DNA of 64,000 nt from Heterodontus francisci (taxonomy: Eukaryota): positions 3,472,001 through 3,536,000 of the forward strand of contig NW_027142006.1 of the NCBI RefSeq assembly GCF_036365525.1, given 5' to 3'. A program made the position numbers and the translations under genes. Below the pieces are notes generated by a model that had not been told where the DNA came from, did no database searches, and was given only the letters and a program-made list of their open reading frames with translations. Shown here one piece after another: positions 1 through 64,000 of the stretch (position 1 is the first letter of the stretch; each line of letters begins with the position of its first letter).

Positions 1-545
1 GTATATGTATGCAGTATTTCATCTGTATCTGACAGGCTCTGGTACTGTGTGTGTAGGATACAGGCTGTACCTGTCAATCTCTGTTAGTGTATTTGAGCAT
101 AGTATTTAGTCCGTATCTGTCTGTCTCTGGACCTGTGGATAGTATTGGAGATAATTTTGAATGTGTCAGTGGTACTGTGTGTAGGTATAGGATTCATTTT
201 GTATCTGGTAGTGCATGTGAGTGTGGAATTGATTTTGTTTCTCTCAGTCTCTGGTACAGTTTGTGAGTTTGGAACTCATTCTGAATTGGTCATTGACACT
301 GTATGTGTGCTGACAATTGGTTTTGTATCTGTCTATCTCGAATACTGTATCTGAGTGTGGAAATCATTCTGTATCTCTTATGCTTGGATAATGGATGTGT
401 GTAGGATTCAGGCTGTACCTGTCAATCTCTGATGATATGTGTGCATGCAAGATTCATTCTGTATCGTTGTGTCTCTGGTACACTGTATGGGTGTGGGATT
501 CATTATGTCTCTGGGACATTTTGTGTGTCTGGATTCATTCTACTG
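1..545 (-). repeat. Degenerate ~46-bp satellite array
   Basis: Recurrent motif gtgtgggattcattctgtatctgtcagtctctggtactgt, the reverse complement of the unit at 14805-15510. Confidence 0.75.
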
Positions 546-760
546 ACAGGGGCCATTTGTCCCAATTGCTTGATGGTTCTCCCTCCACCCATTCTACATC
601 AATTCTCACTATCTGCATCTCCCTGAAATCCTTTCTACCTCAGACACTTATCGAGCTTTTCCTTAAACCCCTCTCTGCACTTCGCCATAACTGCTCTAGG
701 TGATAGCAGCTTCCAAATGTTAAACGTTCTCAGGGAAAATACGTTCTCCTGTTTATTTTT

Positions 761-1118
761 GATTTAGTTTTTAGTTTTAGTTTAGTTTTAGAGATACAGC
801 ACTGAAACAGGCCCTTCGGCCCACCGAGACTGTGCCGACCATCAACCACCCATTTATACTAATCCTACACTAATCCCATATTCCTACCACATCTCCACCT
901 GTCCCTATATTTCCCTACCACCTACCTATACTAGGGGCAATTTATAATGGCCAATTTACCTACCAACCTGCAAGTCTTTTGGCAGGAAACCGGAGCACCC
1001 GGAGAAAACCCACGCAGACACAGGGAGAACTTGCAAACTCCACACAGGCAGTACCCAGAATTGAACCCGGGTCGCTGGAGCTGTGAGGCTGCGGTGCTCA
1101 CCACTGCGCCACTGTGCC
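761..1118 (-). mobile_element. tRNA-derived V-domain SINE (HE1-like)
   Basis: Minus strand: head ggcacagtggcgcagtggtgagc (A box), gggttcaattc (B box), V-domain core gtttgcaagttctccctgtgtctgcgtgggtttt, CR1-like tail ggccgaagggcctgtttcagtgctgtatctc plus (ctaaa)n. Seven similar copies in the window. Confidence 0.9.
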
Positions 1119-1399
1119 GCTCTAATGACTGTTTTATATTTTTGGCCCCTCACTTTGGAAACCTCCACAAGTGGAAACATCTCCATGTCTACCCTATCAA
1201 TCCACTTCCTAATTCCTCATATTGCCCTGTTTCTGCAACACTGACAGATCCTATGAATTTCTGCCACTCTGTTGCAGTTCTCACTCCCTGCCACTAGATA
1301 TCACCACACTGCGGTGCAACGAAGTTTGCAGATCAAAGAAAAACGCAACAGACAAGAATTGTTCATATTCTGGTGGACGGGTAGGTTTACAAACACTAG

Positions 1400-2047
1400 G
1401 GGCTGGTTTTTGTTCTCATCCTGATGGCGGATTTTGAGGTGGGGGGGGTGAGGAGGCGAAGAATCAGGGCAGAATTACCCACCACCATGGAACCCGACGT
1501 CGGGAATCCTGGTTCAGATTCTCCTGGAGGCGGAATCGTCTGACAACAACCTTCCTACTCAATGGCCTCCCTGCCGGATGGCGGGGATGGTCCCTCCTTC
1601 GTGGATAATCTGTGGCCGACAGAGGAGCCCCACTGGGAACAACTGTATCCCCAGGGACAACACACCCCCAAACCAAACGCCCACCCCACCCCTCGCTGGG
1701 GCCTTCCGGACTGGCCCCAGCAAACCCGCCTCACTGCCACTTTGCCAAGATCCAGTGCTGGGCCTGGGTCTGAGGCCTCTGCAGTACTGGCAATGGCCAC
1801 TACTCCCAGTGGAGCTGCCGATACTGCTGAACTGCCAGCCCTGTAAACGACCGGCAGCTCTTGGGGATGGGATCCCGGTTCCTATTAAAGTTTTTAATAG
1901 GACACGGATCCCGGCTCCTTAAACTTTGACAACAAAAGATTCAGAATCGCTCGAGGGGCAGGGGTGCTGAAAAAATGCAGAGGCAGGTCTCCCCCCACCT
2001 TTTAGGCCTGGCACCAGGAGCCCCGCCTCCTGCAAAAAATCCAGCCG
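1400..2047. mobile_element. Non-autonomous DNA transposon (MITE, Harbinger-like)
   Basis: Imperfect terminal inverted repeats gggctggtttttg ... caaaaaatccagcc and a GC-rich interior. Same TIR type as 12658-13470. TSD unclear. Confidence 0.55.
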
Positions 2048-2419
2048 AGGTATGAAAATATCTGTGATTACCTTTTGTTATACAAACAATAGCTGTAATG
2101 TTGTGCTAAATCCATCAGCCTGTTGTCCTGTAAGTGAGAGTGAGATTCATTATTACCTGCCAGTCTCCAGTATAGTTTGTGAATGTAGGATTCATTTTGT
2201 CTCTGTTACTCATTGTTACTGTGTGAGATACATTCTGAACCTGTCAGTCTCTGGTATTGAATATGAGTGTAGGATACATTCTGTCAGTGGTCTGTATGTG
2301 ATTGTTGGATTCATTTGGTATTTTTTCAGCCACTAGTATTGTATATAAATGTGGGATTCATTCTATATCCGTCAGTCTCTGGTAGTGTGTGTGTGTGTGT
2401 GTGTGTCTCAATGTCAGCT

Positions 2420-2905
2420 GCTCTCTGTCAGTGTCTGGTACTCCATGTGAGTGTCTGCTGCTCTATGTGAGTGTCTGATGCTCTATGTCAGTGTCTGGTA
2501 CTCTATGTGAGTGTCTGCTGCTCTATGTGAGTGTCTGCTGCTCTTTGTGAGTGTCTGGTGCTCTATGTCAGTGTCTGGTACTATATGTGAGTGTCTGCTG
2601 CTCTATGTGAGTGTCTGGTGCTCTATGCATGTGTCTTGTACTCTATGTGAGTGTCTGCTGCTCGATGTGAGTGTCTGGTACTCTATGTGAGTGTCTTGTA
2701 CTCTATGTGAGTGTCTGCTGTTCTATGTGAGTGTCTGGTGCTCTATGCATGTGTCTTGTACTCTATCTGAGTGTCTGGTGCTCTATGCATGTGTCTGGTA
2801 CTCTATGTGAGTGTCTGCTGCTCTACGTGAGTGTCCGGTACTCTACGTGAGTGTCCGGTACTCTACGTGAGTGTCTGGAACTCTACGTGAGTGTCTGGTA
2901 CTCTT
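2420..2905. repeat. 20-bp minisatellite (ctctatgtgagtgtctg[c/g]t[g/a])n, ~24 copies
   Basis: Direct tandem repeat with a visible 20-bp period, preceded by a (TG)n run at ~2385-2406 and flanked by degenerate 46-bp satellite. Confidence 0.95.
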
Positions 2906-3529
2906 TCTGAATCGGTCAGTAGTACTATTAGCATGTGAGAGATTGAGTATCACTAAGGCTCAGGTACTGTGAGTGAGTATAATAGTCAGTCTGTATCTTT
3001 CAGCATCTAATACTGGACATGTATTTCAGAATCACTATCTGTCAGTCTTTGCTACTTCATGTTAATGTGGGATTCATTATGTAACCTTCAGTCTCTGGGA
3101 CTGTTTGCAAGTCTGGATTCATTCTACATACAAATTTCAGCACAACAACAGGCCATTGATGGAGTAGGTTTTAAGCAGACAAAGTGTGTAAGATTTTGCC
3201 TACTATTAAATATCTGTCACTGTGAACACAACAGTGAAAGATAATGTATCCTTCAATCTGATACAGGATTGGTGTGCAAGTGTAACTCAGGCTGTACTAA
3301 TCAATTTGATCAGTGCCATTCAGTCTGACTCTGAGTGAGAATCTTGGACTTGCCTGTAATGTAGAGCTGAGTCTGCACGAATGGAACTGCTACAGTATCT
3401 TCCAGTCTCATACTGTATGAAGGCTGGAATGTGATCCAAAGCACAGTCAATACAAATTGAATTGCTATTTTATCTTTTAGTTTCACAGTCCGGGGGAGTT
3501 TTAAAGTGGAAACTGAGTTTGTATCTCAG

Positions 3530-5860
3530 GTTATAGAGTCATAGGGTTATGCAGCACAGAAACAGGCCCTTCAGCCCATCGTGTTTGTGCTGGCCATCAA
3601 GCACCTATCTATTCTAATCCCATTTTCCAGCACTTGGTCCATAGCCTTGTATGCTATGGCATTTCAAGTGCTCATCTAAAGACTTCTTAAACGTTGTGAG
3701 GGTTCCTGCTTCTACCACCCCTTCAGGCAGTGTGTTCCTGATTCCAACCACCATCTGGGTGAAAAATGTTTTCCTCAAATTCCCTCTAAACCTCCTTCCC
3801 CTTACCTTAAATCTATGGCCCCTGGTTATTGACCCCTCTGCTAAGGAAAAAGGTTTCTTCCTATCTAACCTATCAATGCCCCTCATAATTTTGTATACCT
3901 CAATCAGGTCCCCCCTCAGCCTTCATGCTCTAAAGAAAACAATCCTAGCCTATCCGGTTTCTCTTCACAGCTGAAATGCTCCAGCCCAGGCAACATCCTG
4001 GTGAATCTCCTTTGCACCCTCTCCAGTGCAATCACATCCTACCTGCAGTGTGGTGCCCAGAACTGTACACAGTACTCCAGCTGTGGCCTAACTAACATTT
4101 TATACAGCTCCAACATAACCTCCCTGCTCTTACATTCTATGCCTTGGCTATTAAAGGCAAGTGTCCCATATGCCTTCCTAATCACCTTATCTAACTGTGC
4201 TCCTGCCTTCAGTGATCTATGGACAAGTACACCAAGGTCCCTCTGGCCCTCTGTACTTCCTAGGGTCCTACCATCCATTGAATATTCCCTTGCTTTGTTA
4301 GTCCTCCCAAAATGCATCATCTTGCACTTCTCAGGATTAACTTCCATTTGCCACTGCTCTGCCCATCTATATCGTCCTGTAATTGAAGTATTTCCTCCTC
4401 ACTATTTACGACCCCCACCAATTTTAGTGTCATCTGCGAACTTACTGATCATACCTCCTATATTCATGTCTAAGTCGTTAATGTACACTACAAACAGCAA
4501 GGATCCCAGCACCGATCCCTGTGATACACCACTGGTCACAGGCTTCCACTCGCAAAAACAACCCTTGACCATCACCCTCTGCCTCCTGCCAATTTTGGAT
4601 CCAATTTGCCAAATTGCCCTGGATCCCATGGGCTCTTACCTTCTTAACCAATCTCCCATGCGGGACTTTATCAAAAGCCTTACTGAAGTCCATGTAGACT
4701 ACATCAACTGCTTTACCCTCATCTACACATCTAGTCACCTCCTCGAAAAATTCAATCAAGTTAGTTAGACATAATCTCCCCCTGACAAAGCCATGCTGAC
4801 TATCCCTGATTAATCCCTGCCTCTCCAAGTGGAGATTAATCCTGTCCCTCAGAATTTTTCCCAATAGTTTCACTACCACTGATGTTAGACTCACCAGCCT
4901 GTAATTACCTGGTTTATCCCTGCTACAATTCTTGAATAAAGGTACCACAGTAACTTTCCTCCAGTCCTCTGGTACCGCTCCTGTGGCCAGAGAGGATTTG
5001 AAAATTTGTGTCAGAGCCCCTGCTATCTCCTCCCCTGCCTCACATAACATCTCATCTGGCCCTGTGGATTTATCCACTTTTAAGCCCGCTAAAACAGCTA
5101 ATACTTCTTCCCTTTCAGTGCTAATTTGTTGAAGTTTATCACAATCCCCCTCCCTGATCTCTATACCTACATCGTCCTTCTCCATAGTGAACACAGATGA
5201 AAAGTAATCATTTAAAACCTCACTTATGTCCTCCGGCTCCACATGCAGATTGCCACTTTGGTCCCTAATGGTCCCTACTCTTTCCCTAGTTACCCTCTTG
5301 CGGCACAGTGGCGCAGTAGTTAGCACTGCAGCCTCACAGCTTCAGTCAACCTGTGTTCAGTTCTGGTTACTGCCTGTGCAGAGTTTGCAAGTTCTCCCTG
5401 TGTCTGTGTGGGTTTCTGCTGGATGCTCCGGTTTCCTCCCAGCTCCAAAGACTTGCAGGTTGATAGGTAAATTGGTCATTGTAAATTGCCCCTAGTGTAG
5501 GTAAGTGGTAGGAGAATGGTGGGGATGTGGTAGAGAATATGGGGTTAATGTAGGATTAGTACAAATGGGTGCTTGTTGATCGGCGCAGACTCGGTGGGCT
5601 GAAGGGCCTGTTTCAGTGCTGTATCTCTAAATAAAATTTAAAAAATAAATAATATACTTATAAAATGCCTTGGGATTTTCCTTTATCTTGCCCGCCAGTG
5701 TTTTCTCATCACCCCACTTTGCTCTCCTAATTACTTTTTTAAAGTACTGCCCTACACTTTCCATACTCCTCTCGTGCCTCCACTGTTTTCAGCACTCTGA
5801 ATCTGCCATAAGCCTCCTTTTTTTTCCTTATCCAATCCTCTATATCACTTGACATCCAGG
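3530..5860 (-). mobile_element. CR1-clade LINE, 5'-truncated and frameshifted (RT region and 3' end)
   Basis: Minus-strand ORF pieces 4478-5326, 4402-4629, 4039-4347 and 3614-3886 carry CR1 RT motifs (VYMDFSKAFDKVPH, QGSVLG, KFADDTK, RPQLEYCVQFW). Interrupted by a SINE at 5302. Confidence 0.92.
5302..5650 (+). mobile_element. V-domain tRNA-SINE nested in CR1
   Basis: Same head, V-domain and tail as 761-1118, with a (taaa)n tail. Confidence 0.88.
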
Positions 5861-6559
5861 AAAGACATTCTATTTTACGGAATCTCTCAATCTGATTCTG
5901 CACCTGAAATTTGGACTAGTATCTAATGTATATGTCAGCATACACTATGGGAATTAATACTGCAACTTATAAACCCATAATGTGTTAATATTGGGCGGGT
6001 ATTAACTTGAATCTCAGAGTACATTATTGAGGCTAATTCTGTAACTTTGAAACGGGAACCATGTACCCAGTTCTATGTGTATTTAATTTGTAGCTGAGGT
6101 TGCAGTGTTGTGGGATTGACACACTGATAATTTGATAGTGGGTGTGAATTTGGACTGGGATGTATGTATCTACCTGTCAGTGGTACTGAGTTGGGGTGAC
6201 ATGGAAACAACGTCTGTCTCTCCTGTTCTGTTTGATTGATACATTGAAAATGTGTCTCTGGAACTATTTCTGCTGTCTGAGACTGTGGAACTGATGATCT
6301 GTCTGTCTCTCTGCGCTCTGTGAGCGATAATGTACGTACTGTGTGTGAGAAGGAGCTGGTGACACTCTTCCTTGTAACTTGGGTGGAGGAAAAATGACAT
6401 TTACTCTGGTTTCTTCAATTATTTGCCTGTTGGAACAAAAGTATGTTTTTTAATTCAAATCAAGGTGAAATAGGAGATAGAGTTTTAATTAATTTAATCC
6501 CTCAAATAATAATCATTATGGATACCCGCAAAGGAACCCCAGCCACACAAATATTGTCA

Positions 6560-6930
6560 GTGTTTCACTCCACTACAATAACAGTTTCTTCCCATTCTGT
6601 CTCCCTCCCCTTGTCCACACACAGCCCGAGAATAGTCTCTCCCTTCCCCCACTCACTCCATGTTCCGGGACCAGTTCTCGCTCCACTCCGTCTCTTACAA
6701 ACAGCCCCCACCTCCCCCTGAACTTGCCCCGGACTCGATGCTGATCTCTGAGTCCATCTGCGGACACGCTCCCAAAGCGATGTGCTGCTGGAAGGAGGCT
6801 GCTGTTTGCTGCCTTCCCCCGGTACCGGGATCTCTTCATTGGCGGCTGTTTTAAAGCATCTTCTTCCGCTCACAGGCAGTGCTGGGGGAGGGGAGTGCAG
6901 GCGCAGATTTCTGCAACAATTCCGCTAACA
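6560..6930. promoter_or_regulatory. Possible CpG-rich promoter or first-exon region
   Basis: Locally GC/CpG-enriched sequence not repeated elsewhere in the window, with cggaag (ETS-like) and tgcgcctgca (NRF1-like) words on the minus strand. No downstream exons recognised. Confidence 0.25.
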
Positions 6931-7437
6931 GAAACATGGAAAATTTCCGACACAGAATGAGGCCATTCGGCCCATCGTGACCGTGCCAGCGCAAAGAGCG
7001 ATCCAGCCTGATCCCACAGTTTATTGTTATTGGACAGTGAAGTGTGGAAACAGAAGCGGACAGTCAGGATGTGGGGATTTACACAAAGAGAATCTATTAT
7101 AGGCACCAGGTGAGAAGTGTGAAGGACACATTTTAAACAGCGGCTGTTTGGTTTCGCTTCGACCATAGGAGCGAGAACTGGAAATCTGACCTGTGTAAAA
7201 GTCCCTGTTCCGTCGGTCAGTCCCATTCATGGCCCAGTGGATTGTTTCTGGATGTCATTTAATTGTTGTAAAATGGCCAAAGCCTCTGGTATGCAGTAGC
7301 TGGGGGCTGCAGGACTGCAGTGGAATCAGACACTGACTCTGTTTGTGTTGCTGGGTTTCCTTTGTGATTGTTCACAATGATTATTAATTGAAACATTGTT
7401 TTGGTCACATTTGTATCTTCTACCACACATCTTCCTG

Positions 7438-7610
7438 ATTTTTTTTATTCGTTCATGTGACGTGGGCATCGCTGGCTAGGCCAACATTTATTGCCCATCC
7501 CTAATTGTCCTTGAGAAGGTGGTGGTGAGCTGCCTTCTTGAACAGCTGCAGTCCATGTGGGTTAGGTACACCAACAGTGCTCTTAGAAAGCGAGTTCCAG
7601 GATTTTGATT
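7438..7610 (-). mobile_element. 3' tail fragment of a CR1/L2-type LINE
   Basis: Reverse complement ends caattagggatgggcaataaatgttggcc plus an A-rich tail, the same end as the LINE at 31346-32390. Confidence 0.7.
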
Positions 7611-7945
7611 GGGGAGGCAGTGATGCAGTGGTATTGTCACTGGGCGAGTACCTCAGAAACCCAGGGCCTTGTTCTGGGGACATGGGTTCAAATTCCACCA
7701 TGGCAAAATGTTGAATTTATTTAATAAATCTGGAATTAAATGAAGCTCGTTTTATGATGGCCATGAAACCATTGTTGGTTGTTGTAAAAACCCATCTGGT
7801 TCACTATTTTCCTTCTGGGAAGGAAATCTGCTCTCCTTACTTGGTCCGGCCTACATGTGACTCCAGACCCACAGCAATAAATTTGACTCTTAAATGCCCT
7901 GTGAAATGGCCTAGCAAGCCTCTCAGTTGTATCTAACTGCAACAA
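7611..7945 (+). mobile_element. Deu-domain-like tRNA SINE (SacSINE1-like)
   Basis: B box gggttcaaattcc and core gtaaaaacccatctggttcact...ggaaggaaatctgc...ggcctacatgtgactccagacccacagcaat. Related copies at 13700, 36640 and 57711. Confidence 0.7.
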
Positions 7946-8320
7946 AGTCAACTATAAATACCTTTTCTTCCTACAGGCAAATACTTGAAGGAAGTGGAAT
8001 AAATGTAGTGATTCCTCGACTCAAGGGGAAGTGCAGCCAATCCACACATAGTAAGTACAGTATCACTCTCAGAGAGAAGAGACATCAGTTCCACCAACAA
8101 CAGAAGTAGTCAGACTGGCACTGATCTCAAGTTCCAGAGACATTCATTCAATCCAACAGTCACACAGAGCAGGAAAGACTGAAGTTGTTTCCATTTCGCC
8201 CCAACTCAGTCCCACTGACAGGTAGATACATCAATCCCAGTCCAAAATCACACCCACTATCAGATTGCAAGGCACTGTGTCACTCTCATAAGAGTGCAAC
8301 CTCAACTACAAATTCAATGT

Positions 8321-8672
8321 CAGTGGTGCAGTGGTTAGCACCGCAGCCTCACAGCTCCAGCGACCCGGGTTCGATTCTTGGTACTGCCTGTGTGGAGTTT
8401 GCAAGTTCTCCCTGTGTCTGCGTGGGTTTCCTCTGGGTGCTCCGGTTTCCTCCCACCTCCAAAAGACTTGCAGGTTGATAGGCAAATTGGCCATTGTAAA
8501 TTGCCCCTAGTGTAGGTAGGTGGTAGGTATGTGGTAGGAGAATAGTGGGGATGTGGTAGAGAATATGGGGTTAGTGTAGGGTTAGTATAAATGGGTGGTT
8601 GTTGGTCGGCACAGACTCGGTGGGCCGAAGGGCCTGTTTCAGTGCTGTATCTCTAAATAAAAATAAAAAAAT
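8321..8672 (+). mobile_element. V-domain tRNA-SINE
   Basis: Same family as 761-1118. Confidence 0.88.
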
Positions 8673-9059
8673 AACAAAGATAGAACAGACAATCAGTACC
8701 TGATTGCAAGGTACAGAATTAATCTCAATAATGTACCCAGACTGCAGACTGAGCTACTTGTTACACACCACTCCACAAAACTGACAAAGGGTCAGACTGG
8801 AAGACGCAATATTAATTCCATTGTTACGAGTTGAATGAAGCTGACCTCACATACCAGGCCATCAATCAGATTGTAAAATATATTGCCATTCTCAAATTGT
8901 GTTCACAGTGATACTGATTGAATACTAGACCAAAACTCTCTCACAATATCTGATTAAAACCAACAGCTATTAACTTCAGTTGATCCACCTTTCAATTAGA
9001 TACAAGTCAGAATACATTTATGGAACATTAAGGTGTGAAACATATCCTTTCCAACACCA

Positions 9060-11130
9060 TACCTGACCGATACAGAATGCATCCCAAACTCACATGGAAC
9101 ACCAGATACTGAGAGCAACTGAATGAATCCCACATTCATATACAGCACTCCAAACAGAGAGCTACACAACAAATCCTACATGTTAACAGATTAACAGATA
9201 CAGAATAAATCCCACACTGATACATAATGCTAGTGAGTGGCAACTATAAAATAAATCCTGTGCTCACATACAGTACCAGAGGTTGACAGATGCAGAATGA
9301 ATCCCGCACTCATACACAGTGCCATGGACTGACAGGTACAGAATGAATCCCACAAGCATGTATTGTACAACTGACTGATCGATGCAGAATAAGTCTCAAA
9401 CAGTTCCAGAGATGGAGAGCTACCGAATGAATCCCACACTCATACATTGGTGAGTGTTACAGAGGAGTCACTATTACATGACCAGAAACAAAGACTGATG
9501 GAGACAGAATGAGTTGCACACTTATGCACAGAATCAGGGACTAAGATTTACAGAATGTAATCATACAGAATACCAGAGTCTCACACAGACAAAATGAATC
9601 CCACACTCATATATCATCCCTCAAACTGACAGATACAGAATTAATCCCACTCTCACATACAGCACCAATGTTATCCAAGTATAGAATGAGTCTAAATGAA
9701 TACAAGAGATGGAGTGATTGTGAGTGTGGGACTTATTCTCATTCAGCCCTCGGCACTGAGAGATGCAGAATAATTTCAGTTGCTTACCATACCTGAGAAT
9801 GGCAGACAGAGGATGTATCCCACAGGGTGGCACAGTGGTGCAGCGGTTAGTACCGCAGCTTCACAGCTCCAGCGACCTGGGTTCCATTCTGGGTACTGCC
9901 TGTGCGGAATTTGCAAGTTCTCCCTGTGACTGTGGGTTTCCGCCGGGTGCTCTAGTTTCTTCCCACAGCCAACGACTTACAGGTTGATAGGTAAATTGGC
10001 CATTGTAACTTGCCCCTCGTGTAGGTAGGTAGGTGGTAGGAGAATTGAGGGAAGGTGGAGATGTGGGAGGGAATATGGGATTAATGTTGGATTAGTAGAA
10101 ATGGGTGGCTGATGGTTGGCACAGACTCAGTGGGCTGAAGGGCCTGTTTCAGTGCTGTATCTCTCTATAACTCTCACACAGTACCAGAGATTGACAGATA
10201 CAAGCTGAATTTTACACTTCCATTCAACTCCAGGTGTTAACAGGTATGGAATTAATATCATATTCACACACAGTACCAGGCACTGGCACGAATGAGTGAG
10301 ACCTGCATTCAGATGCAATACCAGAGAGTAACTGACATTCAGTAATTACCAGTGACATTTAGTTTCAGTTATTGACTGAAACAGAATTAATCCTATTTAG
10401 TTTCAGTGAGTGATGGATAAGGAAGGATATCAACATCTTTATAGAGTGCCCAAGGCAGATGGATGAAGAAAGAAACTTATACTCACATAGAGTATCAGAG
10501 ACTGTCATATTTTTATTAATCCATCATGGACACACAGGAACAGAGCCTGGCATACAGATGCGCACACTCAGACATAATACCAAAGATTCAAAGATATAGA
10601 AAAAATACCACATTCACTGACAGTGTTAGAGACTGACAAACACACTCACATACTGTTCCAGAAATTGACAGCTGCAGAATGAATCCCATACTCACATACA
10701 GTGCCAGAGATTGACAGATGGAGAATGAAGTCCACACTCAGACACTACCACAACCTCACAAACACTGAATTAATCCCATACTCAGACACAATGTATCAGA
10801 AAAACAGAGACTGAATAAATTCCACACTCACACACAGAATGAGAGACCACAGTTACAGAAAGAAAACTCCTCCCCCCCACCAAACACACCAAGTATCAGA
10901 CACAGAATGAATCCCAGACTCATGTATAACAGCTCTGACAGATACAAAGTGTTTTCCACACTCACACATGCATTACCAGAAAATGACAAATACAGTGTTA
11001 ATCCCACACTCACACACTGCACCAGTGAATGACAGATAGGTAATGAATTTCACTGACGGTCAGTACCAGAGACTGACAGATTTAAAAAATGACTTTCACT
11101 TTCACAGGCAAGACAACAAGCTGACAGATT
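9060..11130 (+). repeat. Degenerate ~46-bp satellite array
   Basis: Recurrent cagtaccagagactgacagatacagaatgaatcccacactcaca variants, interrupted by a SINE. Confidence 0.8.
9829..10165 (+). mobile_element. V-domain tRNA-SINE
   Basis: Same family as 761-1118. Confidence 0.88.
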
Positions 11131-12657
11131 TATGACAACATCAAAACCAATGATTGCTTAAATAAAATGCATTAATAGCTCATCTCCACTCCTAGTATTT
11201 CTAAATCCCACACATTCACTATAATGTGAACAATTATTTCCTGTTGTGTCCCTCGCAGATTTGTAAACTTCACTGTATTGGAGTGAGGTGACATCTACTG
11301 GCTGGAAGCAAGAATTTCAATAGAGTGGCAGAAACTCCCAAAGTCTGTCAGGGTTAAAGAAACCTTGCAATATGAGGAAATAGTGAAGGGGGTTTGATAG
11401 GGTAGATGGAGACATGTTTCCACTTGTGGGAAAAAAGGGCGAGAAATTTAAAATTTAAAAGAAATGAGGAATTAATGAAAAATGTGTTTATGTAGTGAGT
11501 GCTTAGAATCTGGAACATGCTACCACAGGGAGAGGTTGAGGCGAATAGTATCGGTCGGTGCACTGAAGGGGACGCTGAACAGATGTATGGGGTGAAAGGA
11601 ATAGAGGACTATACATATAGGGCTTTATTTTTCTGTTATTCATTTATATGAAGCAGGATGGCTGGAAATATGTGTAGAGCATAGAGCAGTTGGGATGATC
11701 CCAATGCAGTGTTTTGTCAGGATGGATCTGCCCAGAACACTTGTGATGCAGGAGCTGGGAGCTTCAGTACTTCAGTGGAGGCTGATACTGACACTGGTTT
11801 TCAATTGTGTGTGTTCTTAATGAATATTAATTGAGAAATTAAATTGATCACTTTGATATTTTGCACCTCACCTGTTCTTGAGTTATAAGATATATTTTTC
11901 TTCCAACAGGCAAATATTTGAAGGTATTGTGATGAATGTGATGGTTGCTGCACTCGAGGCACAAGGAACAGTGCAGCCAGCTCCTCTCACACACAGTAGG
12001 TACATTATCACTCAGAGGACAGAGGGATAGACAGTTCATCAGTTCCCCAGTCTCAGACTGCAGAAGTAGTCAGGCTCACATTGATCCCGAGTTCCAGAGT
12101 CATATTTTCAATCCAACAATCAAACAAAGCGGGAGAGAAATAAATTGTTTGTGTTTCACCCCAACTCAGTACCACTAACAGGTCGATACATCAATCCCAG
12201 GTCATAATCACACCCACTGGCAGATTGAAATGCAATGTGTCAATCTAAATATAATGCAGACTTAGCTATCAATTAAATATCAGATAGAACTGGCACACAG
12301 TATTGGCTGAATGGCACAGAATCTGACCTAATGATGTACCCTGAGTTTTTAATTAAATACCATACCCAAAGCTCACGCCTATTGATTATAAAAGATGATT
12401 AACCATCCCAATAGTGTATCCTGAGATACAAGTTACATACAAGTTCAACATTCATTACAGTAAAATATTTAAAAGGGCTGAAAAATCGCGTAACCTGAGA
12501 CACAAATTAGATACCAGTTCAAAACTCACCCACACCATGAAAAATTACTAAATATTACATACCATTCTAAAAACACATACAATATCAAACTGAAATACAG
12601 TATCAGTTCCATTAGTACAGATTGAGCTAAACATTGCCAGTCCAAAAATCACACACA

Positions 12658-13470
12658 GGGCTGAATTTTATAAGCCTGCTGCCGAAATCGACGGCCGGTG
12701 AAAACAATGGTGGTCCGCTCGTGCGGGCCACACGTCGTGGAGTCACCGCGATCCTAAGCGTGGTGGCTCATTTAAATAGCCGGGGTGGGCCACCTCCCGC
12801 CGATCACATGTAGGGGGCGAGCTGACCATCCCTGGCAATGGCGTCAGCCGCCTGTGCGCAGGCGCTGATACCATTTTTAAAGGGCTTTGAGCCCTATCTT
12901 TAAATTTAAATATTTAAACCGCAAGGACATGAAAATAAACAAAGACATTTCTTCTGTCTCTCTCCCACCCCCAGTATCAATTAAATTAATGACTTGCCCT
13001 CTCTCCCCAAAAACACTTACCTTGTCCACCTGACCTTCCGTGCCCCCCCACCCAAAGTGCATAAACTTTAACCTCAAACCCTTCCCACCATCCCCTACAC
13101 CAATATGTTACTTTGACCATGTTCCCCCTCCCTCCTGCACTAAGAAACTTACCTCCTTCCCCCTGCCCATGAGTGTGTGCCTCCTTTCCCGGGACAGGGA
13201 TCCGAAGGCCAGCCACCAGACTGACGATGGGAGCAGTAACTCAGGTGGGGACGTAAATATAATTAGTGCATTCATTTACATATATTTGAATATGCAAATG
13301 GAGGTCTGGTCGCTGAGCGGCGGGAAATGGGGTGCTGCCATGAGGCCTCGCTGCCACCGGCAATATCGGCGGGCTGGACCCTCCCAGCCTCTCCCGGAGG
13401 CATTTTCTGCTGCCCCCCCCTCCCCCATCATGAAAGGCAATGACGGGTGGGGGTCTGTAAAATCCAGCCC
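12658..13470. mobile_element. Non-autonomous PIF/Harbinger-like MITE (813 bp)
   Basis: TIRs gggctgaattttata / tgtaaaatccagccc with a 3-bp target duplication aca on both sides. No transposase ORF. Confidence 0.75.
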
Positions 13471-13699
13471 ACAGTATCCGATTGTGCAATGCTTGTAAAT
13501 TGTAAACTGTGGTGTAAATTAGATGTCAGTACAGAACTCACCCAAACTGAAGAATTGAAAAATACAGGAGACTGAATTACACATTATTTACCAGCCATAA
13601 AAACATATACAGTATCAGAATGAAATAGAGTATCAATTTCATTTGTGTAGACTGAGCTCCACATTACAAACCAGTAAAAAATCTAATCTAACAGAGGTA

Positions 13700-14100
13700 T
13701 GGAGGTTTTAGTGGTTGTGGTACAGGATTAATCCAGAAGTCTCGACTAATGATTCAGACACATGAGTTTAAATTCCACTACAGCAGCTGGGTAATTTAAA
13801 TTCAGTTAATTAAATAAATCTGGAATAAAAAAAATCTAGTCTCAGCACTGGTGACCCTGGAGCTACTGGATTGCTGTCAAAAAATCCATCAGATTCATGA
13901 ATGTCCTTGAGAGAAGGAAATCTGCCATTCTGACCCAGTCTGAAGTATAAGTGATTCCAGGCCCACAGCAATGTGATTGAATCTTAACTGTCCTCTGAAA
14001 TGGCCCAGCAAACCACTCAGCTGTCTTGAACGTGTAATTAGGGATGGGCAATAAATGCTGACCTTGCCAGTGACACTAACATCCTGTGAATTAATAAACA
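13700..14100 (+). mobile_element. Deu-domain-like SINE
   Basis: Same core as 7611-7945, ending with the LINE-shared tail aattagggatgggcaataaatgctg. Confidence 0.7.
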
Positions 14101-14804
14101 AGCATTATCAGACTTAGAGATAACATTATCTATTCCATTGGAACCGGCTGAAGTACAGATAACATAGCACTCCAAAAATCTATAGTGTTAGAGTGAAAGA
14201 TACTGTCTCAATTATTGATTGCAGCCTGAGCTCCACATTACATACCAATCTAAAATCGCATACAGTTTCAGACTGAGATACAATATTTATTCCATGACTG
14301 CAACAGAACTACATGTTCCACATTATTGAATAAGCCTGAGCTCCTTTCTCTGGAAAGAAGGAGGCTCAGTGTTCAGGCTAATAGAAGCATTGGCTATGAA
14401 AGGATTTGATAGGGTAGAGGTAGAGATTTTTCACACTTGTGGGAAAAGTTGTGAATAGGAAATAGTCAGTAATAAATCAAATAAATAATTCAGGAGAAAC
14501 TTCTTCACCCTGCTTTGACCGTGGTTAGAATCTGTAACATGCCACCACATGCAGCAGTTGAGTTCATGAACATTGCGACATTTAACAGCAAGTTAAATGA
14601 TTATATGAGGCAGAAAAGATTTGAGGGGTTTGCTGATCAGATTAGATGAAGTAGAGTTGGAGGAGGCTCATGTGGAAATGCAAAATCTTGGGCACAATAG
14701 CCTGTCTCTTTGCTGTAAATTCTATGTAATTCTGTGTAGAATGAATTCAGAACAGCAAGACATCCCAGAGATTAATGGTTGCGGACTATATCCCATAAAC
14801 AGAA

Positions 14805-15510
14805 TCCCAGAGACTTACAGATACTGAACGAAACCCACACTCACAGGCAGTACCAGAGACTGACAGATACTGAAAAAACCCACACTCACAGGCAGTACCA
14901 GAGACTGACAGATACTGAACAAAACCCACATTCACAGGCAGTACCAGAGACTGACAGATACTGAATGAAACCCACATTCACAGGCAGTACCAGAGACTGA
15001 CAGATACTGAATGAAACCCACATTCACAGGCAGTACCATGGACTGACAGATACTGAACAAAACCCACATTCACAGGCAGTACCAGAGACTGACAGATACT
15101 GAATGAAACCCACACTCACAGGCTGTAGCAGAGACTGACAGATACTGAATGAAACCCACACTCACAGGCTGCAGCAGAGACTGACAGATACTGAACGAAA
15201 CCCACACTCACAGGCAGTACCAGAGACTGACAGATACTGAAAACACCCACATTCACAGGCAGTACCAGAGACTGACAGATACTGAATGAAACCCACATTC
15301 ACAGGCAGTACCAGAGACTGACAGATACTGAATGAAACCCACATTCACAGGCAGTACCAGAGACTGACAGATACTGAATGAAACCCACATTCACAGGCAG
15401 TACCAGAGACTGACAGATACTGAATGAAACCCACATGCACAGGCCACACCAGAGATTGACAGATACTGAATGAAAGCCACACTCATACACAGGACGAGAG
15501 ACTGATACTG
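14805..15510 (+). repeat. Homogeneous 46-bp tandem repeat, ~15 copies
   Basis: Unit cagtaccagagactgacagatactgaatgaaacccacattcacagg. The word cagtacc recurs at 14893, 14939, 14985 and 15031 (46-bp period). Confidence 0.95.
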
Positions 15511-15924
15511 AATGAGTCCCAGATTCAAAAAGCTACAGTGGCTGAGAATTACAACAATATTCCTACACTCACATACTGTACCAGTAACTTAAAGATACAG
15601 AATGAATCGCACACTCAAATAGCATACATGAGACTGAGATACAGAATGAGTCTACACCAACACACAGTACTGACAGATACAGACTGGATCATAAAGTCAC
15701 ATACAGCAACAGAGACCTATTAGCACAGTATGAATCAGTCACATATAGGACTAGAATATGACTGACTGGAGCATGAATCCCATACTCCCACTCAGTAACC
15801 AAGACTGACAGTTAGCCGCATATAAAGAATGATTCGCATTCTCATGTACGGGACAACAGGCTGGCTGATGTGGCACAATGGTACAATTAATGTTTGGACA
15901 AACTCAGTGCAATAATGGCTATCT

Positions 15925-18900
15925 GTAGGACCTCAGAGGTAGTAATCTCAGGATTGCTACCAGTGCCACGTGATAGTCAGAGTAGAAATGAAAGAATAGT
16001 CAGGATGAATGCGTGGCTTGAGAGATGGTGCAGGAGTGAGGGGTTCAAATTTTTGGGACATTGGGACCGGTTCTGGGGGAGGTGGGACTATTACAAATTG
16101 GACGGTCTACACCTGGGCCGGACTGGAATCAATGTCCTTCGGGGTGCTTTTGCTAACGCTGTTGGGGAGGGTTTAAACTAATGTGGCAGGGGGATGGGAA
16201 CCAAATGAGGAGGTCAGTGGACAGTAAGGAGGTAGTAACTAAAGCCTGTAAGGAACCAGATAATGAAGTCAGCGTGACAAAGGGAAAGAGTAGGCAGGGA
16301 GCAGATGATGTACGCAAAGGGACTGGTGGTCTGAGGTGTATTTGTTTTAATGCAAGAAGTGTAGTAGGTACGGCAGATGAACTTAGGGCTTGGATTACTA
16401 CCTGGGAGAATGATGTTATTGCTATTACTGAGACTTGGTTGAGGGAAGGGCACGATTGGCAACTAAATATCCCAGGATATCGATGCTTCAGGAGGGATAG
16501 AGAGGGAGGTAAAAGGGGTGGAGGAGTTGCATTACTGGTCAAAGAGGATATCACAGCTTGTGCTGAAGGAGGGCACTATGGAGGACTCGAGCAGTGAGGC
16601 AATATGGGCAGAACTCAGAAATAGGAAGGGTGCGGTAAGAATGTTGGGGCTGTACTATAGGCCTCCCAACAGCGAGCGTGAGATAGAGGTACAAATATGT
16701 AAACAGATTATGGAAAGATGTAGGAGCAACAGGGTGGTGGTGATAGGAGATTTTAATTTTCCCAACATTGACTGGGATTCACTTAGTGTTAGAGGTCTAG
16801 ATGGAGCAGAATTTGTAAGGAGCATCCAGGAGGGTTTTCTCGAGCAGTATGTAAATAGTCCAACTCGGGAAGGGGCCATACTGGACCTGGTGTTGGGGAA
16901 TGAGCCCGGCCAGGTGGTTGAAGTTTTAGTAGGGGACTACTTTGGGAATAGTGATCACAATTCCATAAGTTTTAGAATACTCATGGACAAAGACGAGAGT
17001 GGTCCTAAAGGAAGAGTGCTAAATTGGGGGAAGGCCAACTATACCAAAATTCGGCAGGAGCTGGGGAATGTAGATTGGGAGCAGCTGTTTGAAGGTAAAT
17101 CCACATTTGATATGTGGGAGGCCTTTAAAGAGAGGTTGATTAGTGTGCAGGAGAGACATGTTCCTGTGAAAATGAGGGGTAGAAATGGCAAGATTAGGGA
17201 ACCATGGATGACAGGTGAAATTGTGAGACTAGCTAAGAGGGAAAAGGAAGCATACATAAGGTCTAGGCGGCTGAAGAAAGACGAAGCTTTGGAAGAATAT
17301 CGGGAATGTAGGACCAATCTGAAACGAGGAATTAAGAGGGCTAAAAGGGGTCATGAAATATCTTTGGCAAACAGGGTTAAGGAAAATCCCAAAGCTTTTT
17401 ATTCATATCTAAGGAGCAAGAGGGTAACTAGAGAAAGGATTGGCCCACTCAAGGACAAAGGAAGAACGCTTTGCGTGGAGTCAGAGAAAATGGGTGAGAT
17501 TTTAAATGAGTACTTTGCATCGGTATTCACCGAGGAGAGGGACATGACGGATGTTGAGGTTAGGGACAGATGTTTGATTACTCTAGGTCAAGTCGGCATA
17601 AGGAGGGAGGAAGTGTTGGGTATTCTAAAAGGCATTAAGGTGGACAAGTCCCCAGGTCCGGATGGGATCTATCCCAGGTTTCTGAGGGAAGCGAGAGAGG
17701 AAATAGCTGGGGCCTTAACAGATATCTTTGCAGCATCCTTAAACACGGATGATGTCCCGGAGGACTGGAGAATTGCTAATGTTGTCCCCTTGTTTAAGAA
17801 GGGTAGCAGGGAAAATCCAGGTAATTATAGACCTGGGAGCCTGATGTCAGTGGTAGGGAAGCTGCTGGAGAAGATACTGAGGGATAGGATCTATTCCCAT
17901 TTGGAAGAAAATGGGCTTATCAGTGAAAGGCAACATGGTTTTGTGCAGGGAAGGTCATGTCTTACCAACTTAATAGAATTCTTTGAGGAAGTGACAAAGT
18001 TGATTGATGAGGGAAGGGCTGTAGATGTCATATACATGGACTTCAGTAAGGCGTTTGATAAGGTTCCCCATGGTAGGCTGATGGAGAAAGTGAAGTCGCA
18101 TGGGGTCCAAGGTGTACTAGCCAGATGGATAAAGAACTGGCTGGGCAACAGGAGACAGAGAGTAGTAGTGGAAGGGAGTTTCTCAAAATGGAGAAGTGTG
18201 ACCAGTGGTGTTCCACAGGGATCCGTGCTGGGACCGCTGTTGTTTGTGATATACATAAATGATTTGGAGGAAAGTATAGGTGGTCTGACTAGCAAGTTTG
18301 CAGACGACACTAAGATTGGTGGAGGAGCAGATAGTGAAGGGGACTGTCAGAGAATACAGCAGATTGTAGATAGATTGGAAAGTTGGGCAGGGAAATGGCA
18401 GATGGAGTTCAATCAGGGCAAATGCGAGGTGATGCATTTTGGAAGATCCAATTCAAGAGTGCACTATACAGTAAATGGAAAAGTCCTGGGGAAAATTGAT
18501 GTCCAGAGAGATTTGGGTGTTCAGGTCCATTGTTCCTTGAAGGTGGCAGCGCAGGTCAATAGAGTGGTCAAGAACGCACACGGCATGCTTTCCTTCATCG
18601 GACGGGGTATTGAGTACAAGAGTTGGCAGGTCATGTTACAGTTGTATAAGACTTTGGTTCGGCCACATTTGGAATACTGCATGCAGTTCTGGTCGCCACA
18701 TTACCAAAAGGATGTAGATGCTTTGGAGAGGATGCAGAGGAGGTTCACCAGGATGTTGCCTGGTATGGAGGGCGCTAGCTATGAAGAGAGGTTGAGTAGA
18801 TTAGGATTATTTTCATTAGAAAGACGGAGGTTGAGGGGGGACCTGATTGAGGTGTACAAAATCATGAGAGGTATAGACAGGGTTGATAGCAAGAAGCTTT

Positions 18901-19212
18901 TTCCCAGAGTGGGGGATTCAATTACTAGGGGTCACGAGTTCAAAGTGAGAGGGAAAAGTTTAGGGGGGATATGCATGGAAAGTTCTTTACGCAGAGGGTG
19001 GTGGGTGCCTGGAACACGTTGCCAGCGGAAGTGGTAGACGCGGGCACGATAGCGTCTTTTAAGATGTATCTAGACAGATACATGAATGGGCAGGAAGCAA
19101 AGAGATACAGACCCTTAGAAAATAGGCGACATGTTAAGAAAGAGGATCTGGATCGGCGCAGGCTTGGAGGGCCGAAGGGCCTGTTCCTGTTCTGTAATTT
19201 TCTTTGTTCTTT
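15925..19212 (+). mobile_element. Young CR1-clade LINE (HER1-like): end of ORF1 (SGNH esterase) plus near-complete ORF2 (APE endonuclease + RT)
   Basis: ORF1 end VVISGLLPVP...DGLHL. ORF2 from 16181: CFNARS, IAITETWL, YYRPP, GDFNFP, SDH, YMDFSKAFDKVPH, KFADDTK. Two single-base frameshifts (~16558, ~18952) and a tctttgt-type tail. Confidence 0.95.
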
Positions 19213-19689
19213 GTCTCCATTCCCAATATTTCTAAGTTCCACCTGTCCAACATAAGCTGAACAATCATTGAATGTTGTGACTGACGGTCTGATCTGTAAA
19301 CTGCACTGCATCACAGATTGCTGACATTTGCTAGCTGAAAGTGAGAACTGTAACATAGGAGAAGAAATTTACACAGTCTGTCAAGGTTAAAGATGCAGGT
19401 AATGTGAGGTAATAGATTTTGTCTGTAAGTGCTGCACTCATATTGCTTCATATTTTTATATTGAAAATAAAGGTAATTGATTCTTATTTTTAAAAATTGC
19501 CTTAATTGATTAGATATTTGTAAATGTGCCCTGTTATATTTTACACTAAATTGAGCAGTATTTCTGTCTGATATTTTAGGATACTATTTACATCACTTCA
19601 AACAAAGAAAACATAACTACACAAAGAACTGAGCACAACGCTGAAAGTTTCACAGCAAACAGTCAAAAGGGAAAGTGATGAAATACAAA

Positions 19690-19885
19690 AAAAAACTAAA
19701 ATACTGAAAACACTCAGCCAGTCCAGAAACAACTGTGGAGAAGAGAAGCTCAGGTTAATGGTCCAGTTCTGTGACCCTTCTATAGACCTGAAACGTTGCT
19801 CCTGCCTTCCTCTCTCCATAGATACTGCTGGAACTGCTGAGTGTTTCCAGAATCTTCTGTTATTCAGATTTCCAGCAAGTTTCTC
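19690..19885. mobile_element. Short Penelope-derived inverted-terminal element
   Basis: Degenerate copy of the hairpin element at 34497-34718 (actcagc...tgtggaga / tctccatagatactgctgg...ctgctgagt). Confidence 0.55.
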
Positions 19886-19919
19886 TTTTTGAAGAATGAA
19901 ATATTCCCTGGGAAGGAAT

Positions 19920-21094
19920 TGTAAGATTTTGGTTCGGTCTTCACAGACACACAAAGAAGGGGACCGAGCTCATAATGTGATTTTAAAATAGTTTATTAAG
20001 AAGCAACAGTTTAATGTAATATTAAGAAGTATCAGTTTAAATATGAACAGTTTAAATATGATGATGCGTAAGCTAAATAGATGAATTAGAGGTACGACCC
20101 ATAACAGATTGAATGGATTACACATCCGGATCATACAGTGGGGAAGAACAGTGTTGACAGTCTCCCTGACGATGAAGCAGGCGAGGTGTTGCTGTTGGTG
20201 TCCTCAGTCTTCTTCAGCCAACCAAAGTGTTAGGCCAAAGTCTAACACTCAGCTGAAGCCGAGCTTTGGGAAGCTCTCCTGTCTGAATAAGACTGACTAT
20301 TTCCCTGTCGAGCACCTGTTTATATACTTTATTTCTCGGGACTGGTACCCTATGTCAATCATTTGTTCAAACACTTCTAACCAATGAATACAGGACAGGT
20401 AACTGAAGTATCAGGGTGACCACACCCCCCCCCCAACTTTGTCCATCACTTTTGCTCAAGGTCATCTTTCAGTATATCTTATACTGGAGCCCATTTTTAG
20501 CTTTCACTAGACACTTGTACTGATAACAGGGTACACAAAGTGCAAGAAGACTCCATCTATCAGTTCAGGAATGTCTATGGTGTCCAGTGGCTTCTATTAT
20601 GACCACCTCAGGAACAGCATACTCCTCAGCCCCTATCTTTGTTTATACCAGTGCTGACCCTCGCTGCTAAGAACTGCTTTTCTATGGGTGGCCTCATGCT
20701 CTGTCTGCTACTTTTATTTATTTAGAGATACAGCACTGAAGCAGGCCCTTCGGCCCACTGAGTCTGTGCTGACCATCAACTACCCATTTATACTAATCCT
20801 ATATTCCTACCACATCCCCACACCTATACTAGGGGCAATTTATAATGGCCAATTTACCTATCAACCTGAAAGTCTTTGGCTGTGGGTGGAAACCGGAGCA
20901 CCCAGCGAAAATCCACATGGTCGCAGGGAGAACTTGCAAACTCCGTACAGGCAGTACCCAGATTCGAACCGGGGTCGCTGCAGCTGTGAAGCTGCAGTGC
21001 TAACCACTGCGCCAATGTGCCGCTATAATATATTGCTATAAGCATTCGACATTATTATGAGAAGAACCAGTTATTAAAGGTCCCATTTCTTACA
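19920..21094 (-). mobile_element. Solo LTR with nested SINE
   Basis: Begins TGTAAGA and ends TCTTACA, with a 4-bp TSD gaat (19916-19919, 21095-21098). Minus-strand TATATAAA (~20320) and AATAAA (~19995). Confidence 0.8.
20712..21021 (-). mobile_element. V-domain tRNA-SINE inside solo LTR
   Basis: Same family as 761-1118. Confidence 0.85.
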
Positions 21095-21099
21095 GAATG

Positions 21100-21495
21100 G
21101 AACTTTGCATAAGAAGGAGGATTAGGCCACTCGGCCCTTCGAAATAGCTCTGCCATTCGATAAGATTAGGGCTGATCCCTTGATCACCTAAGTGTCCAAA
21201 AACCTATTAATCTCTCTCTTGAATATACGCAATGATTGAGCATCCACAGCTCTCTCAGGAAGAGAATTCCAAAGATTAACAACCATTAGAGTGAAAAAAA
21301 ATCTCTTCTCAGTCCTGAATGACTGAGCCCTTCAGACTGAGACTATGAGCCTTTGTTCTGGGTTTGCCAGCCAGAGGAAACAGCCTCCCAGAATCTATTG
21401 TGTCAAACCACTTAAGATTTTTATTTGTCAGTACGATTACTTGTCATTCTTCTACATTCTGGGGAATTCTAGCATAGTCTACTCGAGCTTTTCTC
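21100..21495 (-). mobile_element. Old CR1 3' fragment
   Basis: Reverse complement resembles CR1 3' ends (ggaattctcttcc..., tcgaagggccgagtggcctaatcct). Confidence 0.6.
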
Positions 21496-22956
<1,461 letters not shown>

Positions 22957-22986
22957 AGCGGCCAAAATGTCATCCAATAACCCAAA

Positions 22987-23002
22987 GGCTCTTTTCAGAG
23001 CC
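22987..23002 (+). terminator. Histone 3' stem-loop (HDE-like aaagggctg downstream)
   Basis: Canonical ggctcttttcagagcc. Confidence 0.95.
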
Positions 23003-23439
23003 ACCGACAGTCTCTGTGAAAGGGCTGGTTACTGTCAGGAGGGAGTCAGTGATGGAGTTATTGTAACAGTGGATTGACCTGTTTCACATCTGTCCAGGTG
23101 TGTTTTCCGTTCCCTCTCTGGATTGCGCTCTGTTTCTCTCCTCACACATCCCCCTGTACCCACCCACCCCCAGTTAAATGAAGAACTGAACTACAGGGTG
23201 TCCATCAACAATTTAATAAATGCTGCCACCTTCAATTTCATAAATTCGGAGACCCTCCTGGTGCATTAATGATAAGTGGTTTGGCGCTGATTAATTAATT
23301 TAATAATGACAGTATCTGGGTCAATTCTGGTCTGTTTTTCATTTAGACAGTTTGAATTCTGTTCTTTTTTTCCTCCGGTGATCTGAGCGCCGCTTCTCAC
23401 TGAGAATCTGCTCATGGAACAGAGTGAGTGCAGAGTAAG

Positions 23440-26240
23440 AGAAGGAACTTGAAACAATCCCTATCGCTAGAAAAAATGTAGTTGGAAAACTAATGGGACT
23501 AAAGACTGACAGATCCCCTGGACCTGATGGCCTGCATCCTAGAGTTTAAAAGAAATGGCTACAGTGGATGCATTGGTTGTAATCTTAAATTCCCGAGATT
23601 CTGGAACAGTCCCAGTGGATATTAAAACCGCAAATGTGAAACCCCTATTCAAAAAGCAGGTAATGATAGGCCTGCTAGCCTAATGTCTGTCATTGGGAAA
23701 ATGCTGAAATCCATGATTAAGTAAGTGGTAGCAGAACATTCAGAAAATTAATGTACAATCATGCAGAGTCAACATGGATTTATGAAAAAGAAATCATATT
23801 TGACAAAATTATTTTTGAGGATGTAACAAGCAGGGTATATGAAGGGGAACCAGTAGATGTAGTGATCTGCTCTGATGATGCTACCTTCCATGACAGCACT
23901 TCTGATATGTCTTCCTTTTTCCTCAACAGAGGATCCCCCCCACCGTGGTTGACAGGGCCCATTTCCCGCACCTCTATCCTCACCCCTTCCCCTTCCTCCC
24001 AGAACCGTGACAGGGTTCCCCTTGTCCTCACTTTCCACCCCATCAGCCTCCATATCCAAAGGATCATCCTCCGCCATTTCCGCCACCTCCAGCATGATGC
24101 CACTACCGAACGCATCTTCCCCTCCCTTCCCCTGTCAGCATTCTGAAGGGATCTTTCCCTCCGCCACACCCTGGTCCACTCCTCCATTACCCCCACCACC
24201 TCGTCCCCTTCCCATGGCACCTTCCTCTGCAATCGCAGGAGGTGTAATACCTGCCCATTTACCTCCTCTCTCCTCACTATCCCAGGCCCCAAACACTCCT
24301 TTCAGGTTAAGCAGCAACTTATTTGTACTTCTTTCAACGTAGTATACTGTATTTGCTGCTCACAATGTGGTCTCCTCTACATTGAGGAGACCAAACGCAG
24401 ACTGGATGACCGCTTTGCGAAACACCTCCGCTCAGTCCGCAAGCAGGACCCTGAGCTTCCGGTCGCTTGCCATTTCAACACTCCCCCTTGCTCTCATGCT
24501 CACATCTCTATCATGGGCTTGCTGCAGTGTTCCGGTGAACATCAACGAAAGCTCGAGGAACAGCATCTCATTTACCAATTAGGCACACTACAGCCTGCCG
24601 GACTGAACATTGAGTTCAATAATTTCATTGCATGACAGCCCCCCATTTTACTTTCATTTTTAGTTATTTTTTCTTTTTACATTTTTTTGTATGTTTATTT
24701 TATTTCATCTTAGTCTGTTCAATTGGCTTACCCACTGTTTTTTTTTTATGTCTGTACTTGCTGCTATTCAATTTTCAGTCCGTTAACACCCTATCTGTAA
24801 TAATGCTTTGGCTTTCAACACATCATTAACATATTGTTTGCCTTTGCTCCATGACCTTCTGGTCAGTTATTCTCTGTGACCTTGTCCTATCTACACCTTC
24901 TCCTTTCTTATCTCTTGCCCCACCCCCGCTTTACTTGCTTAGAACCTTTGACATTTCTAATATTTGCCAGTTCCAAAGACGTGTCACTGACCCGAAACGT
25001 TAACTCTGCTTCTCTTTCCACAGATGCTGCCAGACCTGCTGAGTATTTCCAGCATTTCCTGTTTTTATATCAGTAGATGTTGTTTATTTGGAGTTTAAAA
25101 GGTGTTCGATAAAGTGCCATGTAAAAGACACAAGATAAGAGCTCATGGTGTTCAGGTGTAATATATTAGCATGGATAGAGGATTGGCTACCTAACAAGAA
25201 ACAGGGAATTGGGTTCAATGGGTCATTTTTCAGTTTGGCAAACTAACTAATGGTGTGCCACAGGGATCGGTGTTGGGGTCTCAACCACTTACAATCTATA
25301 ATTACTGGCTTAGATGAAGGGATCGAGTGTATTGTAACCAAATTTGCTGGTGATACAAATATAGGTGGGAAAGTTGTGAGGAGGCCACAAAGAGTTTGCA
25401 AAGGGATAAAGGCAGGTTAAGTGTGTGGACAAAAATTTGGCAATGAAGTATAATGTGGGAAAATGTGAGGTTATCCACTTTGGTATGATGTGAAGAAAAG
25501 CAGAATATTATTTAAATAGAGAGAGACTGCAGAATGCTGTGGTACAGAGAATCAGGGGATCCTTGTATATGAATCACAAAATGTTAGCATGAAAGTACAG
25601 CAAGTAATTAGGAAGGCAAATGGAATGTTGGCCTTTATTCCAAGGGGGATGGGGTAGAAATGTGCAAGTTGTTGGTTCGACCACACCTTGAGTGTTGCAT
25701 GCAGTTTTGGTCTCCTTATTTATGGAGAGATATATTTGCATTGGAGGTCGTTCAGGCAAGAACCACTAGGTTGATTTCTGGGATGAAGGTGTTGTGTTAT
25801 GTGGAAAGGTTGACCTGGTTGTGGTGCACTCATTGGAGTTTAGAAGAATGAGAGTCAATCTTATTGAAATACATAAGATTCTGAGGGGGCTTGACAGGGT
25901 ATTTACTGAGATGATGTTTCCCCTCATGAGGGAATCAAGAACTCGGGGGAACAGTTTCAAAATAAGGGGTCTCATTTTCGATGTAGTTGAGGAGGAATAT
26001 CTTCTCTCAAAGGGCTGCTATTCTTTGGAATTCTCTACCCAAGAGGATGGTGGAGACTGGTCATTGAATATATTTAAGGCTGAGTTAGACTGACTTTTGA
26101 TCTACAAGGGAATGAAGGGTTATAGGGGCAGGCAGGATAGTGAAGTTGAGGCCATAATTCGATCTGCCATGATTTTATTGAATGGTGGAGCAGGCTCAAT
26201 TGGTGGAATGGCCTAATCCTGCTCCTAGTTATTATGTTCT
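23440..26240 (+). mobile_element. Degraded CR1 LINE (RT to 3' end) split by a Penelope insertion
   Basis: CR1 RT remnants (GVPQGSVLG-like, RPHLECCMQFWSP) and tail ggaatggcctaatcctgctcct. Confidence 0.85.
23861..25070 (+). mobile_element. Penelope-like element 3' part (GIY-YIG endonuclease) with 10-bp TSD
   Basis: VPLVLTFHP...CNRRRCNTCP...VVYCICCSQCGLLYIEETKRRL GIY-YIG signature. Flanked by cagtagatgt at 23851-23860 and 25071-25080. Confidence 0.88.
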
Positions 26241-27619
26241 TACATAATATTGCCAGGTGGAAATAAAATCCTGACTTATGCATACATCCCTGCTCCAGCA
26301 GGTATTCCCATTCATGGAGCAGTGCAGATGTTGGGTTGTTCCTGGATGTCACTAACTTGTTGTAAAACTACCAAAGAAAACCTGATCAGCAGAAGCTGAG
26401 TGCTGCAGTGGAATCAGACACTGACACTCTTTGTATTACTGATCATCCTTTGTGGTTGGTCATAATGATTATTAATTGAAATATTACATTCATGTTATGC
26501 CGAAAACCACACCTGTCAAAAATGAGACATATTAATTTTGTCGTATGAACTGTTATGGACTTCAAATACCTTGTTTAAAAAGACCACAACAATGGCTGAA
26601 AATATGGCTGCACATTTGCATTCTAAAAGACTAAACAAGACAGTGGGAGTGCTCCCTGATTCAATTAGCCAGATGGGGTTGTCAATGGAGATGATCAAGA
26701 GACATTGAATGTGTAAGATACTGCATTACGCTCCCCCCTCCCCACGCAACCCTCCCCCCACGCACCACCACACTCCACTCTCCCAGCAGACAATCAAACA
26801 ATGCCGGAGAGGCAGAAGTTGTTTCCAATTCAGCCCAACTCAGTACTGCTGAAAGGTAGGTCCATTGATCTCAGTTCAAAATCACACACACTATCAGATT
26901 GAAAGGCACCGGATCAATCTCACAAAAGTGCAGCCTAAGCTACAAATTAAATATGAGGTAGAGCAGCTGATGGAAAGGTACAGAATGAATCCTAAGAATG
27001 TAGACCAGAGTGCAGACTGAGAGACAGATTGCAATGTAGTACAAACATCTCATACAGTATCAAAAGGAAAGTTACAGTATTATGCCAATAAGTGCAGACT
27101 GCACTACACATTACATACCCATCCAATAATCTCTGTAAGAGCTGTAATGAAAGATAGAGTATCAATTCAATGATTCTGATTAGACTGAGCACACCATTTG
27201 TGAGTTTGAAATATATGTCATCATTCACAAATGTGTTCAGAGTTACAGACTAAATACTAGTCCAAAACAAACAGAGATGAGGAGAAATTTCTTTACTCAG
27301 AGGGTTGTTAAACATTAGGAATTCTCTACCCCAGAGAACTGTGGAAGCTCAGTCATTGAGTATGTTTAAAGCAGAGATTGACAGATTTGTAAATATAAAT
27401 GACATAAGGGGATATGAGGATAGTGTGGGAAAAAGGCATTGAAGTGGATGATCAGTCCTGATCCTATTGAATGGCAGAGCATGCTGGGTGTCCTGCTCCT
27501 ATGTTCCATTATCTCTCACACCACAACTCAATAAAACACACAGTTAAAATGAGGCAAATTGTGATACATTATGGCGTTAAACAAATAGTTCTCAATACCA
27601 TCCCTGAGATACATATTAA

Positions 27620-28960
27620 GTACCGGTACAGAGGAATCCTGCACCAGAGTCTCATAGATACAGAATGTACCACACTTGTAGACAATACCAGTAGCTGAGA
27701 GATACAAAATTAATTCCACTTTAACTGACTGTCCCAGAAACAGACACATAAAAAGTGAATTGCAACACACATTAAGTACCAGAGACTGCCAAATGCAGAA
27801 TGAGCTCTGGATGTGCACATGCAGACTGTACCAGAAATTGACTAATACTGAATGGGACCCACACTCATACGTTGTACCAGAGACTAACAGCTAAAGAATA
27901 TATCCAACATTCACTTCCAGTACCAGAAAATAATATATGCATAACAGATATCACTCACATACACGAGCAGAGATTGACAGACAACAGAATGAATCCCACA
28001 ATCTCATTCAGTACCAGATACTAACAGGTACAGAATTACTCCCATACACACTGTACTAGGCACTGAAAGACATAGGAGGAATTGTACATTCACATACAAT
28101 AGCAGACACTGACAGGTACTGTAGGAGTCACATGCTCACAGTGAGTACCAGATACTGTTGAAAAGAGAATTAATCCCACACTTGCATTCATTGCAAGAGA
28201 CTGACAGATACATAAATGATATCAATACTCACATCGGAGACTGACATGCAGAACTTGAACCACACCCATACATAGTACCAAAACCTGAAAGGTATTAAAT
28301 CAATAAAACTATCAGTATCTTACACATTCAATAAAACAGTGTCAAAGACTGACAGAGGTCACTTGCATAGAATAGCAGAGATTTTCATGGACAGAATGCA
28401 TCTTATTTCACATTCAGTCTGGATATTGACCAATACACAATGAATCCTACGATCATACTCAATACCAAGTTCAGACAGACACCATATATATCCCCCACTT
28501 ATTCACAGTATCATAGATTGACAGACACAGAGTGAGTCACAAAATCAATTAATTTCAGAGACCAGCAGATAGAGAATTAATCTCACTCTCACAGAAAGAA
28601 CCAGAGACTGACAAATATACAATGAGACCCAAGCTCACATAAAGTGACAGACACTTAATTAAAACCACACACATACATAATACCTTAGACTTACACATAG
28701 AGAATGAATCAAACAATCACATTCTGACTGTAAGACTGGTGCATACAGAATGAATCACACACTTAAATTTAGTTCCAGACACTGACAGATACAGAATGAT
28801 ATCCACATTCACCCACAGTAGCAGATAAATACAGAAGCTGCCACACATTCACATACAATACTCATGAATGACATACAGAATGAATCACACAATCACATTT
28901 AGTTCCATGGACTGACACTCAAATAATCTCACACTCAGATACAGGACAACAGAGATAGAT
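27620..28960 (+). repeat. Degenerate ~46-bp satellite array
   Basis: Recurrent ccagagactgacagatacagaatgaatc variants. Confidence 0.8.
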
Positions 28961-29113
28961 TTAGAATTAAATTTGCTGTCATATAATGTACCAGAAAGTG
29001 TGACAAAATTAATCTCATACAGTACAAAAGATTGATGGAATTTGTCCCACACTCAATGTAATAGGTTTTAAGTAAGTGAAGTGGGGATGGTGGAGGGGAG
29101 GGGAGGATAGGTG

Positions 29114-29737
29114 GAGGTGGGGAAGAGAACAAAAGGGAAGGTGTGTGTTCAGGCAGGAGACAGTTGCCCACCTCCTCCTGGAATGTGTCTTTGCAAAGCA
29201 GGTGTGGAAAGAGATGCAGTGGATTTTGTTGAGATTCATCCCAAGCAGCTCTGTAACGCAAGAGTCTGTGCTCTACGGGCTGTTCCCAGAGACGCGCACC
29301 GAGACAAACATCAACTGCTGCTGGAAGACTATCAATTTGGTGAAAGACGCCCTTTGGTCTGCACAAAACTTGCTGGTCTTCCAGCGCAAAGAGTTGTCCA
29401 CCACCGAATGTTGCAGACTGGCACATTCCAAGGTCCAGTACTACGTGCTGAGGAACGCACTAAAGCTTGGGGCAGCCGCAGCAAAGGCTCAATGGGGAAA
29501 GACCAATGTGTAAGGTCCCCCCAACAAGATGAACGGAGGGGCTTGATCCATGGAAAACCCCTTGAACTGAATCTGGAAAATTTTTGTTTGCGAAAAAATG
29601 TAAAATGAAATGGAAGGGTGGTGAGGCAACTCACTCCAGTATTGAAGGAAACTGATCTCCTTTGCATTGTTTGTATTTTTGTCATGTATTTTTTACAGAT
29701 TTTAATGAATAAAATATATTTTGGAATTTTAAAAAAA
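29114..29737 (+). mobile_element. Tx1 3' fragment
   Basis: ETVAHLLLECVFAKQVW...AKAQWGKTNV*, with the same 3' UTR and A-tail as the other Tx1 copies. Followed by gtgttag (non-histone site). Confidence 0.9.
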
Positions 29738-31070
29738 GTGTTAGGGCAGGAGAGATTAACTGACAAGCAGGTCATGCGGCAAAGACAAAGGGAGAGTGCT
29801 AATGGTGCAGTGAAGGACAAAACATTAGTGTACAGACAGTGTTAATGACAGAATAATGAACAGCTCGCTCCAAAAGCACAAACTTGAAAAACCAAGATTA
29901 AGGCAGGAACATGGTAACAAAAAATTATCAATCAAAATAAAATAAAATAATAAAAAAGATCCAGCCATGCTCTGAAATTATTTTACTCAATGTTCAGTCC
30001 GGAAGGATGTTGAGTGTCTAATCAGAAAATGAGGTTCTGTTCCTGGAGCTTGCTTTACTGGAACACTGCAGCAGGCCGAGGACAGAAATGTGGGCATGAG
30101 AACAGTGTGGTGAAGTGAAGTGGCAAGCAACCGGAAGCTTGGGTTCATGCTTGCAGATTGTCCGGAGATGTTCCGCAAAGCAGTCACCCAATCTACGTTT
30201 GGTCTCCCCAATGTAGAGGTGCCGCATTGTGAGCAGCGAATACAGAAGACTAAATTGAAAGAAGTACAAGTAAATCGCTGCTTCACCTGGAAGGAGTGCT
30301 TGGGGCCTTGGATGGTGAGGAGAGAGGAGGTAAAAGGGCAGGATCTATGCCTCCTGCGATTATATGGGAAGAGGCCATGGGAAGGGGAATGCTGACAGGG
30401 CAGTGGAGGGGAAGATGTGTTTCGTAATGGCATCATGCTGGAGGTGGCAGAAATAGTGGAGGATGATCCTTTGGATGTGCAGGCAAGTCGGGTGGAATTT
30501 GGTTGCAGTTCTGGGAGGGAGGGGATGGGATGAGGGCAGAAGTGCAGGAAATAGGTCAGACACGGTTGAGGGCCCTGTCAACCACAGTGTGGGGGAATCC
30601 TCGGTTGAGGAAAAAGGAAGACATATCAGAACTGCTGTTGTCGAAGGTTGCATCATCAGAAATGATGTGTCAGAGATGGAGAAACTGGGAGAATGGAATG
30701 GAGTCCTTACAGGAAGCAGGGTGTGAGAAAGTGTAGTCAAGGTAACTGTGGGAGTCGGTGGGCTTAGAAAGAATATTAGCGGACAGCCTTAAATTCAGAG
30801 ATGGAGACAAAGAAGTCACAAAGGGAAGGGAAGTGTCGGAGATAGATCATGTGAAGGTGAGGGAAGGGTGGAAATTGGAAGCAAAGTTGATGAAGTTTTC
30901 CAGTTCCGGGCGGGAGCAGGAAATGACACTGACACAGTCATCATTCTACCGGAAAAATAGCTGGGGTGTGGGGCCCTGAGTAGGACTGGAAAAAGGAATG
31001 TTTGACATACACCACAAAAAGACAGGCATACTAGGACCCATGTGGGTAACCATGGCAACACCTTTTATGT
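29738..31070 (-). mobile_element. Degraded Penelope-like element (RT C-terminus + GIY-YIG)
   Basis: Minus-strand KGVAMVTHMGPS RT motif and LYIGETKRRLGDCFAEHL. Similar to 23861-25070. Confidence 0.82.
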
Positions 31071-31345
31071 TATTCTCTGAGTAACACACCTCCTGATTCA
31101 CCAAACCGTGTCCACCATCTACAAGGCACAAGTGAGGTTTGTAATGGAATACTCTCCACTTGCCTAGCTGAGTTCAGCTCTAACTTCACTCTGGAAGCTC
31201 GACCCCATCCAGGACAAAGTAGCTCACTTGATCAACACCCCGTCCACCACCTTAAATATTCACTCCTTCCACCACTGGTGCACAGTGGCAGCAGTGTTTA
31301 CAATCCTAGACAGCACCTTCCAAACACGTGAACTCTACCACCATT

Positions 31346-32390
31346 TTTAAAAATTCATTCATGGGATGTGGGTGTTGCTGGCTAGGCCAGCATTTATTGC
31401 CCATCCCTAATTGCCCTGGAGAAGGTGGTGGTGAGCTGCCTTCTTGAACCGCTGCAGTCCATGTGAGGTAGGTACACTCACAGTGCCGTTAGGAAGGGAG
31501 TTCCAGGGCTTTGACCCAGTGACAGTGAAGGAACGACAATATAGTTCCACATCAGGATAGTGTGTGACTTGGAGGGGAACTTGCTGGTGGTGGTGTTCCC
31601 ATGCATTTGCTGCCCTTGTACTTCTAGTTGGTATAGGTTGTGGATTTGTAAAGTGCTGTCGAAGGATCCTCGGTGCGTTGCTGCAGTGCATCTTGTAGAT
31701 GGTGCACACTGCGGCCACTGTGCGCGCTGGTGGAGGGAGTGAATGTTTGTGGATGGGGTGCCAATCAAGTGGGCTGCTTTGTCCTGCATGGTATCAAGCT
31801 TCTTGCATGTTCTTGGAGCTGCATCCATCCAGGCAAGTGGGGAGTGTTCCATCACGTTCCTGACTTGTGCCTTGTAGATGGTCGACAGGCTTTGGGGAGT
31901 CAGGAGGAGACTTACTAGTTGCAGGATTACTAGCCTGTGACCTGCTCTGGTAGCCACAGTATTTTGTGGCTACTCCAGTTCAATTTCTGGTCAATGGCAG
32001 CCCCTAGGATGTTGATAGTGGGGGATTCGGCAATGGTAATGCCATTGAATGTCAAGGGAGATGCTTAGATTCTCTCTTGTTGAAAGTGGTCATTGGATAA
32101 GTCTGGATACTGTCGAGCACTTGTTGCATTTCTATACAGACTGCTTCAGTATCTGAGGAGTCACGAATGGTGCTGAACACTGTGCAATTATCAGCCAAAA
32201 TCCCCACTTCTGACCTTATGATTGAAGAAGGTTATTGATGAAGCAGCTGAAGATGGTTGGGCCTAGGACACTACCCTGAGGAACTCCTGCAGTGATCTCC
32301 TGGAGCTCAGATGATTGACCTCCAACAACCACAACCATCTTCCTTTTTGCTAGGTATGTCTCTAACCAGCGGAGAGATATCCCCCTGATT
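31346..32390 (-). mobile_element. CR1/L2-type LINE 3' part
   Basis: Minus strand LLTPQSLSTIYKAQVRNVMEHSPLAW and a 3' tail shared with the Deu-type SINEs. Confidence 0.8.
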
Positions 32391-34496
32391 CCTTAGAAGG
32401 ACAAGAGCAGCAGACACGTGGGAATACTACAATCAGCAACCTCCCCTCCAATCCAAATCCTGACTTGGAACTATTTTGCCGTGCCTTCCCTGGGGCATAT
32501 CAAAATCCTGGAACTCCCTCCCGAATAGCACTGTGTGTGTACCTATAACATATGGACTGCAGTGGTTCAAGTAGGCAGCTCACCAAAACCAGGGCAATTA
32601 AGGATGGGCAATAAATGATGGTCTTGCCAGCGATGCTTACATCCCATGAAAAAAAATAACAAAAATAAAATGGAGTTAAAATCTCTATGAAAGAAATCTT
32701 TATAAAATTCTGCAATCAGTCCATGTGACCAGGGGATCCCCACCCCCTTCATTCCAGTTTTTACTTGCATTGATTCCACTTCATTGTCACACACGATTCT
32801 CTCATCCTCATTTCAACCCTCTTCAATAAAACCACTCACTTTCCATCAACAATTTGCAAATGGATTCATTTATGATGCTGGAACATTCCTCACACAGAAA
32901 TTATTCAACTCAGTAAAAACATTCTTACAGCTGATAACTTTGCTACCAATTGAAGGACTGTCTAATGCGGTTATCAAGTCAGAGTGAAAAGTTTATTAAA
33001 CTTGGTTCCATTCAATCCAGCTGTCATAAACTTTGAACCTTTATTCATTTTATAAACAGTATTTGAAGGGTCTCAGTAACAATGTTCAGTGTTGATGAGA
33101 GTGGGGTCTGGGTGAGAAACTGCTGAGTGTGTCAGGGTCAGGACTGAATGCAGGAAGTTCTCGAACAGTCTCTCTCTCTCTTTCTCCCTCTCTATTGCTG
33201 AAGGGATTGAGTTGATTGACAACTGGCGGCTGCTGGTATTTGAATAAATGAAGTTCCTTCCAACCATTTTTTGATTGACAGCTACACAGAACTTTTTTGT
33301 CCCAGGACACAAAAATGAACAGAAGTGGATCAGTGTAGGATGATTCTCGGTCTGTATAAAAGGGGTGTGATTTCAGCTGCCATGGTCCAGTGGTTAAAGT
33401 TTTCAACATTGAAATCCACTGGACTTATCCGAGTTTGGTTTGAGTCCTGCTCACAGAGGATCTATTCAGTGATTTTAATTATTTTTAATCTTTAATCCTC
33501 TATTTCCACAAAACGCAGGCACTGAAATAACTCATACTCCTCACCATTGCTATCCATTATACAGGTAGTGGCTGCATGGTCCAATGGAGACACACTCGGA
33601 GGGCTCTGGGAGAGGTTTCTTCTCGGGTTTTAGGACTCTTTTGGTCTACCAACAGCAACCGGATGTCTGCAGAGGAACTCGGAGTGCCAGGCCGCTCAGA
33701 GGACAGACTTCCTAGGATCAATTTTAATCAGGGGACAAAATATCCGTGGAACAGAACATCAAAGGTCCGAGGATTGAGGCTGAAATTCCCGATGTTTTGG
33801 AAGAAACCTGCAGATGTGGGACGTTAATATTTGCTCGGTGCAGATTCACTTTAGTCCGTTATTGTGTCCTGCGACAAACAAATGGCTGGCAGCTGTCAAT
33901 CCAAAAAATAAAAATCAGAAGATTCTGGCAATTTCCACCCTTACAGCTCTCAGCAGTCTTGGTTCCATCCCATCCAGTCCTAATGACTTATCAACATGAA
34001 GTACAGCCAGCCGTTCCAGTATCTCCTATTTATTAGAACGCGCTGACTGAGCTGTGTCTTCATCACTTCTGGGCAATCAGACAGTTCACCCTTCATTCTG
34101 CTCTGATTCACTTTCCCAAAGCGGATCTCCAGATTCTCAAATCTGGGGACAAGGATTTCTTATTTGCTTCATTTCAGTTTTTATCATTCTCAACTGATAA
34201 TATAATCCAAAACTCGGACAAATCCTCCACCTTGCATCGTGTCCCAGACTCAGTAGAAAGCAGCACATAGTGACATGAACACACTGACAGATACAATCCG
34301 TCACACTCTGATTCAGTGAGATTAATGTCAAGAGTGGTTTCCAGATCAAATGCAATGATGAACAAATTTCTCTCAAAGGAGGTGTGGTTGACTGAGGTAC
34401 CTTTATAGTATTTGCAGTGGATTTCTGTGCAAGAAGGGACAATCGTCAAACATCCATTCCGAAATCCTTCGCTCAGCAAAGACAGATAGAGTCCTG

Positions 34497-34718
34497 TTTT
34501 AAATAAAAACAGAAAGTGCTGGAAATATTCAGCAGGTCTGGTAGCATCTGTGCAGAGAGGAGCAGAGTTAACATTTCAGCAGTTCTGATAAAATGTCACA
34601 GACCTGAAAGGTTAACTCTGCGTCTCTGTCCACAGATGCCACCAGACCCGCTGAGTATTTCCAGTACTTTCTGTGTTCATTTCAGATTTCCAGCATCTGC
34701 AGTATTTTGCTTTTGTTA
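34497..34718. mobile_element. Short Penelope-derived element with ~80-bp inverted arms
   Basis: aaaacagaaagtgctggaaatattcagcaggtctgg...gttaac is inverted against gttaactctg...ccagacccgctgagtatttccag. The right arm matches the Penelope 3' end at 24990-25070. Second copy at 59997-60220. Confidence 0.75.
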
Positions 34719-35187
34719 CTGTCCTGTCTTATTGTGCTGCTCAATAAAGTAGTTGGAAAACCAAGTTACAGTAAGGCTTTAAGGGGATTTGAATCCAGGA
34801 TTGATCTGTTCATTAAAGAGGTGCTTCGACCAACTAAATCAAAGGGTCAAAATACAGTGTTTGAGTTTTTTGAGCTACAGATTAGTGCAGATCTTTCTAG
34901 CTGTGCTGAACATTGATTTCCATCTCCGGGTTCTTTCTGAGTCTGTGAGTTTGCAGTTCTTTGCGAGTGAGTGCCAGACATGAAGATATGTTTAGACGAT
35001 TTCTCGTAAGTCATTTGCATCTCCATATTTTTCTGAAATTTGTACAAACACATTAAATGAGGGAATCACATAAGTCACGCCGTGAAATTTCTCCACAAAA
35101 CACTGAAAGGTGACAGTGTTTATTGTGAGGGGTTTCCACTTATTCAGACACATATCTAGTAAAAGTGATCAGGACGTGATTCGCATA

Positions 35188-37479
35188 TGTAGTGTATTTG
35201 TATATTATGCTAATAATGTAATGACGTGATGATGTAATGGCGTGAATAAACATTTATTTGAACAGGCCATATTTGGTGTCCATTTCCTCTGCTGGACCCA
35301 CCTGAAAATATTAGAGAAAATGGCAACTAGGGGAAGATAAAGTCTGTAAATATAGGCTGAAAATAGCAGCAGGGACTGCAGTAAACAAGATCAGCCTGGT
35401 GACTTAGTTGCTCGGATAGTGGAGAATTTAGCTGGGTTGTGGGCAGCCTGAGCCTCAGACTGTCTCCTGAGTTGAATAGGATACCGCAGGGTCTTAGTGC
35501 TCATTGAGGAAATTTGGCTGTACCCATGGGATACAGCTGAAAGCTGGCAACGAATGAGAGGGTTTGAGCAACATTCCGTTCCAAAATTGAAAGAATAGGC
35601 ATGTTCTTAGAGTTAAGAATATTTTGGGACTGGTAGGTGAGGCGGTCAAGACTCAGAATAAGGCAATTCCTGAGCAAAAGAAAACAATTTTTCTTGTGGA
35701 AATTGGCCTGGAAGTGTATGACATGCTGACAAAGATTCCTGCTCTGAACAAAGCAAAATATGTGCCAGTCAAAACAAAATCACCAAGTTGGAGGAACATT
35801 TCAATCCTAAGCCACTAGAGATAGCAGAATGCTATAAATTTGGAACCAGAAATCAGAAAAGTAGTGAAGCAGTTGGTGAGTATATTGTGGCACTGAAGAA
35901 TTTTTATTCCGTTGCAACTTTGGCACATTCTTCGACCATGCATTTTGAGACATATTTGTGTGTGGATTTGTGAACAAAAGAATCCAATCAAAGTTACTAA
36001 ACACACAAAATCTTACATTTGAGATCGTGTGTAAGATTGCTGTTTCCATGGAGATGGCATCAAAGAATGTTAGGGAATTTTATCCCATGCTGGTAACTAG
36101 TACAGGCTTCTGTCCACTGTTAAAGTGCTTCAGCCAAGTCTAAAGTGGACAGACATAGCCAGAAGAGTGCCAATGATAGCAGTTTAGTGTTGTTATCACC
36201 ATAAGGGCAACCACACAGCACAATCATGTCAGTACAGGAATGCAAAATGTTTTAATTGTCAAGCAGAGGCCAAAGAAGGAAAGGGAACTAATTCCAGTGG
36301 TAATGGAAAACAGTGATGTTATAAGGGTGGAGTTCACAATCTTGAAGTGAATCCAGAGTGCCAAACCAAAGAGGAGCAAGGGCTTTACAGCATTTATGCC
36401 ACTAGCAATCACTCAAATGACGGAGACTTTTGTATAATGTTGTTGGTAAATAAACAGCAAATTGCTACGACCATGGATTGCTCCATCATGAATAGAGAAA
36501 TGTATGGGAGCAAAGTCAGTGATGTACCTCTAACTGAGAGCACAGCTCAATTGAAAACCTACTCTGGTGAGGTGTTAGCAATGTGTTGGCAAATGGAGTG
36601 TAATGTGCAACATAAGGGCAGGCCCCTCAAGATACCTGTTTTTTATTCATTATTTCATGGGAGGCGGGCATCACTGGCAAGGCCAGCATTTATTGCCCAT
36701 TCCTAATTGCGCTTGACAACTGAATTGCTTGCTGGGTCATTTCAGAGGACAGGTGAGAGTAAACCACATTGTTGTGGGCCAGCATCACATACAGGCCAGA
36801 CCAGGTAAGCACAGCAGATTGCCTTCTGTAAAGGGTATGAGTTAACCAGATGGGTTTTAATGAAAATCAATTATAGTTGCATGGCACCACTACTCAGATT
36901 TTATATTATTCATTAATGAATTGAATCTGAATTCCACCAGCTGCCATGGTGGGATTTAAACCCATATCCCCAGGGCATTAGTCTGAGTCGTGAGATTATC
37001 AGTTCAGTGACATTACTGCTATGCCAGCCTCTCCCCTACAAGGTAGTGAGATATGTCAACAAACCAATAATAATGGGGAAAGACTGGCTTTGAAAGCTGA
37101 AGTTAGACTGGAAGCATGTTTTTTCATGTGGTGTACCTTGGCCTGAAAATCAATGAAAAGAACTCCAGCCAGTGAAAGAGAAAATAGAGGCTATGGTCAA
37201 AGCCCCAAAGACAAAAAGATGTGTCTGAGCTTAGATCTTTTCTCGGCATGGTCCAATACTACTCACAATTTCTGCCTGAGCATGCAATGGTGTTAGCTCC
37301 ACTACATAAGTTGTTGAAGATGTGAAATGGAAATGGTCTAAAACACAAGATGCTAATGATGCATGTAAGAGAAGCTCGATCAGTGACACACTACACATTC
37401 ATTACCACACAAATGGTGAACTGAAGCTAGCTTCAAAATATGGAGTTGGAGCAGTAATCTGTCATGTTGTGGATCATGG
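35188..37479 (+). mobile_element. Decayed Ty3/Gypsy LTR retrotransposon (gag, protease, partial pol)
   Basis: gag-like HFNPKPLEIAECYKFGTRNQ...VGEYIVALK and IQSKLL...LTFE, plus RNase H-like ASKYGVGAVI. Most of RT is deleted relative to the 56062-59535 copy. Confidence 0.8.
36640..37037 (-). mobile_element. Deu-domain-like SINE nested in Gypsy
   Basis: Same family as 7611-7945. Duplicate at 57711-58100. Confidence 0.7.
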
Positions 37480-37772
37480 CCGCTGCAAAGGCTCAATGGG
37501 GAAAGAACACTGTGTAAGGTCTTCCCACCAGAGTGAACTAAAGGGCTGGACCCATGGGAAACCCCTCTGGCTGTCTACACCAACATGGGTCTGCTGTAAA
37601 ATGTACATGGCATGTAAAATGGAATGGAAGGGTTGTGAGGCAACTCACTCCTGTATCGAAGAAAACTGATTTCCTTTGCGCTTTTGGAATGTCAACTTGG
37701 TGCTGTTTTGGACTGTTTTGTAAAGCTTTTTTTCAACAGATTTTTATGAATGGAGTATACTTTTGGGAAAAA
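37480..37772 (+). mobile_element. Tx1 extreme 3' end (~290 bp) abutting the H4 start
   Basis: ccgctgcaaaggctcaatggggaaag...tgtgtaa, then the Tx1 3' UTR and a short A-tail, then gtgtctggcagagg. Confidence 0.9.
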
Positions 37773-38084
37773 GTGTCTGGCAGAGGTGAAGGATGCAACG
37801 GACCTGGCAAAGGCAGAGCAAAGCGGCACCGCACAGTGCTTCGTGATAATATCCAGGGCATCACCAAACCAGCAATCCTCCGCCTGGCTCGCCGTGGCAG
37901 GGTCAAGCGGATCTCGCGTTTGATCTATGAGGAGACTCGCGGGGTATTGAAAGGTTTCCTGGAGAATGTGATCAGGGATGCGGTCACCTACACTGAGCAC
38001 GCCAAGCGCAAGACGGTCACTGCCATGGATGTGGTGTACGCTCTGAAACGGCAGGGCCGCACTCTCTGCGGATTCGGCGGCTGA
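37773..38084 (+). pseudogene. H4: Histone H4 pseudogene; start lost at Tx1 junction
   Basis: 312 bp like intact H4, GTG in place of ATG, many substitutions ([22 protein letters not shown]...). Stem-loop at 38119-38134 has the non-canonical loop tcga. Confidence 0.92.
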
Positions 38085-38482
38085 GAAACCAGCCCCTTTC
38101 CCACAAACACACAACAAAGGCTCTTCGAAGAGCCACCCACCGCCTCACAGAGAGAGCAGTGACCTGGAAACGGGAGATGGGATAGGCTGTTCAGAACTGA
38201 CTGGAATAAATCTGTGCTGTGTTCGGGTATAAAACTGGAATCCCCGAGTTTGACATTTCATTTGCAGCAAGGATGTGCAGTGGATTTGATTTTCTAAACG
38301 GGCTGTGTAAACAGTGCCCGAGGCTCTACACTTAGTTATTTCCCCAGTCGACACATGCCCTCAGTGAAAAGCCACATCACTCCTCCAGAATCACTCATTG
38401 TTTTCAAAGAATTTCAAAATGATTTCGCTGCAATGAGGGAATCCGGGAGTTTTGCAGCAGCCGTTAAATCGGTCACTGGAAC

Positions 38483-39410
38483 CAGACTCCTGTGTTACAG
38501 AGCTGCTTGGGATAAACCTCGACATAAACCAATGCATCTCTTTCCACACCTGCTTTGCAAAGACATATTCCAGGAGGAGGTGGGCAACCGTCTCTTCCCC
38601 ACCACAGCCACCGTGGGGGCATTGCGCGGAGGGGGCGAGTCTTCGGGCGTGCAGCAAGGATCTGACGGGGAAGGCTCTTCTCACCACCAGCCAAACTACA
38701 TCTTGGTGCTTGTTTGAAAGTTCCGGTGATGAGGCATTCTGCCAAATGACTTTGGTGGTCTGCTCGGGGAACCATCCGACAGGATACCCCATCTCCTTTT
38801 CCCGTAGGGCCTTGAGAACATTCCGTGCAGACCACTGCCTGATGGATCAGTGGTCAAAGTTGTTTTCCCGCAGAAACTGCTCCACGAAGGATAGGTGGTA
38901 CAGCACGGTCCAACTACATGGAGCGTTCCGCGGCAATGTGACCAGGGCCATCCTTCGCAACACTGGGAACAGATAGAACCTCAGCACGTAGTGACACTTG
39001 CAGTTTGCATACTGGAGGTCTACACACAGCTTGATGCAGCCGCACACGAAGGTGGTCATCAGGATGAGGGCAACGTTGGGTACATTTTTCCCGCCCTTGA
39101 CCAGAGATTTGAACATCGTGTCCCTCTGGACCCAGTCCATTTTAGATCCCCAGATGAAGCGGAAAATGGCTCGGGCGACCACCACACTTGAGTGCCTCTG
39201 CTGCCTGGGATTGTCACCCCCTCTCATGCTCGCATCCTTCCTAATAGACTCAGCAAAGGGTTCAACACAGCAAACGAACAAGACAGGGGAGAGAGGACAG
39301 CCCTGTCTGACTCCAGATTGGATCAGGAAACTTTCCGATTCCCACCCATTGATTGAGACTGCGCTACTGATGTTCGTGTAGAGCAGTTTGATCCAATTAC
39401 AGATTCCCTC
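38483..39410 (-). mobile_element. Internally deleted Tx1 ORF2 fragment
   Basis: Minus-strand pieces FVCCVEPFAESIRK, AIFRFIWGSKMD, ETVAHLLLEY. Lacks the 3' end. Confidence 0.88.
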
Positions 39411-42400
39411 CCATTTTTACTCACCTTTCTCGCCAGGTACGTCGAGGTGGCCAGCACTGATGTCAAAGACCCCTTTGGGATTTGGACCAATAAGCGGCAA
39501 GTCAAGGTGACCTTGACGGTCGATGCCAATGGAGCCATCATCCACCCTCCCTCCAGCTTCGCTATCAGGGGAAGTCGAGGCTTCTTGGTCTACGCTTGGC
39601 AGCCCAAAGTTTGTAGCACCTGTGGCAAATCTGGTCACGTGGCAGCTAACTGCAGCACGGTTGTCTGCAAGAACTGCAAGAAGGAAGGCCATCAGACCAA
39701 GGACTGTAAGCAGAGTAAGTGTTGCAACCTGTGCGGTGCGGCAGGCCATCTCTACAAAACCTGCCCCAAACGCTGCCTCAGTTATGCTCAGGCGGCAAGG
39801 TCCAAGGAAAGGCCGGGAGAAGGTTCGACGAAGGCGTCCGGTGTTGGAAAGGAGACAAACAACCTTCTCTGCAGTGAGGAACTTCTACCTGAGAAGGAGA
39901 AGAAAGGGAAGGCAACTGAAACCAGCAACCCGGCACCTACCCTGCACCCGGAAACCCCTCCTCCACAGACAGAATCAATGGAGGAGGAGGCAGCAGATGG
40001 ACAAACAGGTCAGTGGCAGTTTGTCCAAAGGAAAACCACAAAGAAAAGACCTCCAAAAGCGGAACAGGCCACCACCCAAACCAGTGGCAAGAGGAGGCTA
40101 CCGTCTGAGACAGACTACAGCAGCTCCTCTTCACTGGATGAGGAAGTGCCGGAGCGACAGCACCTTCAAAAGAAGCGGCAGAACTCAAAAGGAGCTGGAA
40201 GATAAAACCCCCCAGCCCCCGGGCACTGGAAGCTGTGATGGGCCTGTCAAGCCCCAAACCCAAAGCGCCACACCTAGCGACATGGCCAACACATCCCAGC
40301 TCTGGAACACTGAGAGCAAAGACACATCTGGCGCACTTCAGCTCCGGGAAGCCGGCAGCAGTGATGTTTTCGAAAAGGAACAGAGGGGAACAGCAGAGAA
40401 CAGCCCTGCTGCCAACAAGACCCCCGCCCTCCCACCGATGTCACCTCAGTGGAAGAAACCCTGCATGAAAAACCAGGAGGGGTTTCTGAGCCCAACGAGT
40501 GTGAAACAGCTTGCGTACACTATGGGTATACAGGAACATCCTGAAGGACTGGGACTAGCAAGGACAAATGGTATGGGAAGCAACAACTAACTTTAAAAAA
40601 ATGGGTATAAGGATTGCTTCAATTAATGTGCGTAGCATTAAATCCACTATGCGATGGATTACCTCGCCAAGGTCAAAGCCGACCCCCTGTTTCTGCAGGA
40701 GTGTGGAATACCACATCTCAGCACCGACAGGCAGTGGTCGCAATGGTGGTCCCACGGGTCATCGATCTGGTCAGGGGGTTATGATTGCCATTCCTCCGGC
40801 CTGGGTCTTCTGCTGCGGGGAGGTAACTTCACCATCTCCGAAGTTAAGGAGGTGGTGGGCAGTCGCCTCCTCATCGCAGATGTAATGTACAACAATGCTT
40901 CGCTCTGGTTGATCAGCATGTATGCCCCGTTTCAATGCAGCGAACGGTTGACCGTCTTTAGAATTAGAATTAGAATTAGAACTAGAACATTACAGCGCAG
41001 TACAGGCCCTTCGGCCCTCGATGTTGCGCCGACCATCTGACCTACACTATTCCATTTTCATCCATATGTCTATCCAATGACCACTTAAATGCCCTTAAAG
41101 TTGGCGAGTCTACTACTGTTGCAGACAGGGCGTTCCACGCCCCTACTACTCTCTGCGTAAAGAAACTACCTCTGACATCTGTCCTATATCTATCACCCCT
41201 CAACTTAAAGCTATGTCCCCTCGTGTTTGCCATCATCATCCGAGGAAAAAGACTCTCAATATCCACCCTATCTAACCCTCTGATTATCTTGTATGTCTCT
41301 ATTAAGTCGCCTCTCCTCCTCCTTCTCTCTAACGAAAACAACCCCAAGTCCCTCAGCCTTTCCTCGTAAGACCTTCCTTCCATACCAGGCAACATCCTAG
41401 TAAATCTCCTCTGCACCCTTTCCAAAGCTTCCACATCCTGCCTATAATGCGGTGACCAGAATTACACGCAATACTCAAGGTGCGGCCTCACCAGAATTTT
41501 GTACAGCTGCATCATGACCTCGTGGCTCCGAAACTCGATCCCCCGACTAATAAAAGCTAACACACCATATGCCTTCTTAACAGCCCTATTAACCTGGGTA
41601 GCAACCTTCAGGGATTTATGTACCTGGACCACCAAGATCTCTCTGTACATCTACACTACCAAGAATCTTCCCATTAGCCCAGTACTCTGCATTGCTGTTA
41701 CTTCTTCCAAAGTGAATCACCTCACACTTCTCCGCATTAAACTCCATTTGCCATCTCTCAGCCCAGCTCTGCGGCCTATCTATGTCCCTCTGTACCCTAC
41801 AACACCCTTCGACACTATCCACAACTCCACCGACCTTCGTGTCATCCGCAAATTTACTAACCCACCCTTCTACACCCTCATCCAGGTCATTTATAAAAAT
41901 GACAAACAGCAGTGGCCCCAAAACAGAACCTTGCGGTACACCACTAGTAACGAAATTCCAGGATGAACATTTGCCATCAACCATTGCTGCTGGGAACGTG
42001 CAGGCCAGTCATCCTAGGCGGTGACTTCAACTGCATCATCGATGCAGCTGGGCGAACTGGCAGAGACGACAGCAAACTGGACGCTATGTCCAGATTCCTA
42101 ATAGAAACAGTAAAAGATGCAAAACTGCACGACGTCTTCAGCAAACCTGCAGACGGAGTGCAGCGTAGATAGACATGGTCAAGATTGGACGGGTCTGCCC
42201 ATTCCAGGATTGACTTCCTGTTTGTGGCCCATGCCGTCACGGTCAGATCCATTGACGTCAAGCCGGTGTTCTTGTCGAACCACTGCCTCGTAATGGCCGA
42301 CTGTCACTTACAGGACGACTAGCGGGTTGGCAGAGGGACGTGGAAGCTCAATGCTACACTGCTAACCCCAGAGAACGTTGAGGAACTTAAAAGGGATTAC

Positions 42401-45246
42401 AAAGGTTGGAGAACCGTGAAACCCCTCCTGAGTCTCCAGTTCACAGGTGGGACGCGATCAAGGAGAACATCAAGAGTTTCTTTCTCCTCAAAAGGTGTTC
42501 AGAGGGCGAGAGAGAGACAGAGGGAAATGTCCTGACTCCAGAAAAGTATGCAAAATCTGCTCCGGCTACAGTCGATGGGGGTTGAGGTCAAGGAGGACCT
42601 CCAAGAGGTGTAGAGAAAGCAGGCCTCGCTCTTTGCCACGGAGACCTCCAATATCATCTTCCGGTCCAGAGTCCACCCCATTGAGCAGGATGAGATGTGC
42701 TTGCATTACTTCTTCCAAAAGGTACACAGAGAGAGCTCTGTTATCAGCAGCCAGAAGGAAGAAGATGGCTCGGTAACATCTTCGCAGTCCGACATACTAA
42801 GGATCAGCCAATCCTTTTATGCTGGGCTGTATGACGCGAAGCCCACAGACAGAAGAGCCTCCCAGTCCTTCCTGTCATCTATCACAGAGGTCTTAGATGA
42901 CAGCAGGAGGGAGAGACTGGACAAGCCGCTAACTCGGGATGAGCTAACAAAGGCCGTCAAGTCCTTCGAGACGAATAAAACTCCCGGAAGCGATGGCTTA
43001 CCGGTTGAGCTGTATTGTGTCCTGTGGGACTGGGTTTGCCTGGACCAGCTGGAAGTATACGAGAGTATGCTCCTGGCCGGCAGCATATCAGAATCCATGA
43101 GGAAAGGCATCATCACCCTCATTGACAAGCAGAACGGGGAGAGGGCAGAAATTGGAAATTGGCAGCCCATCTCACTGCTTAATGTTGACGACAAGATTCT
43201 GTCCAAAGTCATAGCCAGTCGAGTCAAGTCTGCTCTGGAGTTGGTGATCCACCCTGATCAAACCTGTACTGCACCTGGCAGGAAGATCTCAATAGTCTCG
43301 CACTACTCAGGGATACAATCGCCTATGTACGGGACAGGAGGGTGGACACCTGCCTCATCAGCCTGGACCAGGAGAAGGTTTTTGACAGAATATCACACAC
43401 ATACAGGATGGACGTGTTTCCAAAATGGCGTTTGCGGAGGGAATCTGCAATTGGATCAAACTGCCCTACACAAACATCAGTGGCGCAGTCTCAATCAATG
43501 GGTGGGAATCGGAAAGTTTCCCGATCCAATCTGGAGTCAGACAGGGCTATCCTCTCTCCCCTGTCTTGTTTGTTTGCTGTATTGAACCATTTGCTGAGTC
43601 TATTAGGAAGAATATGAGCAGAAGAGGGGTGACAATTCCAGGCAGAGGAGGCACTCAGGTTAAAACCTCCCTCTACATGGATGACGTCGCGGTCTTCTGC
43701 TCGGACCCGCTGTCTGTGTGCAGACTGATGAGCATCTGCGACCAGTTGAAACTGACCTCGGGAGCCAAAGTTAACCACGGCAAGAGAGAGGCCATGTTCT
43801 TTGGGAACAGGGCTTACCGATCCTTTGTCCCCTTCACCGTCAGCTCAGACTACCTGAAGGTGCTGGGAATATGGTTCAGAAGGGCCGGGGTGTGCACCAA
43901 AATCTGGGAAGAGCGAGCAGCCAAGGTACAACACAAGCTGAGCATGTGGGAGAAGCGATCTCTCTCCAATGTGGGTAAGAACCTGGTCATCAGGTGCAAG
44001 GCGCTCACGTTGTTGCTGTTCATGTCGCAGGTCTGGCCCATACCCCACTCCGGCGCTGTGGCGGTCACCCGAGCCATTTTCCGCTTCATCTGGGGATCCA
44101 AAATGGACCGGGTCCGGAGGGACACGATGCTCAAACCTCTGGATAAGGGTGGGAAAAATGTACCCAACATCACCCTCATCCTGATGACTACCTTCGTGTG
44201 TGGCTGCATCAAGCTGTGTGTAGACGCAAACTCCAAGTGTCACCACGTGCTGAGGTTCTATCTGTCCCCGGTGTTGCGAAGCCTTGTAACATTGCCGCGG
44301 AATGCTCCATCCAGTTGGACTGTGTCGTTCCACCTATCCTTCGTCGAGTGGTTTCTGCGGAAAAACACTTTTGACCACCGGTCCATCAACCGGTGGTCTG
44401 CACAGAATGTCCTCAAGGCCCTACAGGAAAAGGAGATGGTGGATCCTCTTCCCCAAGCAGACCACCGAAGTCATTTCGCGGAATGCCTCATCACCAGAAC
44501 CTTCAAACAAGCACCAAGATGAAGCTTGGCTGGTGGTGAGAAGAGCCCTCCCAGTCAGATCCTTCCTGCACACCCGAAGTCTCACCCCCTCTGCACAACA
44601 CCCTCGAGGTGACTGAGGTGGGGAAGAGACAGTTGCCCACCTCCTTCAGGAATTTGTCTTTGCAAAGCAGGTGTGGAAAGAGATGCAGTGGTTTTTGTCG
44701 AACTTCATTTCAAGCAGCTCTGTAACACAGGAGTCTGTGCTCTACGGGCTGTTCCCAGGGACGCACACTGAGATAAACATCAACTGCTGCTGGAGGACTA
44801 TCAATTCGGTGAAAGACACCCGTTGTTCTGCCCGAAACCTGCTGGTCTTCCAGCACAAAGAGTTGTCCACGACCGAATGTTGCAGACTGGCACATTCCAA
44901 GGTCCAGGACTATGTGCTGAGGGACGCACTAAAGCTTGGGGCAGCAGCAGCAAATGTTCAATGGGAAAAGACCACTGTGTAAGGTCCCCCCACCAAGTTG
45001 AACGGATGGGCTGGGTCGATGGAAAACCCCTCGAAATGTATCAGGAAAATTTTCGTTTGCTGTAAAATGTATATGGCATGGAAAATGAAATGGAAGGGTT
45101 GTGAGGCAGTTCACTCCTGCAATGAAGGAAACTGACCTCCTTTGCACTGTTTGTAATTTTCGACTTGGTGCTGTTTAGAACTGTTTAGTCATGTACTTTT
45201 TACAGATTTTTATGAATAATGCATATTTTGGAAATAATAAAAAAAA
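39411..45246 (+). mobile_element. Near full-length Tx1-clade retrotransposon (ORF1 with 3 CCHC knuckles; ORF2 APE + RT), frameshifted
   Basis: ORF1 CSTCGKSGHVAANC, CKNCKKEGHQTKDC, CNLCGAAGHLYKTC. ORF2 from 40601 MGIRIASINVRS, FLQE, GGDFN, PGSDGLP, DQEKVFD, GVRQGYPLSP, YMDD. 3' UTR with A-tail. Confidence 0.93.
40959..41983 (-). mobile_element. CR1 3' fragment nested in the Tx1 endonuclease
   Basis: GVPQGSVLGPLLF...KFADDTK, RPHLEYCV, LERVQRRFTRM, with a (ttctaa)n tail at the 40959 end. Confidence 0.92.
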
Positions 45247-45420
45247 GTCCAGTAACAAGTTAAAAACCTGTTTCCATATTCCACTTTTACTGTCACAAAT
45301 TCCGGGCGCTATTTCACAAGCAGATTTAATTTGTCAATTGTTGTCAACTGTTCGAACTGGCGGTAAACAACTCTGTTCAGCAATCTATAATGGGACAAGT
45401 AACTCAAACTCCGTGTGGAA

Positions 45421-45933
45421 CAAAGAACGAAGAACAAAGAAAATTACAGAACAGGAACAGGCCCTTCGGCCCTCCAAGCCTGCGCCGATCCAGATCCTCT
45501 TTCTTAACATGTCGCCTATTTTCTAAGGGTCTGTATCTCTTTGCTTCCTGCCCATTCATGTATCTGTCTAGATACATCTTAAAAGACGCTATCGTGCCCG
45601 CGTCTACCACCTCCGCTGGCAACGCGTTCCAGGCACCCACCACCCTCTGCGTAAAGAACTTTGCACGCATATCCCCCCTAAACCTTTCCCCTCTCACTTT
45701 GAACTCGTGACCCCGAGTAATTGAATCCCCCACTCTGGGAAAAAGCTTCTTGCTATCCACCCTGTCTATACCTGTCACGATTTTGTACACCTCAATCAGG
45801 TCCCCCCTCAACCTCCGTCTTTCGAATGAAAATAATCCTAATCTACTCAACCTCTCTTCATAGCTAGCGCCCTCCATGCCAGGCAACAGCCTGGTGAACC
45901 TCCTCTGCACCCTCTCCAAAGCACCTACATCCT
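45421..45933 (-). mobile_element. Young CR1 3' fragment inserted in the H2A downstream spacer
   Basis: Nearly identical to 18710-19212. TSD tggaa. The empty site is seen at ~54310-54330. Confidence 0.92.
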
Positions 45934-46100
45934 TTGGAAGTAATAAATTATGGACAATTGGTAATTCCCCTTCACACAGGCTTCAGGGAGACAGTGAGAA
46001 GTCACTGAAATAGTTGCTTAAACATTTTAAATAGTTGCCATTCCTGTTACAAATGTTTTGGAATTAGACAGTAATCAGCCCTTTCACAGAGACTGTGGGT

Positions 46101-46116
46101 GGCTCTGAAAAGAGCC
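46101..46116 (-). terminator. Histone 3' stem-loop
   Basis: Reverse complement ggctcttttcagagcc. Confidence 0.95.
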
Positions 46117-46146
46117 TTTGGCTTATTAGATGACATTTTGGCCGCT

Positions 46147-46519
46147 TTACGTTTTCTGGGAGCTCTGAGCGCTGGTTTTTTTGGGCAGCAGCACGGCCTG
46201 GATATTAGCCAGCACTCCGCCCTGTGCAATGGTCACCCCTCCCAGCAGCTTGTTGAGCTCCGCGTTGTCGCGGACGGCCAGTTGCAGGTGTCGGGGGATG
46301 ATGCGGTTCTTCTTGTTGTCCCGGGCCGCGTTACCGGCCAGCTCGAGGATTTCAGTGGCTAGATACTCGAGCACAGCAGCCACCACCCACAGGCTCAGCA
46401 TCGTTGCCCTTTCTCAGAAGCCTGTGTACACGGCCCACTGGGAACTCCAGTCCAGCCCGGGAGGAGTGATACTTGGCCTTGGACTGAGCTTTCCCGCTGG
46501 TCTTTCCTCTTCCTGACTT
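46147..46519 (-). pseudogene. H2A: Histone H2A pseudogene; ATG destroyed by Tx1 insertion, internal frameshifting deletion
   Basis: Minus strand: A-tail then gtcaggaagaggaaagacc..., a net 17-bp deletion in the GAGAPVY region, and C-terminal half [24 protein letters not shown]...LLPKKT. Confidence 0.92.
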
Positions 46520-49150
46520 TTTTTATTTCCAAAATATACTTTATTCATAAAAATCTGTAAGAAAAAACAATACAGAACAGTTCCAAACATCATCGAGTCA
46601 GACAATACAAAGAGTGCAAAGGAGATCAGTTTCCTTCAATACAGGAGTGAATTGCCTCACAACCCTTCCATTTCATTTTACGTACCATGTACATTTTACA
46701 GCAAACAAATATTTTCCCGATAAAGTTCGAGGGGTTTTCTATGGATCCAGCCCCTCAGTTCAGCTTGGTGGGGGGACCTTACACAGTGGTGTTTCCCCAT
46801 TGAGCCTTTGCTGCGGCTGCCCCAAGCTTTAGTACGTCCCTCAGCACGTAGTCTTGGACCTTGGAATGTGCCAGTCTGCAACATTCGGTCGTGGACAACT
46901 CTTTGTGCTGGAAGACCAGCATGTTTCGGGGGGCAGACCAAATTGATAGTCCTCCAGCAGCAGTTGATGTTTATCTCTGTGTATGTCCCTGGGAACAGCC
47001 AATACAGCACAGACTCCTGTGTTACAGAGCTGCTTGGGATGAACCTCGACAAAAACCACTGCATCTCCTTTCACACCTGCTTTGCAAAGGCACATTCCAG
47101 AAGGACGTGGGCAACCATCTCTTCCCCACCGCAGCCACCTCAAGGGCATTGTGCGAAGGGTGTGAGACTTCGGGCGTGCAGGAAGGATCTGACGGGGAGG
47201 GCTCTTCTCACCACCAGCCAAGCTACACCTTGGTGCTTGTTTGAAAGTTCTGGTGATGAGGCATTCTGTCTAATGACTTTGGCAGTCTGCTTGGGGAACC
47301 ATCCAACAGGATCCACCATCTCCTTTTCCCGTAGGGCCTTGTGGACATTCCATGCAGACCACTGCCTGATGGGTTGGTGGTCAAAGGTGTTTTTCTGCAG
47401 AAATTTTCCCACGAAGGATAGGTGGTACGGCACGGCCCAATTGGATGGATTCCAATCCTTCTCAACATCGGGTACAGATAGAACCTCAGCACATAGTGAC
47501 ACTTAGTGTTTGCGTACTGGGGATCTACACACAGCTCGATGCAGCCGCACACGATGGTAGTCATCAGGATGAGGGCAATGTTGGGTACATTTTTCCCGCC
47601 CTTATCCAGAGGTTTGAACATCGTGTCCCTCCGGACCCGGTCCATTTTGCATCCCCAGATGAAGTGGAAAATGACTTGGGTGACCACCAGAGCGCAGGAG
47701 TGGGGTATGGGCTAGACCTGCGCCACATACAGCAACAACGTGAGCACCTCGCATCTGATGACCAGGTTCTTACCCATATTGGAGAGAGATCGCTGCTCCC
47801 ACATGCTCAGCTTATGTTGTACCCTGGCTACTCACTCCTCCCAGGTTTTGGTGCACGCCCCGGCCCTACCGAACCATATCCCCAGCATCTTCAGGTACTG
47901 TGACCTAATGGTGAAGGGGACAAAGAATTGGTCAGCCCAGTTCCCAAAGAACATGGCCTCGCTCTTGCCCTGGTTAACTCTGGCCCCTGAGGCCAGTTCG
48001 AACTGGTTGCAGATGCACACAGACAGCGGGTCCAAGCAGAAGACGACGACGTCATCCATGTACAGGGAGGTTTTAACCTGAGTGGCTCTGCTGTCTGGGA
48101 TTGTCACCCCTCTTATGTTCACATCCTTCCTAATATACTCAGCAAAGGGTTCAAACAGCAAACAAACAAGACCGGGGAGAGAGGACAGCCCTGTCTGACT
48201 CCAGATTGGATCAGAAAACTTTCTGATTCCCACCCATTGATTGAGACAGCGCTACTGATATTTGTGAAGTGCAGTTTGATCCAATTGCAGATTCCCACCC
48301 CAAACCCCATTTTGGAAAGCACATCCATCATGAAGGTGTGCGATATCCTGTCACAAGCCTTCTCCTGGTCCAGACTGATGAGGCAGGTGTACACCCTCCT
48401 GTCCCGTACATAGGCGATCGTATCCCTGAGTTACGTGAGACTATCAGAGATCCTCCTGCCGGGTACAGTACAGGTCTGATCAGGGTGAATCACCAACTCC
48501 AGAGCAGAATTGACTCGACTGGCTATGACTTTGGACAGCATCTTGTAGTCAGAATTAAGTAGTGAGATGGGCTGCCAATTTCTGATTCCTGCCCTCTCCC
48601 CCTTCCGCTTGGAGATGAGGGTGATGATGCCTTTCCTCATGGATTCTGACATGCTGCCGGCCAGGAGCATACTCTCGTATCCTTCCAGCAGGTCTGGGCT
48701 GATCCAGTCCCACAGGGCCGAATACAACTCAACCAGTAAGGCATCGCTTCTGGGAGTTTTACTCGTCTCAAAGGACTTGACGGCCTTTGTCAGCTTGTCC
48801 AGAGTTAGCGGCATGTCCAGTCTCTCCCTCATGCTATCATCTAAGACAGCTGTGATAGATCACAGGAAGCTCTGCTGTCTGTGCGCTTCGCGTCAGACAG
48901 CCCAGCATAAAAGGATTTGCTAATTCTTAGTATGTCGGACTGCAAAGACGTTACCGAGCCATCCTCTTCCTTCAGGCTTCTGATGAAGCTGTGTGAAGCT
49001 TTTGGAAGAGGTAGTGCAAACACATCTCATCCTGTTCGATGGAGTGGACTCTGGACCGGAAGATGATTTTGGAGGCCTCTGTGGCAAAGAGTGAGGCCTC
49101 CTGAATCTTCACCTCATGGAGGTCCTCCTTGACCTCGACCTCTATCGTCT
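46518..49150 (-). mobile_element. Tx1 5'-truncated copy (RT to 3' end) abutting the H2A start
   Basis: Minus-strand LDQEKACD, GVRQGCPLSP, YMDDVV and the C-terminal region, then a 3' UTR with aataaa and an A-tail. Confidence 0.93.
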
Positions 49151-49183
49151 GAAACACATGCTAAATGCCAGATGCTGAAAGGT

Positions 49184-49520
49184 TTTTTTTTTAGATTAGA
49201 GATACAGCACTGAAACAGGCCCTTCGGCCCACCGAGTCTGTGCCAAACATCAACCACCCATTTATACTAATCCAATATTCCTGCCAAACATCCCCACCTT
49301 TCCCTATATTTCCCTACCACCTACCTACACTAGTGACAATTTATAACGGCCAATTTAACTACCAACCTGCAAGTCTTTTGGCTTGTGGGAGGAAACCAGA
49401 GCACCCGGAGAAAACCCACGCAGACACAGGGAGAACTTGCAAACTCCACACAGGCAGTACCCGGAATCGAACGCGGGTCCCTGGAGCTGTGAGGCTGCGG
49501 TGCTAACAACTGCGCCACTG
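49184..49520 (-). mobile_element. V-domain tRNA-SINE
   Basis: Same family as 761-1118. Confidence 0.88.
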
Positions 49521-49664
49521 GATAGGTTGATTACTGCACTCACAGTATCTCAGCCTAAGTCATCTAAAGGAACCTAACACACAAATAGTAGCACTGAGAG
49601 ATTGTGAAAGAGTCCAAAACTCAGAGTACCAGACACTGACAGACACAATCTGAAAACTACACAC

Positions 49665-50317
49665 ACATGGATATAGAATTGGCTAACTCACAGGAAACAG
49701 AGAGTGGGGATAAATGGGGCATTTTCAGATTGGCAAACTGTAACTAATGGAGTGTCACAGGGATCAGTGCTGGTGCCTCAACTATTTATGGCCTATATTA
49801 ATAATTGCATGAAGGCACTGAGTGTTTTGTTGCCAAATTTATGGACGGTACAAAGATAGGTAGGAAAGCAAGTTGTGAGGAGGCCACAAAGTATCTGCAA
49901 AGAGATATAGATGGGTTAAGTCAGTGGGCAAAAATTTGGCAGATGGGGTATAATACGGGAAAATGTGAGATTGTCTACTTTGGCAGGAAGAATAGAAAAG
50001 CAGAATATTACTTGCATCAGAGAGACTGCAGAATGCTGCTGTACCGAGGGATCTGGGTGTCCAGGTACATGAATTACAAAAACGTTAGCATGCAGCTAAG
50101 GCAAGTAATTAGGAAGGCAAATGGAATGTTGGCATTTTTAGCAAGGGGAATGGAGTATAAAAGTAGGGAAGTTTTGCTATAACTGTACAGGGCATTAGTG
50201 ACATCCCAACTAAAGGACTCCACACAGTTTTGGTCTCCTTATTTAAGGAGGGGTACACATGCATTTGAATCAGTTCAGAGAAGGTTCACGAGGCTGATTC
50301 CTGGGATGTTGGATTGT
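49665..50317 (+). mobile_element. Old CR1 RT fragment
   Basis: GVSQGSVL, AKFMDGTKIG, KCEIVYFG, GMEYKSREVLL. Confidence 0.85.
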
Positions 50318-50645
50318 CTTTAGTTTAGAGATACAGCACTAAAACAGGCCCTTCGGCCCACCGAGTCTGTGCCAACCATCAGCCACCCATTTATACTAAT
50401 CCTGCACTAATTCCACATTCCTACCACATGCCCACCTGTCCCTATATTTCCCTACCACCTACCTCTACTCGGGGCAATTTTTATAATGGCCAATTTACCT
50501 ATCAACCTGCAAGTCTTTGGCATGTGGGAGGAAACCCACGCAGACACAGGGAGAACTTGCAAACCCCACACAGGCAGTACCCAGAATTGAACCCGGGTCG
50601 CTGGAGCTGTGAGGCTGCAGTGCTAACCACTGCGCCACTGTGCTG
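50318..50645 (-). mobile_element. V-domain tRNA-SINE
   Basis: Same family as 761-1118. Confidence 0.88.
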
Positions 50646-50649
50646 CCCT

Positions 50650-51928
50650 GTTGTCGATGGCTGCCCTTGATGAGACAATGCTCGCTAGGGATGAGCAGTG
50701 ATCACATCGTCCAGTGGTTCGCCATGGATCTTGATATAGAGGGGCAGTGTCGGGGAGCAGGCTGGCAGAGGACCTTTGTCTTCCAGACATTTAGCTTAAG
50801 GCCAATTCTTTCATATGCCTCAATGAATGCATCGATCAGGGTTTGAAGCTTGGTCACTGGGTGTGCGCACCCGCAGGCGTTGTCAGCGTATTGCAGCTAG
50901 ATGACAGATGTTGGAATGGCCTTGCTTCTGGACTGGAGGCAAAGTCAGTTCAATAGTTTCCAACTCGTACTATCGAGTGGATCGACTGACACAACAGCTG
51001 GTGGGCTGAAAGAACGCTGGAACTACAAAAACTTGCTGAAAGCCACGACCATATGTGGCTTCTTCGGCACTGTCAAGATCATTCACGGCCCAAGTATCAA
51101 AATACCTACCCCACTGAGAGCAAAGAATGGAGTGACACTGATCAAGGACAGAGAGGCAGTCAGCACTCATTGGAAGGAGCACTTTGAATATCTCCTCAAT
51201 TGCGATGCCGTCTTTGATGTGAGTGCCCTTGACTACATTCCACAGCATGCTACCCACCATGACGTCAGCACAATCCCAGACTGACAGAGATTGACAGCTA
51301 AAAAAAAAATAAGGCCACCGGCATAGATGGAATTCCCACCAAAATTCGAAAATACAGCAGAGAAGCACTCTTGACACAAATACATCGTCTCACGTCTCTC
51401 ATGTGGAAGGAAGAGAGCATGTCAGGGATTTCCCAGATGCCGTAATTGTGACCATCTTCAAAAAAGGTGACAACCCCGACTGTAGTAACTACAGAGGGGC
51501 AGCCCTGCTGTCCGTCACAGGGAAGGTCATCACAAGAGTCCTTCTCAACCGCCTCCTCCCCATGGCTGAAGAGCTCCTACTGGAATCACAATGTGGATTC
51601 TGTCAATCAAGAGGCACAGTGAACATAATCTTCACAGCAAGACATTCCCAAGAAAAATGTAGGGAGCAGCAGCAACCTTTCTACATGGCCTTCTCTGACC
51701 TGACAAAGGCCTTCAACTCTCCAAACTGGGAGGGATTATGGAACATCTTCTTCAAATTTGGCTGCCCGGAGAAATTCGGCACCATCGTCTGCCGACTGCA
51801 TGACATGTAATCATTGGCAACGGACCTACCACTGACCTAATCCCAATGCAAACTGGGCTCAAGCAAGGCTGTGTCATCGCACCAACACTCTTTTCCATCT
51901 TCCTCCCTGCAACATTCCACCTCATCTC
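50650..51928. mobile_element. RTE-clade LINE remnant in two opposite orientations
   Basis: Plus 50985-51928: IFKKGD...CSNYRG, ESQCGF, DLTKAF, GLKQGCVIAPTLF. Minus 50650-50975: LQYADNA (YADD region) and downstream. Confidence 0.85.
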
Positions 51929-52269
51929 CTCACACTCAAACACAGTACCAGAGACTGACAGATACAGAATGGATGTCACACTCACAGTACCAGAGTCTGT
52001 AATATACAGAATGAATCCCTACTGCACCAGAGACTGAGAGCTACCGAATTACACAACACGCTCAAACACAGGATCAGAGAAAAAAGAAATGAAATTAATT
52101 GCATGCTCACATGCAATAGTAGAGACACAAGGACACAGAATCAGCCAATATGTGTCTTCCCAACAACAGCCAGGACATTTCCAGGGAGCTTTACATAAGA
52201 AGCGGCTCTTTCAACAGAAACTGGGCTTGGAGACAGTCTTTGGGAAATATACTTCCTGATTGCAGGAAG

Positions 52270-52440
52270 GGTGTTTGTGATTGGTTGCAAATGTTTAATC
52301 TGATTGGATGGCGAAAGAGACCAATTAGAGAATTACAATATGAAACCTTTGTGACATCACTGCCAGTCACCCAATCACAATCTTTATTTTCTCCCATCCC
52401 TCATTAGCATAGAGCTGTGGGATTGTCTATTTAATCCGCA
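52270..52440 (+). promoter_or_regulatory. H2B promoter
   Basis: CCAAT boxes on both strands, octamer-like attagcat (~52403) and TATA-like ctatttaa (~52427) in typical H2B order. Confidence 0.7.
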
Positions 52441-52487
52441 CTCGGAAGGGGTTTGGTTTATTTCTGTGTCTGAAATTGAGACTGAAG

Positions 52488-52865
52488 ATGGTTGAAGAGA
52501 AGAAGAAAGCAGCTCCTAAGAAGGGCGCCAAGAAAACCTTAAATAAACCGTCAGCAAAGGGCGGCAAGAAGCGGAGAAAGTCGAGGAAGGAGAGTTACTT
52601 CATCTACATCTACAAAGTGATGAAGCAGGTTCACCCCGACACCGGCATCTCCTCCAAGGCCATGAGCATCATGAACTCGTTTGTGAACGATATTTTCGAG
52701 CGCCTCGCGGGTGAGGCTTCCCGCCTGGCCCATTACAACAAGCGCAGCACCATCAGCTCCCGGGAGATCCAGACCGCCGTGCGCCTGCTGCTGCCCGGGG
52801 AGCTGGCCAAGCACGCCGTGTCGGAAGGGACAAAGGCGGTGACCAAGTACACCAGCTCCAAGTAA
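52488..52865 (+). CDS. H2B: Histone H2B (125 aa)
   Basis: [13 protein letters not shown]...[27 protein letters not shown]...[12 protein letters not shown], intronless, stem-loop downstream. Confidence 0.93.
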
Positions 52866-52902
52866 AACTGCACAATGGACTGAAAAACATCCCAAACACA
52901 AC

Positions 52903-52918
52903 GGCTCTTTGAAGAGCC
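52903..52918 (+). terminator. Histone 3' stem-loop (variant loop ttga)
   Basis: ggctct-ttga-agagcc followed by accca and HDE-like aaaaagctg. Confidence 0.88.
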
Positions 52919-53669
52919 ACCCACAATCTCGCTGAAAAAGCTGCATCCGAACATCTCTATTAAATCACTTTAAGATAATGTATAATATAATAACGATCCC
53001 ACTACTGTGTTTGTGTCTTCTGTCCCATGAACCCATAATGCGCTCATTCGCCTTTCCTTTTTTGCTTAAAGCTGTTATTTTTTTTGCACAGCCCCTGAAT
53101 GAACGCTTGAACAGCTGCTTTCAGCGGGAAGAGTCAGACCTCCGTTCCTTCACTCTATTCCTGAAATGTGAACTGATTCATCATTTTATTAACAGTAACT
53201 CTCCGCAGTGTAACAGCCCGGAATGGGATCATTATAGAGCAGATTAAGGGCAGTTTGAGGATTCGATCCGGCTCCCTCTTTTCAGAGAAGGACACTGGGC
53301 TCTGATTGAAGATAAACTGAACGTTTCGCTTCAGGGAAATGCTGTGAACAGGGATTTAGTACCTCCCGGGACAGTTTGAAAGCGATTGTGGGAAGATCTA
53401 CAATTTAAACAACATTTAAAACCCGCGTCTCTGATTGGTGACGAAAGGAGTTGAATAAAAGAAAATAAAGAGAAGGGATTTTAAATCTTTGACGAAGGAT
53501 GACATTTATTTTAATCCGCTCCTTTCCGAAAATGAAATTGGCAGGCTTTTTGAAATTGACAAATTCTGTTTCTGAGGTTGTGGTGGGTAAATCCCGCCCT
53601 CTTCTGTTGTCAGTGACCTGATTGGTGATGAATATAGGCAAATAAGGTGAATTAAGTACCGACCAATGA

Positions 53670-54131
<462 letters not shown>

Positions 54132-54161
54132 AGCGGCCAAAATATCATCGAATAAACCAAA

Positions 54162-54177
54162 GGCTCTTTTCAGAGCC
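54162..54177 (+). terminator. Histone 3' stem-loop
   Basis: ggctcttttcagagcc with HDE-like aaagggctg downstream. Confidence 0.95.
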
Positions 54178-54551
54178 ACCGACAGTCTCTGTGAAAGGGC
54201 TGATTACTGTCTGATTCCAGAATGTCAGTAACAGGACCGAATCAGATTTATTTACAATGTTCAAGCAACTATTTCAGTGACTTCTCACTGTCCCCCGAAA
54301 CCCTGTCCAATTTATTACTTCCACACCGAATTTGAGTTATTTGTCCCGTTACATTTTGCCGGCAGTTACAGATGAGTAACCAAAAATATTACAGATTAAA
54401 GCTGTTCGTAAAATATGGACATAACCATCCAAAATCTTGTTTTTTATTCCGCTTTTATCAGCACAATTTCCTGGCGCTATTTTACGAACAGCTTTAAAAT
54501 GGTGCCAGGAATTTGCTGATAAAAGCGGAATATAAATGTTTTTTTAATGGC

Positions 54552-54559
<8 letters not shown>

Positions 54560-54591
<32 letters not shown>
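54560..54591. repeat. (TA)n microsatellite
   Basis: About 16 perfect TA units. Confidence 0.97.
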
Positions 54592-54595
<4 letters not shown>

Positions 54596-55250
54596 GATCA
54601 GCTTTGGATAGATTTTCCAGTAATCGCTTCTTTCCGATACTGAAATTGGCGGCGTTTTCGAATTCAAACTTTGTCAGGTCGACAATTTAAGCCAATGATT
54701 TGCTGCATTTTCCAATTCGAAGCTCTGCGATTGGTTAAGACATACGAATGGGAAGATGGTGACCAATCAGAAGTGGGCTCGGGCTCAAACTGCGGGAATT
54801 CCAGGTCCCTGAATGATTGAGCTGAAACTGATCAGTTTCACAAACCCTGTCAGTTTCAGTGCAGGAAACACCGTCTCGGGAGAAATAACATCACAAGTGG
54901 GTCTGGTTCCAGTGACCGATTCAACGGCTGCTGCAAAACTCCCGGATTCTCTCATTGCATCGAAATCATTTTGAAATTCTATGAAAACAATGAGTGATTC
55001 TGGAGGAGTGATGTGGCTTTTCACTGAGGGCATGTGTCGACTGGGGAAATAACTAACTGGAGAGTCTCGGGCACTGTTTACACAGCACGTTTACAAAATC
55101 AAATCCACTGCACATCCTTGCTACAACTGAAATATCAAACTCGGGGATTCCAGTTTTGTATCCCGAACACAGCAGATTGATTGAACTCTTCTGAACAGCC
55201 TATCCCAGCTCCCATTTCCAGGTCACTGCTTTCTCTGTGAGGTGGTGGGT

Positions 55251-55266
55251 GGCTCTGAGAAGAGCC
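55251..55266 (-). terminator. Histone 3' stem-loop
   Basis: Reverse complement ggctcttctcagagcc. Confidence 0.95.
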
Positions 55267-55300
55267 TTTGTTGTGCGTTTGCTGGAAAGGGTCAAGTTGT

Positions 55301-55621
<321 letters not shown>

Positions 55622-56061
55622 TCACTCAGATCACTGCAGTACATGAGTAACAGAATCCTTCAGGATCCTTTGTATACAGACCCCCTGGACCTGGCTGAGA
55701 AAGGCAGAGTGAGAGCAGGGAGTGGAGGAGACAGAGTGAGGATTAAACAGAGAGCGAGAGGGAGGAGACACCCAGAGTGACAGACAGAGAGAGAACGGCC
55801 CCTCATCTTTCAGATCCACCTCCAGTTTCCTCCGGGCTGCCAATTTCAAACCCTTTATTAACAGTAGAACCGAAACCCAGCTCTCCACACAAACCCTTCC
55901 AGACTCGGCATTCGTAGTCAAAGCCTTCCAGAAAGCCGGAGCTTTTAAATATGGTCCCGCTACAATTAACACTCAGTAATGTTCCCACCGAAACACAATC
56001 CATTCGATACTAAGAAACCTCCTCAGTAACATCACCATTTCCACACACATCCGCTTCCAGC

Positions 56062-59000
56062 AGTTTACAAATACCTTATTACAGCTGTTTGGGGAATCTC
56101 CTGTGTTAAGATTGGAGTTGGAAAGCGGCCTTTACCCGGCAGTGTTATCGGCTCACAGTGAACCTGCCGACTGGTCGACTCAGCCATGGCCACAATTTCT
56201 ATTATGAAGATTGCACCTTCACAGTCTACATCGAAATCTTCATGCAGTAAATGTGACAGTGCGTCAGCGATAGCATTCTCCTTTGAACTACGATATTCAA
56301 TGTTACAGTCAAACAGTGAGAGAAGTACAGCCCACTGCAGCATCCTTGATACTGCCATTGTCAGTATTGTAGACTTTGGTCCCAGAATAGCTATTAGTGG
56401 TTTATGATCTGTTACTAGCGTAAAGTTTCCACCCAACAAAATCTGGTGAAACTTTTTGTTTCCAAAGATGATTCCAAACACTTCCTTTCCTATCTGTGTG
56501 TAGTTCCAGTCACTCTTGGTCAGGGTACGTGACACAAATGCTCTGGGCTTCTCCTGACCATGATCCACAACATGACTGATTACTGCTCCAACTCCATATT
56601 TTGAAGCTAGCTTCAGTTCACCATTTGTGTGGTAATGAATGTGTAGTGTGTCACTGGTCAAGCTTCTCTTACATGCATCATAAGCATCTTGTTGTGCTTT
56701 AGACCATTTCCATTTCACATCTTTCTTCAACAACTCATGTAGTGGAGCTAACACCATTGCATGCTCAGGCAGAAATTGCAAGTAGTATTGGACCATGCGT
56801 AGAAAAGATCTAAGCTCAGACACATCTTTTTGTCTTAGGGGCTTTGACCATAGCCTCTATCTTCTCTTTCACTGGCTGTAGTACATTTCATTGATTATCA
56901 GGCCAAGGTACACCACCTCAGATTGTACAAAGGCACACTTGTTCTTTTTCAACTGACACATTGTGATCATTGAGCCTTTTTAACACTTCATCCAACACTT
57001 GAAAATTCTCTTCATTTGTTACAGTCATGATCAACACATCATCCTGATTGCACAAGCAATGTAGCACTCCTTGTAAAATCTTACCCATTGTAACTTGGAA
57101 GAAGTTTGGAGAAGGCTTCACACCGTACGGCAGCTTTATGTAGGAGTATAACCCCATGTGTGTGTTTATTGTGAGATACTGCAGATTCACTTGATTCACA
57201 TTGAGCTGTGCATAAGCATGGAATAAATCCAACTTTGTGAATAGCTTGGATCCTGCTAAATCCGCATACAAATCTCGAGATCAGTAGTGGATACTTCTCA
57301 TAATCCACTGCCTGGTTCATTGTGACATTGTCGTCCCCACATAGACTGATGGTTTTGTCTGACTTGGGCACAATGACAATTGGGTTTGCCCAATCACAGT
57401 GATCAGTTTTCACCAGCACACCATATCTCTCCAGATTCTTTTGCTCCTCTTCAACCTGGGTTTTGGAAGCATAAGGAAGCAGCCAAACTTTGCAATGTAC
57501 TGGTTTGGTATCAGGCCTGATTCAGATGTGAGCTTTCACACTGATTATGCCTTCATAGCTGTCCTCGAAAGTGTTCCTGTAACAATTCAATGCCTGATCA
57601 AGCTCCTTGGTTGTTTCAACTTGAAAAAACATGCTTCCAGTCTAACTTCAGCTTTCAAAGCCAGTCTTTCCCCATTATTATTGGTTTGTTGACATATCTC
57701 ACTACCTTGTAGGGGAGAGGCTGGCATAGCAGTAATGTCACTGAACTAATAATCTCACGAATCAAACTAATGCCCTGGGGATATGAGTTTAAATCCCACC
57801 ATGGCAGCTGGTGGAATTCAGATTCAATTCATTAATGAATAATATAAAATCTGAGCAGTGGTGCCATGCAACTATAATTGATTTTCATTAAAAACCATCT
57901 GGTTCACTCATACCCTTCACAGAAGGCAATCTGCTGTGCTTACCTGGTCTGGCCTGTATGTGATGCTGGCCCACAACAATTTGGTTTACTCTCACCTGTC
58001 CTCTGAAATGACCTAACAAGCAATTCAGTTGTCAAGGGCAATTAGGAATGGGCAATAAATGCTGGCCTTGCCAGTGATGCCTACTTCCACTGACCTAATT
58101 TTTTAAACAATGGGTAACTTGAGGGGCCTGCCCTTATGTTGGATATTGCACTCCATTTGCCCACACATTTCTCACACTTCACCAGAGTAGGTTTTCAATT
58201 GACTGGTGCTCTCAGTTTGACGGACATCACTGACTTTGCTCCCATACATTTCTCTACTCATGATGGAGCAATCCATGGTCGTAGCAATGTACTGTTTATT
58301 TACCAACAACATTATACAAAAGTCTCCATCATTTGAGTGATTGCTAGTGGCATAAATGCTGTACAGCCCTTGCTCCTCTTTGGTTAGGCACTCTGGATTC
58401 ACTTCAAGATTGTGAACTCCACCCTCATAACATCACTGTTTTCCATTACCACTGGAATTAGTTCCCTTTCCTTCTTTGGCCTCTGCTTGACAATTAAAAC
58501 ATTTTGCATTTCTGTACTGACATGATTGGGCTGTGTGGTTGCCCTGATGGTGATAACGACACTAAACTGCTATCATTGGCACTCTTCTGGCTATGTCTGT
58601 CCACTTTAGACTTGGCTGAAACACTTTAACAGTGGACAGAAGCCTGTACTAGTTACCTGCATAGGACAAAAATCCCTAACATTCTTTGATGCCATCTCCA
58701 TGGAAACAGCAATCTTACACACAATCTCAAATGTAAGATTTTGTGTGTTTAGTAACTTCGATTGGATTCTTTTGTTCACAAATCCACACACAAATATGTC
58801 TCATAATGCCCGGTCTAAGAATGTGCCAAAGTTGCAACGTAATAAAAATTCTTCAGTGCCACAATATACTCACCAACTGCTTCACTACTTTTCTGATTTC
58901 TGGTTCCAAATTTATAGCATTCTGCTATCTCTAGTGGCTTAGGATTGAAATGTTCCTCCAACTTGGTGATTTTGTTTTGACTGGCACATATTTTGCTTTG

Positions 59001-59535
59001 TTCAGAGCAGGAAGCTTTGTTAGCATGTCATACACTTCCAGGCCAATTTCCACAAGCAAAATTGTTTTCTTTTGCTCAGGAACTGCCTTATTCTGAGTCT
59101 TGACCGCCTCACCTTCCAGTCCCAAAATATTCTTAACTCTAAAAACATTCCCATTCTTTCAATACAGGAACAGAATGTTGCTCAAACCCTCTCATTCGTT
59201 GCCATCTTTCAGCTGTATCCCATGAGTACAGCCAAATTTCCTCAATGAGCACGAAGACCGTGCGGTATCCTATTCAACTCAGGAGACAGTCTGAGGCTCA
59301 GGCTGTCCACAACCCATCTAAATTCTTCACTATCCGAGCAACTAAGTCACCAGGAACTGGCTGATCTTGTTTACTGCAGTCCCTGCTGTTGTTTTCTGCC
59401 CATATTTACAGACTTTATCTTCCCCTTGTTGCCATTTTCTCTATAATATTCAGGTGGGTCGAGCAGAAAAAATGGATACCAAATATGGCCAGTTCAAGGA
59501 AGTGTTTCTTCACGCCATTACGTCATCACGTCATG
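56062..59535 (-). mobile_element. Decayed Ty3/Gypsy LTR retrotransposon (gag-pro-RT-RNase H)
   Basis: WANPIVIVPKSD, FTKLDLFHAYAQ, TINTHMGLYSY, NQDDVLI, LRSFLRMVQYY, FTLVTDHKPL, IADALS, with gag remnants upstream. Confidence 0.9.
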
Positions 59536-62339
59536 TGTGAATCACGTTCTGATCACTCCTTCCAAATGTTTGTCTGAATAAGTGAAAAACCCCCCTCACA
59601 ATTAACAATGTCACCTTTCAGTGTTTTGTGGAGAAATTTCACGGCGTGACGTATGTCATTAATGTGTTCGTACAAATTTCAGAAAAATATGGAGTTGCAA
59701 ATGATTTGCCAGGAAATCGTCTAAACATATCTCCATGTCTCCCACTCACTCGCAAAGAACTGCAAACTCACAGATTCAGAAAGAACCCGGAGATGGAAAT
59801 CAATGTTCAGCACAGCTAGAAAGATCTGCACTAATCTGTAGCTCAAAAAACTGAAACACTGTATTTTGACCCTTTGACTTAGTTGGTCGAAGTACCTCTT
59901 TAATGAACAGATCAATCCTGGATTCAAATCCCCTTTCAGCCTGACTGTAACTTGGTTTTCCAACTACTTTATTGAGCAGCACAATAAGACAGGACAGTAA
60001 CAAAAGCAAAATACTGCAGATGCTGGAAATCTGAAATGAAAACAGAAAGTGCTGGAAATACTCAGCGGGTCTGGTGGCATCTGTGGACAGAGAAGCAGAG
60101 TTAACCTTTCAGGTCTGTGACATTTTATCAGAACTGCTGAAATGTTAACTCTGCTCCTCTCTGCACAGATGCTACCAGACCTGCTGAATATTTCCAGCAC
60201 TTTCTGTTTTTATTTAAAACAGGACTCGATCTGTCTTTGCTGAGCGAAGGATTTCGGAATGGATGTTTGACGATTGTCCCTTCTTGTACAGAAATTCACT
60301 GCAAATACTATAAAGGTACCTCAGTCAACCACACCTCCTTTGAGAGAAATTTGTTCATCATTGCATTTGATCTGGAAACCACTCTTGACATTAATCTCAC
60401 TGAATCAGAGGGTGACGGATTGTATCTGTCAGTGTGTTCACGTCACTATGTGCTGCTTTCTACTGAGTCTGGGACACGATGCAAGGTGGAGGATTTGTCC
60501 GAGTTTTGGATTATATTGTCAGTTGAGAATGATAAAAACTGAAAAGAAGCAAATAAGAAATCCTTGTCCCCAGATTTGAGAATCTGGAGATCCACTTTGG
60601 GAAAGTGAATCAGAACAGAATGAAGGATGAACTGTCTAATTGCCCAGAAGTGATGAAGACACAGCTCAGTCAGCACGTTCCCCTGGTTTATGATGCTGGA
60701 ACATTCCTCACACAGAAATTATTCAACTCAGTAAAAACATTCTTACAGCTGATAACTTTGCTACCAATTGAAGGACTGTCTAATGTGGTTATCAAGTCAG
60801 AGTGAAAAGTTTATTAAACTTGGTTCCATTCAATCCAGCTGTCATAAACTTTGAACCTTTATTCATTTTATAAACAGTATTTGAAGGGTCTCAGTAACAA
60901 TGTTCAGTGTTGATGAGAGTAGGGTCTGGGTGAGAAACTGCTGAGTGTGTCAGGGTCAGGACTGAATGCAGGAAGTTCTCTAACAGTCTCTCTCTCTCTT
61001 TCTCCCTGTCTATTGCTGAAGGGATTGAGTTCATTGACAACTGGCGGCTGCTGGTATTTGAATAAATGAAGTTCCTTCCAACCATTTTTTGATTGACAGC
61101 TACGAAGAACTTTTTTGTCCCAGGACACAAAAATGAACAGAAGTGGATCAGTGTAGGATGATTCTCGGTCTGTATAAAAGGGGTGTGATTTCAGCTGCCA
61201 TGGTCCAGTCGTTAAAGATTTCAACATTGAAATCCACTGGACTTATCCCAGTTTGGTTTAAGTCCTGCTCACAGAAGATCTATTCAGTGATTTCAATTAT
61301 TTTTAATCTTTAATCCTCTATTTCAACAAAACGCAGGCACTGAAATAACTCATACTCCTCACCATTGCTATCCATTATACAGGTAGTGGTTGCATGGTCT
61401 AATGGAGACACACTCGGAGGGGTTTGGGAGACGTTTCTTCTCGGGTTTTCGGGATCTTTTGGTCCACCAACAGCAACCGGATGTCTGCAGAGGAACTCGG
61501 AGTGCCAGGCCGCTCAGAGGACAGACTTCCCAGGATCAATTTTAATCAGGGGACAAAATATCAATGGAACAGAACATAAAAGGTCCGAGGATTGAAACTG
61601 AAATTCCTGATGTTTTGGAAGAAACCTGCAGATGTGGGACGTTAATATTTGCTCGGTGCAGATTCATTTTAGTTCGTTATTGTGTCCTGGGACAAACAAA
61701 TGGCTGGAAGCTGTCAATCCAAAAAATAAAAATCAGAAGATTCTGGCAATTTCCACCCTGACAGCTCTCAGCAGTCTTGGTTCCATCCCATCCAGTCCTA
61801 ATGACTTATCAACATGAAGTACAGCCAGCCGTTCCAGTATCTCCTATTTATTAGGAGTTATGTGCAAATGAATCCATTTGCAAATTATTGAAAGTGAGTG
61901 GTTTTATTGAAGAGGGTTTAAAGGAGGATGAGAGAATCGTGTGTGACAATGAAGTGGAATCAATGCAAGTAAAATTAGCAGGAACTGGAATGAAGGGGGT
62001 GGGGATCTCCTGGTCACATGGACTGATTGCAGAATTTTATAAAGATTTCTTTCATAGAGATTTTAACTCCATTTCATTTTTGTTATTTTTTTCATGGGAT
62101 GTAAGCATCGCTGGCAAGACCATCATTTATTGCCCATCCCTAATTGCCCTGGTTTTGGTGAGCTGCCTACTTGAACCACTGCAGTCCACATGTTATAGGT
62201 ACACACACAGTGCTATTAGGGAGGGAGTTCCGGGATTTTGATATGCCCTCGGCAAAATAGATCCAAGTCACGATGTTGTGTGGCTTGGAGGGGAGGTTGC
62301 TGGTTGCAGTGTTCCCATGTATCTGCTGCTATTGTCCTT

Positions 62340-63430
62340 CCAGGGAATCAGGGGGAAATCTCTCCGCTGGTTGGTGTCATACCTCGCACAAAAGAAGATG
62401 GTTGTGGTTGTTGGAGGTCAATCATCTGAGCTACAGGACATCACTGCAGGAGTTCCTCTGGGTAGTGTCCAAGGCCCAACCATCTTCAGCTGCTTCATCA
62501 ATGACCTTCCTTCAATCAGAAGGTCAGAAGTGGGGATTTTCGCTGATAATTGCACAATGTTCAGCAGCATTCATGACTGCTCAGACACTGAAGCAGTCTG
62601 TGTAGAAATGCAGCAAGACCTGGACAATATCCAGGCTTGGGCTGATAAGTGGCAAGTAACATTCATGCCACACAAGTGCCAGCAATAACCATCTCCAACA
62701 AGAGAGAATCTAACCATCTCCCCTTGACATTCAATGGCACTACCATCGCCGAATCCCCCACTATCAACATCCCAGGGGCTACCATTGACCAGAAATTGAA
62801 CTGGAGTCGCCAAAATAATAATGTGGCTACAAGAGCAGGTCAGAGGCTAGGAATCCTGCGGCAATTAACTCACCTCCTGACTCCACAAAGCCTGTCCACC
62901 ATCGACAAGTCACAAGTCAGGAGTGTGATGGAATACTGTCCACTTGCTAGATAGGTGCAGCTCCAACAACACTCAAGAAGCTCGATACCATCCAGGTCAA
63001 AACAGCCCACATGTTTGGCACCCTATCCACAATCATTCACTCCCTCCGCCACTGATGTACAGTGGCAGCAGTGTGCACCTTTTTAAAATTCATTCATGGG
63101 ATGTGGGCGTCGCTGGCTCGGCCAGCATTTATTGCCCATCTCTAACTGCCCTTGAGAAGGTGATGGTGAGCTGCTGTCTTGAACCACTGCAGTCCATGTG
63201 AGGTAGGTACACTCACAGTGCTGTTCGGAGGGGAGTTCCAGGATTTTGACCCAGTGACAGTGAAGGAACCGCGATATAGTTCCAAGTCAGGATAGTGTGT
63301 GACTTGGGGGGAACTTGCAGTTGGTGGCGTTTCCATGCATTTGCTGCCCTTGTCTTCTAGTTGGTAGAGGTTGCGGGTTTGGAAGGTGCTGTCGAAGGAC
63401 CCTTGGTGCGTTGCTGCAGTGCATCTTGTA
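62340..63430 (+). mobile_element. CR1/L2-type LINE 3' part (last ~350 bp inverted)
   Basis: GVPLGSVQGPTIFSCFINDL...IFADNCTM. Duplicate of 31346-32390. Confidence 0.85.
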
Positions 63431-64000
63431 AAAACAATGGTGGTAAAGGTCGGGTGTTTGGAAGGTGATGTCTAGGATGTTAGACGCTGCTGCCACTGTC
63501 CACCAGTGGTGGAGGGAGTGAATATTTAACGTGGTGGACGGGGTGTCGATCAAGTGAACTACTTTGTCCTGGATGGAGTCGAGCTTCCAGAGTGTTGTTG
63601 GAGCTGCATTCATCCAGGCAAGTGGAGAGTATTCCATTACACACCTAACTTGTGCCTTGTAGATGATGGACAGGGTTTGGTGAGTCAGAAGGTATGTTAC
63701 TCAGAGAATAACATAAAAGGCTTTGCTATGGATACCCGCATAGGTCCTAGTTATGCCTGTCTTTTTGTGGTGTATGTCAAACATTCCTTTCTCCAGTCCT
63801 ACTCAGGGCCCCACCCCCCAGCTCTTTTTCTGGTAGAATGATGACTGTGTCAGTGTCATTTCCTGCTCCTGCCCCGAACTGGAAAAATTCATCAACTTTG
63901 TTTCCAATTTCCACCATTCCCTCACCTTCACATGATCTATCTCCGACACTTCCCTTCCCTTTGTGACTTCTCTGTCTCCATCTCTGAGGATAAGGCTGTC

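Follow-up and report, generated by a model that had tools for sequence, protein, structure and literature searches.

L1/Tx1-type LINE copies joined to H2A and H4 start codons, and a loss of promoter-side DNA, in a histone cluster of Heterodontus francisci

Results

The histone cluster and its inverted arms

The window analysed here, 64,000 nucleotides of contig NW_027142006.1 of Heterodontus francisci (assembly GCF_036365525.1, positions 3,472,001–3,536,000, forward strand), is a histone cluster rich in repeats, in which each of the six histone genes is followed by a stem-loop remnant. The plus strand carries an H2A gene at 22569, an H4 pseudogene at 37773–38084, an H2B gene at 52488 and a further H2A gene at 53742. 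On the minus strand are a decayed H2A gene at 46517, which occupies the mirror position of the one at 53742, and an uninterrupted H4 paralogue (55301–55612). This last gene has one amino-acid change, Tyr-52 to Cys (Y52C, Met = 1), and a one-base change in its stem-loop, so that decay may be under way there too. A minisatellite-like family with a period of ~46 bp is found on both strands at 9060–9670, 10470–11130, 14800–15700 and 27640–28970.

Self-BLAST of the window pairs 30782–38487 (left arm) with 64000–54901 (right arm) as an inverted repeat. Next to the left H4 start, 37128–37479 corresponds to 56916–56558 (93.6%) and 37774–38487 to 55611–54901 (92.4%). The 3' flank of the left H4 gene (38085–38487, plus strand) contains a stem-loop remnant at 38119, and homology to the right arm stops at 38487. 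The original prediction called the two H4 units alleles. They lie inverted within one 64-kb sequence, 4.5–8.6% apart, and are paralogues of a single assembly rather than variants of homologous chromosomes. Beyond the inserted elements the left unit continues at 45247–46518, where the minus-strand H2A gene and its spacer mirror 53742–54550 with 8–14% divergence or more. The duplicated unit is therefore Gypsy–H4–spacer–H2A, and the decayed H2A with its inserted LINE forms a second filled/empty pair, from which the promoter is again absent. In the spacer between H2A and H4, an imperfect palindrome of ~95 bp adjoins a TA microsatellite (54431–54590); the insertion site of a near-full-length LINE copy (T44, see below) lies close to the left-unit equivalent of this palindrome.

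The filled H4 site

In the right arm, 945 bp (56557–55613, minus strand) separate the end of the Gypsy sequence common to both arms from the H4 ATG. They comprise the 3' part of Gypsy RNase H, spacer, a CT-rich tract and, judged by its motifs, the putative H4 promoter. The window contains no second copy of them. In the left arm their place is occupied by 293 bp (37480–37772, plus strand), the 3' end of an L1/Tx1-type LINE (T37) with the last 12 codons of ORF2, the stop codon, the 3' UTR and an A5 tail. The predicted filled/empty structure is thus real, as the comparison of the arms by self-BLAST demonstrates.

The left-arm sequence upstream of the junction (37479/37480, plus strand) is a decayed Gypsy-type gag-pol remnant (about 35100 to 37479, plus strand). 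It mirrors the right-arm Gypsy element, the ORF of which matches Pfam RT_RNaseH (E = 3.5e-21), and ends inside RNase H; the tblastn match of the right RNase H ORF to the left arm stops at 37489. The G at 37479 can be assigned to either side, which gives 1 bp of microhomology. In the reads, loose ends of other Tx1 copies start before 37479. No target site duplication (TSD) was found, in agreement with the prediction: the 16 nt that follow the tail do not recur near the 5' junction, even with up to three mismatches allowed. The site therefore combines the two signs of an insertion-mediated deletion, absence of a TSD and loss of upstream DNA in comparison with the empty site. A second left-arm loss, on which the original prediction was silent, lies 350 bp upstream of the Gypsy/Tx1 junction at 37126–37128 (plus strand), where 705 bp of Gypsy reverse transcriptase (right arm 57621–56917) are missing, with one extra base and no microhomology.

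Codon 1 of the left H4 gene reads GTG and not ATG, and the cut site is for this reason uncertain by 2 bp. Eleven further left-specific replacements fall in 226 nonsynonymous sites (4.9%). CpG decay was ruled out as the cause of the H4 divergence, as only 2 of 19 differences are of CpG type. An open frame of 176 codons (37554–38084, plus strand) starts at an ATG in the Tx1 3' UTR and runs in frame into the dead H4 gene, adding 73 N-terminal residues; judged from the sequence, it is probably due to chance.

The LINE family and its copies

Five copies of the LINE family with an intact 3' end are present in the window, all with A tails, together with one (T38) that lacks the 3' end. T22 (21497–22956 including H2A, plus strand) has an internal deletion near 21525, and its A tail is joined to H2A at the start-codon G (22569). 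T46 (46518–49151, or 46147–49151 with H2A, minus strand) is joined to the decayed H2A gene at the same base. T29 (29145–29753, plus strand) is the only one of the five with a TSD, which is 16 bp long (29145–29160 and 29738–29753, 14/16 identical). Allowing up to three mismatches, the 3' flank of T29 recurs once in the window, exactly at the 5' junction of this copy, and 14/16 was reached in 301 of 100,000 shuffles. The family is thus capable of normal insertion. The other four (T22, T37, T44 and T46) have neither a TSD nor, at any place in the window, an upstream half-site; frequent upstream deletion on insertion could thus be a trait of the family.

T38 (38483–39412, minus strand) has lost its last ~500 bp, shows 5 bp of microhomology with the H4 flank and has an internal deletion of ~400 bp at 39186; jumps of the reverse transcriptase could have produced the internal deletions of T22 and T38. 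T44 (39413–45246, plus strand) lies head to head with T38 and is a near-full-length, decayed Tx1-type copy which is interrupted by a CR1-type element (about 41041–41984). It retains part of ORF1, the endonuclease (a motif near 41984, read by eye) and the reverse transcriptase (RVT_1, E = 7.5e-15). Twin priming as the origin of the T38/T44 pair was ruled out, since T38 repeats sequence held by T44 at 85–92% identity.

Full-length relatives of the LINE protein contain PF03372 and PF00078 in four of four cases and PF13966, a zinc finger, in two of four. T37 itself keeps 12 codons; on the domains of its sister copy T44 and of these relatives, the family belongs to the L1/Tx1 group of non-LTR retrotransposons. 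The name Tx1 follows the original prediction and the character of the ORF2 C-terminus; membership of the Tx1 clade proper is putative, and none of the 4 + 49 homologues of the protein carries a Tx1 label. The nearest named relatives are from sharks, rays and a chimaera. A motif scan of metagenomes for relatives gave no match; four viral matches of 12 residues and six metagenome matches at 27% identity were taken as chance.

T37 has 73–80% identity to the four other intact copies. It is 17–22% distant from them, while these differ by 10–15% from each other, and the loose-end consensus of the reads at 37585 matches a diagnostic 3' UTR segment of T37 and not that of the other window copies. T37 therefore derives from a second, separate subfamily, and the H4 hit is an event distinct from the H2A hits. 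Their independence had been predicted on other grounds; it is the subfamily difference that upholds it. The same difference rules out recombination of an H2A-linked Tx1 copy onto H4 via the common gene start. T22 and T46 share 5/10 and 7/10 informative sites and have 12–25 private changes each per ~500 bp, so that the H2A insertions may represent one event or two. Altogether the hits at histone starts represent two or three independent events. As to the Tx1–H2A unit at 21497–23036, homology to other H2A units ends ~30 bp past the stem-loop and neither poly-A nor a TSD was seen; 3' transduction is possible.

Insertion at histone start codons

GT follows each of the five intact 3' ends. Three of these ends lie in sense at an H2A or H4 start codon, and the two genes open with the same first bases. 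At the left H4 gene the A-tailed LINE 3' end joins at most 2 bp from the start codon, so that the predicted target-primed insertion at the H4 start is upheld. When T22 and T46 are taken as a single event, a local model that ignores chromatin and selection gives a probability of 3e-6 for at least two start-codon hits among four events if all GT sites are eligible, and of 7e-5 if eligibility is limited to sites of a five-base motif, which was derived from the same copies. Within the window, none of the three histone-linked copies has kept the promoter.

Read support and copy number

Of eight sequencing runs listed, four contain the stretch, all of them from one sample (S1). Three of these, as contig runs, and one raw-read run from another individual (X5) were used over 36900–37900. 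The contig runs may stem from the source of the assembly, and their support is therefore not independent; 24 pieces were listed out of about 25,900, and contigs lose rare variants. The Tx1/H4 junction is bridged fully in all three contig runs (37694–37878 or 37694–37857; depth 153, 144 and 186). The Gypsy/Tx1 junction is spanned by a 123-bp contig (37450–37572, one other letter) with a depth of 181 in X1 and 194.5 in X4, none being listed for X2. This contig has 30 letters to the left of the junction, one letter below the 31-letter bridging rule. Both junctions thus have support from read contigs.

The depth ratios of the Tx1/H4 to the Gypsy/Tx1 contigs are 0.84 and 0.96. As the former are no deeper than the latter, no surplus of copies with another 5' end is visible. 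A paralogue with a longer Tx1 copy and an intact promoter, which had been named beforehand as evidence for a later deletion, was not visible in S1 with contigs that drop rare variants, and the junction contig is unbroken; the intermediate of a later deletion is accordingly unobserved.

The junction contigs have a depth of 144–195, against 6–15 (medians 9.6–12.2) in 16 listed contigs of diverged Gypsy or Tx1 copies. The ratio is 12–20, or up to 31 if the single-copy depth is ~6. By this rough measure, contig depth suggests that the promoterless H4 unit has been amplified in the array to ~12–30 near-identical copies; the dead unit would then be a higher-order repeat of the histone cluster. An assembly artefact is unlikely given the junction contigs at this depth, even from a sample that is possibly the assembly source. 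For the ORF2 end of the LINE, summed contig depth is ~46,000 times background (a rough figure), so that most copies of the family must lie elsewhere. A 364-deep contig (36963–37122) was considered as common to both arms and dropped, as the arms differ at three sites within it.

In the X5 individual, 13 of 137 reads at 37799 show the letter of the Tx1-linked H4 contig, a hint that the left-type H4 unit is present there too. Depth in X5 is below 3 over 37410–37477, and among the reads shown none lies over 37479.

Age of the insertion and of the arms

Of the read-variant positions over 36900–37900, 40 were listed and 159 more exist. At least 17 of the 40 fall in T37, at least 12 of them with 95% or more of the depth on the other letter, and in 16 of the 17 at least two of three window copies agree with the other letter of the reads. 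Private change in T37 thus affects at least 12–17 sites in 293 bp, which is at least 4–6%. This agrees in age with the H4 decay, which argues that the insertion killed the gene; from these sequence comparisons, inactivation of the left H4 by the insertion is probable.

The Gypsy blocks differ by 4.5–4.8% in total between the arms. If both arms changed at equal rates, the insertion is older than the arm split (Fisher p = 0.0004) and the predicted order, insertion after the duplication, fails; placing nearly all of the differences on the left arm removes the conflict (p = 0.5) and makes the order compatible with the data. All eight polarisable Gypsy sites (of 16 differences) are left-derived, in a list which holds only sites where the left arm differs and to which right-derived changes are invisible. 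Insertion after the duplication is thus plausible but loose. Divergence between the arms is patchy, 1–14% per window of comparison, and this pattern suggests conversion between them.

Other rearrangements of the arms

The 7.7-kb arm pair contains, in addition to the 705-bp deletion, the loss of the T38 3' end at 38487 and two inversions. The T38 loss must be secondary, since insertion starts from the 3' end. One inversion (31345–31698, 353 bp) distinguishes the arms, and either may be the changed one. The other (32869–34036, 1168 bp) is only 3.0% diverged, against 8.6% and 4.8% in the sequences on either side; in the left arm a little sequence is missing at each of its breakpoints.

Discussion

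A possible start-codon target for a Tx1-type LINE

Target preference is common in the Tx1 clade and extends to U2 and 5S genes, microsatellites and other transposons (PMC4494074, PMC5340908). Examples are Keno in U2 snRNA genes, Tx1 of Xenopus (Tx1D), Kibi and Koshi in microsatellites and crocodilian Tx1-Mar (PMC4494074), as well as Mutsu, which targets 5S rRNA genes (PMC5340908). The shark family resembles these LINEs as an element with endonuclease, reverse transcriptase, zinc finger and A tail which has inserted repeatedly at one position of multicopy genes and destroyed the copy hit. It differs from the known members in hitting protein-coding core histone genes, at their start codon, and in reaching two of them, H2A and H4, through one common motif. 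It is also very abundant and not confined to the target, two of the five copies being off target, and its place in the Tx1 clade is putative.

Kojima's working threshold for target specificity is that more than 20% of the copies genome-wide are flanked by one target (PMC4494074). Within the window three of five copies are so flanked, which exceeds this value, but the window is itself a histone cluster and the family is very abundant. Since two of the five copies lie elsewhere in addition, the family is fairly described as having a preference, for sequence or for chromatin, with histone starts as a hotspot, and not strict specificity. Like R1 and R2 in rDNA, the family occurs in a tandem multigene array, with variable 5' junctions and upstream deletions and with identical junctions multiplied through array turnover (PMC2718515). 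It belongs to another clade with another target, and R1 and R2 are strictly specific whereas the H2A/H4 LINE shows a preference.

In a literature search that covered few subscription journals and not Repbase Reports, no account of a Tx1-type element inserted at the start codon of a histone gene came to light. Histone H2B has reportedly been named as a Tx1 target. PMC6136364 describes short pieces of LTR elements from histone clones of fish, as well as Keno in U2, but yielded no LINE insertion at histone starts, and PMC4455052 yielded nothing on Tx1-type insertion at such sites.

Was the 945-bp loss part of the insertion?

Deletion of upstream DNA is a standard outcome of LINE insertion (PMC2881922, PMC2718515), and the original prediction attributed the 945-bp loss to the insertion itself. 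This part was not borne out: the 1 bp of microhomology is uninformative, the family makes TSDs and the arm is otherwise rearranged. Timing cannot be read from the junction, since microhomology of 0–2 bp is usual at LINE 5' junctions (PMC3287187) and later end-joining deletions look alike, those at SVA elements having 0–7 bp of microhomology and sizes of 113–4980 bp (PMC3362811). We lean towards a later deletion, after the insertion. The likelihoods given here to the three possible origins of the deletion are our judgement and were not computed.

The setting would be a multi-copy cartilaginous-fish histone cluster and an abundant L1/Tx1-type LINE whose endonuclease, as we infer, cuts preferentially ahead of GT(C/G)(T/C), a motif found where H4 and H2A share their start. 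In a first step, target-primed reverse transcription would have placed the element in sense on the start codon of one H4 paralogue, probably with a normal duplication of ~16 bp and with a longer 5' part. A later end-joining deletion, from Gypsy RNase H to the last ORF2 codons, would then have removed the promoter, the upstream copy of the duplication and the 5' part of the element, and the dead H4 unit would have been amplified with the array to roughly 12–30 copies. The arm rearrangements that insertion leaves unexplained favour such a later deletion, as do the TSD of T29 and, unless they are reverse-transcriptase jumps, the internal deletions of T22 and T38. So does the rarity of long target-site truncations of ZfL2-2, found in 0/25 insertions in wild-type DT40 cells versus 5/25 in Ku70-null cells, figures which come from an L2 element and thus from another family (PMC2666801). 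The left H4 resembles recombination-associated deletions at SVA elements, which have breakpoints in the element and in unrelated flank, 0–7 bp of microhomology and sizes of 0.1–5 kb (PMC3362811), with the difference that the undeleted ancestral state is unobserved here.

Loss during insertion is possible, though we give it less weight. One target-primed event would have sufficed if the upstream end had been cut or resected 945 bp away and joined to the 293-nt cDNA, a long target-site truncation. The absence of a TSD, the 1-bp microhomology and the intact A-tailed 3' end are what it predicts, all detectable S1 copies have the same junction (ratios 0.84 and 0.96), and the upstream half-site is absent in all three histone-linked and in four of the five intact copies. 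L1-linked target deletions range from 1 bp to over 11 kb (PMC3287187), and truncated R2 copies are tied more often to upstream deletions (PMC2718515). The likeness extends to the L1, SVA and ZfL2-2 cases, with a 5'-truncated copy, an intact 3' end, no TSD, upstream DNA missing in comparison with an empty site and 0–2 bp of microhomology (PMC2881922, PMC3287187, PMC3362811, PMC2666801). In those cases, however, the comparison is with a pre-insertion allele or a close ortholog; at the left H4 it is with an old paralogue, ~5% diverged from a left arm that has undergone further deletions, and simultaneity of insertion and deletion therefore cannot be shown. The uniform junction is likewise what a deletion preceding amplification of the unit gives. 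The DT40 result (PMC2666801) makes the prior low, T29 documents that the family makes TSDs, the neighbourhood has an unrelated 705-bp deletion at a distance of 350 bp and a further junction 1 kb downstream, and no feature of the junction ties the loss to the insertion.

Improbable, in our estimate, is a transplant, in which a Tx1–H4 cassette from another H4 paralogue was copied in by recombination or conversion, with homology at its 3' end and a join lacking homology at its 5' end, 37479 being a rearrangement breakpoint. It could account for a divergence between the arms of 8–14% in the first 200 bp of H4 and the proximal 3' flank, against 4–5% in the flanking Gypsy and the distal flank, for the 8–14% difference of the left H2A and spacer, and for a decay of T37 and H4 that exceeds half the arm distance (p = 0.0004). 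Yet divergence is patchy (1–11% per 250 bp) in the plainly collinear Gypsy block too, the age conflict vanishes if the left-derived state of the 8/8 polarisable Gypsy differences (8 of 16) is general, and no donor is visible among the S1 contigs. That Tx1 and H4 together reached a new site by 3' transduction is ruled out by right-arm synteny on both sides.

Implications

Deletion by LINE insertion is a known process, its tie to the insertion is not established here, and alone it would matter little; the case cautions against dating a deletion from an empty/filled pair of paralogues when the arm is rearranged. The start-codon target is the more interesting and better lead. A sense insertion at the ATG with a TSD places the element under the histone promoter, and so promoter loss, at whichever time it occurred, may let histone-linked copies persist.

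More speculatively, and with considerable doubt on our part, a LINE lineage of cartilaginous fish may home to core histone starts, two of its subfamilies recognising the start that H2A and H4 have in common, inserting in sense and borrowing S-phase promoter expression; copies that keep the promoter would be purged or lose it, as all three copies here would have done, and promoterless remnants would spread with the array. If true, start-codon homing would amount to the capture of promoters from multicopy genes that code for proteins, a counterpart of R2 in rDNA. Should the preference hold genome-wide, the starts of histone H2A and H4 would join the known targets of Tx1-type elements, the family would be a source of histone pseudogenes in shark arrays, and its endonuclease would have a testable sequence preference.
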